From: Actinomycetota bacterium
Lineage (GTDB): Bacteria > Actinomycetota > Geothermincolia > Geothermincolales > RBG-13-55-18
Assembly (NCBI GenBank): GCA_014360655.1
Contig: JACIXC010000001.1
Coordinates: 228,715-292,714 of the forward strand
Direction: 5' to 3'
DNA length: 64,000 bases
Positions 1 through 64,000 of the stretch are shown here, piece by piece. The first letter of the stretch is position 1; the number at the start of each line of letters is the position of its first letter. The notes under the pieces are model-generated. The model did not search any database and had not been told where the DNA came from. It was given only the letters and a program-made list of their open reading frames with translations. The translations under genes were made by a program, and so were the position numbers.

Positions 1-309
1 TACCTCATCGCCAGCCGCATGCGCTTCGACCTCTCCCGGCTCGAGGACCTGCGCCTCGCGGTGGACGAGGCGAGCAACTACGCCATCGCCCATGCCCCCC
101 GCGAATCCTCGCTGGAAGTTGAAATAGATCCCGGGAAGGAGTACCTTGAAATCGTCCTTAAATCGGAGCTGGCCGCGAACGGCGAAACGCGTTCCGCTAT
201 ACCCGAGTCGTTCAGCCGCATGATCATGGAATCCGTCGTCGACCAGGTGGACCTGCAGAGGGAGGAGGCTGCCTGCCGCATTTCCCTGCGGAAGAAATTA
301 CCCGGCTAG
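1..309 (+). CDS. Anti-sigma factor (RsbW/SpoIIAB-like serine kinase), probably 5'-truncated by the window edge
   Basis: 96-aa ORF 19..309 shows the HATPase N-box-like stretch LAVDEASNYAIAHA and continues upstream of the first Met with no stop before the window start. It lies immediately 5' of a SigB/SigF-type sigma gene, the classic rsbW-sigB arrangement. Confidence 0.5.
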   Translation, partial: YLIASRMRFDLSRLEDLRLAVDEASNYAIAHAPRESSLEVEIDPGKEYLEIVLKSELAANGETRSAIPESFSRMIMESVVDQVDLQREEAACRISLRKKLPG

Positions 310-336
310 GAAGGCTTCACCGAGGCGCATCCTTCC

Positions 337-1128
337 ATGAGGAGTCGTTCCGTGAGGGAAGAAGAGCGACGGCAAGAGCGAAGGGAGAGGATCCGGGAGC
401 TTTTCAAGCTCCTGAGAGAGACCGGGGATCCAAGGGTCCGGGACGAACTCATCTCCCTCAACATCCACCTGGTGGAGTACCTGGCCAGGAAATTCGCCAA
501 CCGCGGGGAACCCCTCGAGGACCTTCTCCAGGTGGGCTTCGTGGGTCTCATCAAGGCCATCGACCGCTACGACCTGGACCGCGGCGTGGAGTTCAGCACC
601 TATGCCACCCCCACCATCGTGGGCGAGCTCAAGCGCTACTTCCGCGACAAGGGCTGGGCGATCCGCATCCCCCGCCGCCTGCAGATGCGCGACCTCGAGC
701 TCAACCAGGCCATCGACCAGCTCACCCAGGAACTGCACCGCTCTCCCACCCTGCAGGAGGTGGCCGAGCACCTCGATGTGAGCCTGGAGGAGGTGGTTGA
801 GATACTGGAGAGCTCTTACGCCGCCAACTATCTCAGCCTGGACAGCATCTACCTGAACGAAGGCGATGACCGCGGCTTCTGCCTTCTTGACTACCTGGGG
901 GGGGAGGACAACGACTTCTCGCTGGCGGAGGACCGCGACGCGCTGGCCAAGCTTCTCACCCGCCTCTCGGACCGCGAGCAGAAGGTCATTTACATGCGTT
1001 TCTTCCGCGGCCTTACCCAGATGGAGATCGCCAGGGAGTTGAACATCTCCCAGATGCACGTATCGCGCCTGCTGCGCAAGATACTCGACAAGCTCCGCGA
1101 CGACCTGGGTACGGACATGGCGCCCTGA
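337..1128 (+). CDS. sigB: RNA polymerase sigma factor, sigma-70 family group 3 (SigB/SigF-like)
   Basis: 263 aa. Region 2 motifs (DLLQVGFVGLIKAIDRYD, FSTYATPTIVGELKRYFRDKGWAIRIPRR) and the region 4 HTH (LTQMEIARELNISQMHVSRL) are present. It is preceded by the anti-sigma ORF. Confidence 0.85.
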   Translation: MRSRSVREEERRQERRERIRELFKLLRETGDPRVRDELISLNIHLVEYLARKFANRGEPLEDLLQVGFVGLIKAIDRYDLDRGVEFSTYATPTIVGELKRYFRDKGWAIRIPRRLQMRDLELNQAIDQLTQELHRSPTLQEVAEHLDVSLEEVVEILESSYAANYLSLDSIYLNEGDDRGFCLLDYLGGEDNDFSLAEDRDALAKLLTRLSDREQKVIYMRFFRGLTQMEIARELNISQMHVSRLLRKILDKLRDDLGTDMAP

Positions 1129-1197
1129 GGGGCCCGCGGGAAGACGACCCCGGGCACCCGGCAGGGTACCATCCGCGGGTTTCTGCTCCCCCTCCCG

Positions 1198-2022
1198 CTA
1201 CTCCCAGAGCCGCATCTCCTTCTCCTCCACCCGCAGGGGGACCACCCTCTCGGGGGGGAGCAGGGAGGCGAGCATGACGGCGTTGCGGGGGGCCTTGCCC
1301 CGGTAATGGTTGTTGAAGATGGCGTAGGTCCTTTCCGCCCCGCCGTCCAGGGCCAGCAGGCCGGGCACCCATTCCCGCAGCTCGTCCTCGCTGTAGAGGT
1401 AGTCGTAGCGCTCCCAGGACTGGCGGTTGCGGTCCCACCATGCCTGGTAATTTCTGCCATGAAAGCGCACGTACCCGATGTGAGAGGTGAGGATGACGTG
1501 CGGTTTCACCAGCCCCCTGAGGCGGGGCTCGTCCACGCAGCAGAAGCCCATGCGCAGGTCGCGCAGCAGCTCCACGGTCTCCTCCGTTATCCACCCCTCG
1601 TTGCGGAACTCCACCACCAGGTCCCGAGAGGGCAGGAGCTCCCGGAAGAGGCGCAGGTAGTCGCGGTTGGCGGGCGTGTTCTTAAAACCCCAAGGGAACT
1701 GGGCCAGCAGGCAGGCGAGCTTCCCGTGATCCTCCAGGGGGCGGATCACCTCGAGAAAACGCCCGAACTCCTCCCGGTTGTCCCGGTATTTATGGGTGAG
1801 GCCCTGGTAAACCTTAACGATGAACCTGAAGTCTATGGGAGTCCTACGGGCCATGGAGAGTATGGCGCGTGGCGAGGGCAGGGCGTGCCATGTGCTGTTC
1901 ACCTCCACCACCGGGAAACGGGACGAGTAGTATTCAAGCATGTACTTCTTATCCTGCCCCTCGGGGTAAAAGGCTCCTTTCCAGTCCTGGTAGCTGAAAC
2001 CCGCCGTGCCTATATAGATCAC
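1198..2022 (-). CDS. DUF72 family protein
   Basis: 274 aa. N-terminal IYIGTAGFSYQDWKGAFYP is the DUF72 signature. Length is typical for the family. Confidence 0.8.
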   Translation of the reverse strand: MIYIGTAGFSYQDWKGAFYPEGQDKKYMLEYYSSRFPVVEVNSTWHALPSPRAILSMARRTPIDFRFIVKVYQGLTHKYRDNREEFGRFLEVIRPLEDHGKLACLLAQFPWGFKNTPANRDYLRLFRELLPSRDLVVEFRNEGWITEETVELLRDLRMGFCCVDEPRLRGLVKPHVILTSHIGYVRFHGRNYQAWWDRNRQSWERYDYLYSEDELREWVPGLLALDGGAERTYAIFNNHYRGKAPRNAVMLASLLPPERVVPLRVEEKEMRLWE

Positions 2023-2148
2023 GTGATCGCCCCCGAAGGAACAGGTGCGCGCCTTGCGTCCTTATGTAAAGCTCAACATTACCCTTATACTTACTCCCTT
2101 GACCGCTTATTCCGGGTATAGGATCGACGTAAGGTTTCAGCGGTGGTT

Positions 2149-2418
2149 TCAGTTCTTGAGGATCTTCACGTCATCGATGGCCACGTCTATGTAGCTGTAT
2201 GCGACGCGCTCGTCCACGTTGCGGCGATTCTTGAAGCGGAAAAGGAACACGGTGGGGTAAACCCCCTCGATAACTCCCTCTCTCTCCTCCCAGTGCGTTT
2301 TGGGCTTCGACTCCTTGACGGAGATGCGCACGACCTTTCCCACCAGCTTGCGCATGTCCTCCATGATGTCCGACAGGTTCTGGTTCTCGATTCCCGCTGG
2401 CTTCATGCTTTCGATCAC
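2149..2418 (-). CDS. veg: Veg-like protein (biofilm formation stimulator Veg family, DUF1021)
   Basis: 89 aa. ERVAYSYIDVAIDDV and PTVFLFRFKN closely resemble B. subtilis Veg (ERVSYSYADVL, PSVFVIELD). Confidence 0.7.
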   Translation of the reverse strand: MIESMKPAGIENQNLSDIMEDMRKLVGKVVRISVKESKPKTHWEEREGVIEGVYPTVFLFRFKNRRNVDERVAYSYIDVAIDDVKILKN

Positions 2419-2752
2419 CTCTATTCATTCCGGGACCGGGAAAGCAAGATTATACCATAACCTTTCCCTTATCTCCACCTACATTCTAACACGATTGACG
2501 GAAGATATGGCGGTTTTGTTCCGCCAATTATGCCCTTGCCTCGCTATGGATTTCGCCGCCCTCCCCCTGTTGTCCTTCCACGATGTGCAGAAAAAGCCGC
2601 TAAAGGAGCTCGGGGCAGCTCTGATCCGGCGCTTTTATCTCCACGTGGCCATATCTCGATGTAAATCAACACTTTATCCATTGCGACGGTTACGCGAGGG
2701 CTGTTCTCGTGGTCTTATCCATTGCGAAGGTTGCGCCGAGGCCGGCGCAGCT

Positions 2753-3806
2753 TCACTGCAGCCCCTCGAGGGCGAGCAGGGCGTCCTCGAGGCTCTCAAC
2801 GGGGATGAGGCGGAGGGATGTCTCGACCCCCGCGAGGTCATCCTCGTTCGCCGCCGGGTAGAGGAAGACCTCCGCGCCGCCGGCCTCCGCCGCCCGTATT
2901 TTCATGGGTAACCCCCCTACGGGGCCCACGCTGCCGTCCGGAAAAATCTCCCCCGTCCCCGCCACCTTGCGACCCCGGGTGATGTCCTCGGGCGTGAGCG
3001 CGTTCACCAAGGAAAGGGCCAGCATCAACCCCGCCGAGGGTCCCTTGACCGCCTCCAGCCGCCATTCCACCTCCACCTCCGACTCGTAGTCGAAATAGTC
3101 ACGCGTGGATGCGCCGATGACCCACCTTCCCAGCCTGGGCTCCCAGACGGGGGCAAGGGCCACCTTCCTTTCCTCGCCAAGAAGGTTGGAGAGGCCGAGG
3201 AGGGCGGAGATGCCTGTCTTGCCGCCTTCCTCCCAGGCGGCATGCAGCTCTTCCTCGTCCATTTTTCGAACCCCGAGGATCACCTCTTCGCCGTGCGGGG
3301 CCGCGTCTATGAGCTTTCCCAGCTCCACGGCGTTCCTGACCGCGGCGCCGTTAACGGAGACCACGACCTCCCCAACCGCGAGCTTCCCCTCCGCCGGGTA
3401 CCCCGCCGCAACCGCGACCACCAGCACGCCTAGCTCCTCCACCTCCACCTCGAGGCCCATCTTCCGCAGGCCCACCACCGCGGCGCTGTTGCGGCTGAGC
3501 AGGGTGACCGCCTCGTCCACCCTGTTCTGCCCCTCCACGTCCAGCCCTTCCCCCAGGTATTCCCTCGCCTTCAGCATGTAGCGCTCGTCGCCGAAAAGGT
3601 GCGCCAGGTGGTTGAAGAGGCGTGCCTCCCGCAGGCTGACGGAGGTGAGCATGAGCTCGCCCCGTGCCCCGTAAGTGCCGGCTCCCTGCACGGTGATGCC
3701 CGACTGCAGGTCGAATGACGGTCCCGGCCCCTCGAGCAGGAACCCCGTGGGCACCGACCAGAAGAGGAAGAGCAAGGGCAAGAGGAAAAGGAGTAGTGCC
3801 TTTATG
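2753..3806 (-). CDS. S16-family Lon-like peptidase with PDZ domain (YlbL/SdrC-like); start uncertain
   Basis: N-terminal TM segment followed by PGPSFDL, then a PDZ-like block (VVSVNGAAVRNAVELGKLI) and a Lon C-terminal proteolytic domain (KGPSAGLMLALSLVNALT, catalytic Ser in PSAG). The 586-aa ORF extends far upstream as G/R-rich non-coding-looking sequence. The true start is probably a non-ATG codon near 3806. Confidence 0.7.
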
Positions 3807-3936
3807 GCCCCCGCCGGTGGCCTGTATCTGCCCCCTTCCTTCCTGGCCCGACCGGGAACCCGGCCACCCGCAAGGAGGCCCGTTCCTCTCCCGGGACCGT
3901 ACCCGGGATCCCTGCCGGGACCTTTCCGGGGACGCC

Positions 3937-4929
3937 TCACATGACCACGTCCACCGTTCTCCCGCAACGCCTGCACCTCTTCTCCTCTATGCCCTTGACG
4001 GAGACGGCGTACCCGCGCCGTTCGATGAGCAGGTTGCCGCACTGGGGGCAGTAGGTGTGCGAGCCGTCGGCCAGCGCCACGTTGCCAAGGAACACGTAGT
4101 ACAGTTTCCTGACGGCTATATCCCGCGCCCGCAACAGGGCCGCGAGGGGCGTGGGCTCGATGGTCATCTTGTAGGCGGGGAAGTAGGCGGAGAAGTGGAG
4201 GGGCACCTCCGGTCCCAGCCCGTGCACGAAGTCCACCAGGCGCTCGAAGAGCTCGTCGGAGTCGTTGAGGGTTGGGATGACCAGGTTGGTTATCTCCACG
4301 TGGATGCCCGCCTCCCGCGCCGCCCGGCAGGTCTCCAGCACCGGCTCCAGCCTGGACTTGCATATCTTGCGGTAGAACTCGGGGTCCATGGACTTGACGT
4401 CGATGTTCATGGCGTCCACGTAGGGAGCCAGGCGCGCGAAGGGTTCGGGGTTTATGGACCCGTTGGTCACCAGCACGTTGAACAATCCCTTTTCCCTGGC
4501 GAGCTGCGCGCATTCCAGGACGAACTCGTACCAGATGGTGGGCTCGTTGTAGGTGTAGGCGATGCCCGGCGAGCGGCGGCGGACGGCGTCCTCCACCGCG
4601 TCGCGGACGGCGAGTTCGCCGGTGGGCGCGTCATCTTCCAGCATATGCCAGTTCTGGCAGAAATCGCAGCGCTGGTTGCAGCCGCGCGTGCCCAGGGAAT
4701 AGATGGGTTGTCCGGGATGAAAATGGTAAAGGGGCTTCTTTTCGATGGGGTCCATGGAGCGGGCCATGGCCCGCTCGTAGTTCTCCGCGTAAAGCACCCC
4801 GTCCACGTTGACCCGCACGCGGCAGAACCCCTTCCTGCCGGGCGCGATGACGCAGTCCTGGGGGCAGAGGAGGCAGTGCACCCGCCCCCCTTCCAGCTTC
4901 TCGTAGTAGAGCGCTTCCTTCATCTTCAC
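3937..4929 (-). CDS. AmmeMemoRadiSam-system radical SAM enzyme (PFL-activase-like)
   Basis: 330 aa. N-terminal Cys cluster CLLCPQDCVIAPGRKGFCRVR plus the radical-SAM CxxxCxxC motif GCNQRCDFCQNW. Confidence 0.8.
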   Translation of the reverse strand: MKMKEALYYEKLEGGRVHCLLCPQDCVIAPGRKGFCRVRVNVDGVLYAENYERAMARSMDPIEKKPLYHFHPGQPIYSLGTRGCNQRCDFCQNWHMLEDDAPTGELAVRDAVEDAVRRRSPGIAYTYNEPTIWYEFVLECAQLAREKGLFNVLVTNGSINPEPFARLAPYVDAMNIDVKSMDPEFYRKICKSRLEPVLETCRAAREAGIHVEITNLVIPTLNDSDELFERLVDFVHGLGPEVPLHFSAYFPAYKMTIEPTPLAALLRARDIAVRKLYYVFLGNVALADGSHTYCPQCGNLLIERRGYAVSVKGIEEKRCRRCGRTVDVVM

Positions 4930-4976
4930 CCCTTCCCTCCCTGTTCTTCACCCCTTCCCTCCCTGTCATTCTACCC

Positions 4977-7001
4977 TTAAAAGAGCACCAGCACGAGGTG
5001 GGCGATGCCGCCCAGGACAAGGGCGAGGACGACGGTGGACGCGGTGATGAGCAGGGAGTCCCTCGCCCCCAGTTCCCTCCACAGCACCGCCAGCGTGGCC
5101 ACGCAGGGTATGTAGACGGAGCAAAGGAGCACGAAGGTGAAGACCTGGCCGCGGGTCATGAAATCCAGCAGGTTGGAGCTTTCGCTCACCCCGGGGATGA
5201 CGCGGGCGGCGAGCACCACCAGCAGCGCCAGGGCCAGCTCCTTGCGCAGGAAGCCCAGGATGAGAGCGAGGAGGGCCACGGCGGGGATCCCCAGCCACCA
5301 CTCCGCCAGGGGCCTCAGGGGGGTGGTGAGCCTCGCTATCCAACCCGTCTCGTAGAGCAGGCCGAGGACGACGCTACCCGCCACGATGAGGGGCGCCGCG
5401 ACCGCGAGGAAATCCTTCACGCGCAGCCAGGTCTTCTTGAGCACGTTCGCCAGGGAGGGCGCCCGGAAGGGGAACATCTCCATGACCAGCCCGGCGGACT
5501 CCCCCGGCATCACCTTGTTGAGCAGCAACCCCGCCAGCACCACCAGCAGAAAGACGATGGCGAAGAGCAGCAGCGCGTAACCCCATCCCAGGAAGCGGGA
5601 TACGCCCCCCATGATCACCGCCACCCGCGCGCTGCAGGGGACCAGGACGATGAGCACGCAGGCGATGACGCGTTCCCTGCGCGTGGAGAGCACCCTGGTG
5701 CCCATGATCGCCGGGACGTTGCAGCCCACGGCGGAGACGATGGGTATCACGGCGCGGCCGTGCAGGCCCAGGCGGTGCATGAAGCGGTCGGCGAGAAAGG
5801 CCGCCGCGTTCAGGTAGCCGCTGTCCTCGAGCAGCGCCAGGATGAGGTAGAAGAGCAGCAGGTAGGGAAGGGCGATCTCCAGCACCGCACCCGCCCCGTC
5901 CACGCCCCACTGGATGACCCTGGAGAGGGTCCCGGCGCCGAGCGCGCCGTCCAGGACGCGCCCCAGCGGATCGCTCACCAGGCTCTCCCAGAAGCGGGAG
6001 AAGAGGCCGGCAAGCTCCCCCCCGCCCCAGAAGATCGCCGTGAAGACGGCCCCCAGCACCAGCGCCAGCAGGGGTATGCCCGTGCGGAAGGAGGTGGTGT
6101 ACTCCCACAACCTCTCCCCCGGCAGGGGGCGTTGGTACTCCCGTCGCACCTGCACGCCGGAGGCGATGCTTCCCGCTATGCCGTGCCGTTCCCGCGCGAT
6201 GATCAGGCTCGCCCTCTCCCCGTGGTCTCGCGCGATCTCCTCCCCCAGCCGGCGCGCGTAGCGTAAGACCTCCTCTCCGCCCTCCTTTTCCTCCATGAGC
6301 CTCACCATCTCCTCGTCCTCCTCCAGGAGGAGGATGGCCAGGGCGCGCGGGGGGAGACCGAAGGGGGTCTCCACGCCCTCCTGCTCGATGCGGGCGGCCA
6401 GCCTGCGCACGCGGGACTCGATGTCCTCCGCGTAGGAGAAGGGGATGACGGGATAATCCTCGCGGCGCTCGGCCACCTCCACCGCCTGGCCGATCAGCTC
6501 GTTCAGCCCGTCCCCCCTGACGCCCACGGTAGGGACCACCGGTACCCCGAGGTACTCGGAGAGGAGCTCCACGTCGGTGTGTATCCCCGCCTTCTCCGCC
6601 TGGTCGACCAGGTTCAGCGCCGCCACCACCGGGCATGCGAGGTCCATGAACTGCAGTAGAAGGTAGAGATTGCGCGCCAGGTTGTTGGCATCGAGGATGA
6701 CGATGACCACGTCTGGCTTGCCCTGCAGGACCCCCCTGCGGGCCACGAGCTGGTCCTCGGAGACCGCCCCCAGGGCATAGGTGCCGGGCAGGTCCATGAT
6801 GCCCAGGCGGCGTCCCGCGAACTCGCTGAGCGCGAGGTTGAGCTCCACCGTCATGCCGGGATAATTGGCGGTCATCACCCCCATGCCGGTAAGGCGGTTA
6901 AAGATGGTGGATTTTCCCACGTTGGGATTTCCTGCCAGCGCAAGCAGGAGCTCTGCGCGTTCGCGCAGTTTCTCCAGTGCCTCCAGCCGCTCGCCCTTCA
7001 T
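4977..7001 (-). CDS. feoB: Ferrous iron transport protein B
   Basis: 674 aa. N-terminal G-domain (LAGNPNVGKSTIFNRLTG, G4 NLVD) followed by a polytopic permease with gate motifs. Confidence 0.9.
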   Translation of the reverse strand: MKGERLEALEKLRERAELLLALAGNPNVGKSTIFNRLTGMGVMTANYPGMTVELNLALSEFAGRRLGIMDLPGTYALGAVSEDQLVARRGVLQGKPDVVIVILDANNLARNLYLLLQFMDLACPVVAALNLVDQAEKAGIHTDVELLSEYLGVPVVPTVGVRGDGLNELIGQAVEVAERREDYPVIPFSYAEDIESRVRRLAARIEQEGVETPFGLPPRALAILLLEEDEEMVRLMEEKEGGEEVLRYARRLGEEIARDHGERASLIIARERHGIAGSIASGVQVRREYQRPLPGERLWEYTTSFRTGIPLLALVLGAVFTAIFWGGGELAGLFSRFWESLVSDPLGRVLDGALGAGTLSRVIQWGVDGAGAVLEIALPYLLLFYLILALLEDSGYLNAAAFLADRFMHRLGLHGRAVIPIVSAVGCNVPAIMGTRVLSTRRERVIACVLIVLVPCSARVAVIMGGVSRFLGWGYALLLFAIVFLLVVLAGLLLNKVMPGESAGLVMEMFPFRAPSLANVLKKTWLRVKDFLAVAAPLIVAGSVVLGLLYETGWIARLTTPLRPLAEWWLGIPAVALLALILGFLRKELALALLVVLAARVIPGVSESSNLLDFMTRGQVFTFVLLCSVYIPCVATLAVLWRELGARDSLLITASTVVLALVLGGIAHLVLVLF

Positions 7002-7072
7002 CCCCTCACCTGCCGGCCGCGGCGCAGGGAACGCACTGGGCGTCGTCCCTTTCCTCGCATGGCATCCCCGCG

Positions 7073-7837
7073 CTAACGGCTACCGCCGCGGTGGCGCGGT
7101 CCCCCTCCCCTGCCCTTCGCCCTTCCCCGACCCTTCCTGGTCCAGATCTTTGAGGCCACCTCCCTGCCCAGCGCGTACTGGGCATCACCTATCTTCACCA
7201 GCAGGGGTCCGCCGAAGGGAGCCACCTCCATGACCTCCACGTCGACGTCGGGCATGAGGCCCAGCGAGGCGAGGTACTGCAGGAGGCGAGGCTCTTCCTC
7301 CTCCACCCTTGCTATGCATCCCTTCTCGTCGGGTGAAAAATCGCAGAGGGGCTTCACCTCGCAGTCCTCCATGTGGCCGTTCTCGTCGGGAATGGGATAC
7401 CCGTGGGGACACGTCTCCGGGTTGCCCAGCATCTCGGCCAGCTTCTCCTCCACCTCCGGGGAGATGACGTGCTCCAGACGGCAGGCTTCCCGGTGGGCCG
7501 CCTCCCAGTCCAGCCCCAGCATGTCGGTGAGGAAGCGCTCCGAGAGGCGGTGGCGCCTCACCAGCGTCCTCGCCGCCCGCTCGCCCCGCGGCGTGAGGGC
7601 GATGATGCGTTTTGCCCTGCCGTAGCCCTTGCCCTTGCCTTTTCCCTTCCCGCCGCCCGCATCGAGGTAGCGCACGTACCCCTCCGCCTCCAGGCGTCGC
7701 AGCATGTCCAGCACCGTAGGGGGCGTGAGTTTGAGGTGCTCGGCCAGGCGGGTCGGGGTGAGCGCTTTTTCCTCCCGGCTCAGCTTGAACAGCGCCTCCA
7801 GGTACTCCTCCATCTTTTCCGTGAGCATCCTTCCCAC
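7073..7837 (-). CDS. DtxR/MntR-family metal-dependent transcriptional regulator with C-terminal FeoA/SH3-like domain
   Basis: 254 aa. N-terminal wHTH (TPTRLAEHLKLTPPTVLDMLRRLEAEGYV), a metal-binding/dimerisation region, a GKGKGKG linker, and a C-terminal FeoA-like domain (CPLCDFSP...GCIARV...LGLMPDVDVEV). It is directly upstream of feoB on the same strand. Confidence 0.8.
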   Translation of the reverse strand: MGRMLTEKMEEYLEALFKLSREEKALTPTRLAEHLKLTPPTVLDMLRRLEAEGYVRYLDAGGGKGKGKGKGYGRAKRIIALTPRGERAARTLVRRHRLSERFLTDMLGLDWEAAHREACRLEHVISPEVEEKLAEMLGNPETCPHGYPIPDENGHMEDCEVKPLCDFSPDEKGCIARVEEEEPRLLQYLASLGLMPDVDVEVMEVAPFGGPLLVKIGDAQYALGREVASKIWTRKGRGRAKGRGGGPRHRGGSR

Positions 7838-7990
7838 CTTCCTTGTCCTTCCTCCTCCAGGCCCTAACGCCGCCCCAACCGCCCGGCATCACGCTGCCGC
7901 GCCCCCGACCGCTCCCCGTTCCCCCCGACGTCTTCGCCCCCTTCCCCTGCATCGCCGCCCTTGAACATAAAACGTACCTTCGCATAAACA

Positions 7991-8013
7991 TTAGGCTTAT
8001 ATAACTATAAGAC
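7991..8013. promoter_or_regulatory. Candidate iron-box-like operator in the AT-rich promoter region of the dtxR-feoA/feoB operon
   Basis: TTAGGCTTATATAACTATAAGAC contains the inverted repeat CTTATA-N4-TATAAG and begins like the IdeR/DtxR box TTAGGTTAGCCTAACCTAA. It lies in an unusually AT-rich stretch (7965-8045) about 150 bp upstream of the regulator start. Confidence 0.35.
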
Positions 8014-8082
8014 TGCGTTCCCATTAAAGCAATGACTTAAAGAGGGCAAGCTGGATGGAGAAGTGCGGCAACGGGCCCCGTC

Positions 8083-10503
8083 CTAGAGGAAGCCGCGCTG
8101 CCGGAAGAGGGCGACCGCCTTGCGCGCTTCGTTTCGTAATATGGGGTCGGGGTCGTCGAGGTAACCGCGCACGAGCTCCGCCGCCTCCGGCCCCCCTATC
8201 TGCCCCAGGGCATAGCAGGCCGCGGCCTTCACCCGTGGATGGGCGGCATGCCTGCGGAGGCTGAAGACCTTCTTGCGCAACAGGTCCATGAGCGGCGCCA
8301 CCGCGCTCTGCGGCCCCAGCCTGGCGAGCGCCAGGCACGCCGCTTCCTCCACACGGGGATGTTCCTCGCCCACGGGCGCCTTGCCCTGCACTATGCCCAG
8401 GAGCGCCTCCACGGAACGGGGGTCGTCGATGGTGCCCAGGCCCCTCACCCCCTCCCGCCGCACGTCCGCCTCCTGGTCGCGCAGGGCGCGCAGGAAATGC
8501 GGCAGCAGCGTCGGGTCCCCCGGCGACATCCTGGCCAGCGTGCGCATGGCGTGTGCCCTCACCCCCGGGATGGGATTGTTTTCCACCGACTTGACCACCT
8601 CCAACGCCGCGTTCCCCCCCATCATCCCCAGCAGGTCCAGGATACGGACGTAAACCTCCTCCCGCAGGTTGGCCTCCAGGGACTCGCGCAGGGCGGCCAG
8701 CATGGGCTCCCCCAGCGAACGCGCGACCTCTGCCAGCTGCGGCGTGACCCTGACCGCCTCCTCTCCCTTGAGGCGGTCCACTATGTCCACGACGGTCAGC
8801 GACTGCTCCAGGAAGGGCAGCACCCTGCCCGCAAGCGAGGCGAGCTCTTCGTCGTCTCCGAAGACGTGTTCGGCGAGCGGCCTCCCCACGTCCCACGCGT
8901 TGAGCGAGGAGAGCGCGGCCGATGCCGCGCGGGCATCCTGCTCGTCGGGCCCCGTGGCCAGCGCGAGCAGGGCTTCGCAGACGTCCCGGAAATCGCCCGT
9001 TCTCCCCTCCAGGAAAAGGTCGCCCGCCAGGCATGCGAGGAGGGACAGCAACCCCGCCTTCACCTCGCCGTTCCCCTCCCTTTTCAGCAACGCAAGCACA
9101 TGGGGGGCCCTGTCCGCTATCTCCGCACGGCGCCCCCTTTTCCTGAAGTCCTGGTGCATCTCCTGCAGGAAACGGCATGCACGGAGGCGAAACTCCGGGC
9201 GGTCGCTTTCGAGGTTGCGGGTGGTGGCGGCGATGATGCGCGCCGCTATCTCCTCCTCGCCCATGTCCAGCAACTTCCCCGCCACCTGGATGACCGCTTC
9301 GTCGTCCAGGCCCTCCAGGACGCGCAGCGAGCCGGAAGCGCGTATGTCGCATATGAGGGCATAGGTCTCCATGTCCTTGCCGGCCTGGGGATGGGTGGCG
9401 GCCAGCCGCGCGAGCAGCCCGGACGCGCGCAGTCTGCCGGTTATCTCCGCGTGGTACGAGGGGTCGGCCTCCATGTAGATGTCGGCGATGATCTCGTTCA
9501 ACACGGCCGCGATATCCCGGAAGTCGCCGGGGTCCATGTCCTCCCTCTCGTCCAGGAGACGGAGGTATTTCTCCACCACCTGGTCGGTCAGCTTGAGCAC
9601 GTTCTCTCCCTCCACCGAGGAGATGATCTCCCGCCTCGTCTGCGGGTCTTTCACCGCCTGCGGCGCCTGCTCGCTGAGCACCTCGACGAGGGTCTCGGGT
9701 TCCAGGGCCGCGAGTATCTCCACCATCTCCTCGTTGAGGTTCCTCTTGAGCTCCTCGTCGGCCAGCTTTTCCACCAGCCCGTACATGCGGTTCACGGTAT
9801 CCCTTATCAGTCGCGCCTTCTCCGGCCCCACCGCGCCCCCCGCGCTCTCGTAACCCATCATCACCGCCTGGAAGGCCGCGTTCACCTTGCGTGGGTCGGA
9901 AAGCAGCTCCGCCACTTCCTCCTGCGGAACCTCCACCGCGGGCACGTTCCCCACCAGGAAACGCACGAACACCTCGTCCCGCAGGAGATCCACGGCCTGG
10001 GCGGCCGGGGAAGCGGACGTCGCGGAGATCTCCTGGTCCTTGCTCAGGGAGACGTAGATCTTCTCGTCCACCTTGACGTGCGTTATCCCCGCCTCGAGCA
10101 GCAACGCTCCCAGGCCCGCCCCCGGGGTACGCTCCGACCTCCTGCGCCCGAATATCTCGAGGAAATCGCGCAGCTCCTCGCCGCTAAGCCCTTCCTCGAA
10201 GGTGATGCTCCTCACCTCCCACATGCCCAGGTCCCTGAGGAAGGCCGCGGTGTTGGGACGCGCCTGGTCCTTTTCCTCGAGGCAGAAATCGTTGATCAGC
10301 AGTTTTCCTTCCAACTCGCAGAAGGTGATGTTTCCCAGATCGCGCAGGATCGTTTCCATTTCCTCCCGTGCCCTCTTTACCGAGTCCTGTACTATCTCAG
10401 AGGTGGGTGGATAAAGATGGTAATTGACCATGGCCGCGTGCAGGGAGCCGAGAACGGCCATGGAGCGAGCGGCGAAATCCTGCGCGCTGGAATCGTCCAT
10501 CAT
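8083..10503 (-). CDS. Large HEAT-repeat protein (PBS-lyase HEAT-like repeats in C-terminal third)
   Basis: 806 aa. The C-terminal region has repeated helical units with the VRxxAxxALGxIG / DPxVRxxA pattern (VRAHAMRTLARM, VRREGVRGLGTIDDPRSVEALL, VKAAACYALGQIGGPEAAELV). Its codon usage is better than that of the antisense 781-aa ORF. Confidence 0.7.
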   Translation of the reverse strand: MMDDSSAQDFAARSMAVLGSLHAAMVNYHLYPPTSEIVQDSVKRAREEMETILRDLGNITFCELEGKLLINDFCLEEKDQARPNTAAFLRDLGMWEVRSITFEEGLSGEELRDFLEIFGRRRSERTPGAGLGALLLEAGITHVKVDEKIYVSLSKDQEISATSASPAAQAVDLLRDEVFVRFLVGNVPAVEVPQEEVAELLSDPRKVNAAFQAVMMGYESAGGAVGPEKARLIRDTVNRMYGLVEKLADEELKRNLNEEMVEILAALEPETLVEVLSEQAPQAVKDPQTRREIISSVEGENVLKLTDQVVEKYLRLLDEREDMDPGDFRDIAAVLNEIIADIYMEADPSYHAEITGRLRASGLLARLAATHPQAGKDMETYALICDIRASGSLRVLEGLDDEAVIQVAGKLLDMGEEEIAARIIAATTRNLESDRPEFRLRACRFLQEMHQDFRKRGRRAEIADRAPHVLALLKREGNGEVKAGLLSLLACLAGDLFLEGRTGDFRDVCEALLALATGPDEQDARAASAALSSLNAWDVGRPLAEHVFGDDEELASLAGRVLPFLEQSLTVVDIVDRLKGEEAVRVTPQLAEVARSLGEPMLAALRESLEANLREEVYVRILDLLGMMGGNAALEVVKSVENNPIPGVRAHAMRTLARMSPGDPTLLPHFLRALRDQEADVRREGVRGLGTIDDPRSVEALLGIVQGKAPVGEEHPRVEEAACLALARLGPQSAVAPLMDLLRKKVFSLRRHAAHPRVKAAACYALGQIGGPEAAELVRGYLDDPDPILRNEARKAVALFRQRGFL

Positions 10504-10732
10504 CGCCCCCGCTTTCCGCCTTCCTGGTTACCGTTAATGCCTTACACCCGCCGCTCTTTCCCGCTTCCTTCCATTTTTCTATAAGCTATATCGGTATCCC
10601 TTCGCCCCCCATTTACGGAAGGCGCCCCGCGAGGGAAGGGTCTCGCCGCGGCGGGCCTCGTCGCGATATAACGGCTTCACCGCTCCGGCCCTTTGGAGTG
10701 GTCGTGGAATCCCGCTGCCCGAGGCGGCCGTT

Positions 10733-11998
10733 TCACGCTCTCGCGTCGCACCCAGCACCTCCACGCGGCGCAACGGAGAGAACCAGCATGGCGACCAGGG
10801 CGAGCCCTGCGCCGACAAGGAAAGCGGGCCGTGCACCCACCGTGTCCCACAGCAGCCCCATGAGCAGCGAGGCCGGGAGCACGGTCACGCTGATCACGAA
10901 GTTGAAGATCCCGTACGCGCTTCCCCTCTGCCGGGTAGGCACCACGTCGGCCACGTATGCCTTGAGGACGCCCTCCGTCAGGTAGTAGAACCCGTAGACC
11001 ACGAAAAGGAGCCATATCCAGCCCGCCCCGGTAAGGAAGGCGAAGCCGCAGTAGGCCAGCACGTAGATGGACCAGCCTGCCACGATCACCCTCTTCCTTC
11101 CCAGGCGGTCGGAGAGGCGGCCGCCGGGTATGGACACGGTGGCCTTGACCACGTGCAGGACCCCCCACAACGCCGGCAGCAGGGCCAGGGGAAAACCGCC
11201 TGCCCGGCGCGCACGCAGCAGGAGAAAGGCGTCGCTCGAGTTTCCCAGGGTGAAGAGGAAGACGGCGGCGAGCAGCCATTTGAACCGCCGGTCGAAGGGC
11301 CTGAGGCTCAACCGCAGGGGAGCCGCCGGTTGCTCTCCCGCGGTCTCCTTTACAAGCTCTCCCGCGGCCTGCCCGTCCGCGCACGCAGGGCTTTCCGCCT
11401 CCCGCACCTGCCAGGCGAGGAGGAGGATGCCCAGGAAGACGGGCAGCATGGCCAGGGCGAAGATGGTGCGATACCCGAGGGAAAAGGCGGTGACGAGGAG
11501 GGAGGCCGCGGCCGCTCCCAGCAGCGCTCCGCTGTGATCCATGGAACGGTGGTAACCGAAGGCCCGCCCCCGCGCCGCCGGATCGCAGGAATCGGCGATG
11601 AGGGCATCGCGCGGAGCGGTCCGCAGCCCCTTGCCCACCCGGTTGCAGAACCAGCCGATGAGCGCCTGCCAGGGCGCGGCGGCCAGGGCCAGCGAACCGC
11701 GGGAGAGCGCAGAAAAAGCGTATCCCCCCGTCACCAGCCCCTTGCGCCGCCTCAAGCGGTCGGACCACCAGCCGGAGAAGAGGTTGAGCAGGCTGGCCAC
11801 GGAATCGGCTAGGCCCTCGACCAGCCCCAGGAACCAGGCCCCCGCGCCGAGGAACTCCGTGAGGAAAGTGGGAAAGAGAGGGTATACCATCTCGCTGGAG
11901 AGGTCGTTACAGAAACTCACCAGGCCGAGGATGAAGACGTTGCGCGAGAACCCCGCGATGTCGCCTCCACTCTCACCGCCACCCGCGCCTCTTCTCAT
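10733..11998 (-). CDS. MFS transporter
   Basis: 421 aa with about 12 predicted TM segments. MFS motif A-like GWWSDRLRRRKG lies after TM2. Its start overlaps the padR stop by 4 nt. Confidence 0.8.
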   Translation of the reverse strand: MRRGAGGGESGGDIAGFSRNVFILGLVSFCNDLSSEMVYPLFPTFLTEFLGAGAWFLGLVEGLADSVASLLNLFSGWWSDRLRRRKGLVTGGYAFSALSRGSLALAAAPWQALIGWFCNRVGKGLRTAPRDALIADSCDPAARGRAFGYHRSMDHSGALLGAAAASLLVTAFSLGYRTIFALAMLPVFLGILLLAWQVREAESPACADGQAAGELVKETAGEQPAAPLRLSLRPFDRRFKWLLAAVFLFTLGNSSDAFLLLRARRAGGFPLALLPALWGVLHVVKATVSIPGGRLSDRLGRKRVIVAGWSIYVLAYCGFAFLTGAGWIWLLFVVYGFYYLTEGVLKAYVADVVPTRQRGSAYGIFNFVISVTVLPASLLMGLLWDTVGARPAFLVGAGLALVAMLVLSVAPRGGAGCDARA

Positions 11999-12309
11999 GC
12001 TTCCCGGTCCTCCATGATCTCCCGCACCAGCTCAAGGGCCTGGACCCTGGCCTTCTCCAGCGCTTTTCTTCCCTTCGCCGTAGCCGTGTAATACACGCGG
12101 CGACGACCCCCCTCCACCCCGCTCCAGCTCTTCAGGTAACCATCCCTTTCCAGCTTCCGCAGGGTTGGGTAAAGGGTGCCCGGGCTGATCGAATAACCGT
12201 GCCGGGCAAGCTCGCTTGACATCCCCACTCCGCTGATGCTTCCTCTTGCGGCGTGGTGGAGTATGTGCACCTTCACGAAACCCAGGAACAGATCTCGGTA
12301 CATTTTCAT
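11995..12309 (-). CDS. PadR-family transcriptional regulator
   Basis: 104 aa. wHTH with the PadR signature GYSISPGTLYPTLRKLERDGYL...RRVYYTAT. It is translationally coupled to the downstream MFS gene. Confidence 0.85.
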   Translation of the reverse strand: MKMYRDLFLGFVKVHILHHAARGSISGVGMSSELARHGYSISPGTLYPTLRKLERDGYLKSWSGVEGGRRRVYYTATAKGRKALEKARVQALELVREIMEDREA

Positions 12310-12312
12310 ATC

Positions 12313-12329
12313 ATATCTGAATTCGATAT
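12313..12329. promoter_or_regulatory. Near-perfect inverted repeat ATATCTGAATTCGATAT immediately upstream of padR (candidate PadR operator)
   Basis: 17-bp palindrome with one mismatch, 4 bp upstream of the padR start codon. Confidence 0.35.
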
Positions 12330-12494
12330 CGTGTTCCGATATTAACTCTTGGCCCGATCATCGTCAAGCAACCAGTGTGCACTGAACGTCCACGCTGAGA
12401 AGCGGACGAGCGGCGCACTGCAGGCCAAGACCAAGGATAAACGGGAGCCGCACGCTCGTGCGCGGAAGCTCCTCTCGTGAGGGGAAGGCCGCCC

Positions 12495-13763
12495 TTACGC
12501 TTCGCTTTCCACTTCCCCTTCCCCACCTTCCGCACGGGCACCGAAGGGATCGGGAAAGTCGCTGAAGGTCGACTCGCAGGGGTGGCCGTAGGTGACCAGG
12601 AGCCTGCGGCTGCGCGGCAGCATGATCAGGGAGCAGGTGGTGGCGAAATAAGGCCCGTGCCGGCATATGGTGTTGTCGTCCCCGCGCCCGCTCTCGCCGT
12701 GATCGCTGAAAACACTCCACAGGTCCTTGATGGTCACGGTCTCCAGGGCCGAGAGCAGCTGTACCGCCCTCGCGTAACGCAATTCGCTCGATTCGTGCAC
12801 GCGCACCCCCCTGAGGGCCTGCACGTTGCGGCTGGTGTAGTAGGCGTTGCGCGGCACGTCGTAAGAGATCATCTCCCGGCAGCGGTAGTGGTTGGTGGCC
12901 ACCAGGATGCCCTCCTCCGCCTCGCGCACCCCGCAGAAGTTGGGGGAAAGTTCCACTGCCAGCGTCTTCCCCGTTGCGTCTGCCAGCAGGATCAGGGCGC
13001 CTCCCGACCTCCTCCGCGAGCAGAGCAGTTCCGCCGCCTCCTCCACGTTGGCACAGGTTTCCAGGGCCTCCTGGACCAGCACGGAGACGGGGACGTTGAC
13101 GCTGGGTATATCCGTGCCGTACCCGTGGTTGTAGGAAACGCACAGGCCGTGCTCGTTCATGCCGTCATGGCATCCCGCCATGGTCGCCATGGTCACGTCT
13201 ATGGTGGAATAAGTCTCCGCGGAGCGGCATAGGCGGGTCATGAAATAAGGTTGAAAGGCCGCCGGGTAATCGTAATTCTTGATCACCAGCACCTCGCGCA
13301 ACGCGCTCCTCTCCTCTCCCACCGCCGCCGCGGTGCATGCTCCTATGCGGTAATCGATGCCGGCCATGACGGTCTCCGCCGCCAGGGGCACGTAGAGCAT
13401 GACCTCGTCGATGCCCGATCCCTTGCTTATGCCTTCCATGCGCATCTTCTGCCGGGGGCAGTGATCCGCGAGGTCCCTCTCCATCTCGCGCGCCGCCCTG
13501 TGCGCCCGTATCGAGAGGTAGAGGCGTGCGGGCAGAAGCGCGGGTTTGCCCCGGTTGAAAAACTCGTTCCTGGTAATATTTGCAAAGTAATGGCGGACGG
13601 CCTCCCTCATCTGAAGGCCCTGCTGGTATCCCATCTCGTAATGGTTGCCCTGGAGGTCGAAAAGGCGGACCTGCCTCCGCCCCGGCGCGTCTCCCTCTCC
13701 GTAGGTGCTTCCCAGCTCCAAGGTATCGGGCATACTCACCTCACAAGACACCGTTCCGGGCAC
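12495..13763 (-). CDS. Peptidase C45 family acyl-CoA:6-APA acyltransferase-like autoproteolytic hydrolase
   Basis: 422 aa. Has the Gly-Cys autoproteolysis/nucleophile site in GACTAAAV and the overall C45 length and pattern. Confidence 0.65.
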   Translation of the reverse strand: MPGTVSCEVSMPDTLELGSTYGEGDAPGRRQVRLFDLQGNHYEMGYQQGLQMREAVRHYFANITRNEFFNRGKPALLPARLYLSIRAHRAAREMERDLADHCPRQKMRMEGISKGSGIDEVMLYVPLAAETVMAGIDYRIGACTAAAVGEERSALREVLVIKNYDYPAAFQPYFMTRLCRSAETYSTIDVTMATMAGCHDGMNEHGLCVSYNHGYGTDIPSVNVPVSVLVQEALETCANVEEAAELLCSRRRSGGALILLADATGKTLAVELSPNFCGVREAEEGILVATNHYRCREMISYDVPRNAYYTSRNVQALRGVRVHESSELRYARAVQLLSALETVTIKDLWSVFSDHGESGRGDDNTICRHGPYFATTCSLIMLPRSRRLLVTYGHPCESTFSDFPDPFGARAEGGEGEVESEA

Positions 13764-13962
13764 CGAGAATATATTAGCTCATAAACCCGGTGTACACGAT
13801 ATTTCTTGAATTCCTTGTTCCCGTGTTCCGCTCACCGGCGCCGAGACCTTACAATATGCATGAGGTGACCCGGGAATGCGCAGTGCCGCATGTAACCGCT
13901 CGCGGCGACGCGCGCCGCGCGCGCACCGTCTGCGGCAGGTCCGCAGGGAGGTGGCGAGGACC

Positions 13963-14907
13963 GTGGAACACGATCTGAGAGAGTCGAGGTTCACGGGATG
14001 CCTGCTGGGATCGGCGGTGGGCGACGCCCTGGGCATGCCCCTGGAAGGTATGCGCGCCACCTCCATCCGGGACCGCGTGGGGAGGGTGCGCGATTTCCTG
14101 GACGCGCCCTGGAGGATGTTGAAGGCCGGGCAGTGGACGGACGACACCAAGATGATGCTCTGCCATGCCCGCAGCATCGTGAGAAAGGGCCGCGTGGACG
14201 CGCCGGACACGGCACGCGAGTTCCTCGCCTGGTTCAAGTCGGGTGACTGGCGGGGCATCGGGGGCTCCACTTACGAGGCCATGCAACGCCTGCTGGCCGG
14301 CGTCCCGCCCGAGGAAAGCGGGGCGAGCGGCGAGATGGCGGCGGGCAACGGCGTGGCCATGCGTATCGCGCCGGTGGGCCTCGCGGATTGCCTCGACCTC
14401 GAGCGGCTGCGCGAGGACGCCCGCGCCGTAGCCGTCATCACCCACAATAACCCGGAGGCGGTGGCGGGGGGCCAGGCCGTGGCCTTCGCGGTGGCCCGCG
14501 CGGCCCGCGGGGACCTGGACCCCGCCACCCTCCTGGAGGAAACCGTACGCTTCATCGGCCCCTGCGCCCTCGCCGAGCGCCTGCGCCTCGCCGGCAGGTT
14601 CCTCACCGAGGAGATGGGGCCGGAGGAGGCGCTGGCCCGGCTGGGAACCAGCGGCTACGTGGTGGAGACGGTGGCCAGCGCCTTCTTCTGCTTCCTGCGC
14701 TCGCCCCGGGATTTCGAGGAGACCGTTTCCCGCGCCGTGGAGGGCGGCCTGGATACGGACACCACCGGCGCGGTGGCGGGGGCGATAAGCGGTGCCTTCA
14801 ACGGCCTGGAGGGCATACCAGGGAGGTGGCGCGAGGGCGTGGAGGCGGCCGCGGAGATAACGGCACTGGCGAGGAAGATCTTCTCCCTCGTGACATCGGA
14901 ACGTTAG
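13963..14907 (+). CDS. ADP-ribosylglycohydrolase family protein (start uncertain)
   Basis: LLGSAVGDALGMPLEG and later GDWRGIGGSTYEA / TGAVAGAISGAFNG are ARH/DraG-family motifs. A GTG at 13963 is preceded by a GGGAGGTGG SD. The ORF extends to 13876. Confidence 0.75.
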   Translation: MEHDLRESRFTGCLLGSAVGDALGMPLEGMRATSIRDRVGRVRDFLDAPWRMLKAGQWTDDTKMMLCHARSIVRKGRVDAPDTAREFLAWFKSGDWRGIGGSTYEAMQRLLAGVPPEESGASGEMAAGNGVAMRIAPVGLADCLDLERLREDARAVAVITHNNPEAVAGGQAVAFAVARAARGDLDPATLLEETVRFIGPCALAERLRLAGRFLTEEMGPEEALARLGTSGYVVETVASAFFCFLRSPRDFEETVSRAVEGGLDTDTTGAVAGAISGAFNGLEGIPGRWREGVEAAAEITALARKIFSLVTSER

Positions 14908-15259
14908 CCCACGCCGCCCACCAGAAATCAAGTCATCGGAAATCCGGTTCAACAGACTTCATTTTCAAGCTCCCTGGCGACATCGCAGTATCGGCCCATA
15001 CCGGCCACGGGCGGAAAACCCCGCGGTCGCCCGCCGCGTCGGGGATGCCGGCCGCCCGCCGCGTGCACGAACATCCGCGCCGCCGCCTCGAAAGCCTGCG
15101 GCCTCGCGAAAACGGCCGGCTCCCGGCAAACGCGCCCCGGCACCGGGGCGAAAGCCGGTTTAAAAAATCCCGCGCCGGAGATAATGATCAATAAGTCCGT
15201 CATTATGGGATGATCGGTCAATGCGTGGCGTGCGAGGAGCGCGAAAGGGGGGAGGGAAG

Positions 15260-15400
15260 ATGGAGAACCCGGAACTGGAATTCCTGCTCTACCTGCTGAA
15301 CCGCTACATCAGGAACAGCGACATAGACCCCGCGAAGCTGTCCGTGGCGGAACTGATGGAGAACATCAACGTCAACCTCACTCCCGTCGGCGGCGGCTAA
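15260..15400 (+). CDS. Small ORF, 46 aa (MENPELEFLLYLLNRYIRNSDIDPAKLSVAELMENINVNLTPVGGG), absent from the ORF track
   Basis: ATG preceded by a strong SD (GGGGAGGGAAG, 3-nt spacer). It sits in an otherwise gene-free 650-bp gap and is predicted amphipathic-helical. No family recognised. Confidence 0.35.
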   Translation: MENPELEFLLYLLNRYIRNSDIDPAKLSVAELMENINVNLTPVGGG

Positions 15401-15582
15401 CGGACAGCGGGGCGAGCCATTCGGCGGACGACCCGCCTCCCCGGGAAGCCGGAGCCGCCTCCCGGGGAGGCTTTGATCGCTTCACGGGCGGGATCGCGGT
15501 CCCGCAGTCGTGACGCGGCAAGGAGCGGGGGCCCGAAGGCGGGGCGGGAGCGGGCGCGACTGGCCACGCGCGGCCCTCGACT

Positions 15583-17376
15583 TCAGGAGGGGTTTTCCAG
15601 GAAATAGCGCCGCGGGTCGAAGATGCGCACGTCGTGCAGCTCTCCCAGGGTGGGCGGTTCCACGCGCCGCAGCTGCGGCGCGGCACGCATCTCCCAGCCG
15701 CAGTCGGCCTGGATGCGCCGCGCCGCCTCCCTGTCGTCGGGGCCCGCGTGGGGGAAATAAGCCGTGAGCACGAGCCGCTCCTCGCCGGGGAGCTTCTCGA
15801 ACACCCCCATGGTGGTGACCACGGTGCGCACCCTCTCGCCGGGAGCGGTGACGTAGGAGACCCTTTCCGGGGTACGCAACCTGTCCTGCGCCACGGTGAC
15901 CAGAACCTCTTCCGCTCCCAGCGCCACGTCGCAGGCGCCCCCCGAACCCACGAGGAAGAGCTTGAGCTCGGGTATCTTGGTGGAGTTCAGGTTGCCGCGG
16001 CTGTCCACCTGCCCCGCCCCCAGCGCCCCGATCGCCCGGCTGCTCTCCGCTCCCACCATCGATCCCAGCACGGTGAGTATGTCGGTGAGCATGGTGCAGG
16101 TGGGGATGTTGCGGAAGTTGAAGATGAAGGGGTCTCCCGGCCGCGGCGTGTACCCGTAGAAGCCCACCTCCGCCATGAGCTCCACCGGGTGGCCTTCCCG
16201 GCGCAGGTCATACCACGCTTTCCAGGCGGCCAGGTTGGAGGCGCCGATGCCGGCCAGTATGGTGCGGTATCCCCTCTCGAGCACCCGTTCCCGCAGGAGA
16301 CGGGCGGCCTCGATGACCATCATCTCCATCGGGCTGTACTCCTCCGTGGCGGGGATGGAGGGGGCCCGCGTCGCGAGCTCCGAGCGCCAGGAGTCGGAGG
16401 CCGACCGGCCCTTCAGGAACCATATCCTCTCGTAACCAAGTTTTTCCAGGTAGGCGTCGTGGTCCTCGACGCCCAGGAGCCATTCCTCCACCCAGGCGCG
16501 CAGGGAAGCGTCGTCCCGGCAGGCCTCTCGCAGCGCGAGCATGAACTCCTCGTCCTCGGCGTAGGCGTCGAACTCCGCGACGCCCAGGTTGCTCGCGCCC
16601 GAGGGATGCACCCCCATGGGAGCGGGGCAGACCGCGCGCACGAGGTAACCGGGTACCTTTACGAAGTGAGAATAGCGGCGCAAGAAGGAGGTGGGCACCA
16701 CCTTCTCCACCGTCACCAGCACTCCCTCCCGGGCGGCGAAGGCGGCGTGAGCGTTCTCGGCATAGGGCGGGGTCAACAGCACGTTTCCCGCGCGGTCGGC
16801 CGCCAGCGCGTGCAGCAGCGTCAGGTCCGGGCGCAGGGCGCGCAACATGCCGAGACGGCTGCCGTCCGGCATCTCCACCACCCTAAAATCATCGGCGTTC
16901 TCCTCCTCCATGGAGCTGCCCGCGAGGGAATGGGTGGGCATCCACTCGACCCCCAGCGCCCCCGCCAGCAGCCGCTGGGGCAGGGTGAGTACCGTCCAGT
17001 TCTCTATCTCCAGCCTGCCCTCCCGGTAGGCTTCCTGGTAGACGCGGTTGGGCCCGGGAAAGGGGTAGGAGTCACCGCAGAAGGCGGTGATGAGCCGGCG
17101 CGCCAGCCCCCCCTGCACGAAGAGGACCATGTTGGCGATGAAGCCGAGGGAGGAAACGGTGAAACGCGGATCCCGGCCCCAGAAACGGCGGCATATCTCG
17201 TAGACCGCCGCATTGGGGCGCATGTAGGCGTGCCCCACGTGCAGGTGCATGCCTGGACGCACGAATCGCGAAACCGCCTCCCGCAGGTCCATCACCTTGT
17301 CGGTGGAGGGTTCCCGCTCCGCCAGCTCGACCTTCTCCTCGACCCTGCGCGCGAACACGCCGAACATCGCCGTCAC
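15583..17376 (-). CDS. CoA-transferase, fused subunit A/B (glutaconate/3-oxoacid CoA-transferase family)
   Basis: 597 aa. The N-terminal half resembles the A subunit and the C-terminal half resembles the B subunit (LFLVGSGGACDVALGAEE...). The antisense 665-aa ORF is H/R/G-rich shadow sequence. Confidence 0.75.
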   Translation of the reverse strand: MTAMFGVFARRVEEKVELAEREPSTDKVMDLREAVSRFVRPGMHLHVGHAYMRPNAAVYEICRRFWGRDPRFTVSSLGFIANMVLFVQGGLARRLITAFCGDSYPFPGPNRVYQEAYREGRLEIENWTVLTLPQRLLAGALGVEWMPTHSLAGSSMEEENADDFRVVEMPDGSRLGMLRALRPDLTLLHALAADRAGNVLLTPPYAENAHAAFAAREGVLVTVEKVVPTSFLRRYSHFVKVPGYLVRAVCPAPMGVHPSGASNLGVAEFDAYAEDEEFMLALREACRDDASLRAWVEEWLLGVEDHDAYLEKLGYERIWFLKGRSASDSWRSELATRAPSIPATEEYSPMEMMVIEAARLLRERVLERGYRTILAGIGASNLAAWKAWYDLRREGHPVELMAEVGFYGYTPRPGDPFIFNFRNIPTCTMLTDILTVLGSMVGAESSRAIGALGAGQVDSRGNLNSTKIPELKLFLVGSGGACDVALGAEEVLVTVAQDRLRTPERVSYVTAPGERVRTVVTTMGVFEKLPGEERLVLTAYFPHAGPDDREAARRIQADCGWEMRAAPQLRRVEPPTLGELHDVRIFDPRRYFLENPS

Positions 17377-17625
17377 CCCTGTCTTTCCTGCCTGCCGGGA
17401 CGGGATTTCTGCTATACTATAACACGCCCCGCGGCGGTCAAGGACGAGCTACCGGACGGCCACATGCAGGGGCAGATGCGCGCGAAAGCGGCTCGAGCGG
17501 CGGCTGCCAGGCCGCCCGGCCGCTTCCTGCACGGCGGCGACCCGCCGCGAGGCCGTGCACGGGCGGACGAGCCGCCGCGCGAGGGAGAGGCGAGGGACGG
17601 AGAGGAACGAAGGAGTGAGGACTTT

Positions 17626-19627
17626 GCTTAAGAAACTTCTTACCCCGCTGCGCATCAGGGATCTCGAGCTGCGCAACCGCATCGTGATGACCGCCATGCA
17701 CCTGAACTTCACGCCTGACGGCAGGGTGAACGACCGCATCGCGGCCTTCTACGAGGAACGGTCCAGGGGCGGAGCGGGCCTGATCATCGTGGGCGGTTGC
17801 ATCATCGACGACTACGCCGGCGCCTACTGGATGCTGGACATGCGCGACGACTCCTGCATCGAGGGCCACGCCATCCTCGCGGACGCCATCAAGAAGCACG
17901 GGGCGGCGGCGGCCTGCCAGCTCTACCACGCCGGGCGCTACTCGCATTCCGTTTCCATGGAAGGGAGGCAGGCGCTCGCTCCCAGCCCGGTGACCTCCCG
18001 CTTCACCAGGGAAGAGCCGCGGGGGATGACGCTGGAGGACATCAAGCGCACCGTGCAAGCTTACGCGGACGCGGCGCGGCGCGTGAAGGAAGCGGGTTAC
18101 GACATGGTGGAGGTGCTTGCCTGCACCGGCTACCTCATCTGCCAGTTCCTCTCGCCCATCACCAACCTGCGCGACGACGAGTACGGGGGCTCGTGGGAGA
18201 ACCGCATGCGCTTCGGGCTGGAGGTGGCAGACGCCGTGCGCGAGGCCGTGGGCCCCGCCTATCCCGTCTGCTTCCGCATCGCCGGGCACGACTACATGGA
18301 GGGCGGCAACACCAACCGCGAGTGGGCCCTCTTCGCCGCGGAACTGGAGAAACACGGCGTGGATCTCATCAACGTCACGGGCGGCTGGCACGAGACCAGG
18401 GTGCCCCAGCTCCCCATGTCCGTGCCCCGCGGCGGTCTCTCCTACCTGGCGGCGCACGTCAAGGAGAAGGTCACCGTCCCGGTGATCGCCTGTAACCGCA
18501 TCAACGACGTCTTCGTGGCCGACGAGATCCTGCGCATGGGGATGGCAGACCTGGTGGGCATGGCCCGCGCCCTCATCGCCGATCCCTACTTCCCCCAGAA
18601 GGCCATGGAGGAGAGGTACGAGGAGATCACCCACTGCATCGGCTGCAACCAGGGCTGTTTCGACCACGTCTTCTACCTGCAGCCCGTCACCTGTACGCTC
18701 AATCCGCGCGCCGGGCGCGAGCTGGAATACCGCGTGGAGAGGGCCCGCAAGCCCAAGAAGGTGGCCGTGGTGGGAGGGGGCCCCGCCGGAATGAAGGCGG
18801 CCCTCACCGCCGCCGAGCGCGGGCACCACGTCACCCTCTTCGAGAAGGGGGAGATGCTGGGAGGGCAGATGAACCTGGCGGCGGTACCTCCCGGTCGGGA
18901 GGAGTTCTGGACCGCGGTCGAGGACCTGGAGGCGCAGCTCGACAACGCGGGCGTGGAGTTGCGCCTGGAGACGGAGGCCGACGCCGCGACCCTGCGCGAG
19001 GAGGGTTTCGAGGCGGTGGTGGTGGCCACCGGTGCGCGCCAGGCCGTCCCGCCCATCCCCGGCATAGACCTGCCTCACGTGGCCATGGCCTGGGATATCC
19101 TGGAAGGCAAGGCGGACCCCGAGGGGAAGAACGTCGTGATCATCGGCGGCGGCGCGGTGGGATCGGAAACGGCTATGTACGTGGCCAGCATCGGCACCAT
19201 ATCTGGCGACACCCTCTTCTTCCTGTTCATGAACAACGGGGAGGACGTGGAAACCCTGCGCGAGCTGTGCGGCCGCGGCATAAAGCGGGTGACGGTGGTG
19301 GAGATGCTGGACAAGGTGTGCCGCGACGTGGGGCTTTCCACCCGCTGGACCATCCTGCAGGACATGCGCAACCTGGGCATCGACATACGCAGCACGGCGG
19401 TGGCGAAGCGCATCGAGAAGGACCGGGTCGTGGTGGAGGTGGACGGGAAAGAGGAGGAGATCCCCGCGGACACCGTGATCATCGCCGTGGGCTCCTGCCC
19501 GGCCGACGAGCTCTACCAGGAGCTCAAGGACAGCGGGATGGAGGTGTACGTGGTGGGCGACGCCAGGGAGGCGCGCAAGGCCATCGAGGCCATCCAGGAG
19601 GGATACGAGGCGGGCCTGCAGGTCTGA
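17626..19627 (+). CDS. Old-yellow-enzyme-family FMN oxidoreductase fused to FAD/NAD(P)-binding domain (2,4-dienoyl-CoA reductase FadH-like)
   Basis: OYE TIM-barrel region (MTAMHLNF, HAGRYSHS, CQFLSPITNLRDDEYGGS), 4Fe-4S Cys motif CIGCNQGCFDHV, and a C-terminal Rossmann region (VAVVGGGPAGMKAA, IIGGGAVGSETA). Probable TTG start near 17626. The ORF extends to 17555. Confidence 0.8.
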
Positions 19628-19637
19628 CCGGCGCGGG

Positions 19638-19700
19638 CCCGCTGGCTTATTTTCCCCGGGGATTTTTTCCCTGGGGATGTTTTTCCCCGGGGATTTTTTT
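19638..19700. terminator. Three tandem copies of TTTTCCCCGGGGATTTTTT-like hairpin/T-tract units between convergent genes (candidate bidirectional terminator)
   Basis: ttttccccggggattttttccctggggatgtttttccccggggatttttttcc lies directly after the stop at 19627 and before the convergent gene ending at 19892. Confidence 0.4.
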
Positions 19701-19891
19701 CCAACGGGATATGGAAGTACGTTCGCGAAGGATGGTTGCCCTGCCCTTCCGGCCCCTACCCCCTCTCTCCCGGCCCGGGGCCCGGGGCGGCTGTTTCGCC
19801 CGGCGGTCCATTGCGCGGGCCGCGGCCCGGGGAACGAGCGCCGTAGACCGTTTCCCGCAAGCGTGCGGGCTCCGCTGTGGATATGCCCCGG

Positions 19892-20602
19892 CTAGCCCTG
19901 GTCGCGCGGGGGCGTGTACCGGTACCGGTGGAGGGTTTCGCGCGCCAGGCTCACCAGCTCGCTGATCATGGCGTCCATCTGGAACCCGTGCTTGACCACC
20001 TGCTCCAGCATGTCCTTCTGGCGCTCGTTGAGCTCGCCCACCTTTTCCCTCCCCACCGTGCTGGCATAGGATATCATCACCGTGAGGGGGGTTCGCAGGT
20101 CGTGGGACATGGTTGACCGCACCTTCTCCAGGGTCTGCAGCACCTCGAGCACATCCCCTGCCGGTCCCTCCCGCGCGGCCCGCTCTTCCGCGCGCGCGCC
20201 GGCCACCGCGTCCGCGTCGCCCCCCTCCTCCTTGCCGTGTTTCATGAACTCGCGCACCGCGCTGGCGAAGGTGTCCACGTCCACGGGCTTCTGGATGTAG
20301 CCGTCGAACTTCCTGATGACCTCATCCCTCTCCTCCTCCTTGAGGGAGGCGCTCAAAGCCACGATGGGCACCTGGCCCATGCCCTCCACCTCCCTCAGGC
20401 TGTCCGCGACCGCACAACCGTCAGCCTCCGGGAAGTGCAGGTCGAGGAGGACGAGCTGGGGGGCCTTCTCGCGCGCCAAGGCGATGCCATCACCGGGTTT
20501 CTCCGCGGTGAGGACATCGAAACCCTCGGACTCGAGGAGTTGTTTCACTATCCTGCGCTCCACACCGCTGTCTTCGATGTAGAGGACTACCGGCCTGACC
20601 AC
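19892..20602 (-). CDS. Response-regulator receiver domain fused to HisKA (DHp) domain; no HATPase_c domain
   Basis: 236 aa. REC (phospho-Asp context LVLLDLHFPEADG, IVALSAS, K in YIQKP) followed by the H-box MSHDLRTPLTVMISYAS. The ORF ends about 70 aa after the H-box with no N/G1/G2 ATP-binding boxes. Confidence 0.7.
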   Translation of the reverse strand: MVRPVVLYIEDSGVERRIVKQLLESEGFDVLTAEKPGDGIALAREKAPQLVLLDLHFPEADGCAVADSLREVEGMGQVPIVALSASLKEEERDEVIRKFDGYIQKPVDVDTFASAVREFMKHGKEEGGDADAVAGARAEERAAREGPAGDVLEVLQTLEKVRSTMSHDLRTPLTVMISYASTVGREKVGELNERQKDMLEQVVKHGFQMDAMISELVSLARETLHRYRYTPPRDQG

Positions 20603-20906
20603 GTCCCTCCTTTCCGTCGCTCATATATAATCGGAACGTGATCCCGTCTTCATTAGGGATAAAAATGGTCCCGTCTACATCAGGGATAAAACCGTTGGGG
20701 ATAAACGGCCGCATTCCACGGCCTTCATTTTCCCGCCACGCGGTATTGCATTATAATTCCCCTGGACGCGCCCGGCGCGGGCGCGCGCATGCCGGGCCCG
20801 GAGTGGGCGGCTGCGGCGTCTGCCGGCGAAGGCGGCTGGCGCGAGGGGCGGCACGGGCGCGCGGGATGAAGAGGACGCAGAAAGCGAGAAAGGGACGGGA
20901 AAAGGG

Positions 20907-21545
20907 GTGTCGCACTTGCAGGTCGTGAGCTTCGAGGATTATTCCTTCGGCAGCAACACCTACCTGGCGGTTAACGAGGAGAGCTCCCAGGCGGTGCTCA
21001 TCGACGCCGGGGTTTCCGCATCCAAGGTGCTCGACTACCTGGAGGAGAACGGGCTGCAACTGGTCGCGGTGCTGCTCACCCACGGCCATCCCGACCATCT
21101 CCTGGGCCTGAAGGAAGTTGTCGACGCCACGGGCGCACCGGCCTACATGCACCCATCCGACGCGGCCATGGCGCGCGCCATACCGCCGCTCTTCCTGAAC
21201 ATGCTGGGCCTGGACGGGCTGCCCCTCCCCGATGACTTTCTCCCGCTGCAGGACGGCCAGGAGCTGGAACTCGGCGGCATGCGCTTCAAGGTGCTGCATA
21301 CCCCCGGCCACTCGGAGGGAAGCGTGTGCTTCCTCGCGGACGGCATCCTCTTCGCGGGAGACCTCGTCTTCCGCGGTTCCATCGGTCGCACCGACTTTCC
21401 CGGTGGCTCCCTGAAGACGTTGCTGCGCTCGGTGAAGGAGAAGGTGTTCACCCTCCCGGGTGACACGCGCATCCTCCCCGGGCACATGGAGGCCACGGTG
21501 GTCGGATGGGAGAAGCGCACCAATCCCTTCCTCATCGGTATCTGA
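20907..21545 (+). CDS. MBL-fold metallo-hydrolase (glyoxalase II-like)
   Basis: 212 aa. THGHPDHLLG and HTPGHSEGS metal-binding motifs. GTG start. Confidence 0.8.
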   Translation: MSHLQVVSFEDYSFGSNTYLAVNEESSQAVLIDAGVSASKVLDYLEENGLQLVAVLLTHGHPDHLLGLKEVVDATGAPAYMHPSDAAMARAIPPLFLNMLGLDGLPLPDDFLPLQDGQELELGGMRFKVLHTPGHSEGSVCFLADGILFAGDLVFRGSIGRTDFPGGSLKTLLRSVKEKVFTLPGDTRILPGHMEATVVGWEKRTNPFLIGI

Positions 21546-21712
21546 AGAGCCCGCAGGCGCTCGAAAGCCCTCCGCGATCCACGTCGCCATGAGCGCGCCA
21601 TCGCCGTCTTCCGGAACGGGTGAAAAGGATATTCCCCCGCCGGCGTATAAGTAACTTGAGGCACGGACCGGGGTGCGTGCGTCGGGTAAGCCAAGGTGAT
21701 GAAGCCGAGGTG

Positions 21713-22747
21713 ATGGCGATGAGCCCGCAGAGGGAAGAGAAGGCGATGCAGCGGAGGGTGGTGGTCTCACTCACCCTCCTCGTGACGCTGCTCGCCCTGG
21801 CCCCCATCGGCTACATGGTCATCGAGGACATGTCCTACAACGAGGCCCTCTACATGACGGTGATAACCGTTTTCACGGTGGGGTTCAGGGAGGTGCGTCC
21901 CCTCTCCACGGCGGGCATGTATTTCACCATCTTCGTCATATTCACGGGGGTCATCAACCTCTTCTTCATCATCTCCAGCCTTATCAGGTATACCTTCGGG
22001 GAGGCCCTGAGGGAGACTTTCGGGAGGAGAAGAATGGACCTTCGCATCAGGAAGCTGCGCGATCACTACGTCGTCTGCGGTTTTGGGAGGGTGGGAGAAG
22101 TGGTGTGCGAGACCCTGGCGGAAGCGGGCGTCGAGTTCGTGATCATCGAGAAAGACCCTGCCCGCATCGTGGAAGCCACGGACCGGGGTTATCTCTACCT
22201 GGAGGGTGACGCCACGGACACGGAGATCCTCGTCTCCGCCGGGGTACGAGAGGCGCGGGGGGTGGTCTGCGCCCTGGAGAACGACGCCGACAACCTCTTC
22301 ACCACCCTCTCCGCGCGCACCCTCAACAAGGACACCGTCATCGTCACCAGGTGCGTGAGCCAGGACTCCGTGGACAAGCTGCGCTACGCGGGAGCGGACC
22401 AGGTCATCTCCCCCTACATCCTGAGCGGGAAGCGCATGGCCACCTTTCTCCTGCGCCCGGGCGTGTACGACTACCTCGACCTGGTGGCGCACGGCGTCTC
22501 CCTGGAATACCGACTGGAGGAGCTGCTCGTGCACGAAGGCTCGGCCCTGGCCGGAAAGACCATCGGCGAGATGGATGTGAAGGCACGCACGGGGGCCATG
22601 ATCATCGCGGTGCGCAGGGCGAGCGACGGTGGGTTCAACACCAACCCCGACAAGGACACCCGCATCGACGCCGGCGACCTCCTCATCGCCCTGGGGAAGG
22701 AGGAGGACCTCGCCGGCCTGGAGAAGATCAGCGGCATCAAGCCCTAA
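21713..22747 (+). CDS. Potassium channel protein with TrkA-N/TrkA-C (RCK) domains
   Basis: Two TM helices plus a pore region (TVITVFTVGFREV selectivity-filter-like), then Rossmann RCK (HYVVCGFGRVGEVVCE) and a TrkA-C domain. The ORF extends to 21620. Confidence 0.8.
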   Translation: MAMSPQREEKAMQRRVVVSLTLLVTLLALAPIGYMVIEDMSYNEALYMTVITVFTVGFREVRPLSTAGMYFTIFVIFTGVINLFFIISSLIRYTFGEALRETFGRRRMDLRIRKLRDHYVVCGFGRVGEVVCETLAEAGVEFVIIEKDPARIVEATDRGYLYLEGDATDTEILVSAGVREARGVVCALENDADNLFTTLSARTLNKDTVIVTRCVSQDSVDKLRYAGADQVISPYILSGKRMATFLLRPGVYDYLDLVAHGVSLEYRLEELLVHEGSALAGKTIGEMDVKARTGAMIIAVRRASDGGFNTNPDKDTRIDAGDLLIALGKEEDLAGLEKISGIKP

Positions 22748-23084
22748 CACCTTGGGCCCACGACTCACTTCGTCCCTCACCGGGGCACAAGGGTAAGGCA
22801 CGAGGGTCGCACGCACGGGGGTCGGGGCTCGCTTTGCGCCCTTTGAAAGGCCTTTCTAAGGTATCCGCGCCCGCCAAGGCAATCTCCGGAATCCCTGATC
22901 CTCCCGCCTCCGGTTGAGATCGCCGCGTCGGCGCTCCGCGCTTCCTCGCAATGACGTTATTCGTTATGCCTCCGGGCCATGACGTGGTCGGCGGGCTATC
23001 CCGTTTTCCCCAGGCATGGACGGTACCTGACCCCGTTGGCGTTCAGACATGGACTGGATCTGACCCCATCGGTGGTGCCCGGCG

Positions 23085-24323
23085 TCAGGAGCCGTCCGCG
23101 GCCGCGGTGAAGACCAGCTCCAGGTCGTCGACATAGAGCGCTCCCCCGCCCTCGAGGTTGACGCGCACGAACAGGCTGGCCGTCTCTCCGTCCAGGGGGA
23201 TGGCGAGCTCGAAGGGACTCCAGCCGCCGCTCCCCCTCCCCAACTCCGCGGCGACATGGCCCTGGAGCCCCGTCGCCCGCATGGCGAACGCCTCCACCCA
23301 TGCCCTGCCCGTCACGGATTCCCCGCGCAGCATCCCCTTCAGGCGCAGGGTACCCTTCTCGCCGTGCAGGCCGCACACCGACTGGGAAAAAGCGGTAACC
23401 GCGCCCGGGCCGCTTCCCGGCGCGTTGGCGATGCGCAGGGCGTTTCCCCTCCCGGGAGCGGCAGGAACGAGGGCGTAAAGGGGAGGTCCGGCAAACCCGC
23501 TGACGTGGCAGTGCCAGTGGCGGACTCCCTCCTCGAAGGAGGGGTTGCGCAGGAGGTTCACGCCGGGCGAGGGGAAGGTCTCCCTCTCCTCCATCACCAG
23601 CGAGAGTTCGTCGAACCAGGCGCGCCCCGTGCCGTACATGCCGCATTCCAGCCAGACCCCCCTGGCCTCCGGCGGCACGTGGCAGCGCAGCTCGACCGGG
23701 GCCCAGTCGCGGTCGCCTTCCAGGTCATCGCTGTGGGCGATGACCAGGGTCTCCATCTCGCCTCCCTCCTGCGCCGCACCGCGGACGATGATCCCCAGGT
23801 ACGCTTCGCCCTTCAGCCCCTCCGTCTTTATGTATCCCCTGAAAACGACGTCGTGGTCGAGGGGGAGCACGCCCAGGAGCATCACCCATCCCGCGTCCAC
23901 GAAGGGACTTTCCCGGGAGCTGACCGCGGCACTGGCGAACCCTCTATAGGAACGGTTCTCGTCCCGGTACACCAGTGCGCCCCCCTCCTCGCCCTTTTTC
24001 TGCCAACCGTAGGCCTCGCTCAGCGTGCCCACCTCGAAGCTGTAGTTCTCGATGAGGTTGCTGCCCAGCGGGATGCTGGAGGCCGGGTGCCCTTCTTCAT
24101 GGTGGACGTGCTCCTCCTCAGCGTGCTCCTCCTCCGCGTGCTCGTGCTCCTCGTGCTCGTGCTCCTCCTCCACGTGGGCGTGGGAGTGGGCGTGCTTGGA
24201 GCTCAAACCGACCACCACCTCCCTGCGCACCAGGTACTGCACGGGCACGGAGATCGCCAGCGCGGCGACGATAACGGCGATGAGGAGGATATCCCGTTTT
24301 CCGATCCTCTTTCCCGGGCGCAT
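23085..24323 (-). CDS. Membrane-anchored protein with His/Glu-rich low-complexity segment and two CBM4/9-like β-sandwich domains
   Basis: Start MRPGKRIGK, then a TM helix (ILLIAVIVAALAISV), then HAHSHAHVEEEHEHEEHEHAEEEHAEEEHVHHEEGH. Two repeats follow, each beginning NLIxNxSFE (NLIENYSFEVG, NLLRNPSFEEG), typical of CBM_4_9-like modules. The ORF upstream of Met-110 looks non-coding. Confidence 0.55.
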   Translation of the reverse strand: MRPGKRIGKRDILLIAVIVAALAISVPVQYLVRREVVVGLSSKHAHSHAHVEEEHEHEEHEHAEEEHAEEEHVHHEEGHPASSIPLGSNLIENYSFEVGTLSEAYGWQKKGEEGGALVYRDENRSYRGFASAAVSSRESPFVDAGWVMLLGVLPLDHDVVFRGYIKTEGLKGEAYLGIIVRGAAQEGGEMETLVIAHSDDLEGDRDWAPVELRCHVPPEARGVWLECGMYGTGRAWFDELSLVMEERETFPSPGVNLLRNPSFEEGVRHWHCHVSGFAGPPLYALVPAAPGRGNALRIANAPGSGPGAVTAFSQSVCGLHGEKGTLRLKGMLRGESVTGRAWVEAFAMRATGLQGHVAAELGRGSGGWSPFELAIPLDGETASLFVRVNLEGGGALYVDDLELVFTAAADGS

Positions 24324-24892
24324 ACGCACTCCCTTTCCCTTCCGCAGGGACCACCGCCTCCGGGCGCCACCTGCCGGCCCGTCGCGGCCTTCACCTCCGG
24401 CATCCGTGTTCCGCCATACACGAGCTGCACGGCGTTCCTGCAACAACGGGCCGGAACAAGCCCCCATAACAGGACTCCCATGCCAATACTGCCGGTATGA
24501 TAAATCGGCGTCAACGCCGTGCGGCTTCACACGTCGGGCATCCTCACGCGTTGGAGGGACCCGCCCGCGGGGTCTTTCTCCGCCGAGAACCACCGCCGGC
24601 TCCGGGCACGCTGTGGGAGGGCAATGCCCGCCTACTCGCATGATTACCACAGGAACGGTATAAATCTATTAATATTAATACATCTCCCGCGCATCCCGCG
24701 GCGGGGAAGCGGGCTGCGCGCCGTGGGGGCGGATGACACGAAACGAAGGTGATCCGCGAAACGGGTGGGATGGTTTGATGTGACGGCAAGGTATGGCGCA
24801 TGTCGGGGTAAGGCTTGACCGAGCGGGGGCAGGACTTGATGGGATGGGGCGTGATGGGTGATGAAGGTATCGGCGCCTGAAATCGAGGCGGG

Positions 24893-26119
24893 TTGAGGAG
24901 GTTTCACTTGAAAGAGGTCGCTTTCCTGTCAAGCCTGGTCACGGGCTCGCGCTCCAAGATGGTGCTCCTGGTGTTGGACGGCCTGGGTGGCCTTCCGCAC
25001 CCGGACACCGGCCTCACGGAGTTGGAGACGGCGAGGACCCCCAACCTGGACGCCCTGGCCAGGGAATCCATATGCGGGCTCATCCACGCCATCGGTCCGG
25101 GCATCACCCCGGGAAGCGGTCCCGCCCACATGGCCCTCTTCGGGTACGACCCGGTGCGCTACGAGGTGGGGAGGGGAGTGCTCTCCGCCCTGGGGGTGGG
25201 CATGGACCTCGGTCCCGATGACCTGGCGGCGCGGGTCAACTTCTGCACCGTGCAGGACGGGGTGATCGTCGACCGCCGGGCCGGCCGCATCTCCACCGAG
25301 GAGAACGCGCGCCTCTGCGAGAAGCTCTCGGGCATAAGGCTGGAGGGCGTCGAGGTCGAGATACGCCCGGAAAAGGAGCACCGCGCCGCCCTGGTCTTCC
25401 GCGGCGAGGGGCTCTCGGAGCGCGTCTCCGACACGGACCCCCAGCGGACAGGACTCGCCCCCCTACGCTGCGAGCCCCTGCCGGGAGGCGGCGCGGCGGC
25501 GGAGCGCACGGCGGCCCTGGTGAACGAATACCTGGAAAAAGTTTCCATGATACTCGCGGACGAGCATCCCGCCAACATGATCGTCACGCGCGGCTTCGCC
25601 AAGAAGCCGGACATCCCGCCGATGACGGACCTCTACGGGCTGCGGGCGGGGGCCGTGGCCACCTACCCCATGTACCGCGCGGTGGCCCGCCTGGTGGGCA
25701 TGGAGCTCGTCGCAAGCGGCCCCTCCTTCTCCGAGCAGGTGGAAGCCATGGCCGGGGCCTGGGAGGAATACGACTACTTTTTCGTCCACTACAAGTACAC
25801 GGACAGCCGCGGCGAGGACGGCGACTTCGCGGCCAAGGTTGCCTGCATCGAGGAGGTGGACGAGGCGGTCCCCCGCATCGTGGAGCTGGATCCCGACGTC
25901 CTGGTGGTCACCGGCGACCACTCCACCCCCGCCCTGCTCAAGGGGCACAGCTGGCACCCCTCCCCCCTCCTGCTGCGCTCCCGCTGGGAGAGGCGGGACG
26001 AAGTGGGTTCCTTCGGCGAGAGCGCCTGTGCCGCGGGAGGCCTGGGAACGTTTTACGCGGTGGACCTCCTTCCCCTCATGCTCGCCAACGCGCAGCGCCT
26101 CAACAAGTTCGGAGCCTGA
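24893..26119 (+). CDS. apgM: 2,3-bisphosphoglycerate-independent phosphoglycerate mutase, archaeal-type (ApgM, COG3635)
   Basis: VLLVLDGLGG...TPNLDALA...HAIGPGITPGSGPAHMALFGYDP is the ApgM signature, with the C-terminal metal-binding part (VVTGDHSTP). The start may be an internal TTG or ATG. Confidence 0.8.
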   Translation: MRRFHLKEVAFLSSLVTGSRSKMVLLVLDGLGGLPHPDTGLTELETARTPNLDALARESICGLIHAIGPGITPGSGPAHMALFGYDPVRYEVGRGVLSALGVGMDLGPDDLAARVNFCTVQDGVIVDRRAGRISTEENARLCEKLSGIRLEGVEVEIRPEKEHRAALVFRGEGLSERVSDTDPQRTGLAPLRCEPLPGGGAAAERTAALVNEYLEKVSMILADEHPANMIVTRGFAKKPDIPPMTDLYGLRAGAVATYPMYRAVARLVGMELVASGPSFSEQVEAMAGAWEEYDYFFVHYKYTDSRGEDGDFAAKVACIEEVDEAVPRIVELDPDVLVVTGDHSTPALLKGHSWHPSPLLLRSRWERRDEVGSFGESACAAGGLGTFYAVDLLPLMLANAQRLNKFGA

Positions 26120-26298
26120 AGGGGACGGAGAATGGGGCACGACATCCCGGCACGCGGTCGAACCGGCGCCGCGACGCGGCCTCACCGGGCCCGTGCAAAC
26201 GTTTTTTCCGCACGGCGGCTCGTGGGGTGAGGAGGGGCGGGCCTTGCAGGTCACCGGGGGAAAGAAGAAGGATTTCGCCTCCGCGCGCCTGCGGGGAG

Positions 26299-27422
26299 TG
26301 CCCGGTGTCGTGTTGGTGTTTCTTACCTGGGTCATATTCCTCCTTTCCTTTTCCTTTTTCACGTATGTCCTCGCGCAGGCCTATAAGCTGGGCCCGGGCC
26401 ACATCAGCGCAGGGGAGTTCTTCCGCAGCCTCATCCGCTACGACGCCGCCTACTACCTCGATATCGCCCGCCACGGTTACGCGGCGAGCCTTCCCCTCGG
26501 CGGCCGGGAGATCTACGTATCTACGGCCTTCTGGCCCCTGTATCCCCTGCTGATAAGGACCTTCGCGACTCTTACGGCCGGGAATCACATCGCCGCCTCC
26601 CTGGCGGCCGCGTGGCTTTCCCTGCTCCTTGCGCTTGTCTACCTCTACAAGCTGGCCCGGCTCTCGTCGGACGACGAGACGTCCCTCCGCTCCTGCCTTT
26701 TCGCCCTGCTCTTCCCGACCGCGTGTTTCCTTTTCTTCCCTTACGCCGAGCCGGTCTTCCTCCTCTGCGCCGTCGCGTCCCTTTACCATGCCCGTCGCTC
26801 CTCGTGGATACTCTCCGGCATGTGGGGGTTCCTCGCCTGCCTGGCGCGCCCTGTAGGCCTGGCCGTATGCGTGGCCCTGGTGGTGGAGGCGTTGCAACAG
26901 TCGGGCTGGAAGCCCGCCCGCCTGCGGCCGCGCATGGCGGCCGTACTGGTGGCGCCCCTGGGCCTGGTCTCGTACCTGGTCTATCTCAGGTGGCGGTTCG
27001 GCGACTTCTTCTATTTCGCCACGGCGCACCGCGAGGGATGGCGAACGGGGTTCAACCCCTGGAGCCTCTTTTCCGCGGTGAAGCACCTTTTCGCGCCCGA
27101 GAGGCTCTCGGAATTCGTGCGCTATGCGTACCTCCTCTTCTTCTTCCTGCTCTTCGCCGTGCTCCTCGTGCCCGCCTTCAGGAAGCTGCGCCTCTCCCTG
27201 GCCGTCTACGGGACTCTCTGCCTGCTCATATCCGCGTTCTTCACTTCCAGCGACCTTCCCCTGCAGAGCATGAACCGCCACGTCATCGTCATCTTCCCGG
27301 CCTTCCTCATCCTGGGCTCGTGGGGAGGGAACCGCGACTTCGAGCGTTTCTATATCTTCGCCGGGACCTTGGGTCTGGCCACCTTCACCGCCGTCTACCT
27401 CCTGAATTTCTTCTCGGGGTAA
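26299..27422 (+). CDS. GT-C fold mannosyltransferase-like membrane protein (PIG-V/Gpi18, Mannosyl_trans2-like); start uncertain
   Basis: About 10 TM segments. The first extracytoplasmic loop motif YDAAYYLDIARHGY resembles the WDxxWYLxIAExGY motif of the bacterial PIG-V-like family. The overlapping 444-aa antisense ORF is charge-rich junk. Confidence 0.55.
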
Positions 27423-27874
27423 CGGGTTGGACATGGGGGTCGGACATGGGATGCCCTCCTCCGGCGCAGAGCAACGGCTCGCACGGCGGGGCGGCCGGTA
27501 AGGCGCCTTTCATCACGCGTCCACCGCGAAGGCCGCTCGCGCCTGGCTCGGAGGAGCCGCGTATGCCCCACCGGAGGATCCGGGACAGGCCCCATCCGGT
27601 GACGCGATATCCCCTTTTCCTGAGGAGCGCGGCCGGCGTCCGTTCAATGATTGCGACCCCGTGGCCGAATTATTTATGGTTGAGCGGGGAGGATGCCGAC
27701 TCTCCCGCAAAGGCGGGGGGTGGGCGGGGAACCCGGGGCGCCCGCAAGGGAAACCGGAAGCATCGGCCCGCGTGCATGATGGTCAAGGTGTTCGAAGGCT
27801 GCGTCTCGCCGCCGGGCGTGACCCGAAAAGGCGGCAAGCCCGGCGAGAAGTGAGCGTGAGGCCGGGAAGGCGGC

Positions 27875-30556
27875 GTGGAAGGAACACGAGGGATAATGGA
27901 AGGGAACCTATTTCCGCGGGACCGGCACCCGGCCTTAAGTCGCGGAAAACGTGAATGCCTCTGGGTTTTCCTGCTCTTCCTGGCCGTCACTTTCGCGTTC
28001 TTCTGGCCGGCTCCCCTTCACCTGGCGACCCGGATCATCGGAGACAGGTACGACGCCTTCCTGAACTGCCATATCGTGGCCAGGGTCGCGAGTGCCCTGC
28101 CCTTCCGCCCCGGGAGCATGTACCAGCTCGGCTTCTTCTTCCCGGCGAGAGATGTCCTCACTTATTCGGAGCACCTCATCACCCTGGGCCTTCTCGCCCT
28201 TCCCGCGTACAGGACGACCGGCAACATCGTGCTCTCCTATAACCTGCTCTTCCTCTCCGGCTTTTTCTTCTCCGCCCTCACCTGCTACGCGCTGGTCAAG
28301 TACCTGACGGGCAGCCGCCTGGGAGGAGTCGCGGCCGGGCTCTTTTACGCCTTCTGCCCCTACCGCTTCGCCCAGCTCGGTCATATCCAGATCATCTTCT
28401 CGCCTTTCCTGCCGCTCATACCCCTCTACCTCTTCAAGTACATGGAGACGGGCAGGCGAAGGGACCTGGCGTTCTTCGCGCTCTCTTTCCTGGCGCAATC
28501 CCTGGTGGGATGGCACCACGCCGTCTTCTGCGTGCTAGTCTTCGCGCTTTTCTGGCTCTGGCACGCCGCCTTTTCGAAGGGAGGGGGAAAATGGCGGCGC
28601 CTTTCCGCGCTCCTGGTCTCCTTCCTGCTCATGCTGGCGGTCCTTTCCGCCGTCGCCGTTCCCTACCTGCAGACCAGGAATCGCCTTCCCGACTTCAACC
28701 GGCCCCTCGAGGAGACGGTTTCCTTCTCCCTGCAAGCGGCGGATCTCGCAAGGGTCAAGGATTACAATCTCCTGTACGGCAGGCTGCTGCCGCTGGCGGC
28801 CGATGCCTTGACGAGCGATGAGCACATCCTCTTCCCGGGGCTGGTGGTCCCCCTGCTCGCACTCTTCATACTGACGCGCCTTATCGCGCAATGCCTCAGG
28901 CGTGGCGGGGAAGATCCCGCCGCCAACGGGACCGGCACGGGGTGCGGCGGCCCCCCTTCCCCCGTTTCCCACGGGCGCGGCGGGGAAGGCGCCGCCGCAG
29001 CCACGCGCACGGCCGCGGACCGCAGGGTGCCTTTTTTCGCCGTGCTCTTAATCCTGTGCTTGGTCTACATGGCGGGACCCAAGCCCGGCGGCATTACCAA
29101 CCCCGTTTACTGGCTGAGCTTTCTCGGCAACCGCCTCAGTTTCATCAGGGTACCCACGCGTTTCTTCGTGCCCGCCTCGCTGTGCCTCGCGGTGCTCGCC
29201 GCATACGGGATCTCCCATCTCGCCGGCCATGCCGGGTGGGCTTCCGGGGGATCGCTTGCAAGGCGGGCGTTTCCTGCCCTCCTCGTCCTCCTCCTGCTCT
29301 TCGAGGTGGCCTCCTTCCGCGTCCCGCTCTTCGCCGCGCCACGTAAAGACGATCTTCCGCCCGTATACGAACGGCTGCGGGAGGAAGAGGAGGCGACCAT
29401 CATGGAGCTCCCCGCGGCAGACCTTTTCGACATTCTCTACATCAGCAACCGCCGCATATACTTCGTGCCCGTCAATCCCGTGAAGGGATACGTGGAACGC
29501 GAGTGCACTTCCCTGTTCCTCTCCATCCTGCACGGCAAGAGGACGGTCAACGGGTACAGCGGCTACTTTCCTTACCAGTACAACACGGCCTATATCGAGG
29601 CGAAGGGTTTTCCATCCGCAAGATCGGTGCGTCTCCTGGCATCCATGGGAGTGGACTACGTGGTGTGGCACTGGGAATGGGTGGAGCCCGAGAGGCGCCA
29701 GGAATACGAGGAGCGCCTCTCCTCCACCCCGGGCATCGAGTGGGCCGGGGATTTCGGGATGCAGGGGCTTTTCCGGCTGCTGCCCCAGGAAACGGCGGAA
29801 ATCGCCGACGTCGAGTTGCAGCTGGTCGCCCCCTCAGTGGCCCCGGAAAGGGAGGAACTCAACCTCGGGCTCATCGCCAGCAACACCTCCGCCCTGCCTT
29901 TCATGGCCAACGTCGAGGAGTGGCAGGACTTCGACGCGGTATTCTCGGATGGAAGTAACTGCTATTCCCTGCGCGGCAGGTACCGCCTTCCGCTTTACAT
30001 GGACGGCGGCGAAAGCGTCTCCATACCCCTCACGCTGGAAAGCACGCCCCCCTCCGGGGATTACAGCCTGGGGATCACGCTTACCGGGGGCGCATTCTCC
30101 GGCCGCGCCCTCTCCTCCTCGATCTCCCTCCGCCCCGCGAGCGACTTGACGGGTTCGGGAATCATAGCCGGGAATATCACTCTTTCCGGCGAAGCGTCCT
30201 TGACCATCCCTTCACCGGGAGGCCTCTACCCCCTCGTCCTCCAAGCGGAAAACACCGGAGGCATTTTCTGGAAAGCGGCCTGGGAAGACGAGAAGGCGCA
30301 GGAATATCCCTACGGACTCGTTTTCCTGGGGACGAACTGGTCCGGGGAGGATAACTGGAGATATAGCGGCCATATGCCCTTCCTGCCCTGTGATCTCTCC
30401 CCGGGCCAATCCGCCAGCGTGCCCATGGTATTGAGGGTACCGGACGCAGCCGGCGTCTACCGGCTGAACCTCGCCCTCTTCGACTTCAGGTACGGCATGG
30501 TAAGCGAACCACTAAGCCTGGAATTGAGAGTGGGGGAAGGCGCATATGCGAAGTGA
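27875..30556 (+). CDS. Large polytopic membrane protein (893 aa), GT-C/YfhO-like candidate, paralog A
   Basis: More than 10 N-terminal TM helices with a loop-1 motif FFFPARDVLTYSEHL. A large extracytoplasmic C-terminal region ends in Ig-like β-sandwich modules (LPCDLSPGQSASVPMVLRVPDAAGVYRLNL). It is clearly paralogous to the next gene. There is a Pro/Gly/Ala-rich insertion around aa 340-390. Confidence 0.55.
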   Translation: MEGTRGIMEGNLFPRDRHPALSRGKRECLWVFLLFLAVTFAFFWPAPLHLATRIIGDRYDAFLNCHIVARVASALPFRPGSMYQLGFFFPARDVLTYSEHLITLGLLALPAYRTTGNIVLSYNLLFLSGFFFSALTCYALVKYLTGSRLGGVAAGLFYAFCPYRFAQLGHIQIIFSPFLPLIPLYLFKYMETGRRRDLAFFALSFLAQSLVGWHHAVFCVLVFALFWLWHAAFSKGGGKWRRLSALLVSFLLMLAVLSAVAVPYLQTRNRLPDFNRPLEETVSFSLQAADLARVKDYNLLYGRLLPLAADALTSDEHILFPGLVVPLLALFILTRLIAQCLRRGGEDPAANGTGTGCGGPPSPVSHGRGGEGAAAATRTAADRRVPFFAVLLILCLVYMAGPKPGGITNPVYWLSFLGNRLSFIRVPTRFFVPASLCLAVLAAYGISHLAGHAGWASGGSLARRAFPALLVLLLLFEVASFRVPLFAAPRKDDLPPVYERLREEEEATIMELPAADLFDILYISNRRIYFVPVNPVKGYVERECTSLFLSILHGKRTVNGYSGYFPYQYNTAYIEAKGFPSARSVRLLASMGVDYVVWHWEWVEPERRQEYEERLSSTPGIEWAGDFGMQGLFRLLPQETAEIADVELQLVAPSVAPEREELNLGLIASNTSALPFMANVEEWQDFDAVFSDGSNCYSLRGRYRLPLYMDGGESVSIPLTLESTPPSGDYSLGITLTGGAFSGRALSSSISLRPASDLTGSGIIAGNITLSGEASLTIPSPGGLYPLVLQAENTGGIFWKAAWEDEKAQEYPYGLVFLGTNWSGEDNWRYSGHMPFLPCDLSPGQSASVPMVLRVPDAAGVYRLNLALFDFRYGMVSEPLSLELRVGEGAYAK

Positions 30557-30706
30557 CGGCCGCGTTGCTCGCCCTTCCCCTTTTCCGGGGATCGAAAGGA
30601 TGTCGCCCGCGTGCCGATAAGATATTGTTTCGCGCGACGGCGTGGAAAAAGTTAAGGGTTTGAGACGGGAGCTTGTTCTCAAAATGCGAGCGAGCGGGGT
30701 CTGCAT

Positions 30707-33355
30707 ATGAAGTGCACCAAGAAATGCGAATACTTCAGTGTTTTAGTCTTTTTCCTGCTCATCGCGATCATCTTCACCTGGCCTCTTGCCCTCCACGTGC
30801 AGAACTCCTTACCCGGAGATAACGGTATATACGAGGCGACCGGCGAGCTGGGAGGCTACGGTGACGCGCTGCACGCGGCGTGGCTCACCGCCTGGAACGC
30901 CAGGGCCATCTTCACCAGTCCCACCAACTTCTTCCAGGGAAATATCATTTACCCGTCACGCGACGTTAACACCTACTCGGAGCACCTGTTCATCCTCGGC
31001 GTCGCAGGCGCACCCGTTTATTTCGTGAGCCGCAATCCGGTGCTCACCTATAACTTCCTGTTCTTTCTCGCCCTGGTACTCTCCGCTTTCGGAGTCCACC
31101 TCCTGGTCAAGGAGTTGACGGGAAGCCGCTGGGGCGGTCTGGCTGCGGGGCTCTTTTTCTCCTATTGCCCTTTCAGGATGGCCAGGACGGATCATCTCTG
31201 GTTCCTCTTTTCCCTTTTCCTGCCCTTCATGCTCCTCTACCTGTTCCGTTACCTGGAAAAGGGCGAGCGCAAAGACATCGCCCTCTTCGCCCTCTTCTTC
31301 CTCCTGCAGTCCCTCTCAAGCTGGCATTACACCATGTTCTGCGCCATCTCGGCCGGGCTGCTGCTGATCTGGACGGCGGCACTTTCCCGCCGGCGCGAGA
31401 CATGGAAACGACTGACGAAAGCCGCGGCGGCCATGGCCATTATGGGGGTTCTCCTCGTGCCCCTGCTCCTGCCCTACCTGCGGACCCATTCCCGCATGCC
31501 CGGATTTGAGCGTTCCGTTTCGGAGAATATAACATACTCGGTGCACGCCACCGATTTTCTCAGGATACCGCCTCAAAGCGTTCTCTACGGCGGCGCTCCC
31601 GGCCCCTTGCGCTACACGATGGCCTTTCGCGGCGCGGCCCTTTTCCCGGGAATACTGGCGATCGTCTTCATGCTGTCCGGCTTATTCACGCTCCGCAGAA
31701 GGCGGTCCGCAAGCGCGGGCCCGGAAGAAAGCCGCGGGGATTGTCCCGAGCCCATCCTCGAAGCGCCCAAGCCCGGGGCAAATTCGATCAGAGAGAAGCT
31801 CTTGTCCTTGCGATACCGACTCTTTTTCCTTCTCCTCTTCCTGGTAAGCTTCCTGCTGTCCTGGGGACCACGGCTGGGAAAATTGAGCAACCCCTTTTAT
31901 GACCTACCTTACAGGCTCGGCATTCTGCGCTTTACGCGTACTCCCATGCGTATTTATCTCCTGGCCATATTGGGCATCTCCGGGTTGATCGGTTTTGGCA
32001 TCGCCGCCATCGCTGCCGGCTTCTCAAGACGGTTTAAAGACATAAGAAGGGGGAGGATGGCAACGGGGGCCCTGGTGCTGGTCTTCGCTCTCGAGATCGC
32101 CACCTTCAACCTGCCCATATATCGCGTACCCGTATGGGGAGAAGTCCCCGACGTTTACGCGTGGGCGGCGGAGCAGGAGAATATCCGGATGATCGAGCTT
32201 CCCGTCCCACCCTTATCGCCTCGGACTGCTGTCTATAGCGGGTGGGACATGGACTATATAACCGAGGATCCCGTTAAATACACGGAAACCGACGGTCTCG
32301 CCATGTATTACAGCACCTATCACTGGAAATATATAGTAAATGGCCGGAGTTCGTACTTTCCTTATTTTTACCGCCACATATACAATGAAATGGCCTCTTT
32401 CCCATCACAAAGGACCCTGGATCTTCTCTCCGGTCTGGGGGTCGATTACGTCATCTGGCATCGCGACTGGGTAGATGACCGGGAAAGGGGCGCCTATGAC
32501 AATATGTTGCTTTCCTCTCCCGGGCTTTCCGTCGAACGTGATTATGGAAACACCGCCGTCTTGCGCATCAAGCAGGTATGCACCGCCGCCGCCGGGGATA
32601 TCGGGCTCAGCCTGGTGACCCCGGTAACGGCACCTCAGCGGGAACCGTGCAATATGGGATTCATCATGCGCAACGATACCCCACACCCCTTCGTCATGGC
32701 CGTGGAGGAAGCCCAACGGGCCAGGGTCTTGTTCGCCGGAGACGGCGGCATGTTCGAGTTGCATGGCTCTTTTCGCGTGCCGCTGTTCCTGGAACCGGGG
32801 GAAGAGGCCTCCGTCCCCCTGTCCCTCCCTGAATCCCCCCCAGCGGGCACATATGATGTGAGGATAGACCTCGAAGCGGGGGTCTTCGCCCCGCGCACCC
32901 TTGAAGCGGAAATGTCCTTCCGTACCCAGGAGGAGATGGTGGGCGGCGGGGAACTGGATGGGGCGATATCTTTCGCGAAGGGAAACGAGCCCATCCTGTT
33001 ACCGGTACCGAACGCCCTCCAAACCGTCGTGCTCCGCGTCGAGAACACCGGTTCCAACCACTGGCTGGCCTCGTGGGACTACGAACATCCCGAGGAGTAC
33101 CCTTACGCTTTGGTGTACATATGGGCATTCTGGTTCAAGGATGGTCAGCAGACATCGGGTCATGCCATCGGGTTCATTCCGTGTGACCTCTCGCCGGGCC
33201 AGGCGGTTTCATTCCCCGTTACCGTAAGGACCCCGGATACTCCGGGCACGTATAACTTGACCACGGCGCTCTTCGACGCTCAATTAGGCCAGTTCAGCAG
33301 TTCCACCAGCATACGGGTATCGGTGGGCGAGCAATCGGTGGGCGACCAGACATGA
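30707..33355 (+). CDS. Large polytopic membrane protein (882 aa), GT-C/YfhO-like candidate, paralog B
   Basis: Shares co-linear motifs with paralog A (IIYPSRDVNTYSEHL, LTGSRWGGLAAGLFFSYCPFRMA, WHRDWVDDRERGAYDNMLLSSPG, IPCDLSPGQAVSFPVTV). Confidence 0.55.
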   Translation: MKCTKKCEYFSVLVFFLLIAIIFTWPLALHVQNSLPGDNGIYEATGELGGYGDALHAAWLTAWNARAIFTSPTNFFQGNIIYPSRDVNTYSEHLFILGVAGAPVYFVSRNPVLTYNFLFFLALVLSAFGVHLLVKELTGSRWGGLAAGLFFSYCPFRMARTDHLWFLFSLFLPFMLLYLFRYLEKGERKDIALFALFFLLQSLSSWHYTMFCAISAGLLLIWTAALSRRRETWKRLTKAAAAMAIMGVLLVPLLLPYLRTHSRMPGFERSVSENITYSVHATDFLRIPPQSVLYGGAPGPLRYTMAFRGAALFPGILAIVFMLSGLFTLRRRRSASAGPEESRGDCPEPILEAPKPGANSIREKLLSLRYRLFFLLLFLVSFLLSWGPRLGKLSNPFYDLPYRLGILRFTRTPMRIYLLAILGISGLIGFGIAAIAAGFSRRFKDIRRGRMATGALVLVFALEIATFNLPIYRVPVWGEVPDVYAWAAEQENIRMIELPVPPLSPRTAVYSGWDMDYITEDPVKYTETDGLAMYYSTYHWKYIVNGRSSYFPYFYRHIYNEMASFPSQRTLDLLSGLGVDYVIWHRDWVDDRERGAYDNMLLSSPGLSVERDYGNTAVLRIKQVCTAAAGDIGLSLVTPVTAPQREPCNMGFIMRNDTPHPFVMAVEEAQRARVLFAGDGGMFELHGSFRVPLFLEPGEEASVPLSLPESPPAGTYDVRIDLEAGVFAPRTLEAEMSFRTQEEMVGGGELDGAISFAKGNEPILLPVPNALQTVVLRVENTGSNHWLASWDYEHPEEYPYALVYIWAFWFKDGQQTSGHAIGFIPCDLSPGQAVSFPVTVRTPDTPGTYNLTTALFDAQLGQFSSSTSIRVSVGEQSVGDQT

Positions 33356-33373
33356 GGGGACATGCACGCATCC

Positions 33374-34057
33374 TCATTCCACCATCCAGAGGAGGTTATC
33401 CACCTCGCTCTCCTCTCCCGCCCAGCGCATGAGATAGGCGGCGAGCTGGGTGGCCAGGACCTTCAAATCATCGGTGTTCAGGTAATGGGAGCAGCAGCGG
33501 TCGAAGAGCACGCGGCACTGCGGCGGGAACTCATCGTCTCCCCAGTGGAGCACGAGGAGCAGGGGCACGCGGGGGAAGGCCCTGAACACGAAGGACTCGT
33601 CGCCGTATTCCGCCCTTGCCCCTCCCAGGTGGACGGCCGCCTCTCCCAGCAATCCCCTTGCGTAGCCGAAAATCCTGGCCAGGGGCTCCTCAACGGTGGG
33701 AACGAGGGTGGCGGCGTAGAACCTGCCTCCCGGCAGGTCCCGGTAGGCTATCCACTCCCCCGTCTCCGGCAAGCCGCAGGAAAGCTTCACGTAGCGGAGG
33801 GCCAGCACGCGCAGCGAGAAGCTGTCGATACGGGATGGCACCTTCATCTCGCCCCGGGGCATCGATATCTCCACGGCATCCCCGAAGGAGGGTATGACGA
33901 GGCGTTGTACGCCTTCTCCAAGATCTTCGCAGCGGAAGGCGCCGAGTTCGGCCTGGCGGCACAGGTCGGCGTTCCTGATCTCCTCCAGGGCGCCCTCTAA
34001 TGCCGCCTCCCGGCGCCTTGCGCCGTCATCTACGCCATAAACGTCACCTTCGCTCAT
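33374..34057 (-). CDS. DUF3786-like protein
   Basis: About 228 aa from MSEGDVYG. Conserved-looking blocks LVLHWGDDEFPPQCRVLFDRCCSHYL. The stop is only 18 bp from the convergent stop of paralog B. Confidence 0.45.
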   Translation of the reverse strand: MSEGDVYGVDDGARRREAALEGALEEIRNADLCRQAELGAFRCEDLGEGVQRLVIPSFGDAVEISMPRGEMKVPSRIDSFSLRVLALRYVKLSCGLPETGEWIAYRDLPGGRFYAATLVPTVEEPLARIFGYARGLLGEAAVHLGGARAEYGDESFVFRAFPRVPLLLVLHWGDDEFPPQCRVLFDRCCSHYLNTDDLKVLATQLAAYLMRWAGEESEVDNLLWMVE

Positions 34058-34974
34058 GGCCTTTATATTAGCGCAACGGCGCAAGCGTGGCGCGGCCCGA
34101 AAACGCCCGGCCCGCCGGGGAGGGCCCGCCGCGCGTCTTTCAGGCGCAGCGGGTTTGCCCGGATTGGAGCATGGTCCGCCTCGTTTCCTCCCGTCTGATG
34201 GCGGGGGATCGACGAGGTTGCGATATCGTGCCCGGAGTGAAGTATGGTCCGCCGTATGATCCGCCCTTCGCGAGCGTAAACGCGGGGGCGCAAATGCGTT
34301 GCCCCCTCACATCATGCCTTTTTCGCAGGCGCCTGTCTCCGGTGAAGAAAAAAATGGATAACCCTAAGGAGTTACCCTCATATCATGCCTCTTTCGCAGG
34401 TGCCGGTCTCCGCTACGCGTCCGCGTCCCCGCCTTCCTCCCCTACCTCGTCCCCGGCCTCGCGGGGCTCATAGGGGTCTTCGTTCCTCGCCCTGCGGCCG
34501 ATGGCCCGCTTGGAATATCTTCCCCTGCCCTTCCAGAAATCCGGCTCCAGCATCTGCAAACCCTTCACCTCCCGTTATCTTCCGTCATCAAGTCTATAAA
34601 TTATCAACTATCGTATACAATAATATACTATAATTTACGAAATCAACAACTACATCTTCACTTTCTTCGCATCCAGGGGAATGGCATGCCCATTTCGCCG
34701 TTCGTCCCACCTATGCCGTTTGCCGTCGCAATCTTCAGGCCACGCCACCGTAAACGTCACCTCCTACCAACCATCACCGCGGTCACCCCGCTCGATCCAT
34801 CGCCCGCGATACCCCCACCCTTTGCTTGAGATAAGCACTCAGCGTGAGGAACATGACGCCATTTCCCGCACGGCCGCCAAAACCCAACTCCCACATCTCC
34901 ACTTAAAGATAGCGCGAGCCGATGACGAATCTGTAGTTAGCCCGGGAACGGCATCGGAAGAGGGAGGTCCGCAC

Positions 34975-35517
34975 GTGGGTATCTTCCGGCGCGAGATACG
35001 ATTCGAGGTAGATGAAGCCCCTGATGGGAGAATATTCATAGAGGGAACCCTGCGGGATACCCGCCTGGGGGACCCCATCCACGTCATCAAGGTAAGGTCG
35101 GAGGTGGACGCGCTGGAGGGCCGTATCCTCGCGCTCGAGGGGGAGATGCTCCATGTTCCCCACGAGGACTGCCGGCATGCCCTCCAGACCATCGACCGCC
35201 TGGTGGGTGTGCGTATCGTCCCGGGGTTCACCCAGCTGGTGCGGGAAGTGGTGGGATCGCCGGAGGGGTGCTCCCACCTCGCCGTGCTGGTCACCAACCT
35301 GGGCCACGTGAGCGTGCAGGGGAGAGGCGCCCTGGTGGTGCACAAGTTCGGCGGGGACGAGCGGGCAGTGCGCCTCATGCGCGAACAGGCGCTGCAACTG
35401 GGCATCGTGGACAACTGCTATACCTGGCGTAAGGACGGCCCCCTGGTCAAACGTTTGCGGGAGGCGGCGGGAAGAGACGGAGGCGCCGCGGGGGATAGCG
35501 GCGGCGAGCCGGTATGA
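34975..35517 (+). CDS. DUF2889-like protein
   Basis: GTG start preceded by a GAGGGAGG SD. Contains CRHALQTID and GCSHLAVLVTNLGHV, Cys/His motifs characteristic of DUF2889. The longer upstream ORF reading from 34681 is low-complexity. Confidence 0.45.
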   Translation: MGIFRREIRFEVDEAPDGRIFIEGTLRDTRLGDPIHVIKVRSEVDALEGRILALEGEMLHVPHEDCRHALQTIDRLVGVRIVPGFTQLVREVVGSPEGCSHLAVLVTNLGHVSVQGRGALVVHKFGGDERAVRLMREQALQLGIVDNCYTWRKDGPLVKRLREAAGRDGGAAGDSGGEPV

Positions 35518-35544
35518 TGAGAAGGAGCGGGTAGGGAGCCGCGC

Positions 35545-36321
35545 ATGCTCGGCAAGATATATTACGGCTTCGTGGTGTTTCTCTTCGGGCTGGCGGTGGG
35601 CAGTTTCGACAACGTGGCCGTCTACCGCGTACCGGAAGGGATACCGCTGTGGTCGCCGCGCTCCTTCTGTCCCCACTGCAGGAACACCATAGCCTGGTAC
35701 GACAACATCCCGCTGCTCAGCTATTTCCTGCTGCGGCGGCGCTGCCGAGGTTGCGGAGAACCCATATCCGCCCGCTACCCCCTGGTGGAATTCGTGAGCG
35801 GGTCGCTCTTTCTCGCCGTCTTCGCACGGCTCGGGTTCGCCTGGCGGGCGGAACTCGTCCCCTACCTGTTCATGGTCACCGTGCTCGTCATCGTCTCCGC
35901 CATCGACCTTGACCGGCAGGTGATCCCCAACAGGATCCTTTACCCCGCCATCCCCGTCGGGCTGGCGGCCATGGGGCTGGTGGCCCTCGCACGCGGGGAT
36001 GCCGGCATGATCCTGCGCAGCCTGGCCGGGCTGGCCATCGGCGGGGTGCCCCTGGGGCTCCTGGCCCTGCTCATCCCGCGCGGGATGGGGATGGGCGACG
36101 CCAAGCTGGCCGCCTTCACCGGCATCTTCCTGGGTTATTACCAGCTGGTCGCCTTCTTCTTCGCCTTCCTGCTGGGTTCGCTCGTCGGCATCGGCCTCAT
36201 GGCCGCGGGCAGGAAGGGGCGCCGCTCCCGCATACCCTTCGGGCCCTTCCTGGCCTGCGGAGCGCTGGCGGCGTTGTTCTGGGGAGAATACCTCTGGAGC
36301 CTGTATACGAGGTTCTTGTGA
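35545..36321 (+). CDS. Prepilin peptidase (A24 family, PilD-like)
   Basis: 258 aa. The N-terminal Cys tetrad (CPHCRNTI...CRGCGEPI), catalytic Asp contexts (AIDLDRQVIP; GMGMGDAKLAAFTG) and 6-8 TM helices are present. Confidence 0.85.
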   Translation: MLGKIYYGFVVFLFGLAVGSFDNVAVYRVPEGIPLWSPRSFCPHCRNTIAWYDNIPLLSYFLLRRRCRGCGEPISARYPLVEFVSGSLFLAVFARLGFAWRAELVPYLFMVTVLVIVSAIDLDRQVIPNRILYPAIPVGLAAMGLVALARGDAGMILRSLAGLAIGGVPLGLLALLIPRGMGMGDAKLAAFTGIFLGYYQLVAFFFAFLLGSLVGIGLMAAGRKGRRSRIPFGPFLACGALAALFWGEYLWSLYTRFL

Positions 36322-36441
36322 ACACCGGGCGGCCACGTGCGCTCACGCATCGGGCCGAATATGAACACACATGAAAGGTCACAGGGAAACGGGATTGCGG
36401 CATGGAAATATACTTTGCGATGAACACGGGATCTCAAGCGG

Positions 36442-38640
36442 GTGTCTCGGCTCGAGAGGTGGGATCAGGTGAACGCTCCCGAAGCGGACCATCGTGAAGA
36501 TTTGATCTCGGCAAGGACCCGGATAACGAATCTGTTCCGCGGGGCCGGCTCCTTGCTCGTCCCTCCCCGGGCGAGACAAAAGCTCCGCCTCTGGCTGGAA
36601 AAATACAACAACTCCACGGCCCCCTACCGGCTCACCCGTGCGGACAGGCTGGCCGGGCTGGCCATCTCGCTGTTCTTCTTCCTTCTCTACCTCTATACCT
36701 GCAGCCACCACCCCAACATGGCCGGCGATTCCGCCGAGATGGTCGGCGTCTCCTATTCCCTGGGCATCGCGCATCCTCCCGGTTATCCGCTCTATACCTT
36801 GCTCGGATTCCTTTTCACCCGCCTTCCCTTCGGAAGCATAGCTTTCCGGGTCAATCTCTCCTCCGTCGTCTACCACTCCCTGACCCTCTACTTCTTCTAC
36901 GCCTGCTCCCTCAAGATCACGAGGAACCGCGCCGCCTCATCCATAGCGACGGTAGCCGTGGGCTTCACGCCGCTGTTCTGGTTCTACTCCCTGATCGCGG
37001 AGGTTTTCCCCCTGAACGACCTGCTGGTCATGCTCTTGATCTTCACGGCCATACGAACCCGCGAAAGATGGCAGGAAGGAAATCCCGCGGGTGCCATGAG
37101 GTTCGTTATTCTGCTTGCCTTCCTCTGCGGTATCAGCCTCTGTAATCATCACACGGTGGTCCTCGCCTTCCCCATGATCCTGCTCTTCATCCTGCGACCG
37201 CTGGTGGAGGTCCTGAAAAGACCGCGCTACGTGCTGCTCTGCCTGCTCGCCCTGCTCGCGGGGTTGTCGCCTTACATCTATCTCCCTTTGAGCGCATCCC
37301 GCGGTCCCTACATGAACTTCGGCGATCCCTCCAGCCTGCGCGGTTTCCTCGACGTGATAACGCGGAGGCACTACGGCACCTCGAGGCTCTGGCTGGGCCC
37401 CGAGGCCGTGAACAGGCTGGACCTCGTCCTCGACTTCGTCAAGACCCTGGGAAACCAGGTACACGTAATGGGGTTTCTGCTGGGCGCCATCGGCATGATC
37501 CATGCAGCCCGGAAAAGGCTGGGTGACTTCCTGCCCCTGCTCTTCGGCCTCATATTATCGGGCGTCGTCTTCCCCTACATGGCGAACGTGAAAATAAGCA
37601 GTATATTCCAGATCTCCACCGTGGAGAGATTCTACCTGCTCCCCACCATCATCTTCGCGTTCTTCATCGCCGAGGGGTCAGCGGGGCTCCTGGGACTGTG
37701 CGGGCAGGCCCTGCGGGGAGCGGAAATACGCGCTGATCTCAAGGCGATGTTGCTCCTGGTCCTGGTCCTGCTCCTCGCCCTCCCCTTCCTCATCCCCGCA
37801 AGAGCGACCGCCACTGACGTCAACCTCAGGGAGGATGCCCTCGGGGAGGCTTACGTCCATGACCTGATGGCCTCCGTGGAGGAAGGCTCGGTCATCTTCG
37901 TTATCGGTGATATAGCCATCCAGCTGGCGGAATACAAGCAGGTCAGCGGGGAAGCCGAGAAGAAAGCGGTATACATAGTCCAGCCGTTCCTGTTCTCTCC
38001 CTGGTACGCGGAGACCGTGGAGAAATGGTACCCCGATCTCAAGTATCCCAGGCTCGAGGAGCTGCTGTCGCAGGGTTACACGCGCTTCGGTACTTTCAGG
38101 GCCGGCATCATAGACTACATCGTGAGGAACAACCCGCAAATCCCCTCTTTTCACCTCCTTGCCAAGGTGCCCGAGCTCGAGGGCGAATACGACCTGGTGC
38201 CGTGGGGGGTCACTTATAGAATAGTACCCAAGGGCGCTGGCGAGGATGCCGCCCGATACCTGCAGCAGCAGATCGCTATCTGGAAGAATTTTCAATACCA
38301 GGGATTGGGAGTGGAATTCTATCCACCAAATCGCCGGGAATTCTATCTCTCAACGCATATCGCGTCCTTTCCGATGGCCACGGGAGAGTACCTGGAGAAA
38401 GGAGGCCTCACCGCGGAGGCGAAGAGCTTCCTGCTCCTCGCCTACGCGATGGTCCCCTCGAACGACGTGCTGCCGGTCCTTGCCGCGCTGGAGCGGGAAG
38501 CGGGGAACATGGAAGGATATTACGTCCTGTCACGCGAGGTGGTGAACGCGGAAGAGAGAAACAAGCGGGCCTATGCCCGGAAATTGCTGGCTCTCGAAGA
38601 CGCCCTGGAGGCTTTGAGCAATGCCGCGGAGAATCACTGA
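36442..38640 (+). CDS. DUF2723 (TMEM260-like) GT-C glycosyltransferase-family membrane protein with C-terminal helical/TPR-like domain
   Basis: 732 aa. N-terminal motif MAGDSAEMVGVSYSLGIAHPPGYPLYTLLGFLF is the DUF2723 signature (D/E acidic pair plus HPPGYPL). It has about 11 TM helices and a soluble C-terminal half. Confidence 0.7.
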   Translation: MSRLERWDQVNAPEADHREDLISARTRITNLFRGAGSLLVPPRARQKLRLWLEKYNNSTAPYRLTRADRLAGLAISLFFFLLYLYTCSHHPNMAGDSAEMVGVSYSLGIAHPPGYPLYTLLGFLFTRLPFGSIAFRVNLSSVVYHSLTLYFFYACSLKITRNRAASSIATVAVGFTPLFWFYSLIAEVFPLNDLLVMLLIFTAIRTRERWQEGNPAGAMRFVILLAFLCGISLCNHHTVVLAFPMILLFILRPLVEVLKRPRYVLLCLLALLAGLSPYIYLPLSASRGPYMNFGDPSSLRGFLDVITRRHYGTSRLWLGPEAVNRLDLVLDFVKTLGNQVHVMGFLLGAIGMIHAARKRLGDFLPLLFGLILSGVVFPYMANVKISSIFQISTVERFYLLPTIIFAFFIAEGSAGLLGLCGQALRGAEIRADLKAMLLLVLVLLLALPFLIPARATATDVNLREDALGEAYVHDLMASVEEGSVIFVIGDIAIQLAEYKQVSGEAEKKAVYIVQPFLFSPWYAETVEKWYPDLKYPRLEELLSQGYTRFGTFRAGIIDYIVRNNPQIPSFHLLAKVPELEGEYDLVPWGVTYRIVPKGAGEDAARYLQQQIAIWKNFQYQGLGVEFYPPNRREFYLSTHIASFPMATGEYLEKGGLTAEAKSFLLLAYAMVPSNDVLPVLAALEREAGNMEGYYVLSREVVNAEERNKRAYARKLLALEDALEALSNAAENH

Positions 38641-40942
38641 CGGAAGGAGGCTGCCGGTCGTACTGGGCATGCTCCTGGTGCTTGCCCTTTTCACCTTTCC
38701 CCTGTGGAGCACGTCCCGCATCATATACCAGGGAGATATCGTCAATTCGGACGTGACGGAATACCATTTTCCCGTGAGGTACCTGCTGTCCCGGGAGCTG
38801 AAGCAGGGCGATCTCCCCGTTTACACCTCTCTCATCGGCTGCGGGTTCCCCCTCCTGGCGGAGGGCCAGAGCGGTCTTCTCTATCCTCTCAACCTCTTTC
38901 TGTTCTACGCCTTCAGCCCCATCCTCGCCTTCAACCTCACCATCATCCTCAGCCTCCTCATGTGCCTGGCCTTCTCCTACCTGCTTTTCCGGGTCTATGA
39001 CATATCCCCCTTCTCCTCCTTCTTCTCAGCCGTCGCCTTCACCTTTTCCGGCTATGTCGTCGCCAGGCTGAAATTCACCTACATGGTGAACTGCATCTGC
39101 TGGATACCCCTGGCCGTTTACGGCGTGGAGAAGAGCTTCCGGCGGAAAAACTTCGCCCACATATTCCTGACTTCCCTCGCGCTGGCCATGCAGCTGCTCG
39201 CCGGGGGCCCTCAGTTCTTCATGATCACGCTGCTCTTAACGGGCATCGCCTTCCTCTGGCGCCTGGCCTCCCTGCTCAAGACACACGCCGGGAACGGCAA
39301 TAATATCTTCTTGAACAAAAGGCTTTTCGCCTTGCCCCTGCTCCTCTTCGTCATCTCCCTGCTCGTCGCCCTGGGCATCGCATCCCCCCAGCTCCTTCCC
39401 ATGCTTAAGGGGTATTCCGTATCGGACCGCTCCCTGAGCCGCTCCTTCGAATGGTCGACCGGCGTGCCCATGCAGCCCAGGAACCTGGTCATGTTCGTCT
39501 CGCCCTATCGCTTCGGAAACCCTGCGCGCGACACCTACGATCTGCAGCAGGACCTTTTCTGGGAGAACATCGCCTACCCCGGCCTCCTTACGCTGGTCCT
39601 CGCCCTGCTGGCCCTGCTCTTCACCGGGAAAAGGGATGGGTTCGTCTCCATGTGGGCTACGGCAGGAACGGTCGCCTTCCTGCTCTCGCTGGGCCCATAC
39701 ACGCCCCTCGCGGAATTCGTCTGGCGCTACATCCCGGGGTTCGGGTATTTCCGTTTCTGGCAGAGGTTCCTGGTGATCGTGGTCCTCGCCCTTGCGGCGC
39801 TTGCCGGAAGAGGCCTGGATATCCTCCTCTCGCGCCCACGGGGCGGCCGAACATGGCGAATGGTGATCGCTCTTCTTGCCCTTCTCGTGCTCGTCACGGA
39901 CCTCGGATTCTTTTTCCGCAACCAGGTCTCCACCATCGACGCCAGGAGGATGCTGCAGGAGAACGACGTCGCGGCTTGGCTCCGCGAGCGCCTGGACGAT
40001 ACGGGGGGCGGCCCCTACCGCATGGAGATGGTCGGCGCCGAGGAGCTGTGGGAGGAAACCATGGCGCAAGCGGGGGGCTGGCTGGGAGACAAGGACGCGT
40101 TCCTCGCATACCAGCGCTTCCTTCCGCCCAACCACAATATCCTTTTCGGTCTGCCGAGTTTCACCCAGTACGGAGATTACGGCATCTACCGTTTCAAGAT
40201 GCTTGACGGTGCCGCGTTCTACCTATACGCCAAGGGAAGTGGATGGACGGGCGAGCTCACGCGCACCGGCGTCAACATCATGGCCCTTTACGGGGTGAGG
40301 TACGTGCTGAGCCCGCTGGAATTGTCCACGGAAGGCCTGCACGAGGTGGAAAGGCGCGATTCCGGCATTGACGGAGCGACCCTGCACGTATACGAGGTGG
40401 AAGATCCCCTGCCCGCTGCGCGCATGGCGCAGGATCACCTGGTGATCGATACGGAGGAGGCCGTGGGTTACTCCATGGTCGTCGATCTTTTCTGGGACGC
40501 CGCGAAGGCGCGTGGCAGGGTGGTGCTCGAAAAAGAGCCCTCCGTGAGGTTCGGCCCGGAGCCCGCGGGAACGGCCGACATCGTGAGCAAGGATGACGGC
40601 CACGCGACGATAAACGCGAACACCCCCGGGGGAGGGATACTCATCCTTAACGACACCTACTATCCCGAGTGGCACGTCTACGTCGACGGCGAGGAACGCG
40701 AGGTCCTGCGCGTCAACCTGGCCGCCATGGGGGTGGAGCTTGAGCCGGGGGAGCACGTGGTCGAGTTCATCTACAAGCCCAGCTCCCTGCACCAGGGATT
40801 GCTCGTATGCGCGGCCACCCTGCTCCTGCTCCTGCTCCTCTTCCTCGAGAACCGCCGGAAAAGGTTCTGCGACCTGAACCCGCAAGGAGGCCTCGCGGAA
40901 GCGGTCGTTCCCGACCATGTTCGCGGAGGATGCACTCGATAG
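38621..40942 (+). CDS. YfhO-family membrane protein (GT-C, polyprenyl-phosphate-sugar dependent glycosyltransferase family)
   Basis: 773 aa. Multi-TM N-terminal domain, a large extracytoplasmic domain, and the characteristic C-terminal block ILILNDTYYPEWHVYVDGEEREVLRVNLAAMGVELEPGEHVVEFIYKP followed by a final TM helix. The start overlaps the upstream gene by 20 nt. Confidence 0.75.
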   Translation: MPRRITDGRRLPVVLGMLLVLALFTFPLWSTSRIIYQGDIVNSDVTEYHFPVRYLLSRELKQGDLPVYTSLIGCGFPLLAEGQSGLLYPLNLFLFYAFSPILAFNLTIILSLLMCLAFSYLLFRVYDISPFSSFFSAVAFTFSGYVVARLKFTYMVNCICWIPLAVYGVEKSFRRKNFAHIFLTSLALAMQLLAGGPQFFMITLLLTGIAFLWRLASLLKTHAGNGNNIFLNKRLFALPLLLFVISLLVALGIASPQLLPMLKGYSVSDRSLSRSFEWSTGVPMQPRNLVMFVSPYRFGNPARDTYDLQQDLFWENIAYPGLLTLVLALLALLFTGKRDGFVSMWATAGTVAFLLSLGPYTPLAEFVWRYIPGFGYFRFWQRFLVIVVLALAALAGRGLDILLSRPRGGRTWRMVIALLALLVLVTDLGFFFRNQVSTIDARRMLQENDVAAWLRERLDDTGGGPYRMEMVGAEELWEETMAQAGGWLGDKDAFLAYQRFLPPNHNILFGLPSFTQYGDYGIYRFKMLDGAAFYLYAKGSGWTGELTRTGVNIMALYGVRYVLSPLELSTEGLHEVERRDSGIDGATLHVYEVEDPLPAARMAQDHLVIDTEEAVGYSMVVDLFWDAAKARGRVVLEKEPSVRFGPEPAGTADIVSKDDGHATINANTPGGGILILNDTYYPEWHVYVDGEEREVLRVNLAAMGVELEPGEHVVEFIYKPSSLHQGLLVCAATLLLLLLLFLENRRKRFCDLNPQGGLAEAVVPDHVRGGCTR

Positions 40943-41016
40943 GAGGACGTCGACATCCCTCCCAGGACATGGAAAATGGGGGCTCCGGCCCCCATTTTCC
41001 GCGCACAGCCGTTCTC

Positions 41017-41352
41017 CTACTGCGGCAACCCGTGTTCGCTGCAGCTCGCGAACGGCGGTTGCGACGTGGAGAAAGAATAGCTGATCGTCCCGGTATCGGG
41101 GCAATGAGTGATCGAGGCCAGGTTCTCGATAAATGGAGCAAGGTCACCAAGTGCCGTGGGATAGGTCCCGTTATGGCTGGCCGCATAGACGTTGGACTGC
41201 GTCTTGATGGTCTTCATGTTGGCCTTGCAGGTCTTCTCCTGCGCGTTGCCCCTGGCCGCCAGGAATACCGGCACCGCAATACCTACCAAGATGCCGATGA
41301 TTAAGATAACGATCATCAACTCGATGAGGGTGAAACCTCCTTCCCTGTGCAT
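41017..41352 (-). CDS. Type IV pilin/pseudopilin-like protein (prepilin-type N-terminal cleavage/methylation domain)
   Basis: MHREGG|FTLIELMIVILIIGILVGIA is a class III signal peptide with the G-F-T-L-I-E motif. A perfect SD (AAAGGAGGTG) lies 6 nt upstream. About 111 aa, with 4 Cys in the C-terminal region. Confidence 0.8.
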   Translation of the reverse strand: MHREGGFTLIELMIVILIIGILVGIAVPVFLAARGNAQEKTCKANMKTIKTQSNVYAASHNGTYPTALGDLAPFIENLASITHCPDTGTISYSFSTSQPPFASCSEHGLPQ

Positions 41353-41496
41353 TCTCTCACCTCCTTTCCGCATGGTCTGACATCAAGCCGGTTGAAATGA
41401 TTTCTCTGGCGCCACCCACCTCCTTCCTCGCATCTCGCCATTTGCTTCTAATAGATTCTCGGCAAATGGCGACCGCAACTTTATATTTTATCCTTT

Positions 41497-42255
41497 TCAA
41501 CTCGCGTTTGCGCATCGATCGGGCCTCCTCCGCGCCACGGCGACCAGCGAGAGACCCCACGGCAAAGGCATACGTCCCAGCAGAAAACGTTCGGCGGCGA
41601 ACGCCTCTTCCATGATCCCATTCAATATCCTGGGCAGGGGCCTGATGTCCGGACCGGGCTCCCCGCCGCTCACCCTGCTCCACAGGCGCTGCGCCACGGC
41701 CACCGGAAAGAAGAGGGCGTTGTAATATGAGGTGAACACCTCGGCCAGCCCGGCGCCGGCTACCAGCTGCTTCACTTCCCCTTTCCGGTATCTCCTCAGG
41801 TGATGGTGGTAGGCGTCCCGGGGGGCGTAAAGCCAGGGGTGCGCCGGCACGGTGATGATCATCACCCCACCTCCATCAAGGACACCGGCCGCCGCCCTCA
41901 CCGTCTCCCGGTCGTCCCCGACGTGCTCGAGCAGGTCGAGAAGGAGCACGCAGTCGAACTTCCCCTCCAGCGAACGCAGCACTTCCGGCACCTCCCCCTT
42001 CACCAGCGCCGCCTTCGTGCGGGTGGCGGCGAAGGCAAGCGCCTCCTCGGACGCATCCACGCCCACCGCCCCCCCGCGCCCTTCCAGCGCCTGCAGCATG
42101 GAGCCGGTGCCGCAACCTACGTCCAAGAAGCGCGGGGTATGCGCGGGTTTCACGTATCTATCCACGAGCGAGAGGACGATGCGCCGCCTGGCGGCAAACC
42201 ACCAGTAGTCGTTCTCGCGCTCATACATCTCCCTGTACAGGGCTTTCTCCATCAC
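41497..42255 (-). CDS. Class I SAM-dependent methyltransferase
   Basis: Motif I LDVGCGTGSM and motif II/post-I DCVLLLDLLEHV. The alternative start at Met-10 (42228) would abut the upstream GtrB stop rather than overlap it. Confidence 0.8.
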   Translation of the reverse strand: MMEKALYREMYERENDYWWFAARRRIVLSLVDRYVKPAHTPRFLDVGCGTGSMLQALEGRGGAVGVDASEEALAFAATRTKAALVKGEVPEVLRSLEGKFDCVLLLDLLEHVGDDRETVRAAAGVLDGGGVMIITVPAHPWLYAPRDAYHHHLRRYRKGEVKQLVAGAGLAEVFTSYYNALFFPVAVAQRLWSRVSGGEPGPDIRPLPRILNGIMEEAFAAERFLLGRMPLPWGLSLVAVARRRPDRCANAS

Positions 42256-43226
42256 CCTCGCCTTCGAAACCCAGCATGGTGGAGACCAGGTATAGCGGCC
42301 TTTCCTGCACCTCCCGGTACATCCTTCCCAGGTATTCGCCCAGCACGCCGATGAAGAAGATCTCCGTGCCGTTGAGCAGGAACAGGCTGATGACCAGGAA
42401 AGCGTAGCCGGGCACCTCCAGCCCGAAGAACACCTTCTGCACGAACACCACCAGTATGGCCGCCAGGCTGACCAGAAACATGAAAAACCCCAGGAAGCTC
42501 ATGAAGCGGAGAGGCGCGGCGGAAAAAGAGGTGATGCCGTCCAGGGCAAGGCGCAGGCGCCTGAGGGTCGAGTACTTGGTCTTCCCTTCCAGGCGCGGCT
42601 CCCGCTTGTAGGGGACCTCGACGGCGTTACCGCCCAGCCAGGCTATCTCGGCGCGCACGAAGCGGTTCCTCTCCCGCAGGAGACGGAAGCGCCTCACCAC
42701 CTCCCTGTCCATGAGGCGGAAGTCGCCCGTATCAACGGGGATATCCACCTCCGTGAGGCGCTTCATGAGACGGTAGAAGATGCGTGACGAAAGCCTCTTG
42801 CCGAGAGGCTCGCCTTTCCTCTCCACGCGACGGCCGTAGACGACATCGTAGCCCTCCTCCCAGCGTGAGAGCATCTCGCCGATCACCTCGGGAGGATCCT
42901 GCAGGTCGGCGTCGATGATGACCACGGCGTCGCCGTCCGCGAAGTCCAGTCCGGCGGTGGTGGCCATCTCGTGGCCGAAGTTGCGCGTGAAGCCGATGAG
43001 GCGCACACGCTTGTCCTCCCGGTGCAGTTCCTCGACGACACGGCGCGTGCCGTCCACGCTGCCGTCGTCCACGAAGATGATCTCGTACTCCCTGACCAGG
43101 GGCTGCAGCACCGCCGTCAGCCTCTCATGGAGTGGCCTGATGTTCTTCTCCTCGTTATACACCGGCACCACGATGGAAAGGCGCGCCTCGGCGGCTTTTC
43201 TCGTCGCTGTCTTGTCAAAAGCCATC
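42221..43226 (-). CDS. Polyprenyl-phosphate glycosyltransferase, GT2 family (GtrB/CsbB/Ppm1-like)
   Basis: 335 aa from MAFDKTA. Shows LSIVVPVYNEE, DDGSVDGT, IDADLQDPPE (the DxD-type catalytic region of GtrB/DPM1) and two C-terminal TM helices. The upstream part of the 462-aa ORF is non-coding-looking. Confidence 0.85.
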
Positions 43227-43663
43227 GGTCCTCCCGCGATCACCCGCCGTGCGACCCGGCGCGAGCCCGGCTTGATACCCGCATACCGATATATTTCGCC
43301 TCCGCGCGCCCCAATTATGGTAACCGCAACCATTGACCACGGGCAACGCGCCGCCTTGCGCCTCTCCGGCGGCCAGTCCGCATGTCGACCGCATGCCGCC
43401 GCACAGGGGTCCATGCCGGCCTCGCCCTCACGAAACTGCAGCCCGGCAACGTTCCAGATAAGATATCGGCCTGCCGGCGCCTGCGAGTTTATAATGGGAT
43501 GTGCGTTTTCCCGCTCGTGAGATGTTCCTACAGGCGGGAAACGTTTACGACCACGGGGTCGCGCACGTGCCGGGCGATGGTCGCACGGGCAGGGCGTTCC
43601 GCCCGGCATCGACGGGGCAGGCTCGAGAAAGCCGCCGGAGCGGAAGGAACCGGGGGTGCGCGG

Positions 43664-44737
43664 ATGAAGGTACTGGCCGTGGATATCGGGGTGGGAACCC
43701 AGGACATACTCCTCTACGACTCGCGGCGGGAGCTGGAGAACTGCTCGCGCCTCATCCTCCCCAGCCCCACCCGCATCCTCGCCTCACGGGTGGAGCGGGC
43801 CGCGGCGAAAACGGGGGAGCTCTTCCTGCGCGGATGCACCGTGGGAGGGGGGCCTTTCTCCCGAGCCGTGAAGCGGGCGCTGGCGGCGGGGAAGAAGGTC
43901 CATATGACCCCCGAGGCCGCCTTTTCCATCCGCAACAACCTCGACGACGTGGCGTCCCTGGGCGTCTCCATCGCGGAGGCGCCCCCTCCAGGTTTCTCGG
44001 GGACGACCCTCGAACTGGACGAGCTGGACCTGGAGCCCCTGTGCGAGTTCCTGCGAGGCGCCGGTGAAGATCCCGACGACCCGGATGCCGTGGCCGCCGC
44101 GGTGCAGGACCACGGCGCCTACCGCGCGGGGGAATCCAACCGCAAGACGCGCCTGCGCCACATGATGGCGCGCATGCGGGAGGACCCGCGCCCTTCCTCC
44201 CTTTCCTACCTGGCCCACGATGTGCCGGACACCTTCCCCCGCATGCGCTCCGCCGCGCGGCGCCTGCAGGAGCAGTTCCCCTCCTCCCGCGTGCTGGTCA
44301 TGGACACCTCCCCGGCCGCCGTCGCCGGCTGCCTGGCGGACGCGCGGGTGGCTCAACACGCCGGCGGCAACCTCCTCCTGGTCAACGCCGGAAACGGCCA
44401 TACCCTGGCCTGCCTCCTCCGCGCGGGCAGGGTGGTGGGGCTGCTGGAGCACCATACCAGGAGGCTGGAGGCGGGTTCTTTCGCCGCCTACCTCGAGAGG
44501 TTCTGCGACGGCGAGGCGCGGGACGAGGATCCCTTCATGGCCGAGGGGCACGGCCTCTTCTACCTGGGCGAGGCCCCGGGCATGAAGAACCTCGACCTCA
44601 TCGCCGTCACCGGCCCCCGCAGGGGCTTCCTGGAAGGAGCGGGGCTGGGCGTCTACTACCCCGCCCCGGGAGGCGACATGATGATGACCGGGCCCCTGGG
44701 CCTCGTCGAGGCCGTGAGAAGGCGGGGGGAAGGATAG
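43664..44737 (+). CDS. DUF1786-like protein (ASKHA/PFL-activase-like fold candidate)
   Basis: 357 aa from MKVLAVDIGVGTQDILLYD, an actin-like ATPase phosphate-1 motif. The ORF extends to 43382, but a good ATG is at 43664. Confidence 0.5.
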   Translation: MKVLAVDIGVGTQDILLYDSRRELENCSRLILPSPTRILASRVERAAAKTGELFLRGCTVGGGPFSRAVKRALAAGKKVHMTPEAAFSIRNNLDDVASLGVSIAEAPPPGFSGTTLELDELDLEPLCEFLRGAGEDPDDPDAVAAAVQDHGAYRAGESNRKTRLRHMMARMREDPRPSSLSYLAHDVPDTFPRMRSAARRLQEQFPSSRVLVMDTSPAAVAGCLADARVAQHAGGNLLLVNAGNGHTLACLLRAGRVVGLLEHHTRRLEAGSFAAYLERFCDGEARDEDPFMAEGHGLFYLGEAPGMKNLDLIAVTGPRRGFLEGAGLGVYYPAPGGDMMMTGPLGLVEAVRRRGEG

Positions 44738-44975
44738 ACGGCGCCGGGGGAAATGGCCCCTTGGCCGCTAACACGCGGCGGGCGGCAGGTTTTAGGAACC
44801 GGGAAAGAGGGAGCGGGTTTTCCCGGCCGACGACGTCGGCGGCACATGGCGGCAGGGAGGTTCCCATGCCCACCTACAGCTCCGAGGGAAGGGCACCGCG
44901 CATCGCGCCCACCTCCCATGTAGACCCCTCGGCGGCGCTCATCGGCAAGGCAAGGTATACCGTGAGCAAGGGGTG

Positions 44976-45896
44976 TTACGTGGCTCCCGGCGCGGTGATG
45001 CGCGGCGACCTCCTCTCCTCCCAGCCGACGGCCAGCAAGCCCACCAGTATGAGTGCCGTGCCCGCGAGGAGGCCGGCGTTCACCTTCTCGTCCAGCAGCA
45101 GCCATCCCCAGAAGAGGGATACGGGCGCGATGAGGTAGAGGTAGAAAGCCGCCTGCGCGGTACCCAATCCCTCCAGGCCCTTGGAGTAGAGAAGGTAACC
45201 GGCTACCGTGCATCCCATGCCCAGGAAGATGAGCCATCCCCATCCGGCCGCGGACATCCTCCCCACCTCCCCCACGCAGTCACCGCAGGCCAGCGCCAGG
45301 GGCAGGAGGGCCAGGGTCCCCAGGAAGACCGCGTAGGCGGTGACGAAGAGCGGGTCATGCTCCTCAACCAGGGGCTTGAGGAGCACCGTGTAAGCGGCCC
45401 AGGAGGCGGCGGCCAGCACGACGAAAAGGATGCCCTGCGCCCGCCCGCCTCCCAGGTGCACATCGCCCCCGGAAAAGGTGATCACCGCCACCCCTCCCAG
45501 CGCGGCCACACTTCCCATAATCTTCCATATTCCCAGACGCTCGTAGAGCACCGCTCGCGCGAAGACGGCCGCGAAGATGGGGGTCGTGTTGGCGACGAGC
45601 CCGGCGGTCCCGGCGGGGATCATGGTCTCTCCGTAGGTAAGGGCGAGGTGGTACCCGTAGACCGCGCTCAAGCCGGCCAGGAAGACGAGGGTCCACTCGC
45701 CCGCGCTCAGGCGCGGCCGACGACGCCGGTAAAGGACGAGGATGGGGACGAAGAGCAGGCTGGCCAGCACGAAACGGGCCAGGTTCAGGGTTAGGTAGGA
45801 GACCTCCTCCACCAGCACCTTGACGCCGATGAACGCCAGACCCCATATCCAGCACACGGCGAGGAGGAGGAGGTGGTACCTCCACCCGGACTTCAC
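44976..45896 (-). CDS. DMT-superfamily (EamA-like) transporter
   Basis: 306 aa with 10 TM helices in two EamA repeats. Confidence 0.8.
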   Translation of the reverse strand: MKSGWRYHLLLLAVCWIWGLAFIGVKVLVEEVSYLTLNLARFVLASLLFVPILVLYRRRRPRLSAGEWTLVFLAGLSAVYGYHLALTYGETMIPAGTAGLVANTTPIFAAVFARAVLYERLGIWKIMGSVAALGGVAVITFSGGDVHLGGGRAQGILFVVLAAASWAAYTVLLKPLVEEHDPLFVTAYAVFLGTLALLPLALACGDCVGEVGRMSAAGWGWLIFLGMGCTVAGYLLYSKGLEGLGTAQAAFYLYLIAPVSLFWGWLLLDEKVNAGLLAGTALILVGLLAVGWEERRSPRITAPGAT

Positions 45897-45982
45897 GGGG
45901 GTTCACTCCCCCACGCCCGGAGTGCCGCTACCCCCGACATTCCATAACCTCCCCCGGGGAAGCGGGGCGTGGGCCTTTCCCC

Positions 45983-46387
45983 CTACCCACCGGCGGGGCT
46001 TCGGCGCTCCGCCAGCGCGTATCCCAGCTTGAGCCACAGGGGATAGGTGGCGAAGATGGCCGCCGCCAGGGCATGGCCGCGGGGCGAGACGTTCTCGTGG
46101 TCGAACCTGAAGACGCCGGAGTTGATCATCCAGTCCCGCCCGGACTCCGCCCGGCACATCTCCCAGATCCACCGTGTCCACTCCCGGTTGAAGTAGAGGC
46201 TGATGCTGGTGACGTAGAAGGCGCCGAGGGTGGCGATGTCCAGGCATTTCCTCGCTTTTTCCCTCTTCTCCTCGTCCTTCACCAGCCTGCCGGTGAGCCT
46301 GGCGTAGAGCCAGCCGATGGACACCAGCCAGGGAGGGTCGATGAGAAAGCTGTCGTAGGGGATCATGGGGCCTCCTTTCCTCCGCAT
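45983..46387 (-). CDS. Hypothetical small membrane protein (possibly DUF2784-like)
   Basis: 134 aa with 3-4 hydrophobic segments. No confident family assignment. Confidence 0.35.
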   Translation of the reverse strand: MRRKGGPMIPYDSFLIDPPWLVSIGWLYARLTGRLVKDEEKREKARKCLDIATLGAFYVTSISLYFNREWTRWIWEMCRAESGRDWMINSGVFRFDHENVSPRGHALAAAIFATYPLWLKLGYALAERRSPAGG

Positions 46388-46750
46388 GCCACAAGACGAT
46401 TATATACGAGATGTACGAGCGGCGCCGTCTTCCCCTTCACAACGGGGCCGTGGCCGCTCCCGCTACACCCCCTCCAGCCGCACCATGCCCCTCTCCCGCT
46501 CCGTGCCTCCGGCACGGGACGAGTACCCGAGAGGCGGGAACCGCCCCCTTGCGGGTCCTCGCCCGCCCGGCACCGGCGCTCATGGAATTTCCCCGCGGAG
46601 TCGAGCAATAATATTGCGGTGACACCAATTGCGGTGACACCATGCGATGGCATCATCGCATGTCCACGGGACGGAAGCCGAGGGGACGCACGGCCCCGTG
46701 ACGGGCGAAGAGGGCGGGGCGGGCTCCGCGGGTGAGGTAGAGGTGACGGG

Positions 46751-49117
46751 ATGAGGCTACTGCGCAGGAAACTTGTACGGGAGCTCAGGCAGGCGAAGTT
46801 CCGCTTCCTCGCCGTCTCCTCGGTGGTGGCCATCGGCATCATCCTCTTCACCGCCTCCTACATGTCCTACCTCAACCTCTCCAAGTCATACCAGCGCACC
46901 TACGAGGAGCTGCACTTCGAGGACCTGCTGGTGCGGGTGGAGAAGGCGCCGGAGAGGGCGGTGGAGCGGCTCCTCGCCCTGCCCAACATCGCCATGCTCA
47001 CCCCGCGCATAAGCGACCCCCTGGGCATGGAGCTCGCCGACGGGACCCGCATCACCGGGCAGGTCATAAGCGTGCCGACGGAGGAACCCTACGTCAACAC
47101 GCTGTTCATGCTGGAGGGGAGGAAGCTCGCCGCACGCGAGCAGGAGCTCACCTGCCTGGTGGAGAGCCACTTCGCCGAGTTCAACCGCCTCGGCGAGGGA
47201 GACGTCATCTACGCGGTAAAGGGTGGCAGCAGGCTGCCGGTGAGGATCGCGGGGGTGGTCTCCAGCCCGGAGTACATGGTGGTCTTCCGCAGCCGCCAGT
47301 TCCCCATGACCTCGGCTTCCGTCTACGGCGTGTTCTACATGAACCAGGACCAGGCCCGCTATCTCCTGGGTTATTCTTCCAGTTCCTATAACGAGTTCGC
47401 CTTCCTCCTCAAGGACTACTCGCTGCTGGAGACCACGCAGGCCCAGGTCAGGGAAGTCCTCGCCCCCTTCACCATCCTGGAGGTGACCACGCGCGACAAC
47501 CAGATCTCGCGCAGCCTCATGGAGATGGAGGTGCAGCAGTTCCACGACTTCGCCCTCTTCTTCCCCATCCTCTTCTTCACCATCGCCGCCTTCAGCATCT
47601 ACATGATCCTCTCGCGCATGGTGCGCATGCAGAGGTCCATCATCGGCCTCATGCGGGCCCTGGGGTACCCGGCCCGCTCCATCCTGCGGCATTACCTCTC
47701 CTTCGCCTTCATCGTGGGGGCATTCGGGATAATCGTGGGCAGCCTGCTGGGGGTGGCCGCCACGGCGCTGGTGTCCAAGATCTACGCGGACACCATCGGC
47801 ATCCCCTTCGTCCACTTCGGGGTCTACCCGCAGGTCTTCGTCTACGGGACTTTCCTCGCCATGGGTTTCTGCGGCCTGGCGGGATTGATACCCGCCCGCC
47901 AGTCCGCCTCCGTGCAGCCCACGGAGGCCCTGCGCGGGGTGGTGGACGTGGCGCACTACGGCAAGCGCTCCCTGGCGGAAAGGGTGCTGCCGTCCCTCTC
48001 CCGCCTGCGCGTCTTCTGGAGGCTGCCGCTGCGCAACGTCTTCCGCAACCGCAGGCGCACCGCCTTCACCGTGGTGGGCATCGTCTTCGCCGTCATCCTG
48101 GTCATGATGAACCTGGGGATCAACGATACCGTGCACGCCACCATGGACATGGCCTTCAACCGCCTCTTCACCTTCGAGATCGCCGCGCTCTTCCTGGAAC
48201 CCCAGACCAGGGTGACGGAGAGGAAACTGGAAAACATTCCCGGAATAACGCAGGTGGAACCCACGGTAGGATACCCCTGCACCATAAGCAACGGCGGGAA
48301 CGAGGTGGAGAGCGTCGTCATGGGCGTGCTTCCCGACACGGTGATGCGCGGTTTCCTCGACGAGAGGAACAGGAAGGTCCTCATCACCCCCAACCACTGC
48401 CTGCTGAGCCGCAACTACCGGGAGCAGCTGGGCGTGGAGGTCGGCGACGCGGTGACCGTCACCTCGGGGAGGCGCAAACGCGACTTCATAGTATCCCAGT
48501 TCATCATGGAGCCCATGGGATCCTTCATCTACGCCCCCGTGGACGAGGTGCGTGACCTGCTGGGTTACGGGATGCGCTCCTCCGCCTTCTACCTGAAGAT
48601 CGATCCCGGCTACTACCGGGAAGTGCGGGACACCCTCAACTCCATGCCCGGCGTGCTCGCCCTGGTGGACCTGGAGCAGATACAGGCGGAGATCAACTCG
48701 TACATGGCGCTCATGTACATCCTCATCACGGTGATGCTCATCTTCGGGCTGACCATGGCGTTCACCCTGGTCTTCAACACCTCCACCATCAACATCATGG
48801 AGCGGGAACAGGAGGTGGCCACCATGCTCACCCTGGGGGTGCCGCACTGGAAGGCCTCCCTGTCGCTCACCCTGGAGAACGCCATCATGGGCCTGCTGGG
48901 GCTCCTGCCGGGGTATGTCGCGGCGCGTTTCGTCATGCAACAGGCCATGCGCCTCTACGAGAGCGACCTCTTCTCCTTCACCCCCGTGATATCGCCCTGG
49001 ACCTACCTGGTGACCGCCGTGCTCGTCCTGGGGCTCATGGTGCTCTCGGAGTTCCCCTCCCTGCGCTACATACGGGGACTCGACCTGGCGCAGTCCACCA
49101 AGAGGCGTTCTCTATAG
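46751..49117 (+). CDS. FtsX-like ABC transporter permease (two FtsX/DUF214 domains, MacB/YtrF-type)
   Basis: 788 aa. N-terminal TM1, a large extracytoplasmic domain and a 3-TM FtsX bundle, duplicated. No ABC ATPase gene lies within 10 kb. Confidence 0.8.
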   Translation: MRLLRRKLVRELRQAKFRFLAVSSVVAIGIILFTASYMSYLNLSKSYQRTYEELHFEDLLVRVEKAPERAVERLLALPNIAMLTPRISDPLGMELADGTRITGQVISVPTEEPYVNTLFMLEGRKLAAREQELTCLVESHFAEFNRLGEGDVIYAVKGGSRLPVRIAGVVSSPEYMVVFRSRQFPMTSASVYGVFYMNQDQARYLLGYSSSSYNEFAFLLKDYSLLETTQAQVREVLAPFTILEVTTRDNQISRSLMEMEVQQFHDFALFFPILFFTIAAFSIYMILSRMVRMQRSIIGLMRALGYPARSILRHYLSFAFIVGAFGIIVGSLLGVAATALVSKIYADTIGIPFVHFGVYPQVFVYGTFLAMGFCGLAGLIPARQSASVQPTEALRGVVDVAHYGKRSLAERVLPSLSRLRVFWRLPLRNVFRNRRRTAFTVVGIVFAVILVMMNLGINDTVHATMDMAFNRLFTFEIAALFLEPQTRVTERKLENIPGITQVEPTVGYPCTISNGGNEVESVVMGVLPDTVMRGFLDERNRKVLITPNHCLLSRNYREQLGVEVGDAVTVTSGRRKRDFIVSQFIMEPMGSFIYAPVDEVRDLLGYGMRSSAFYLKIDPGYYREVRDTLNSMPGVLALVDLEQIQAEINSYMALMYILITVMLIFGLTMAFTLVFNTSTINIMEREQEVATMLTLGVPHWKASLSLTLENAIMGLLGLLPGYVAARFVMQQAMRLYESDLFSFTPVISPWTYLVTAVLVLGLMVLSEFPSLRYIRGLDLAQSTKRRSL

Positions 49118-49281
49118 GGCGGTTCACCCTCCCGGCCGAGCCATTGCGCCGGGCAGCGCTGACGGAAGCGGGTGGTCAAGGTCATGGGAAACAGCAGTCG
49201 TGATGGGCTTTGCCCCGTGCTCGCCCTTCGGGAGGGACGGGATCGGTGAAACCGGCGCGCATGCGAAAAGCCGCTGAACCG

Positions 49282-49695
49282 TCACTCCTCCTCGTCACAT
49301 TCCTGGAGGTAGCACTCCGTGCAGTAGACGAAACCGGCGTGCAGCCCTTCCGTAACCCCCACGAAAAGCCATTCCTGGGCCTCGAAACAGTGGCCGCAGC
49401 GCGTGCAGAGCGAGCCCGCCCTGATCTCTATACCCAGGGTACGCTCCTCCACCCCCGGCTCCTCGACGGCCAGCGCGGGCTGCAGGCTCAACACGCCCCT
49501 GGGGATCTCGTCGTCGGCAGGGCGGCATCCCGTGCAGTAGAGGTATTCCCCTACCTCGTCCACCTCGGCGGCCAGGGAATAGACCTTCTCCCCGGCACGC
49601 AGCCTTCTGCCGCATCCCTCGCAGACGCCGCCGCCGCTCACCAACCTGCCGCTGATGAATTCCCTCATGCGCACTCTCCCCGCCCGGGAAGGCAC
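49282..49695 (-). CDS. Cys-rich zinc-ribbon protein (hypothetical)
   Basis: Four CxxC pairs (CEGCGRRL...CTGC; CTRCGHCF...CTEC). Acidic C-terminus. The start may be the internal MREF. Confidence 0.4.
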   Translation of the reverse strand: MPSRAGRVRMREFISGRLVSGGGVCEGCGRRLRAGEKVYSLAAEVDEVGEYLYCTGCRPADDEIPRGVLSLQPALAVEEPGVEERTLGIEIRAGSLCTRCGHCFEAQEWLFVGVTEGLHAGFVYCTECYLQECDEEE

Positions 49696-49747
49696 CTTAA
49701 AGGCACTTTAAAGGCACCTGGGACCATTTTACCGCGCGGGGGAGAGG

Positions 49748-50878
49748 ATGTCGTCACCTGCGGGTGTTATAAAGGATTTGAAAGGGGGCGATATCTTGCC
49801 CAGGACCGGCATTGCCCATCTTCCCCTGCACGGTGGGAAGGCGCCGCGCTGGCTCTTCGAGCGCATGGTCCGCCTCTCGGGGGAGATACTCTCCTGGATA
49901 GTGGAGGAGAACGGGCCGCGCGCCGCCCTGGAACGCTTCTCCGATCCCCACTGGTTCCAGGCCCTGGGGTGCGTGCTCGGCTTCGACTGGCACAGCTCGG
50001 GCGTGACCACCACCACCTGCGGTGCCGTGAAGGAGGCGCTGCGGCACCGTGACTACCTGGGCCTCTTCGCCGCCGGGGGCAAGGGCGCCGCTTCGCGGCG
50101 CACTCCCAGCGAGATAGAGGAAAGGGGGGAGCGAGCCGGCCTGGGTGAGGCCATCCCCTCCCTGGTGCACGCCAGCCGCATGTCGGCCAAGGTGGACAGC
50201 AACGCATTGCAGGACGGCTACCAGATCTACCACCACTTCTTCCTCTTCACCCGCGAGGGGGACTGGGCCGTGGTGCAGCAGGGCATGAACGAGGCGAACG
50301 GTTACGCCCGCCGCTACCACTGGCTGTCCTTCGCGGTGAGGGATTTCACCGAGGAACCGCACAGCGCCATATGCTCCCAGGGCCTGGGGGGCGCCGCCCT
50401 CAACCTGGTGGCGGCCGAGAGCCGGGAGACTCGCCAGGCCCTGGGCGAGCTCTCCTCCCGCAAGCCCGATAGAACCGTCGCGGAACTGGAGCGCCTGCGC
50501 AACCTGCGCCTTCCCGCCCGCCACCAGGTCCTCCTGCGCGACCTGCACCCGGATCACATCCGCAGGGTGCTCCTCAGAACCTACGAGCGCCAGCCCGAGG
50601 ACTTCGCCACCCTGCTGGGCATGCCCGGCGTGGGCGCGAAGACCCTGCGCGCACTGGCCCTCATCTCCGAACTCGTCTACGGCACCTCGCTGAGCTGGCG
50701 GGATCCGGCCCGCTTCAGCTTCGCCCACGGGGGCAAGGACGGCCACCCCAACCCCGTGGACCGGGAGACCTACGACGCTACCATCGCCTTCCTGGAACGG
50801 GCGCTGCGCGCCTCCCGCGTGGAGGGGCGGGAGAAGGACGCGGCCCTGCGCCGCCTGCACCGCTTCTACCGGTCCTAG
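49748..50878 (+). CDS. DUF763-like conserved hypothetical protein
   Basis: 376 aa. Balanced composition, unlike the G/A/P-rich antisense ORF. Blocks HLPLHGGKAPRWLFERM and FDWHSSGVTTT are recalled as DUF763-like. Confidence 0.45.
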   Translation: MSSPAGVIKDLKGGDILPRTGIAHLPLHGGKAPRWLFERMVRLSGEILSWIVEENGPRAALERFSDPHWFQALGCVLGFDWHSSGVTTTTCGAVKEALRHRDYLGLFAAGGKGAASRRTPSEIEERGERAGLGEAIPSLVHASRMSAKVDSNALQDGYQIYHHFFLFTREGDWAVVQQGMNEANGYARRYHWLSFAVRDFTEEPHSAICSQGLGGAALNLVAAESRETRQALGELSSRKPDRTVAELERLRNLRLPARHQVLLRDLHPDHIRRVLLRTYERQPEDFATLLGMPGVGAKTLRALALISELVYGTSLSWRDPARFSFAHGGKDGHPNPVDRETYDATIAFLERALRASRVEGREKDAALRRLHRFYRS

Positions 50879-50914
50879 GGCGTCCGCCTCTCGGCTTGTC
50901 GCTTTCCCGGTCGT

Positions 50915-51000
50915 TCGCTTTCCGTGATGTTCGTTTTACGTGAAGTTCGTTTTGCGTGATGTTCGTTTTGCGTGATGTCTGCCCCGTGCGAGGTTCGCTT
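50915..51000. repeat. Degenerate ~16-bp tandem repeats (GTTCGTTTTGCGTGAT-like, at least four copies decaying 3')
   Basis: gatgttcgttttacgt / gaagttcgttttgcgt / gatgttcgttttgcgt / gatgtctgccccgtgc, then weaker copies. Located about 200 bp upstream of the bS22 gene. Confidence 0.6.
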
Positions 51001-51153
51001 CGCCGGGAGGTCGTTTCTTTTGCGATTTTCGCGATCCGCTCCGCCGGGAGCTCTCTTTCGTGGGAGGCTCTCTTCCCCGGCTAAACCTCCGGCACGTGCA
51101 ATCCCCGGGATGTGGATGGGAACCGGACACGGTCTTTGGCCTCGTCGCGGGTT

Positions 51154-51164
51154 ATTGTATAATG
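51154..51164 (+). promoter_or_regulatory. Candidate promoter -10 (TTGTATAAT) for the bS22 small ORF
   Basis: Consensus TATAAT hexamer with an adjacent TG, about 40 nt upstream of the GTG start. Confidence 0.4.
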
Positions 51165-51206
51165 AATGCGGTCATGTAAGCAGAGCGAGCTAAGAGGTGG
51201 TCGTCT

Positions 51207-51302
51207 GTGAGTTCGGTGGTGAAGAAGCGCCGCAAGAAGATGCGCAAGAAGAAGCACAAGAAACTCCTGAAGCGAACCCGCTGGCAGAGGCGGAACAAGT
51301 AG
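51207..51302 (+). CDS. Ribosomal protein bS22 (AURKAIP1/COX24-domain small basic protein), 31 aa, absent from the ORF track
   Basis: VSSVVKKRRKKMRKKKHKKLLKRTRWQRRNK closely matches mycobacterial bS22 ([33 protein letters not shown]). GTG start with an AAGAGGTGG SD 6 nt upstream. Confidence 0.75.
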   Translation: MSSVVKKRRKKMRKKKHKKLLKRTRWQRRNK

Positions 51303-51907
51303 TAAAACGCCTCGCGCTGATGGAGGGGCGGCGCCTGCACGGCCGGCGCACACGCAGACGCTTCCTGCGGGATGGCAAGCGTATCGATGTCCGCATGGAG
51401 CTTGTCAATCTCTTCCTCCCGAAAACGATCCAGTTGCAGGTGAGAGCTCCGGCACCTTCGCTCCCGCATTGACGGAGCCATGCGACCCGTTAAACCCGCA
51501 TCTTTTGCATGCCGGTATTTCCCGATCGATGGAAGAAAATTACCGCGGGATGGCGGAAAGGTACAGCCTTCCCCGCAGGCGTCCTTTTCAACCTCGCTCT
51601 CGCCCGGGAAACAGGATGCGTCGCCATCGGCGAGTTTCCCGTGCTGGGTGCCATGTCCATGACCGGCATCGCGTATCCGGCCATCCAACACCGACGATAC
51701 CCGCACCTCGCAGAGGAACCCCTTCTTGTGATCCCTCCGGGCGGCGATCACCGCGCCCCGGGGGCACATGTCTTTCCCCCCTCCCCGAGAATCTCCTGGC
51801 TCTTTTCCCGCCTGTAACCGGTTCCGGCACCGCGGCAATGTCCTGGTCCCCGCGACAAGCGACACGATCCTTCATGCGCAGCAGGATTTCTGGGATAATG
51901 TTGCCTG

Positions 51908-53563
51908 GTGTCGCACATGAAGGATAAGGTCACGGGTCAAGCGGAGTCGCGCATGAAGAAACCGGGAATGCGGTTCATGGCAGCCCTCCTGGCCGCGCTC
52001 GCCCTGGCGGCGGCAGCCCCCCCTGTCCCGGGAAGAGCGGCGCAAGCGCCCTCGCTTCTCTTCCGCGTCGACCTTTCGGAAGGCGCGGTGGACTCGCTTT
52101 CGGTGACCCTCGAATTGGAAGGAGAATCCGGCGTGGCGGTGCTGCGCATGGAGGATTCCTACGGCGAGGGGCTGGCGGCCGACCTGTCCTCGCACGTCTG
52201 CGAGGAGAGGGCAACGGACGCTTCGGGGCGGGAGCTGCCCATACGCAGGGAGGGCAATACCTGGTACATGGAGCATGACGGCAAGGCCTCCTTCAGCTAC
52301 CGGGTGAGACTCTCCGGGTACGAGGCGGGCACCACATACATCTCGTCCCTGGCCGCGAGCGGCGCGCGCTGGCCCTACTTCCCCTTCCTGGAGGGCGACC
52401 TGGCCTACCTTCCCGGTTACGCCGTCTTCGTGCGGCCCGACCTCCCGCCGCAGACGCCGGTCGACCTGGAGGTGCTCCTCCCCGAGGGCTGGACGACGGC
52501 CGTCCCGCGCCGGGAGGGCCCGCACGAACTCGGGGAACTCCTCTCCGATCCCCTCCTCGCCGGGGAGATCACCGTGCTGGAGCGGGAAGGCCTCGTGCTG
52601 GCCCTTCCCTCCGCCTCCTCTCCCGCCGCGGGGACGCTCGAGGAATTCGCGGACAAGGTTGCCTCCGCCCTGGACCGCTTGCGGAGCGTGCTCGCGTCCG
52701 GCGGGGAGGCGTCCGGGGAAGCATCGCGGGACGGGGTGGTCCTTGTCGCGCTCCTGCGCGGCGAGGGCGACCGCGTGGAGGACGTGTTCTTCCTGCCGGA
52801 ACCCTTCAGCCACACCGCGGTGCTGGCGGCCCCCGCGGGCGTGGACATCCTCTCCGACGCCTGCCTGGAGGCCTCCGTGCGCGAGGCGGCCTCGCTCCTC
52901 CTGCGGCGCTCGCTATTACTGCAACCCGAGGCGAGGTGGTTGCTCGAGGGCGCCGCCTGGTACCTCCAGGGCCTGCTGCCCTACCGGGCGGGGACGTGGG
53001 GCGGCGCGCTCTTCTGGGACCGCTTCAGCCGGCGCTACCAGCTTTACCGGGAGGCCGCGGAGCGGAAGCCCGTTTCCCTCGCACAAGCCGGCTTCGAGGC
53101 CAACGCCGACGGGGATGCGGCCGCCGTCCTCATCTGCGGCGGCGCCGCTGCCTGCGCGGCGCTGGACGCCGAGCTCCACGCCCTGCAGCCGCAGGAACTC
53201 GATCTCGTATCGTTCCTCGCCCGCCTCGCCGAAATGGGCGGGGAGGAAGGCGGGCTGGGGAACGCGGACATCCGCTCGCTCCTCGAGACCCTGAGCGGGC
53301 GGGACTGGTCCTCGTTCTTCCGGGGCCACATCGAGGGAACGCGGGTGATCCCCGCCTCCGCCTTCTCCTCCCTGCGCGTCGCCGCAGAGGAGACACCGTC
53401 GCTCCCCACCCGGGGCAGCGGGGAATCCACCTCCGTCCCCGAGTGGATACTCCTGGCCGTCGCCGTGGCCCTGGTCCTGCTCATCCCCTTCCTCATGGAG
53501 CCCTACACCATGCGCCCGCGCAAGCCCGGCTTCCTGGAAAAGAAGCTGCGCGAGGAGGATTAG
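51908..53563 (+). CDS. Secreted, C-terminally membrane-anchored protein of unknown function, ending at an amber codon inside a tandem repeat
   Basis: Signal peptide (MRFMAALLAALALAAAAPPVPGRAAQA), an ~480-aa ectodomain, then the TM helix WILLAVAVALVLLIPFLM and a basic tail. The stop TAG at 53561 is the only difference from the CAG in the next two repeat copies. Confidence 0.6.
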   Translation: MSHMKDKVTGQAESRMKKPGMRFMAALLAALALAAAAPPVPGRAAQAPSLLFRVDLSEGAVDSLSVTLELEGESGVAVLRMEDSYGEGLAADLSSHVCEERATDASGRELPIRREGNTWYMEHDGKASFSYRVRLSGYEAGTTYISSLAASGARWPYFPFLEGDLAYLPGYAVFVRPDLPPQTPVDLEVLLPEGWTTAVPRREGPHELGELLSDPLLAGEITVLEREGLVLALPSASSPAAGTLEEFADKVASALDRLRSVLASGGEASGEASRDGVVLVALLRGEGDRVEDVFFLPEPFSHTAVLAAPAGVDILSDACLEASVREAASLLLRRSLLLQPEARWLLEGAAWYLQGLLPYRAGTWGGALFWDRFSRRYQLYREAAERKPVSLAQAGFEANADGDAAAVLICGGAAACAALDAELHALQPQELDLVSFLARLAEMGGEEGGLGNADIRSLLETLSGRDWSSFFRGHIEGTRVIPASAFSSLRVAAEETPSLPTRGSGESTSVPEWILLAVAVALVLLIPFLMEPYTMRPRKPGFLEKKLREED

Positions 53564-53803
53564 GCGTTTCTCCTGGCCGTCGCCGTGGCCCTGGTCCTGC
53601 TCATCCCCTTCCTCATGGAGCCCTACACCATGCGCCCGCGTAAGCCCGGCTTCCTCGAGAAGAAGCTGCGCGAGGAGGATCAGGCGTTTCTCCTGGCCGT
53701 CGCCGTGGTCCTGGTCCTGCTCATCCCCTTCCTCATGGAGCCCTACACCATGCGCTCGCGCAAGCCCGGCTTCCTGGAGAAGAAGCTGCGCGAGGAGGAT
53801 CAG
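53451..53803 (+). repeat. Perfect 120-bp tandem repeat x ~2.9 encoding a 40-aa TM-anchor module, in frame with the upstream CDS
   Basis: Copies at 53451, 53571 and 53691, period exactly 120 bp with 3-4 mismatches (TAG vs CAG vs CAG at the unit end). The in-frame ORF 53585..53899 continues through copies 2-3. Confidence 0.9.
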
Positions 53804-54323
53804 GCGGGGCAGGCCCCGAAGGTTGTGTCCAGGAGGGTGCCGCGAGGGCTTTTCCTACCGGGTGCGGCGGTCCCTGACCGGGGTGGTTCCGTGAACTGAA
53901 TTCTCTTGACTGTATGGTTACCTTGTGGTATCTTCTTTACGAGGGAATTGCGAGGTGAGCGGGCATAATGTCGACAAAAAGTGTGGCGGCGATAATGGGA
54001 GTTTTTTACAAACGTTTACGCGTTAATTGATCCGACCGCCGTGGGCGGTTGGACTTTTCATATCGGGCGCAGAGCGACAAAAAAAGGAGGCCAAGCGGGC
54101 GGACTTCACGAAAAGGGCGGAAGAGGGGCGAAAAGAGCTCGGCGTTTTCCTCCAGGGGAATCCAAGGGGAAGTCTTCAGGGCTCACTCGGCGTAGACATC
54201 GAGGCAGACCTCTCGGCATGAAAGCACTTTGCCATCGTCCATTCCTCTTTCCTCGCGAAGTCCTTCCACCGGCCGCAGAGGCGCACCCGGCCCGCGCGGC
54301 CGGAATAAAGAGGTTGAAGGAGG

Positions 54324-56126
54324 TTGCGGCGGATGAAAAGAAGCGCTAGGTGGGTAGTCTTTATCTCCATCCTCACCCTCCTCGCCGGGTTCCTTCTGAC
54401 GGGTTCCGTGCTGGTGCTCGCGGAGGGCGAAGAGGGAACCGCAGGCGGGGATGGGACCGGGGTTTCGGCCACGGAAGCCCCTATCGACACCACGGGCATG
54501 TCCAAGACGGGCGTGATAGAGGCGGTGGTGTGGGATGACTTCATAATAGAGGAGGTCTCGGACCCCGCGCAGGAGGGCATCAACGGCGTCACCGTCGAGC
54601 TTTACGTCCAGGACAAGAGCGGCGAGTGGAAGCTCTGGGGGAGCAAGGTGACCGGGGGCGGGGTTTCCACTACCCTTAAGGCCATTCCTTACGGCTTTGT
54701 GCAATGGAAAGAGCTCCCCGTGACGGTCGACTTAACAACCACTACCAAGTACAAGCTGAAACTGGTCTGCGACGAGGACATCGAGCCCCTGAACGGCGAC
54801 GAGAGGATCGTGCCCCTCAATGTCAGCAACTGGTGGAACTGCCGCTACCTCGAAGTAAGCGACAAGAACAAGAGGCAAGCCCTGGAGGTCGACGGCGTCT
54901 CCCTGCTGACGGAAGACGTCGGCTTCATCGAGGCGGTGGTGTGGGACGACGCCATCCTCGAAGACACCACGGACTCCTGCTCCGAGGGGATCAACGGCAT
55001 CACCGTGAACCTGTACCGGAAGAACAGGGACGGCGGATGGGACCTCTACGGCAGCAAGGTGACCGGAGCCGGGGGCTATTCCAAGCTCGTGCCCTACGGC
55101 TGGGTGGGCTGGAACAACCTGCCGGTGGTGAAGGACATACGCGCGACCACCCAGTATAAGCTGGAGCTGGTGACCAACGACACCTTCCAGGCCCTGAACG
55201 GCACCGAGAGGATCGTCAGGTTGAACGTCACCAACAACTACTTCCGCTGGTTCTTCGAGGTGGCCGACGACGCCGACCTGCGCGCCTTCGAGATAAGGAG
55301 CATCTCGGCCCTCCCCGTGGAGAACATCGGAAGGATCGAGGCCATGGTCTGGGACGACGCGGTGCTCCCCAAGGAGACGAACTCCCGCATGGAAGGCGTG
55401 GACGACATCATCGTCAACCTCTACAAGAAGGACGAGAACGGCGAGTGGCAGTTCTACGACAGCCAGAGCACCCACGCCGGGGGCTTCATCTGGCGCGCCG
55501 AGCACGGCTGGGTGGGCTGGGACAGCCTCCCGGTGACGGCCGACCTGCGCGTGAAGACCTACTATAAGCTGGAGATCATAACCGACCAGACTTTCAACCC
55601 GGTGGGCAGCACGGAGAGGATCATCTCGCTGGATTCCTCGAACCTCTGGTACCGCTGGTATTTCGAGGTGGCCGACAGCGCCGACCTCCAGGCCTTCCGC
55701 ATCCAGTCCACCACCGTTCTCATCTCCGGCACGGTGTGGCACGACATGAACGCCAACCTGGCGAGGGACTTCTATGAGCCGACGTGCGAGGGCTGGACGG
55801 TGATGCTCACCGACAGGTACGGGAGGAAAGTGGCCACGAAAACGACCAACAAGTGGGGTTACTACCAGTTCCGCGGCCTGAAACCCGGTACCTACAAGGT
55901 CTGGGTGAAGGATGCCCGGGGCTGGAACCAGACCTGTCCCTTCTACAAGCTGTGCACCTGGCCGCCGTACGGTTACAACAAGGGGCACTATGTCATCAAC
56001 GGCCAGGCCGGCAAGTACTACATCAACAAGAACTTCGGGATGCTGGACATGGACGGAACACTCCTTGCTCCCGTTGTTTACAGCCTCTGGTGGGTAGGGC
56101 TGTTGGCATACCAACTGATACCCTGA
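54324..56126 (+). CDS. Cell-surface protein with N-terminal anchor/signal, three ~135-aa internal repeats and a C-terminal Cna-B/SdrD-B-like domain
   Basis: Repeats start IEAVVWDDFIIEE, IEAVVWDDAILED and IEAMVWDDAVLPK, and each ends ...FEVADxADLxAF.I.S. The C-terminal region TVWHDMNANLARDFYEPTCEGWTVMLTDRYGRKVATKTTNKWGYYQFRGLKPGTYKVWV is prealbumin-like. Hydrophobic C-terminus. Confidence 0.6.
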   Translation: MRRMKRSARWVVFISILTLLAGFLLTGSVLVLAEGEEGTAGGDGTGVSATEAPIDTTGMSKTGVIEAVVWDDFIIEEVSDPAQEGINGVTVELYVQDKSGEWKLWGSKVTGGGVSTTLKAIPYGFVQWKELPVTVDLTTTTKYKLKLVCDEDIEPLNGDERIVPLNVSNWWNCRYLEVSDKNKRQALEVDGVSLLTEDVGFIEAVVWDDAILEDTTDSCSEGINGITVNLYRKNRDGGWDLYGSKVTGAGGYSKLVPYGWVGWNNLPVVKDIRATTQYKLELVTNDTFQALNGTERIVRLNVTNNYFRWFFEVADDADLRAFEIRSISALPVENIGRIEAMVWDDAVLPKETNSRMEGVDDIIVNLYKKDENGEWQFYDSQSTHAGGFIWRAEHGWVGWDSLPVTADLRVKTYYKLEIITDQTFNPVGSTERIISLDSSNLWYRWYFEVADSADLQAFRIQSTTVLISGTVWHDMNANLARDFYEPTCEGWTVMLTDRYGRKVATKTTNKWGYYQFRGLKPGTYKVWVKDARGWNQTCPFYKLCTWPPYGYNKGHYVINGQAGKYYINKNFGMLDMDGTLLAPVVYSLWWVGLLAYQLIP

Positions 56127-56331
56127 GATCGATACCACCGCGGGGGTGAACCCGAGGGCCCCGGGAAACCGGGGCCCTTTTCCTTTGCTTTCTACCCGCG
56201 AGGACGGGTCGGGAACAGGATGAGCATCACCAAGGCGCTTATCCCGAGCGCAGCGCACGGTGGTCTCCACCTGGAGGATACCCCGCCCGCTACCACTTCA
56301 TCCACGCCCTTCTTGTACATATAATCTTGGT

Positions 56332-56934
56332 ATGAATCCTGACGGTGAGAGGTCAACGCATCGCCACAAGGCGAAAGGCGGGTCTTGCCTCCCCGCCTCC
56401 CTCGCTCTCGCCGTCACCCTCACGTTGCTGGTGATGGCCGCGTGGGGTTGCGGGGAGCGCGATGTGCCGCCTCTCCGGGAGGAGGATGCAAATGGCGCTT
56501 TCGCGGAACTCGTTCCCGGCCTCTCCGCCGACCAGAGCCGCGCCGTGGCGGACTACGGCTACCCGGACCACTTCTTCATCTCCATGGACCCCGAAACCAG
56601 GGACCGCGTGGAGAGATGGATCTATTACGCGCGCGGCAAGGCCCTGGACTTCGACAACGGGCGCCTCTTCGGCGAGGAACCCGTCGAGGACAAGTCGGCG
56701 GAATACCCTCCCACCTCCCTGCGCCCCCAGGATTTCGGCCCCCTGCTCACCGCCGAGGAAGCCACGGCCATGCTCGGCGAGCCCCTCTTCACCCACGAGG
56801 TGGAGGAGAGCCTGTTGCCGGAGAACGTCTTCGTCGTCTACGAGAAGGCGGTCCTGCTCTACCGGGAAGGCCGGCTCATCGGCGTGGACACCCAGGTGCA
56901 TCCACCTGACATCCCCGGCGCTTCCGGGACCTAG
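56332..56934 (+). CDS. Putative lipoprotein
   Basis: Signal peptide with lipobox-like LVMAAWGC. About 200 aa, acidic. A TATAAT -10 lies 6 nt upstream of the ATG (possible leaderless transcript). Confidence 0.45.
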   Translation: MNPDGERSTHRHKAKGGSCLPASLALAVTLTLLVMAAWGCGERDVPPLREEDANGAFAELVPGLSADQSRAVADYGYPDHFFISMDPETRDRVERWIYYARGKALDFDNGRLFGEEPVEDKSAEYPPTSLRPQDFGPLLTAEEATAMLGEPLFTHEVEESLLPENVFVVYEKAVLLYREGRLIGVDTQVHPPDIPGASGT

Positions 56935-57197
56935 CGCGCTTTGAGGGGTCACATCTTCTATCCTCGGAGGGGACACCGAGTTAGAATCAGGAGGAGGGGG
57001 CAAAGGGGGAAAGATAGAAGACCAGGAGACGAAAAGAGCCTCACCGGCTGATATATCGAAGACCGGGGATGTGACCGCGTTGGTTAAGCGCCCCCGTTTT
57101 CTGGGTAAAAGGTTAAGGGGGGAAGCGAGTATGCCGGTCTATCCGGGGCAAAGCCCCGAGACGTGACCATACCGGCAGTTCCGGGGGTTAACGGAAA

Positions 57198-58172
57198 ATG
57201 CACCGGCGTAAGTACCGCTATGCGATCGCGGGTTTCGCGCTCGCCGCCGCGTACCTGTGCCTCCTCTTCCTCCTCCACTACCTCATCTCCGAGGGCACGC
57301 CCGCGAGCCTGCTGCGCGACTCCCCCGCCGCGGTGATCACCGTGCTGCTCAGCCTTCCCCTCTGCCTCCTCGCCGGCTACCTGCTGGGCTCAGAGAAAGA
57401 CCGCCGTGAGGCGGCGCGGCTGATGGACGAGCGCGAGAAAGACCGCCTGGAGATGGCCGAGAAGATGTCGCTGCTGCTGCACCGCGCGGAGGAATCCCGC
57501 CGCATGGCCGCCATCGCGGCCCGCGAGATAAAGCACCCGCTCACATCGATCATCGGTTACGCCCTCACCCTGGTCCAGTACTGGGATAAACTGGATGGCC
57601 GGGAGAGGCGCGATTTCCTCGACTACATAAGGGTTTCCGCCACCCGGCTTGAGGTGATGATAAACGACCTCATGCGCATCCTGGAGCTGGCACGGGAATC
57701 CGTGCCCCAGGAGGGGGTAAAGCTCGACTTCTCCGAGGTCCTCTCCGAAGTCGCCTCCCTGCTGCAGGGGGTCCACGAAGAAAGGGGCGTCACCCTTAGC
57801 CTGCGCTTCCTGGAGAGACTTCCAGCGCTCAGGGGAGACCCCTCCCGCCTCTTCGACCTTCTTTACAACCTGCTGGACATCGCCCTGCGGTGCTCCCAGG
57901 ACGGCAAGATGGTCTCCGCCTGGTGCTCGCGCCGCGATAACCGCGTGGCCCTGCACGTCCGTTGCCCGAACCTGTCACTGCCCCCGGAAAAGGCCTCGGC
58001 CATCGACCGCTGGCCTCCCGCGGAGTCGGAGGGCGAGATGGCCACCCTGGTCATGGAGTACAGGCTGGCTTCCCGCCTGGCTAGCGAGGCTGGGGGTACT
58101 CTGCGCATGGACCTGTCCGGCAAGGCGGGGCTCTCCTTCTACCTGGCCTTGCCCCTCGAGCCCACGGAGTAA
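57198..58172 (+). CDS. Membrane sensor histidine kinase
   Basis: Two N-terminal TM helices, H-box AREIKHPLTSIIGY, and a C-terminal HATPase-like region (degenerate G boxes). Confidence 0.7.
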   Translation: MHRRKYRYAIAGFALAAAYLCLLFLLHYLISEGTPASLLRDSPAAVITVLLSLPLCLLAGYLLGSEKDRREAARLMDEREKDRLEMAEKMSLLLHRAEESRRMAAIAAREIKHPLTSIIGYALTLVQYWDKLDGRERRDFLDYIRVSATRLEVMINDLMRILELARESVPQEGVKLDFSEVLSEVASLLQGVHEERGVTLSLRFLERLPALRGDPSRLFDLLYNLLDIALRCSQDGKMVSAWCSRRDNRVALHVRCPNLSLPPEKASAIDRWPPAESEGEMATLVMEYRLASRLASEAGGTLRMDLSGKAGLSFYLALPLEPTE

Positions 58173-58446
58173 GCCGTCGGTAGACCTCCCGGAGCGGCCC
58201 TGCGGGCAGCCAAACGGTCACGGTACTAGCCCATCTGCGGGTTTGCGCCATCTCCAACCTGCAGCGACCCTGCGGGCAGCCAAACGGTTCAAAGCGGCTC
58301 ATTCCATCTTGGATGCATCTTGGAAGAGCTGCCGGACCGCGCCCTCCACCCGCGTCGGACCCACGCGACGGGAAGCGGGGGATGCTCGCCCATCACCCTT
58401 CCCCGTACCCGGGAAAACCCGCCTGCCGGGCGTCTCCGCGGATCCT

Positions 58447-58833
58447 TTATGTCACCTGGGGCCAGTCCGTGCCGTAGTAAGGTCGGGCGTAAGGGGGCGC
58501 CTCGCGGTAGAAATAGACGATGGCGGGGATCCGGTTGCCGTCCTCCAGGATGACCTCCATCTCACCCTTCTCGAAACCCGCCTCCCCCTCGATGACGTCG
58601 ATGATGCGTAACATCTCCTCGTAGCAACCCTCGAGGGCGAGGAGGATGACCCCGCTGATCAGCGGCTCCTCCTCCCCCGGCGCCGGGATCAGCAGGGGGT
58701 AGCCGAAGGGCGTTTCGTAGAGGTGTCCCGGCACGCAGGCGGGCACGACGTTCCTCACCGTGTGGCTGATGTGGCGGAACATCTTCTCGCCCGGCTTCAA
58801 CGTGCCGTAAACGAAGACCGGTATCTCGCTCAT
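58447..58833 (-). CDS. Gamma-glutamylcyclotransferase-family (AIG2-like) protein
   Basis: N-terminal VFVYGTLKPGEK and a downstream catalytic Glu context (GCYEE). Confidence 0.7.
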   Translation of the reverse strand: MSEIPVFVYGTLKPGEKMFRHISHTVRNVVPACVPGHLYETPFGYPLLIPAPGEEEPLISGVILLALEGCYEEMLRIIDVIEGEAGFEKGEMEVILEDGNRIPAIVYFYREAPPYARPYYGTDWPQVT

Positions 58834-58840
58834 TTTCGCA

Positions 58841-60514
58841 TCACGGCAACAGTTTTCCCGGGTTCATAATATCGGCCGGGTCCATGACCTTCTTGACCGC
58901 GTGCAGGGCCTCGATGGATATCTCCCCTACCTCCCTGCGCATCCAGGGGGCGTGTTCGTATCCGATACCGTGATGGTGGGTGATGGTCCCGCCGTGCTCC
59001 ATGATGGCCTCGGAAGCCGCTCTCTTCGCCCGTTCCCACTGGGCCTCCTCCTCCCCCTCCGCGGCCATGGGGGCGAAGAAGGTGTAATAGAGCGAGGCGC
59101 CCTCGGGATAGGCGTGCGAGACGTGGCAGGCGACCATGCATTTAGAACCGCCCTCTTCCAGGGCGCGTTTCAGGGCCGCATAGACCTCGCCGTAAAGGTG
59201 GAGGAGGTTGTCCCAGGTGGTCGCCGTCTCCAGCGTGTCCACCATGACGCCCCAGTTTATCAGCTGCTCGCGGAAGTAGGCGGTCTCGTGCCTGCTGCGG
59301 TACCACTGCCTGCCGGGGCTGGTCCCCAGGTGAAAGCCACCCAGCCTGCGGCAGAGCTGCAGGATGCCCGAGCGCTGGTAGTCCACGTCGTCCTGCTCCC
59401 CCTCCAGGCCGATGACCATGAAGGCGCCGTCGTCGAAGGAGTAGCCGCGGCTGGCGAGAAGCCGCAGCGCCGCCTCCTCCGCCCTCCTCTTCCACCTGGG
59501 CCCCTTCGTGGACCGGAACGCCTTGGCCAAAGCGGTCTCGGTGCGGTCCGAAAGCCTCACGCAGGTGGGAACGAGCCCCTGTTGCATCATCTCCCGCACG
59601 GCGGAGACGCCCGCGGCGAAATCCCGGAAGAGGAGGCCCCTGTAGTCCAACACCCGGGGCACGGGGCGGATCCTCATCAACGCCTCGGTTATCACCCCCA
59701 TGCATCCCTCGGAGCCCACGCACAGCTGCAGGATGGAGGGTCCGGCGGCGCTGGAGGGCACCTTGCGCGTGTCCACCACCCCCCGCGGGGTGACCATGCG
59801 CAGCGCCAGCACCATGTCCTCTATATCGCCGTAGCCGGTGGACTGGCGCCCCGAGGCGCGCGTGGCCAGCCAGCCCCCCAGCGAGGAATGGTCGAAGCTC
59901 TCGGGGAAATGGCCCAGGGTGAAGCCGTGGCCGTTGAGCTGCTCCTCCAGCTCCGGCCCCAGGGCGCCCGCCTGGATGAGCGCCGTGTGGGAGGTGGCGT
60001 CCACCCTCAGCACGCGATTCATGCGCGCCATGTCCAGGCTGATGAAGCCCTCTTTCTTGCCCATGGGCTCCACTCCGCCCGTCACGCTCGATCCGCCGCC
60101 GAAGGGTATCACCGCCAGGTTCCTTTCCTCGGCGAGGCGGAATATTTCCAGTATTTCCCTTTCCTCCCGCGGCCACACGACGACGTCCACGGGCCTCTCG
60201 ATGCGGCGCTGGCGGAAGCGCAGGAGGTCGCGGTAGCTCTTGCCCATGGAATGGCTGACGCGCTGGAACTTGTCCACGGAGACGTTTTCGGGGCCACACA
60301 GATCCCTGAGTGAAGCAAGGACGGCGTCCCCCAACCGCGGCGCCGGGAGTTCGATCTCGTCGAGGCTCGGATCGGTGAAGCGGTCGCGGTCCAGGCTCAT
60401 GCCCAGGTTCTCCCGCATGAAGGGCATGATGTTCTCCCTGTTCTCCACGTCGAACCTCTGGTCGAGGTCGCCCCACCCCCACCAGCGGCTCTTTCCCTCC
60501 GCGTAATCAGACAT
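58841..60514 (-). CDS. FAD-linked oxidase (alkyldihydroxyacetone-phosphate synthase / GlcD-like)
   Basis: 557 aa. FAD-binding PCMH domain (VIPFGGGSSVTGG) and a C-terminal domain ending HHGIGYEHAPWM...VMDPADIMNPGKLLP. Confidence 0.8.
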   Translation of the reverse strand: MSDYAEGKSRWWGWGDLDQRFDVENRENIMPFMRENLGMSLDRDRFTDPSLDEIELPAPRLGDAVLASLRDLCGPENVSVDKFQRVSHSMGKSYRDLLRFRQRRIERPVDVVVWPREEREILEIFRLAEERNLAVIPFGGGSSVTGGVEPMGKKEGFISLDMARMNRVLRVDATSHTALIQAGALGPELEEQLNGHGFTLGHFPESFDHSSLGGWLATRASGRQSTGYGDIEDMVLALRMVTPRGVVDTRKVPSSAAGPSILQLCVGSEGCMGVITEALMRIRPVPRVLDYRGLLFRDFAAGVSAVREMMQQGLVPTCVRLSDRTETALAKAFRSTKGPRWKRRAEEAALRLLASRGYSFDDGAFMVIGLEGEQDDVDYQRSGILQLCRRLGGFHLGTSPGRQWYRSRHETAYFREQLINWGVMVDTLETATTWDNLLHLYGEVYAALKRALEEGGSKCMVACHVSHAYPEGASLYYTFFAPMAAEGEEEAQWERAKRAASEAIMEHGGTITHHHGIGYEHAPWMRREVGEISIEALHAVKKVMDPADIMNPGKLLP

Positions 60515-60645
60515 GCGTTACCTCCCTGCCTATAAGGGGCGGACAATGCCCTTCTCGCGTGCGTGCCTCGTTCAGTCCATGACCGGTCCCCATGACGCTC
60601 CGAAGCCGCCGTTCACGGGGGCTTCGCGGCCCCCGCCGCGCTCGC

Positions 60646-61458
60646 TTAGTTCATGGAGGAGGGCGAGAACTCGCTCGCGTTCCCGGCCCCCTCCGGCAGC
60701 GTGACGCGGATCTCGGCCCCGTAATCCGACAGTTCCACGTTCATCGTTCCCGTGAGGGATCCCACCTGCGGGTTCTCCATCCGGTAATCTATCTGCATGC
60801 GCCGCACGAGGTGGTCCTCCTCCCCGATCCACATCCGGATCTCGGCGCTGAAGCCCTCCATGCCCCCCTGCATGAGGTCGAGCCACTCCCGCATCCGCTC
60901 CCTCTCCTCATCGGAGAGGGACTCCTGGTACTGCTGGAAGGAGAGGCGGAAGAAATCTTCCCCCAGCTTCAGCGAGATGACCGCCACCCCTCCCGCTTCC
61001 TCCTCCACCGTGATGTCCTCCGCCGCTTCGGCGATGGACTTCCACTGCTGGGGGTCGACCATGCCCATACCCATGTTCTGCGTGCGGTATTGGGCCACGT
61101 CCATCTTTATCCACCCCTGTCCCGGCACGTCCTGGTAATAGTAACCACCGACGATGTAGGCCTCGCTGGTCATCGTCCCCATCTCCACGGTGATGTGCTG
61201 GGCGGGGATTTCCCCCGTGTTGTCCACCTCGCCGGCGACCTGCATGCGCAGGGAGCCCCCGCCCGCTTCCGTTCCTCCCATCCCTATCTCCATGGTGCCG
61301 CTCATGCGGTATCCCGAAAGGGCGGACATGGCCTCGCTGGATCGCATCAAGAGCGCGAGAGCATCGACCTGGCCTGTTTCCCCCTCCGATCTCCCTCCGC
61401 AACCGAGCGCCGCCGCAAGGAGAAAAGCCAGGACCAGCAACAACAACGACCTTTTCAT
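60646..61458 (-). CDS. Putative lipoprotein (LolA/LppX-like fold candidate)
   Basis: Signal peptide plus lipobox LAAALGC. About 250 aa, Met/Gly-rich, soluble. Confidence 0.4.
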   Translation of the reverse strand: MKRSLLLLVLAFLLAAALGCGGRSEGETGQVDALALLMRSSEAMSALSGYRMSGTMEIGMGGTEAGGGSLRMQVAGEVDNTGEIPAQHITVEMGTMTSEAYIVGGYYYQDVPGQGWIKMDVAQYRTQNMGMGMVDPQQWKSIAEAAEDITVEEEAGGVAVISLKLGEDFFRLSFQQYQESLSDEERERMREWLDLMQGGMEGFSAEIRMWIGEEDHLVRRMQIDYRMENPQVGSLTGTMNVELSDYGAEIRVTLPEGAGNASEFSPSSMN

Positions 61459-61558
61459 CTTCGCTCCTTTCCTCAGGTAGATGATAACTTCACGGGGTCA
61501 TGTCAGTCCACCCGGCGAAAAGCCGCGGCGACCCGCTGTGTCGCTGACGGCGGGTAGC

Positions 61559-61740
61559 ATCCCCCATCTCCCCCGCGGGCAAACAGCCGTTAACCGGCGC
61601 CGGGCCCCGAGTATAAGCATCCGTTAACCGGCGCCGGGCGCTCGTTATGCGGTGGGCCACAATCCCCCATCTCCCCCGCGGGCAAACAGCCGTTAACCGG
61701 CGCCGGGCCCCGAGTATATAATCTTACTCGGAAAGGAAGG
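61559..61740. repeat. Triplicated motif CCGTTAACCGGCGCCGGGC embedded in a duplicated ~58-bp unit ending in TATA-like boxes, upstream of the metallophosphoesterase gene
   Basis: Units at 61559-61617 and 61661-61718 are near-identical. Motif copies are at about 61597, 61622 and 61699. The last unit ends GAGTATATAATCTTACTCGG about 25 bp before the ATG. Confidence 0.6.
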
Positions 61741-61748
61741 GGGCGGGT

Positions 61749-62513
61749 TTGAGGTACGCGGTCTTCTCCGACATCCACTCCAACCTGGAGGGGCTGCAGG
61801 CAGTGCTCCAGGAAGCGGACCGGCTCGGCGTGGACGCCCTTCTGTGCTGCGGCGACATCATCGGGTACAGCGCGGACCCCGTTCCCTGCGTGGAAACGGT
61901 ACGGGAGCGGGGCGTGCGCTGCATCCGCGGCAACCACGAGCGGGGCCTCGCGGACCTGGAGTCAGGCCTCCCCCCCAACATGAACCCCCTGGCCCTGGAA
62001 GCGCTTCGATTCACCTACGAAGCCCTGCCGGAGAGTCACCGGGAATGGCTGGTGTCCCTCCCCGACACGCTGCAGGTGAACGGCTCCTTCCTCCTCTTCC
62101 ACGGGTCGCCTTCCCATCCCGACGAGTACATCTTCGACTCCTTCGAGGCCGCCTACGCCTTCAAGTCGCTGATCATGGAGTATCCGGCCCCCGGCAATCT
62201 CCTCTGCTGCATCGGGCATACCCACATCTGCGCGGCCTATGCCTTCGACCCCGAGAGCAGGCGGGTGGAGGAGAGCGCGGTGCGCGACGGTGACCGCTTC
62301 TCCATCAAGCCGGGTGCGCATTACATGTTCAACGTGGGAAGCTGCGGGCAGTACCGGGGCGGAACGCCCGCGGCCACCTTCGCCCTCCTGGACCTCGACG
62401 AGATGTTCATCGAGTTCCGCTTTCTCGACTACGATTTCACGGCCACGCAGGAGAAGATCATCGCGGCGGGACTGCCCTATCCACTGGCCCGCAGGCTGGG
62501 TGTCGGGCAGTAG
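61749..62513 (+). CDS. Metallophosphoesterase (calcineurin-like, YfcE/MJ0936-type)
   Basis: FSDIHSN, CCGDIIGY, GNHE and GHTH metal-binding motifs. Confidence 0.85.
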   Translation: MRYAVFSDIHSNLEGLQAVLQEADRLGVDALLCCGDIIGYSADPVPCVETVRERGVRCIRGNHERGLADLESGLPPNMNPLALEALRFTYEALPESHREWLVSLPDTLQVNGSFLLFHGSPSHPDEYIFDSFEAAYAFKSLIMEYPAPGNLLCCIGHTHICAAYAFDPESRRVEESAVRDGDRFSIKPGAHYMFNVGSCGQYRGGTPAATFALLDLDEMFIEFRFLDYDFTATQEKIIAAGLPYPLARRLGVGQ

Positions 62514-62538
62514 GCGAAGATGTTAGAATATAGGGGTT

Positions 62539-63333
62539 ATGAAAGACCGCGAATCTTTACATAAATTGGCAGCCAAGGGCGACCTGCGGGGGCTGGTGGA
62601 GGCCATGGGCCACCCGCAACCCTACATGCGGCTGACCGCTTCCGACCTCCTGGCCGCGCAGGGCGAAAAGTCCTTCCCCTTCCTCGTGGAGGCCCTCACG
62701 CACGATAACCCGGACGTGCGCAAGGGGGCCGCCCGCTCCCTGGGCCTCATCGGCGACCGGCGCGCCGTCCGCCATCTCCTGGACCGCCTGGAAAAGGAAA
62801 CCCCGGGCGTGGGCCAGTTCATCGTGGACGCGCTGGCGGACATCGGGGACGTCCACGTGGTTCCGGATCTCTGCAGGACCACGCGCAGCCACAGCCTTTC
62901 CCTCCGCTACAGCGCGGTAAGGGCGCTGGGTAAGCTGGGGGACCGGCGCGCCATCCCCTATCTCATCGAGGCCCTGGGGGATTCGGCGAGCATCGTGAGG
63001 CTGCGTGCGGTGGAATCACTCGGCGGCATGGGCGAGCCGACCCTTTGGGTCCCCGTGAGCGAGATGCTCGCCGACGAGTCGGCGGGAGTCAGGGCGGTCG
63101 CCGCCCGCGCCCTCGGAGAGATGCACGCCCTGCGCGCCATCGACTGCCTCCTTCCCCTGCTGCAAAGCGACGTGGAAAGCGACGTCCTGGAGGCCGTAAA
63201 AGCCCTGGGGAGGATCGGCAGCAAGAGGGCCGTGGAGCCGCTGCTCGCCACCCGCGAAAGGGAGGGGCGGGAGAGGGTGCTGATGGCAATCGAGGCGGCA
63301 CTCGAGGCCATCGGCGAGGCGAGCCAGGAATAA
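62539..63333 (+). CDS. HEAT-repeat (PBS-lyase type) protein
   Basis: 264 aa with six units of the DxxVRxxAARxLGxIGDxRAVxxL pattern. Confidence 0.8.
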   Translation: MKDRESLHKLAAKGDLRGLVEAMGHPQPYMRLTASDLLAAQGEKSFPFLVEALTHDNPDVRKGAARSLGLIGDRRAVRHLLDRLEKETPGVGQFIVDALADIGDVHVVPDLCRTTRSHSLSLRYSAVRALGKLGDRRAIPYLIEALGDSASIVRLRAVESLGGMGEPTLWVPVSEMLADESAGVRAVAARALGEMHALRAIDCLLPLLQSDVESDVLEAVKALGRIGSKRAVEPLLATREREGRERVLMAIEAALEAIGEASQE

Positions 63334-63384
63334 TCCCCTGTCGGCGCGCCCTTGCGCGGGGCGGCAAGAGCGTGACCGCGGCGG

Positions 63385-63650
63385 GAAGGGGTCTTGCGGC
63401 GTCGACGGGTCGGTCCCCACCTCGCATCCCGCCACCTGTCCCATAACGCTCTCCCTGCGGGGCGCGACGGCGGTGGCGAGCAACGTAGTGATGAAGCGGA
63501 ATTTCCCGCCCACCGGGAAGGGGTCTTGCGGCGTCGACGGGTCGGTCCCCACCTCGCATCCCGCCACCTGTCCCATAACGCTCTCCCTGCGGGGCGCGAC
63601 GGCGGTGGCGAGCAACGTAGTGATGAAGCGGAATTTCCCGCCCACCGGTT
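63385..63650. repeat. 133-bp perfect tandem duplication immediately upstream of hup
   Basis: gaaggggtcttgcggcgtcgacggg...gaatttcccgcccaccgg occurs twice back-to-back, then a T-rich tract and the hup SD. Confidence 0.85.
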
Positions 63651-63730
63651 TATTTTTCTGCTGTAAAGGGAAAATTTCTCCTGAAGAGAATAATTGTATG
63701 TAAAATGCCGTTGTCAGAAGGAGGTGAAAC

Positions 63731-64000
63731 ATGAACAAGGCGGAGCTCATCGATGCCGTGGCCAAGGACACCAAGATGAGCAAGAAGGACTCCGCGGTGG
63801 CCGTGGACAGCATGATCAAGATGATCACCGGCGCCCTGAAGAAGGGCGACAAGGTGACCTTGGTCGGCTTCGGCACCTGGGAAGTGAAGAAGCGCGCGGC
63901 GCGCAAGGGAGTCAATCCCAGGACGGGAGAGGCCATCAAGATCAAGGCCACCAAGGTGGTGTCCTTCAAGCCCGGCGCGGCTTTGAAGAAGGCGGTTTCC
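63731..64000 (+). CDS. hup: DNA-binding protein HU (3'-truncated by window end)
   Basis: MNKAELIDAVAKDT...GFGTWEVKKRAARKGVNPRTGEAIKIKATKVVSFKPG is the canonical HU signature. SD AAGGAGGTGA. Confidence 0.9.
   Translation, partial: MNKAELIDAVAKDTKMSKKDSAVAVDSMIKMITGALKKGDKVTLVGFGTWEVKKRAARKGVNPRTGEAIKIKATKVVSFKPGAALKKAVS

Follow-up and report, generated by a model that had tools for sequence, protein, structure and literature searches.

We found that two tandem genes of the window (the whole 64,000-nt stretch of DNA that was analyzed) encode diverged paralogs, A and B, of a very large and uncharacterized GT-C subfamily related to YfhO, PF10131/DUF6311 and PMT_2. It is quite probable that both are GT-C glycosyltransferases with the donor, mechanism and acceptor specificity set out below; they would most likely pass lipid-carried sugars to a molecule of the cell surface, and the actinobacterial lineage concerned has been little studied. 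The two genes are:

27875..30556, + strand: paralog A, an ORF of 893 aa from GTG 27875 (NCBI H5T73_01035), of the A-type lineage; putative GT-C-fold membrane glycosyltransferase
30707..33355, + strand: paralog B, an ORF of 882 aa (NCBI H5T73_01040); putative GT-C-fold membrane glycosyltransferase

Paralogy, gene starts and linkers

The original prediction had been of two ORFs of ~890 aa at 27875-33355, co-linear over their whole length, 35-40% identical by eye and derived from an old duplication. Both ORFs were borne out, with exact coordinates on the + strand, and pairwise BLASTP aligned 881 columns at 36% identity (54% positives, E 6e-177), just 28 positions being gaps; A and B are thus co-linear along their full length. 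The four motifs said to be common to both proteins were all located in both: (F/I)xPxRDVxTYSEHL (FFFPARDVLTYSEHL in A, IIYPSRDVNTYSEHL in B), LTGSRxGGxAAGLF... (LTGSRLGGVAAGLFYAFCPYRFA in A, LTGSRWGGLAAGLFFSYCPFRMA in B), a Trp block (WHWEWVE in A, WHRDWVD in B) and a C-terminal motif (LPCDLSPGQ in A, IPCDLSPGQ in B). The duplication does appear to be old, as supported by a separate A-type lineage (A, P0122 and P0123) with signatures of its own, and the window holds no further copy of the A/B family.

Note that A likely starts at ATG 27896 (886 aa) instead of GTG 27875, since NCBI protein H5T73_01035 is 886 aa long, the 77% ortholog of A (P0122) begins at Met8 of A, and AGGG lies 5 nt upstream of this ATG; A also matches P0121 at 100%. 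When compared with their tandem orthologs in a close relative (L032), the genes gave dN/dS values of 0.26 (A) and 0.20 (B), and both are therefore under purifying selection, i.e. functional.

A Pro/Gly/Ala-rich insertion had been described in A and said to be absent from B. The stretch in A is real, but the corresponding loop of B holds a linker just as long:

28901..29026, + strand: A IL4 linker (aa about 343-384), Pro/Gly/Ala-rich, low complexity, cytoplasmic, between TM8 and TM9, placed by alignment
31688..31792, + strand: B IL4 linker (aa about 328-362), Arg/Ser/Glu/Pro-rich, predicted disordered (pLDDT 45-57 at residues 331-360)

Because the A/B alignment has gaps of only 3 and 4 residues there, the A stretch is not an insertion missing from B. 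Orthologs of B likewise have a linker of that length, but of another composition, in this loop, and ~30 residues of the A stretch are missing from A's own ortholog P0122; across the family, IL4 has a mean length of 17 aa.

Fold and family placement

The fold was assessed on an AlphaFold2 model of B (pLDDT 92.3, pTM 0.92). In a Foldseek search of the PDB with the membrane part of B, the top matches were all GT-C enzymes (E 8.7e-8 to 8.8e-5, probability 1.00): STT3 (8b6l_I, 8.7e-8; also 7oci_F and 6c26_A), DPY19 (7zli_A, 2.1e-7), PglB (3rce, 1.5e-5), ArnT (5ezm, 5.2e-5) and AftA (8if8, 7.4e-5). By hhalign, the 98-sequence family profile aligned to the YfhO-family protein of the window with a probability of 98.9% (E 1.4e-17, ~340 columns, positions 106-467).

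Matches to named families were marginal or partial. NCBIfam gave no match for A or B, and above threshold Pfam gave none for A and only PF10131 for B (26.7 bits vs. a cutoff of 26.4, over profile positions 12-175 of 621 only, 164 positions); A had no PF10131 match in the Pfam scan. Relatives score 18-45 bits on PF10131 (P0079, 44.7 bits), and some pass the PMT_2 model (PF13231, cutoff 26.1 bits; P0027, 27.8; P0073, 33.4; P0071, 34.2), which itself matched neither A nor B (PMT_2/GT39); a few relatives are named ‘glycosyltransferase family 39’ by NCBI. PF10131 belongs to the GT-C clan CL0111, and its function is not known (PMC7801869). Neither A nor B matched the YfhO model PF09586 (threshold 28.5 bits) at E<1, yet hhalign aligned the family to YfhO, so we regard it as a relative of YfhO and not a member.

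Several other GT-C families were searched for. The TMEM260-like/DUF2723 model (PF11028) had no Pfam match to A or B, and hhalign against the TMEM260-like protein of the window gave E 0.082 and a probability of 0.7%. ArnT models of Pfam and NCBIfam found no match, the likeness being at the level of fold (5ezm, TMt 0.36); the WWDxG motif of STT3/PglB/AglB is absent from both proteins, which also lack an STT3 Pfam match; and searching PDB sequences with a profile brought up no GT-C. Of Wzy_C-type profiles, Wzy_C_2 had a sub-threshold match in A (16.4 bits vs. a cutoff of 28.5, 70 residues) and none in B. Of the earlier wording, ‘glycosyltransferase or polymerase’, the first half agrees with fold, profile and topology, and the second has just this sub-threshold match. 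The proteins had been assigned to no recognized family: they are indeed divergent and uncharacterized, but within the GT-C clan they form a branch that falls among YfhO, PF10131/DUF6311 and PMT_2. The family is large: a limit of E<=1e-3 gives 44,279 cluster representatives, and one of E<=1e-30 gives 9,504 (clusters at 50% identity).

Topology, conserved residues and outer domains

Each protein is predicted to have 11 TM helices with the N-terminus in and the C-terminus out, followed by an outer alpha/beta domain and two Ig-like domains:

30707..32098, + strand: B 11-TM GT-C core (aa 1-464), N-terminus in, C-terminus out, from AlphaFold helices, charge bias and hhalign to YfhO
30776..31036, + strand: B EL1 (aa 24-110), first extracytoplasmic loop, proposed catalytic; D53 codon 30863-30865, P83-x-R85-D86 (RDV), Y90-S91-E92-H93
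27944..28225, + strand: A equivalent of EL1 (aa 24-117), from alignments; D60 codon 28052-28054, RDV aa 92-94, YSEH aa 97-100
31862..31951, + strand: B outer loop EL5 (aa 386-415), with G387-P388 and R411...R415 invariant (98/98)
32099..32581, + strand: B alpha/beta extracytoplasmic domain (aa 465-625), from conservation and model; part of the family core, present in 560-660 aa members
32594..33331, + strand: B two Ig/FnIII-like beta-sandwich domains (aa about 630-875), accessory tail; PCDLSPGQ in the second
29309..30556, + strand: A outer alpha/beta domain and two Ig-like domains (aa 479-893), from co-linear alignment to B

Across 98 homologs, the six segments proposed to lie inside had a Lys and Arg density of 0.15-0.46, vs. 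0-0.11 for the outer ones, and by this positive-inside bias the RDV/YSEH loop is extracytoplasmic, as had been proposed. The original prediction had named two findings that would speak against it. One was a cytoplasmic location of the shared motifs: the RDV loop lies outside, whereas LTGSR sits on a cytoplasmic turn. The other was a match to a transporter, and no transporter family matched in Pfam or NCBIfam.

Within EL1, D53 is conserved in 96/98 members, S91 in 98/98 and E92 in 96/98 (with Asp in the other 2), whereas the Asp of the RDV motif (D86) is kept in just 70/98; D53 and E92 are the best-conserved acidic residues. They fit the GT-C pattern of a conserved acid after TM1, and, by position, D53 or E92 may correspond to the Asp/Glu that is catalytic in PglB, ArnT or PMT; a DxD motif was not found in EL1. 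Six further residues (Q201, Y257, R411, R415, P499 and G546) are each present in 98/98, and A retains these as well as the counterparts of D53, S91 and E92. The conserved polar residues D53, S91-E92, Q201, Y257, R411, R415 and H539 are located on the outer side, and R269 and E463 are additional invariant residues of the outer face. The RxxxR of EL5 aligns by hhalign with the R...R of the YfhO protein of the window, and we propose, from sequence, that it may bind the donor phosphate.

Paralog A departs from this pattern in part. Its EL1 is without a 12-residue segment of the B clade, and two conserved Trp are replaced there (H66, R70). We considered whether A and B might be an obligate hetero-oligomer in which A is a fast-evolving, possibly non-catalytic, acceptor-binding partner. 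There is precedent for pairing, as the tandem-encoded GT-C paralogs EmbA and EmbB heterodimerize and PMT1/PMT2 is heterodimeric. Here, too, the two genes lie in tandem with the same orientation, and L032 has retained both; A sits on a long branch and has lost near-invariant residues (W59H, W63R, N79G, W540G and P252A). However, A still has all the invariant polar residues (D60, S98, E99, Q208, Y264, R425, R429, E477 and H553), and it is under purifying selection along its full length, which favors an active enzyme. Moreover, related genomes hold a single copy (L001/L002 and L011) or three (L003), so the family does not depend on a fixed A-B pair. We therefore consider such an obligate partnership decidedly unlikely.

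Beyond the membrane part, the alpha/beta domain of B carries the motifs ELP, Y534-x-S-x-x-H539-W, NG(Y/R)SGYxP, FPSxR and WHxxWV, and in Foldseek no PDB fold match to it stood out. The C-terminal Ig-like module that had been predicted is present in the AlphaFold models as two beta-sandwich domains that match tandem Ig/FnIII structures; Foldseek matches of this tail include RbmA, transglutaminase beta-barrels and WxLIP, and it has weak Pfam matches to N_BRCA1_IG and NPCBM_assoc in B. Core-only homologs span profile positions of about 10-595, and the tail is dispensable in most family members, with distant homologs either lacking it or carrying F5/8 type C domains in its place. It may serve as an acceptor- or substrate-binding module. 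That A and B are not sugar transferases at all, but Wzy/WaaL-like polymerases or ligases, transporters, or anchors that show Ig domains on the surface, is highly improbable. Tandem C-terminal Ig domains do resemble those of matrix/adhesion proteins such as RbmA, and A has the sub-threshold Wzy_C_2 match and one to DUF4131; however, the former is short and far under its threshold, the transporter searches were empty, the membrane domain fits GT-C by fold and YfhO by profile, and the family core consists of the membrane part and the alpha/beta domain, not the tail.

Locus, proposed reaction and known systems

The window encodes three further GT-C proteins and other genes of interest near the pair:

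26301..27422, + strand: PIG-V/PMT_2-like GT-C, upstream neighbor (PF04188, 31.5 bits, cutoff 22.4; PMT_2, 21 bits)
35545..36321, + strand: prepilin peptidase (A24), conserved neighbor (PF06750, PF01478; synteny)
36442..38640, + strand: TMEM260-like (DUF2723) GT-C (PF11028, E 4.6e-32; syntenic in L001, L003, L011 and L014)
38621..40942, + strand: YfhO-family GT-C (PF09586, E 1.2e-19; syntenic), the closest relative of A/B in the window
41017..41373, - strand: ComGC/GspG-like type IV (pseudo)pilin, Ser/Thr-rich at its C-terminus, conserved neighbor and speculative acceptor (N_methyl and pilin_ComGC matches; synteny)
42221..43228, - strand: GT2 of the polyprenyl-phosphate sugar synthase type, PgfS/ArnC/CsbB-like, two TM helices at the C-terminus, candidate donor maker (NCBIfam scores of 267 bits for PgfS and 182 bits for ArnC fall short of the equivalog cutoffs)

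The true start of the PIG-V-like gene is uncertain, its ORF running from 25839, and the YfhO gene overlaps the TMEM260-like gene by 20 nt. A shared order (one to three tandem family copies, DUF3786, DUF2889, prepilin peptidase, TMEM260-like GT-C, YfhO GT-C, pilin) was found in this window, L001/L002, L011 and L014; in L003, the copies follow DUF2889 and directly precede the TMEM260-like gene. The five clustered GT-C genes suggest that Geothermincolia may make an elaborate extracytoplasmic glycan.

Multi-component transmembrane glycosylation relies on a GT-A to synthesize C55-P-sugar, on a flippase to move it, and on a GT-C, for example YfhO, to pass the sugar to the acceptor (PMC8035078; PMC11898649). 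Of this set, the window holds the GT-Cs (A, B and three others) and the PgfS/ArnC-like GT2; neither a GtrA-type nor a Wzx flippase was found in it, and an EamA/DMT transporter (44976-45896) is the sole candidate for that part. By analogy with the accepted GT-C mechanism, we propose that synthesis of a polyprenyl-phosphate-linked sugar would take place at the cytoplasmic face and be followed by flipping, that this donor would then be held in an outer-leaflet groove with the Arg pair on its phosphate, and that the outer domains would hold the acceptor to which the sugar passes, the acidic residues of EL1 serving as base or metal ligand. Indirect pointers toward transfer from such a donor on the non-cytoplasmic face are R411/R415 and the GT2, which could plausibly be the donor maker both here and in Ca. 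Solincola tengchongensis, where it is syntenic. The GT2 lies beyond the pilin gene here and in L001/L002; its link to A/B is weak since it is ~9 kb off, on the other strand and absent from the syntenic L003. Within this conserved multi-GT-C locus, putatively for envelope glycosylation, specificity for acceptor or linkage would most likely be what separates A from B.

As for the acceptor, an envelope glycopolymer seems somewhat more likely than a protein. If the acceptor were protein, A and B would be O-glycosyltransferases like PgfM1/PgtC2, acting on Ser/Thr-rich secreted segments, possibly those of the ComGC-like pilin, with the Ig tail recognizing the protein; we think this rather unlikely. 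Streptococcal YfhO-family GT-Cs modify Ser/Thr-rich disordered regions of surface proteins (PMC12041528), and the neighboring TMEM260-like protein belongs to a family described as protein O-mannosyltransferases in animals (PMC10214176). The C-terminus of the pilin is Ser/Thr-rich (TGTISYSFSTSQPPFAS), at least five Geothermincolia-type loci show synteny of the prepilin peptidase and pilin genes with the family, and the best NCBIfam match of the GT2 is PgfS, from a protein-glycosylation pathway. On the other hand, that match is well under the equivalog cutoff of 500 bits and the GT2 also matches ArnC; the acceptor is not identified by synteny alone, the window holds no pilus assembly ATPase or platform genes, and a second type of locus, which houses many paralogs, has no pilin genes. 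Distant members also occur in sugar-nucleotide/polysaccharide-type clusters, some with F5/8-type-C carbohydrate-binding tails; two core-only ones have a further GT-C, a DegT aminotransferase and a small GT2 as neighbors, and in one of these clusters there is a methyltransferase as well.

A wider reading, which we offer as speculative and unlikely, is that the Geothermincolia locus is a dedicated pathway for building or decorating a new envelope glycoconjugate of this uncultured class, maybe a glycosylated type IV pilin, with A and B as specialized and possibly hetero-oligomeric partners, each adding a different sugar or linkage. The parts it would draw on are the one to three family copies, the TMEM260-like and YfhO GT-Cs, the prepilin peptidase and the ComGC-like pilin, to which this window adds the PIG-V-like GT-C and the PgfS-like GT2. 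Were it true, an orphan GT-C family of >9,500 clusters at 50% identity would define a new GT-C acceptor class. In every domain of life, GT-C enzymes take part in building and modifying the cell envelope and glycoproteins; Emb and ArnT are among several that serve as drug targets. To our knowledge, the A/B subfamily has no characterized member, solved structure or NCBIfam name, and Geothermincolia are known solely from metagenomes; the subfamily is nonetheless directly testable, because it comes with a confident model, a topology and candidate residues (D53, E92, R411, R415 and H539).

Among known systems, the YfhO family (YfhO of B. subtilis and S. aureus, PgfM1, PgtC2) likewise consists of membrane-bound GT-Cs whose C-terminal extracytoplasmic region is large, with R...R before TM10 and a CsbB/PgfS-type GT2 encoded nearby, and some distant members of the A/B family, such as P0088 at 25.7 bits, come near the YfhO threshold. 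YfhO of B. subtilis and S. aureus is an LTA GlcNAc transferase, and PgfM1/PgtC2 of streptococci act in protein O-glycosylation. In contrast to YfhO, the A/B family has its own ELP, YxSxxHW, NGYSGYxP and FPSxR motifs and two Ig-like domains, and the hhalign match leaves out EL1; the hosts differ as well, being Geothermincolia-type Actinomycetota, Chloroflexota and Acidobacteriota for A/B and Firmicutes for YfhO. With PF10131 (PTPS_related) and PF19830 (DUF6311), the likeness lies in B passing the gathering score, core-only relatives reaching 44.7 bits, and many homologs having precomputed DUF6311 matches. However, PF10131 matches span only about the first 160-230 of 621 positions and never include A, and our own Pfam scan (E<0.01) did not reproduce those to DUF6311, so the A/B family is a sister branch and not a clean member.

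STT3, PglB and DPY19 are the best Foldseek matches (620-840 columns) and share the GT-C membrane architecture and a long EL1, but at 9-13% identity and TM-scores of 0.40-0.48; A and B have no WWDxG in the outer domain and no lipid-PP-oligosaccharide assembly genes nearby. The arabinosyltransferases EmbA/EmbB/EmbC of mycobacteria are tandem, diverged GT-C paralogs with a polytopic core and extracytoplasmic beta-sandwich/carbohydrate-binding domains, which use a polyprenyl-phosphate sugar donor and work with several other GT-Cs on one envelope glycan. Emb differs from A/B in TM count and outer domains, and A/B show no sequence likeness to it in Pfam and no arabinan-pathway genes; both are nevertheless actinobacterial tandem GT-C paralogs with outer beta-sandwich domains, and AftA, an arabinosyltransferase related to Emb, is among the Foldseek matches of B. 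The enzyme class is thus a familiar one, which the A/B subfamily widens while overturning nothing in current understanding.

The tandem paralogs A and B

Two long ORFs were found on the + strand exactly where the original prediction had put them:

27875-30556, + strand: ORF of A, 893 aa from a GTG
30707-33355, + strand: ORF of B, 882 aa

The two products are 36% identical (54% positives, E 6e-177, BLASTP), in line with the 35-40% first estimated by eye, and because the match spans 881 aligned columns with 28 gap positions we regard them as co-linear paralogs; each of the four motifs quoted for the pair occurs in both. B is identical to H5T73_01040 from an 'Actinobacteria bacterium' MAG. The start of A is most likely ATG 27896, giving a protein of 886 aa, because the NCBI protein H5T73_01035 has this length, the ortholog P0122 (77% to A) starts at a Met matching this ATG, and an AGGG lies 5 nt upstream of it. 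No third family copy was found in the window, a promoter scan found no promoter-like sites, and a terminator scan, in which the terminator-like count was at background level, found no such site either between A and B or downstream of B.

Of the two copies A has diverged further, on a long branch; it carries substitutions at near-invariant positions (W59H, W63R, N79G, P252A, W540G; residue numbers are those of B) and lacks a 12-residue segment that the B clade has in the first extracytoplasmic loop (EL1), yet it retains all invariant polar residues. The duplication is old, as had been proposed: A has a lineage of its own, in which P0122 (77%) and P0123 (41%) share the FWPxPxHL, KYLTGSR and FLGNRLxFIRVPTRF signatures, and the A-B tandem is retained in a close relative (locus L032). 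Compared with the L032 orthologs, dN/dS was 0.26 for A and 0.20 for B (Nei-Gojobori; every segment <0.55), so both genes are functional. That A is a pseudogene or pseudoenzyme was rejected on its retained invariant residues and its dN/dS of 0.26.

GT-C assignment, topology and family

Profiles place the pair at the edge of known families. B matches PF10131 (PTPS_related) marginally (26.7 bits; Pfam cutoff 26.4), A has sub-threshold Pfam matches only (GT-C_AftD 14.9 bits, Wzy_C_2 16.4 bits), and no NCBIfam family was found for either, even at E<1. PF10131 is a member of the GT-C clan CL0111 with unknown function (PMC7801869). When ten representatives of the family alignment were scanned, homologs reached 44.7 bits with PF10131 and 34.2 with PMT_2 and nearly matched YfhO (25.7), all in the same region (~residues 80-340 at most).

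Structure and profile-profile comparison were more specific. An AlphaFold2 model of B built from 98 homologs (pLDDT 92.3, pTM 0.92) was compared with the PDB by Foldseek, and the membrane domain matched STT3 (8b6l_I, E 8.7e-8; also 7oci_F and 6c26_A), the DPY19 C-mannosyltransferase (7zli_A, 2.1e-7), PglB (3rce, 1.5e-5), ArnT (5ezm, 5.2e-5) and AftA (8if8, 7.4e-5); these named matches are GT-C enzymes throughout, with target-normalised TM-scores of 0.34-0.48. The family alignment also matched the YfhO-family gene of the window (38621-40942) with 98.9% probability (E 1.4e-17, ~340 columns), including the Arg...Arg pair before TM10. The family profile gave no significant hhalign match to the TMEM260-like gene of the window, and the 98-sequence profile retrieved no GT-C from PDB sequences, with weak Ig-like matches only (best E 0.027). 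The glycosyltransferase type first suggested for A and B is thus borne out by the Foldseek and YfhO matches, and we place their family within the GT-C clan as a divergent branch, closest to YfhO and overlapping the edges of PF10131/DUF6311 and PMT_2.

A topology of 11 TM helices, derived from the helices of the B model and then tested on the 98-sequence alignment, is predicted for both proteins, with the N-terminus inside and the C-terminus outside. The positive-inside pattern is clean: K+R densities across the 98 sequences were 0.146, 0.316, 0.458, 0.455, 0.176 and 0.270 in the six proposed inner segments, and 0.037, 0.061, 0.000, 0.091, 0.113 and 0.076 in the outer ones. On this pattern EL1 (B aa 24-110), which holds RDV and YSEH, is extracytoplasmic, the point that the original prediction had proposed to check, and the LTGSR motif forms a tight turn on the cytoplasmic side, leading into TM3. 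Nine residues are invariant in 98/98 (S91, G148, Q201, Y257, G387, R411, R415, P499, G546), and D53 and E92 are each present in 96/98. The RDV Asp was rejected as the key catalytic residue, being kept in just 70/98 members, with Arg at that position in 19. Almost every conserved polar residue maps to the outer side, whether in a loop, at a helix end or in the alpha/beta domain (D53, S91, E92, Q201, Y257, R269, R411, R415, E463, E497, H539, S548 and R569), as would be predicted for an outward-facing GT-C active site.

One loop distinguishes the copies in composition:

28901-29026: Pro/Gly/Ala-rich linker of A, CGGPPSPVSHGRGGEGAAAATRTAA..., aligned against ortholog P0122

This stretch, described originally as an insertion that B lacks, is real, but B is not without a counterpart: since B and its orthologs have an equally long linker of other composition in the same loop, the stretch is not missing from B, and an insertion specific to A was ruled out. 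About 30 residues of it are missing in P0122, and judged from the sequence it looks like a recent expansion of a disordered cytoplasmic loop. The derived topology places this loop (IL4, TM8-TM9) in the cytoplasm, and in the B model it is the sole long low-confidence segment (pLDDT 45-57).

In the C-terminal half of B, an alpha/beta domain whose motifs are strongly conserved (aa 465-625) precedes two beta-sandwiches that match tandem Ig/FnIII proteins (RbmA, transglutaminase beta-barrels, WxLIP; Foldseek). A separate model of aa 465-882, built to identify the alpha/beta domain, gave no informative PDB match for it, only the tandem Ig/FnIII matches.

The family is very large: its profile retrieved 44,279 proteins at E<=1e-3 and 9,504 at E<=1e-30 (hmmsearch, 1.84 billion cluster representatives). 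Many of these are 560-660 aa long and cover profile positions ~10-595 only, so what is conserved as a unit is the membrane part together with the first outer domain, and the Ig-like tail is an accessory found mainly in Geothermincolia-type proteins. B has full-length relatives in Candidatus Solincola species, Geothermincolales and unnamed Actinomycetota MAGs, proteins with the core alone are present in Chloroflexia, Acidobacteriota and Aminicenantes, and some distant members have F5/8 type C domains in place of the Ig-like tail. Literature searches on DUF6311, PTPS_related and Geothermincolia with glycosyltransferase found no functional study, no mention of DUF6311 and no function for PF10131. 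A and B are therefore members of an uncharacterised, very large GT-C subfamily. The GT-C class itself is no surprise to a specialist, but so large an orphan family, and five GT-C genes at one locus of an uncultured actinobacterial class, are reasonable grounds for characterising it.

The locus and its relatives

Related loci were sought by a scan of genomes with a family alignment. The features that bear on the setting of A and B are as follows:

23085-24650, - strand: membrane-anchored protein, 521 aa, with His/Glu-rich acidic repeat HAHSHAHVEEEHEHEEHEHAEEEHAEEEHVHHEEGH
33374-36321: DUF3786 (-), DUF2889 and prepilin peptidase, side by side in each of the five related core loci
36442-38640 and 38621-40942, + strand: TMEM260-like GT-C and YfhO GT-C, overlapping by 20 nt
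41017-41373, - strand: ComGC-like pilin
42221-43609, - strand: GT2 ORF with an upstream extension of ~127 codons before its likely start (MAFDK..., ATG 43228)
54324-56126, + strand: 600-aa protein with SdrD B-like domain (E 2.4e-22)
L034 3212-7776 (Chloroflexi MAG): core-only member overlapping the end of a 930-aa PF10131/DUF6541 GT-C gene

The gene order of family copies, DUF3786(-), DUF2889, prepilin peptidase, TMEM260-like GT-C, YfhO GT-C and ComGC-like pilin(-) is common to the window, Ca. Solincola tengchongensis (L001/L002), L011 and L014; L003 has the same genes, with the family copies placed between DUF2889 and the TMEM260-like gene, immediately ahead of the latter, and there the peptidase precedes DUF2889. 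This conserved synteny of pilin and prepilin peptidase lends some weight to a model in which A and B would glycosylate the pilin, which we consider rather improbable.

The most stable element of the locus is the TMEM260-like/YfhO pair, since the two genes stand side by side in unchanged order in L001, L002, L003, L011 and L014, and their overlap suggests translational coupling. With a PIG-V/PMT_2-like GT-C upstream of A, the window holds five GT-C genes within 15 kb.

There is a single family copy in L001/L002 and in L011, a pair in both L014 and the window, and a set of three in L003; because single-copy genomes exist, an obligate A-B heterocomplex is unlikely as a rule of the whole family, and in this organism it may exist, though with low probability. 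A second locus type, with two divergent copies on opposite strands, is present in many Geothermincolia-type genomes (L006, L008, L009, L010, L012, L016, L024; copies 28-33% identical to A or B). The family has thus expanded in this lineage, and a single genome can hold at least four paralogs, as in MAG SURF_21 (L010 and L014).

Downstream, a methyltransferase and a GT2 follow the pilin gene in the window and L001/L002. The GT2 (335 aa from 43228, two C-terminal TM helices) matches PgfS (267 bits) and ArnC (182 bits) best, both below equivalog cutoffs, and is on these matches of the polyprenyl-phosphate sugar synthase type. Its Arg/Pro-rich upstream extension overlaps the start of an opposite-strand DUF1786-like ORF (43382-44737) and is probably not translated. 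The SdrD B-like product is a probable surface or adhesin-type protein and a possible glycosylation target.

Upstream, the neighbouring gene in L001, L003 and L032 is part of an HdrA/Fer4/CCG-type redox cluster, whereas window 23085-27422 holds a CBM-like protein, an iPGM-type phosphoglycerate mutase and the PIG-V-like GT-C; the upstream boundary has therefore been rearranged. In the 521-aa protein, domains after the repeat match CBM_4_9 weakly (19.6 bits, below cutoff), and the protein, encoded beside the GT-C cluster, may lie at the cell surface and bind metal or carbohydrate.

Two distant core-only members adjoin a small GT2, a DegT aminotransferase and another GT-C, one cluster also having a methyltransferase, a neighbourhood that by analogy follows Arn-like logic; two further contexts were uninformative. 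The L034 pair, another tandem of GT-C genes, has neighbours that make up an Arn-like donor pathway: a GT2, a DegT aminotransferase and a methyltransferase.

Proposed mechanism and comparison with known systems

The best-supported scheme for A and B, drawn by analogy, is multi-component transmembrane glycosylation, running from GT-A/GT2 through flipping to GT-C transfer (PMC8035078; PMC11898649). A membrane-associated GT-A/GT2 would load undecaprenyl phosphate with a sugar on the inner side, the lipid-sugar would be flipped across the membrane, and the GT-C enzyme would move the sugar onto an extracytoplasmic acceptor. No GtrA or Wzx flippase was seen in the window, where the sole candidate is an EamA transporter (44976-45896). 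D53 and/or E92 may serve as catalytic base or metal ligand, R411/R415 may hold phosphate, and the alpha/beta domain and Ig tail may position the acceptor.

YfhO-family enzymes of Bacillus, Staphylococcus and Listeria act on teichoic acids, and streptococcal ones act on Ser/Thr-rich protein segments (PMC12041528), so polymer and protein acceptors are both possible. We lean towards an envelope glycan because several GT-Cs occur together here, relatives have carbohydrate-binding tails and distant members neighbour sugar-pathway genes.

A and B would function in the manner of the YfhO-type GT-C transferases, although by Pfam neither counts as a member of YfhO, PMT_2 or TMEM260; only B passes for PF10131, marginally, and A does not. 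Unlike the oligosaccharyltransferases, both lack the WWDxG motif.

Follow-up and report, generated by a model that had tools for sequence, protein, structure and literature searches.

The 3' end of one gene in this Actinomycetota genome is followed directly by two further copies of itself, and the frame that continues past the gene's TAG codon remains open through both. The question raised by this arrangement is whether the TAG is a recent nonsense mutation, a codon that is read through, or simply the end of the gene. The locus lies in a stretch of 64,000 nucleotides, referred to here as the window, and was presented in the original prediction as a perfect in-frame 120-bp triplication of a transmembrane (TM) anchor module with an amber codon terminating the first copy. 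The main value of the present analysis is a correction of that picture: the amber codon is the ancestral stop, the protein has one anchor as in all of its relatives, and H5T73_01130, a hypothetical protein annotated across the downstream copies, is probably spurious.

The repeat structure can be read directly from the DNA. Tandem Repeats Finder (TRF) reported a three-copy tandem array at 53450-53806 (period 120, 3.0 copies, 96% matches, no indels, score 672), an identity far above chance expectation, and per-base comparison together with TRF placed the copies head to tail without intervening DNA, as in a tandem duplication. The predicted copy number and period were thus borne out, but the copies are not perfect; pairwise identity between them is 94-97% over 120 bp. 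The repeated segment is indeed the gene's 3' end, measured as the last 37 codons (LLAVAVALVLLIPFLMEPYTMRPRKPGFLEKKLREED) plus the stop codon and 6 nt rather than the last 40 codons. The TAG of copy 1, the CAG in its place in copies 2 and 3, and the frame open to 53899 were all confirmed (Table 1). The TAG/CAG change had been described as the only difference at the unit boundary; instead, the unit's final three bases are TTT in copies 1 and 2 and GGG in copy 3, and there are six substitutions in total across the three copies, besides the differing sequence past the last one. Copies 1 and 2 differ at four positions, of which three are synonymous (C/T at 53521/53641, G/C at 53536/53656 and A/G at 53539/53659) and the fourth is the T/C of the stop codon. 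Copy 3 has two private C>T substitutions, both non-synonymous. At the junctions, a 3-nt TTT takes the place of the ATA found in the native upstream sequence. No inverted repeats able to explain a slippage hotspot were found in 53380-53920, and a search of 53300-54500 against Rfam gave no match at E <= 1.

Table 1. Coordinates of the features at the repeat locus (positions in the window).
Feature	Position	Strand	Remarks
M61_N-like protein gene, 536 aa, MBC7246366.1 / H5T73_01125	51953..53563 including stop	+	100% match to P0001
Repeat copy 1	53450..53569	+	Genuine gene 3' end (37 codons + TAG) and 6-nt GCGTTT junction
Gene stop TAG, functional and by comparison ancestral	53561..53563	+	Stop at this codon in 6/6 distinct orthologous loci
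Repeat copy 2	53570..53689	+	Putative untranslated relic; former stop is CAG 53681-53683; private synonymous-type changes 53641, 53656
104-aa ORF, GenBank hypothetical protein H5T73_01130 / MBC7246367.1	53585..53899	+	Identical to P0019; PGAP-annotated
Repeat copy 3	53690..53806	+	Putative untranslated relic; former stop is CAG 53801-53803; private Ala>Val 53709, Pro>Ser 53756
Original non-coding 3' flank (putative)	53804..53905	+	Read by the originally predicted open frame up to the in-frame stop TGA 53897-53899

The host gene starts, according to NCBI, at the ATG at 51953 and not at the GTG at 51908 used previously. In its product, an N-terminus like that of a signal peptide precedes an M61_N domain and a degenerate MA-type domain, and a single C-terminal TM helix is followed by a conserved cytoplasmic tail. 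It resembles peptidase family M61 (glycyl aminopeptidase) in its N-terminal domain, which scored above the Pfam threshold (PF17899, E = 7e-6, 26.6 bits vs a cut-off of 23), and in a distant match of the family profile to the M61 structures 8j9c and 8j9d (E = 3e-6); the catalytic domain PF05299 scored below threshold (17 bits vs a cut-off of 22). In contrast to M61, the family has no HExxH zinc motif, since the region that aligns with the HEFNH of 8j9c holds no conserved His and no His is invariant in the 17-sequence family alignment, and it has its own C-terminal TM anchor and tail. The tail, IPFxxEPYTMxPRKPGFL, follows one TM helix in 18/18 homologues (509-540 aa), all of which terminate 6-12 residues past PRKPGFL. 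Neither the protein nor the module matched NCBIfam, and the module is therefore not a catalogued sorting signal. The unusual conservation of the tail within the family may merit attention as more genomes of the clade appear. An exhaustive profile search of 1.84 billion representatives found the module confined to this protein family, P0019 and one possibly chimeric 683-bp scaffold. A word-indexed protein search with an alignment of the 40-aa module gave no match at E <= 10, a result probably due to the short length and hydrophobicity of the query.

Position and identity of the stop codon were read directly from orthologous loci. The codon is TAG in five of the six distinct loci (L001, L002, L003-5, L006 and L010) and TGA in the sixth (L007-9), and in L012, a contig from a sister lineage, TAG closes both copies of a duplicated module. 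Because the single-copy orthologues stop at the same codon, mostly with TAG, and L012 has TAG in both copies, the TAG is ancestral; the CAG found in copies 2 and 3 is then a derived T>C change, in DNA that would already have been untranslated. The polarity of the copy differences, set with L002 and L001 as outgroups, agrees: the ancestral base at 53561 is T, and each copy has codons of its own, namely GAA in copy 1, CGT and CTC in copy 2, and GTC and TCG in copy 3. A very recent triplication followed by a C-to-T nonsense mutation had been proposed. The triplication stands, but the mutation would have run in the opposite direction, and "very recent" does not suit copies that each bear one or two private substitutions. 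Comparison of orthologous loci, suggested earlier as a check, also speaks against a new nonsense codon, given that the 18 homologues all end at this position. An alternative order would begin with loss of the stop, continue with in-frame duplication on two occasions and end with a C>T reversion in copy 1. As it would need four events, two of them probably deleterious, it is less parsimonious and was set aside as less likely.

Two contigs from other assemblies provide the closest comparisons. The first (L011, ENA ERZ1761209, JX_farmland), a separately assembled 700-bp contig, corresponds to window positions 53546-54245 at 697/700 identity, and this second assembly directly reproduces the TAG, both GCGTTT junctions, both CAGs, the CTC of copy 2 and both private variants of copy 3. 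Its copy 2 carries 3 further differences from the window, and its copy 3 is identical. The second, L012, is a JGI contig in which the period is 128 and the second copy is out of frame. Its copies are identical at 77/77 positions in a direct comparison at offset 128; TRF reported no array on this contig, which holds 1.6 copies only. One module copy is seen directly in each of L001-L010, which represent the six distinct and more distant loci, at least two are present in the closer relative L012, and three are present in the window and in L011, which reproduces copy 2, copy 3 and the flank. Copy number thus varies among relatives with a single copy as the ancestral state, as in VNTR-type loci.

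The two arrays are not built alike. The junction of the window, GCGTTT, has 6 nt and that of L012 has 19 nt. Within each genome the copies have lineage-specific substitutions in common (ATG and CGC in the window vs CTG and CGG in L012), a pattern that would fit either gene conversion or independent events. An alignment of the two junctions (CGT..TCT..CC-GG, with 8 nt of gaps) may hint at a common origin but is not decisive. That the same gene end is duplicated with another junction and period points to a local hotspot, or else to an old duplication whose copies gene conversion has kept alike. A neutral accident on a single occasion does not account for it, and a gene end that is duplicated recurrently, or persistently with homogenisation, in a sister lineage may merit attention. 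Scans of JGI metagenome contigs for the exact junction, and for the unit end with either stop state, each gave 0 matches.

Downstream of the TAG, copies 2 and 3 look like unconstrained and presumably untranslated relics. Copy 3 has Ser in place of a Pro that is invariant in 17/17 aligned homologues, and copy 2 of L011 has a Val>Glu change within the TM segment; these changes argue for relaxed constraint on the extra copies. The flank beyond copy 3 is 73% identical to the one that follows the last copy of L012, with one 12-nt and three 1-nt indels, and because the indels shift the frame no reading frame is conserved in it. It could not be aligned to the flanks of L002 or L001. The frame past copy 3 spans 31 codons; a random frame of this length is stop-free 56% of the time at the 65% GC of the window, and this open stretch is uninformative. 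Other features that might be held against a relic reading are that both downstream copies lack stops, leaving 111 codons open, that the period is a multiple of 3 and that, in the window, both private changes of copy 2 are synonymous. All three are compatible with chance, with a chance level of 1/3 for the period, the 56% given above for the tail, and very small numbers of substitutions.

Taken together, the array is probably the product of ordinary tandem duplication, in two rounds, of the 3' end of the M61_N-like gene, with the extra copies lying in untranslated DNA. Besides the native TAG and 3 nt of 3' flank, the duplicated segment would hold the codons for the TM helix and for the conserved cytoplasmic tail, and it would have been placed directly 3' of the stop. 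In the most parsimonious order of events, a first duplication would have left the 3-nt TTT at the junction, a neutral T>C would then have changed the now meaningless stop of the downstream copy, and the 120-bp segment consisting of GCGTTT, the unit and CAG would have been duplicated in turn, which accounts for the two CAGs and for the identical pair of junctions. Each copy would then have gained one or two private substitutions. Slipped or illegitimate recombination, or end-joining with filler, could have produced these duplications. Translation would end at the first TAG to give a protein with one TM anchor, and copies 2 and 3 would lengthen the interval from the stop to the next promoter by 240 nt; a promoter-like site is present at 53906-53934, downstream of both copies. 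The array's neighbours are a DUF763 gene, a bS22-like ORF and an SdrD_B-domain gene. At a distance of 10 kb there is a second long tandem duplication (132 bp x 2), bordered by CGG microhomology. It is intergenic, and such duplications therefore occur outside coding modules in this genome.

Other explanations of the array were weighed against this one. An assembly artefact, in which a repeat was collapsed or expanded or strain variants were stitched in tandem, had been raised at the outset, and it would draw on the window's derivation from a MAG, on another long tandem duplication on the same contig that is 100% perfect, and on the fact that contigs L011 and L012 both break within the repeat. 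It is nevertheless very unlikely, because L011 has the same TAG, junctions, CAGs and copy-3 variants in a separate assembly with a different naming scheme; in addition, L012 has an analogous duplication and the copies can be told apart by their substitutions. Periods of 120 and 132 bp could also, in principle, be resolved with long k-mers from 150-bp reads. It is harder still to credit copies 2 and 3 with a separate small membrane protein, either the 104-aa H5T73_01130 or a shorter product started at an internal ATG, that arose by partial gene duplication. The ORF exists, is annotated by NCBI and is also found in L011, where it is called as 108 aa. However, its GTG start at 53585 is preceded by no Shine-Dalgarno-like sequence on reading, its counterpart in L012 is a 32-aa fragment ending in TAG, its tail is not conserved in frame, and the Pro>Ser and Val>Glu changes are non-conservative. 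Homologues were limited to the ORF itself and the fragments from L011 and L012, all from the same locus, and a P0019 query returned itself alone. H5T73_01130 is most likely a spurious call across copies 2 and 3 and the flank.

Readthrough of the TAG, at least in part, by an amber suppressor, pyrrolysine or programmed readthrough would yield three TM modules and a 32-aa tail, and had been offered in the original prediction together with a phase-variable number of anchors. The frame that is open from the TAG to 53899, the period divisible by 3 and the unusual conservation of TAG as the family's stop would suit it, but the remaining evidence makes it exceedingly improbable. TAG is not avoided as an ordinary stop in the window, where it ends 13/43 GC3-supported predicted genes (~30%), including the DUF763 gene. 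Sequences past the stop are not conserved as protein: the extensions are unrelated among orthologues, L003 and L010 have a second in-frame stop after 1-2 codons, the out-of-frame copy in L012 leads the post-TAG frame into nonsense sequence, and the tail has frameshifting indels relative to L012. The invariant proline is lost in copy 3, and a readthrough product would place a positively charged loop outside the membrane, which breaks the positive-inside rule. No tRNA gene is present within the 64-kb window; no protein with two or more modules was found among ~5.8 billion clusters, and the best coverage of the readthrough query by any database protein does not exceed 83%. The inverted topology that was envisaged for three TM helices has no substrate, because the protein ends after one helix. 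A recombinational switch or reservoir, or a selected hotspot of 3'-end duplication, is also quite unlikely, even though 94-97% identity over 120 bp is sufficient for homologous recombination, a second lineage shows duplication of this gene end with another junction, and the copies within each genome share substitutions. Within the 120-bp unit the TAG occupies offset 112-114, and unequal recombination of copy 1 with copy 2 or 3 would delete it in nearly all cases, leaving two TM modules, or one TM module and a 32-aa tail. These predicted products lack family-conserved features, however, and searches of 5.8 billion protein clusters and of JGI metagenome contigs revealed no allele that had contracted or lost the stop. 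Both assemblies of the strain have equal copy number, L011 showing the same copy 2, copy 3 and flank at the level of assembled contigs, and a deletion would be irreversible and not true phase variation. Phase-variable loci have repeats in a coding or promoter region, whereas copies 2 and 3 lie past a functional stop. The differently built arrays of two related lineages (120 bp x 3 with CAG and 128 bp in at least two copies with TAG) leave a slim chance that this gene end is a lineage-specific hotspot or a selected site of duplication, with the array as a possible recombinational reservoir.

Among known systems, tandem duplication of the gene end most resembles the short, minisatellite or VNTR-type tandem duplications that arise by slipped misalignment, illegitimate recombination or end-joining, with a head-to-tail unit of about 120 bp and copy numbers of one, at least two and three. 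It differs in the 3-nt TTT at the junction, in place of microhomology, and in a unit that is the gene's own 3' end including the stop, so that the array lies just outside the coding region. The MIRU-VNTR arrays of Actinobacteria are likewise tandem, with units of tens to about 100 bp, and lie between co-oriented genes with open frames that abut the codons of flanking genes; MIRUs insert at start codons as repeats with a coupled ORF (PMC12548453). They are, however, dispersed and apparently mobile, with a consensus shared by many loci, whereas the unit described here comes from the adjacent gene and occurs in the window at this locus only. A second gene 3' end downstream of an intact gene is also reminiscent of attachment-site duplication by integrative elements, but there is no integrase or element DNA between or beside the copies, which abut with a 6-nt junction. 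Programmed amber readthrough and pyrrolysine decoding share with this locus an in-frame TAG followed by an open, protein-like frame; here TAG is a common stop, the extension is unconserved and no decoding machinery is found in the 64-kb window. Duplication of a gene end past its stop can thus mimic a signal of recoding or readthrough in a GC-rich genome, and the array is best seen as an ordinary tandem duplication, not a case of recoding or a topology switch.

Tandem duplication at the 3' end of the M61_N-like membrane-protein gene (the host gene) was analyzed with Tandem Repeats Finder, which returned a period of 120, 3.0 copies, 96% matches, no indels and a score of 672. Together with a per-copy comparison, this bears out the three-copy structure of the original prediction, but its description of the repeat as perfect was an overstatement, as there are substitutions among the copies. 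Translated in the host-gene frame, copy 1 reads (W)ILLAVAVALVLLIPFLMEPYTMRPRKPGFLEKKLREED and then stops, copy 2 reads AFLLAVAVALVLL...REEDQ, and copy 3 reads AFLLAVAVVLVLL...MRSRKPGF...REEDQ. Translation likewise confirmed that the unit ends with TAG in copy 1 and with CAG in copies 2 and 3, and that the frame stays open past copy 3 until a TGA. The 31 stop-free codons 3' of copy 3 carry no weight, because the chance of an equally long stretch being open in the window is 56%. Three synonymous sites, plus the T/C of the stop, distinguish copy 1 from copy 2; copy 3 alone carries two further C>T changes, one at 53709 (Ala>Val) and one at 53756 (Pro>Ser). GCGTTT is found at both junctions, where TTT replaces the ATA of the native upstream sequence.

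Features of the array and its surroundings, in window positions.
Feature	Position	Remark
Palindromic-unit tandem repeat	19650-19710	TTTTCCCCGGGGATT, 15-16 bp, 3.3-3.9 copies; adjoining ORF ends at 19627
16-bp tandem repeat	50913-50978	GTTCGTTTTGCGTGAT, 4.1 copies, intergenic, past the DUF763 gene
31-codon ORF	51207-51302	VSSVVKKRRKKMRKKKHKKLLKRTRWQRRNK, with AAGAGGTG upstream
Host gene	51953-53563	ATG start as used by NCBI
Tandem array	53450-53806	
TAG, copy 1	53561-53563	
ORF H5T73_01130	53585-53899	104 aa, GenBank
CAG, copy 2	53681-53683	
CAG, copy 3	53801-53803	
Closing TGA	53897-53899	
Leader of SdrD_B gene	53900-54323	
Promoter-like site	53906-53934	TTGACT-17-TATCTT with TG
20-codon ORF	53968-54030	MSTKSVAAIMGVFYKRLRVN; Shine-Dalgarno GAGGTGAG
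Hairpin with T-run	54031-54063	
SdrD_B-domain protein	54324-56126	600 aa
HEAT-repeat gene	62539-63333	flanks 132-bp duplication
132-bp tandem duplication	63382-63648	2.0 copies, 100% identical, intergenic
HU-family gene	starts 63731	flanks 132-bp duplication

Homologues and orthologous DNA were compared to polarize the stop codon. The 18 homologues, 509-540 aa long and 44-100% identical, all terminate 6-12 residues past PRKPGFL, and none of them covers more than 83% of a three-module query. In the six distinct orthologous loci (L001, L002, L003-5, L006, L007-9 and L010), the module is present once and the stop is at the identical position; it is TGA in L007-9 and TAG in the other five. Protein identity is 72% for L001 and 78% for L002, the latter being syntenic with the same SdrD_B gene next. 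Sequence beyond the stop is unrelated from locus to locus, and L003 and L010 have another in-frame stop one or two codons after the first. Since orthologues stop at the same place, mostly with TAG, TAG in copy 1 is ancestral as the stop, and CAG, which copies 2 and 3 have instead, is derived. The orthologous loci thus gave a single copy and a conserved stop, and they did not sustain the proposed C-to-T nonsense mutation; the change ran the other way, from T to C. The use of TAG in five of six loci can also be set against its use in only ~30% of genes in the window; its predominance among the orthologues is probably due to inheritance.

With L002 and L001 as outgroups, all differences among copies other than the T/C of the stop are private to a single copy (GAA in copy 1, CGT and CTC in copy 2, GTC and TCG in copy 3). 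Copies 2 and 3 are sisters in the copy tree, (1,(2,3)), and each of the three copies has one or two private changes. Three events would make up the simplest history: duplication of the gene end with its stop and 3 nt of flank, a T>C change in the untranslated downstream copy, and duplication of the 120-bp segment GCGTTT-unit-CAG.

The original prediction had allowed that the array is an assembly artefact or that the stop is read through. The 90% cluster of the H5T73_01130 ORF has two further members, P0033 and P0032, each on a contig of its own. P0033 lies on the 700-bp ENA contig JX_farmland_Scaff12477678 (L011), which is identical to window 53546-54245 at 697 of 700 positions. It contains, in order, the last part of copy 1 including TAG, GCGTTT, copy 2 with CTC, CAG, the next junction, copy 3 with its two private variants, and the flank. 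Copy 2 holds the three mismatches, each a change to A and each no more than 96 nt from the contig end, so they may be errors; one of them, if real, would turn Val into Glu within the TM segment. An artefact is unlikely because this second assembly reproduces the array, both junctions and CAG included, even though its sample may coincide with that of the MAG. P0032 lies on the JGI contig Ga0495054_023274 (L012), a nearer relative than L002, as the leader of its SdrD_B gene is 88% identical to that of the window, compared to 76% for L002. This contig starts within a copy and continues with ...GATTAG, 19 nt (CCGTCTAGTCATCTATCCC), a second copy, GATTAG and a flank homologous to the window's. Its copies, spaced 128 nt apart, are identical at 77 of 77 positions. 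This period is not divisible by three, the second copy does not share the frame of the gene, and TAG is kept in both; this supports the notion that such copies do not code for protein and that TAG was the original stop of the last one. At the sites where all window copies have ATG and CGC, both L012 copies as well as L002 and L001 show CTG (or CTC) and CGG. Either the module was duplicated separately in each lineage, at what would then be a local hotspot, or it was duplicated long ago and homogenized by gene conversion; alignment of the junctions is compatible with both.

As for readthrough, TAG is an ordinary stop in the window, terminating 13 of the 43 ORFs supported by codon-position GC, and no tRNA gene was found in the 64 kb. 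A family-invariant proline is replaced in copy 3. The flank at 53804-53899, through which the open frame runs, is 73% identical to that of L012, the closest relative, with one 12-nt and three 1-nt indels that leave no reading frame intact between them; L002 and L001 have no sequence alignable to it. By reading, no Shine-Dalgarno-like sequence precedes H5T73_01130, and database searches found no homologue of it beyond the array locus. Copies 2 and 3 are therefore most likely neither constrained nor translated, as judged from sequence comparison. The features examined speak against amber recoding, as TAG is a frequent stop and conservation is lacking downstream of it.

The host protein matches MBC7246366.1 (H5T73_01125) at 100% identity; this entry comes from a 369-kb contig of a MAG that bears the label Actinobacteria bacterium. 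The 31-codon ORF upstream of the gene matches Pfam PF08213 (COX24_C, E = 1e-8) and looks like the actinobacterial ribosomal protein bS22, which fits this label. In the host protein, the Pfam M61 N-terminal domain scored above threshold and the M61 catalytic domain below it; the family profile reached M61 structures 8j9c and 8j9d (E = 3e-6). It is probably not a zinc peptidase, since the HEFNH zinc motif of 8j9c aligns opposite a region without a conserved histidine and the family alignment has no invariant His. By reading, the N-terminus (MKKPGMRFMAALLAALALAAAAPPVPGRAAQA) is signal-peptide-like and ILLAVAVALVLLIPFLM resembles a TM helix. The family's longest invariant block is the tail past this helix, PF..EPYTM.PR(K)PGFL. 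This cytoplasmic tail, IPFxxEPYTMxPRKPGFL (window 53444-53560, P0001-P0018), is also the most conserved block of a family otherwise 44-78% identical, and may serve in partner binding or sorting. Neither Pfam nor NCBIfam has a model for the tail, and NCBIfam has none for the 40-aa module. Against 1.84 billion representatives, the module profile matched only the host family, its fragments and one 139-aa product. The module is an anchor specific to this family and not a general sorting signal. That product (P0022, on the 683-bp ENA scaffold ERZ23498365, L013) has the TM and EPYTMRPRKPGFL module behind a membrane segment of unrelated sequence at its N-terminus; the scaffold may be chimeric, or the module genuinely transferred.

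No inverted repeats or Rfam families were found in the array region. L002 and L012 conserve the leader of the SdrD_B gene at 76-88%, and both have an ORF of equal length and the same hairpin. The leader has no Rfam match; 53906-54063 may be a leader peptide/attenuator or a small RNA. The SdrD_B-domain protein has 737 aa in L012 (724-2937) and 476 aa in L002 (2557-3987), and in the window it has, by reading, three internal repeats of ~120 aa each. Variable repeat number thus seems common in the neighbourhood of the host gene. The anchor module is not alone in this genome in having undergone long tandem duplication, as the 132-bp duplication, with 3-nt CGG microhomology at its borders, lies in intergenic DNA.

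We consider it quite probable that the array is a real tandem duplication of the gene's 3' end beyond the ancestral stop, untranslated and neutral, with the sister-lineage duplication either recurrent or ancient. It differs from a contingency locus in lying outside the coding region, from MIRU repeats (PMC12548453) in not being dispersed, and from att-site duplication in having no element between the copies. The array falls within the definition of a simple tandem duplication, or VNTR-type repeat.
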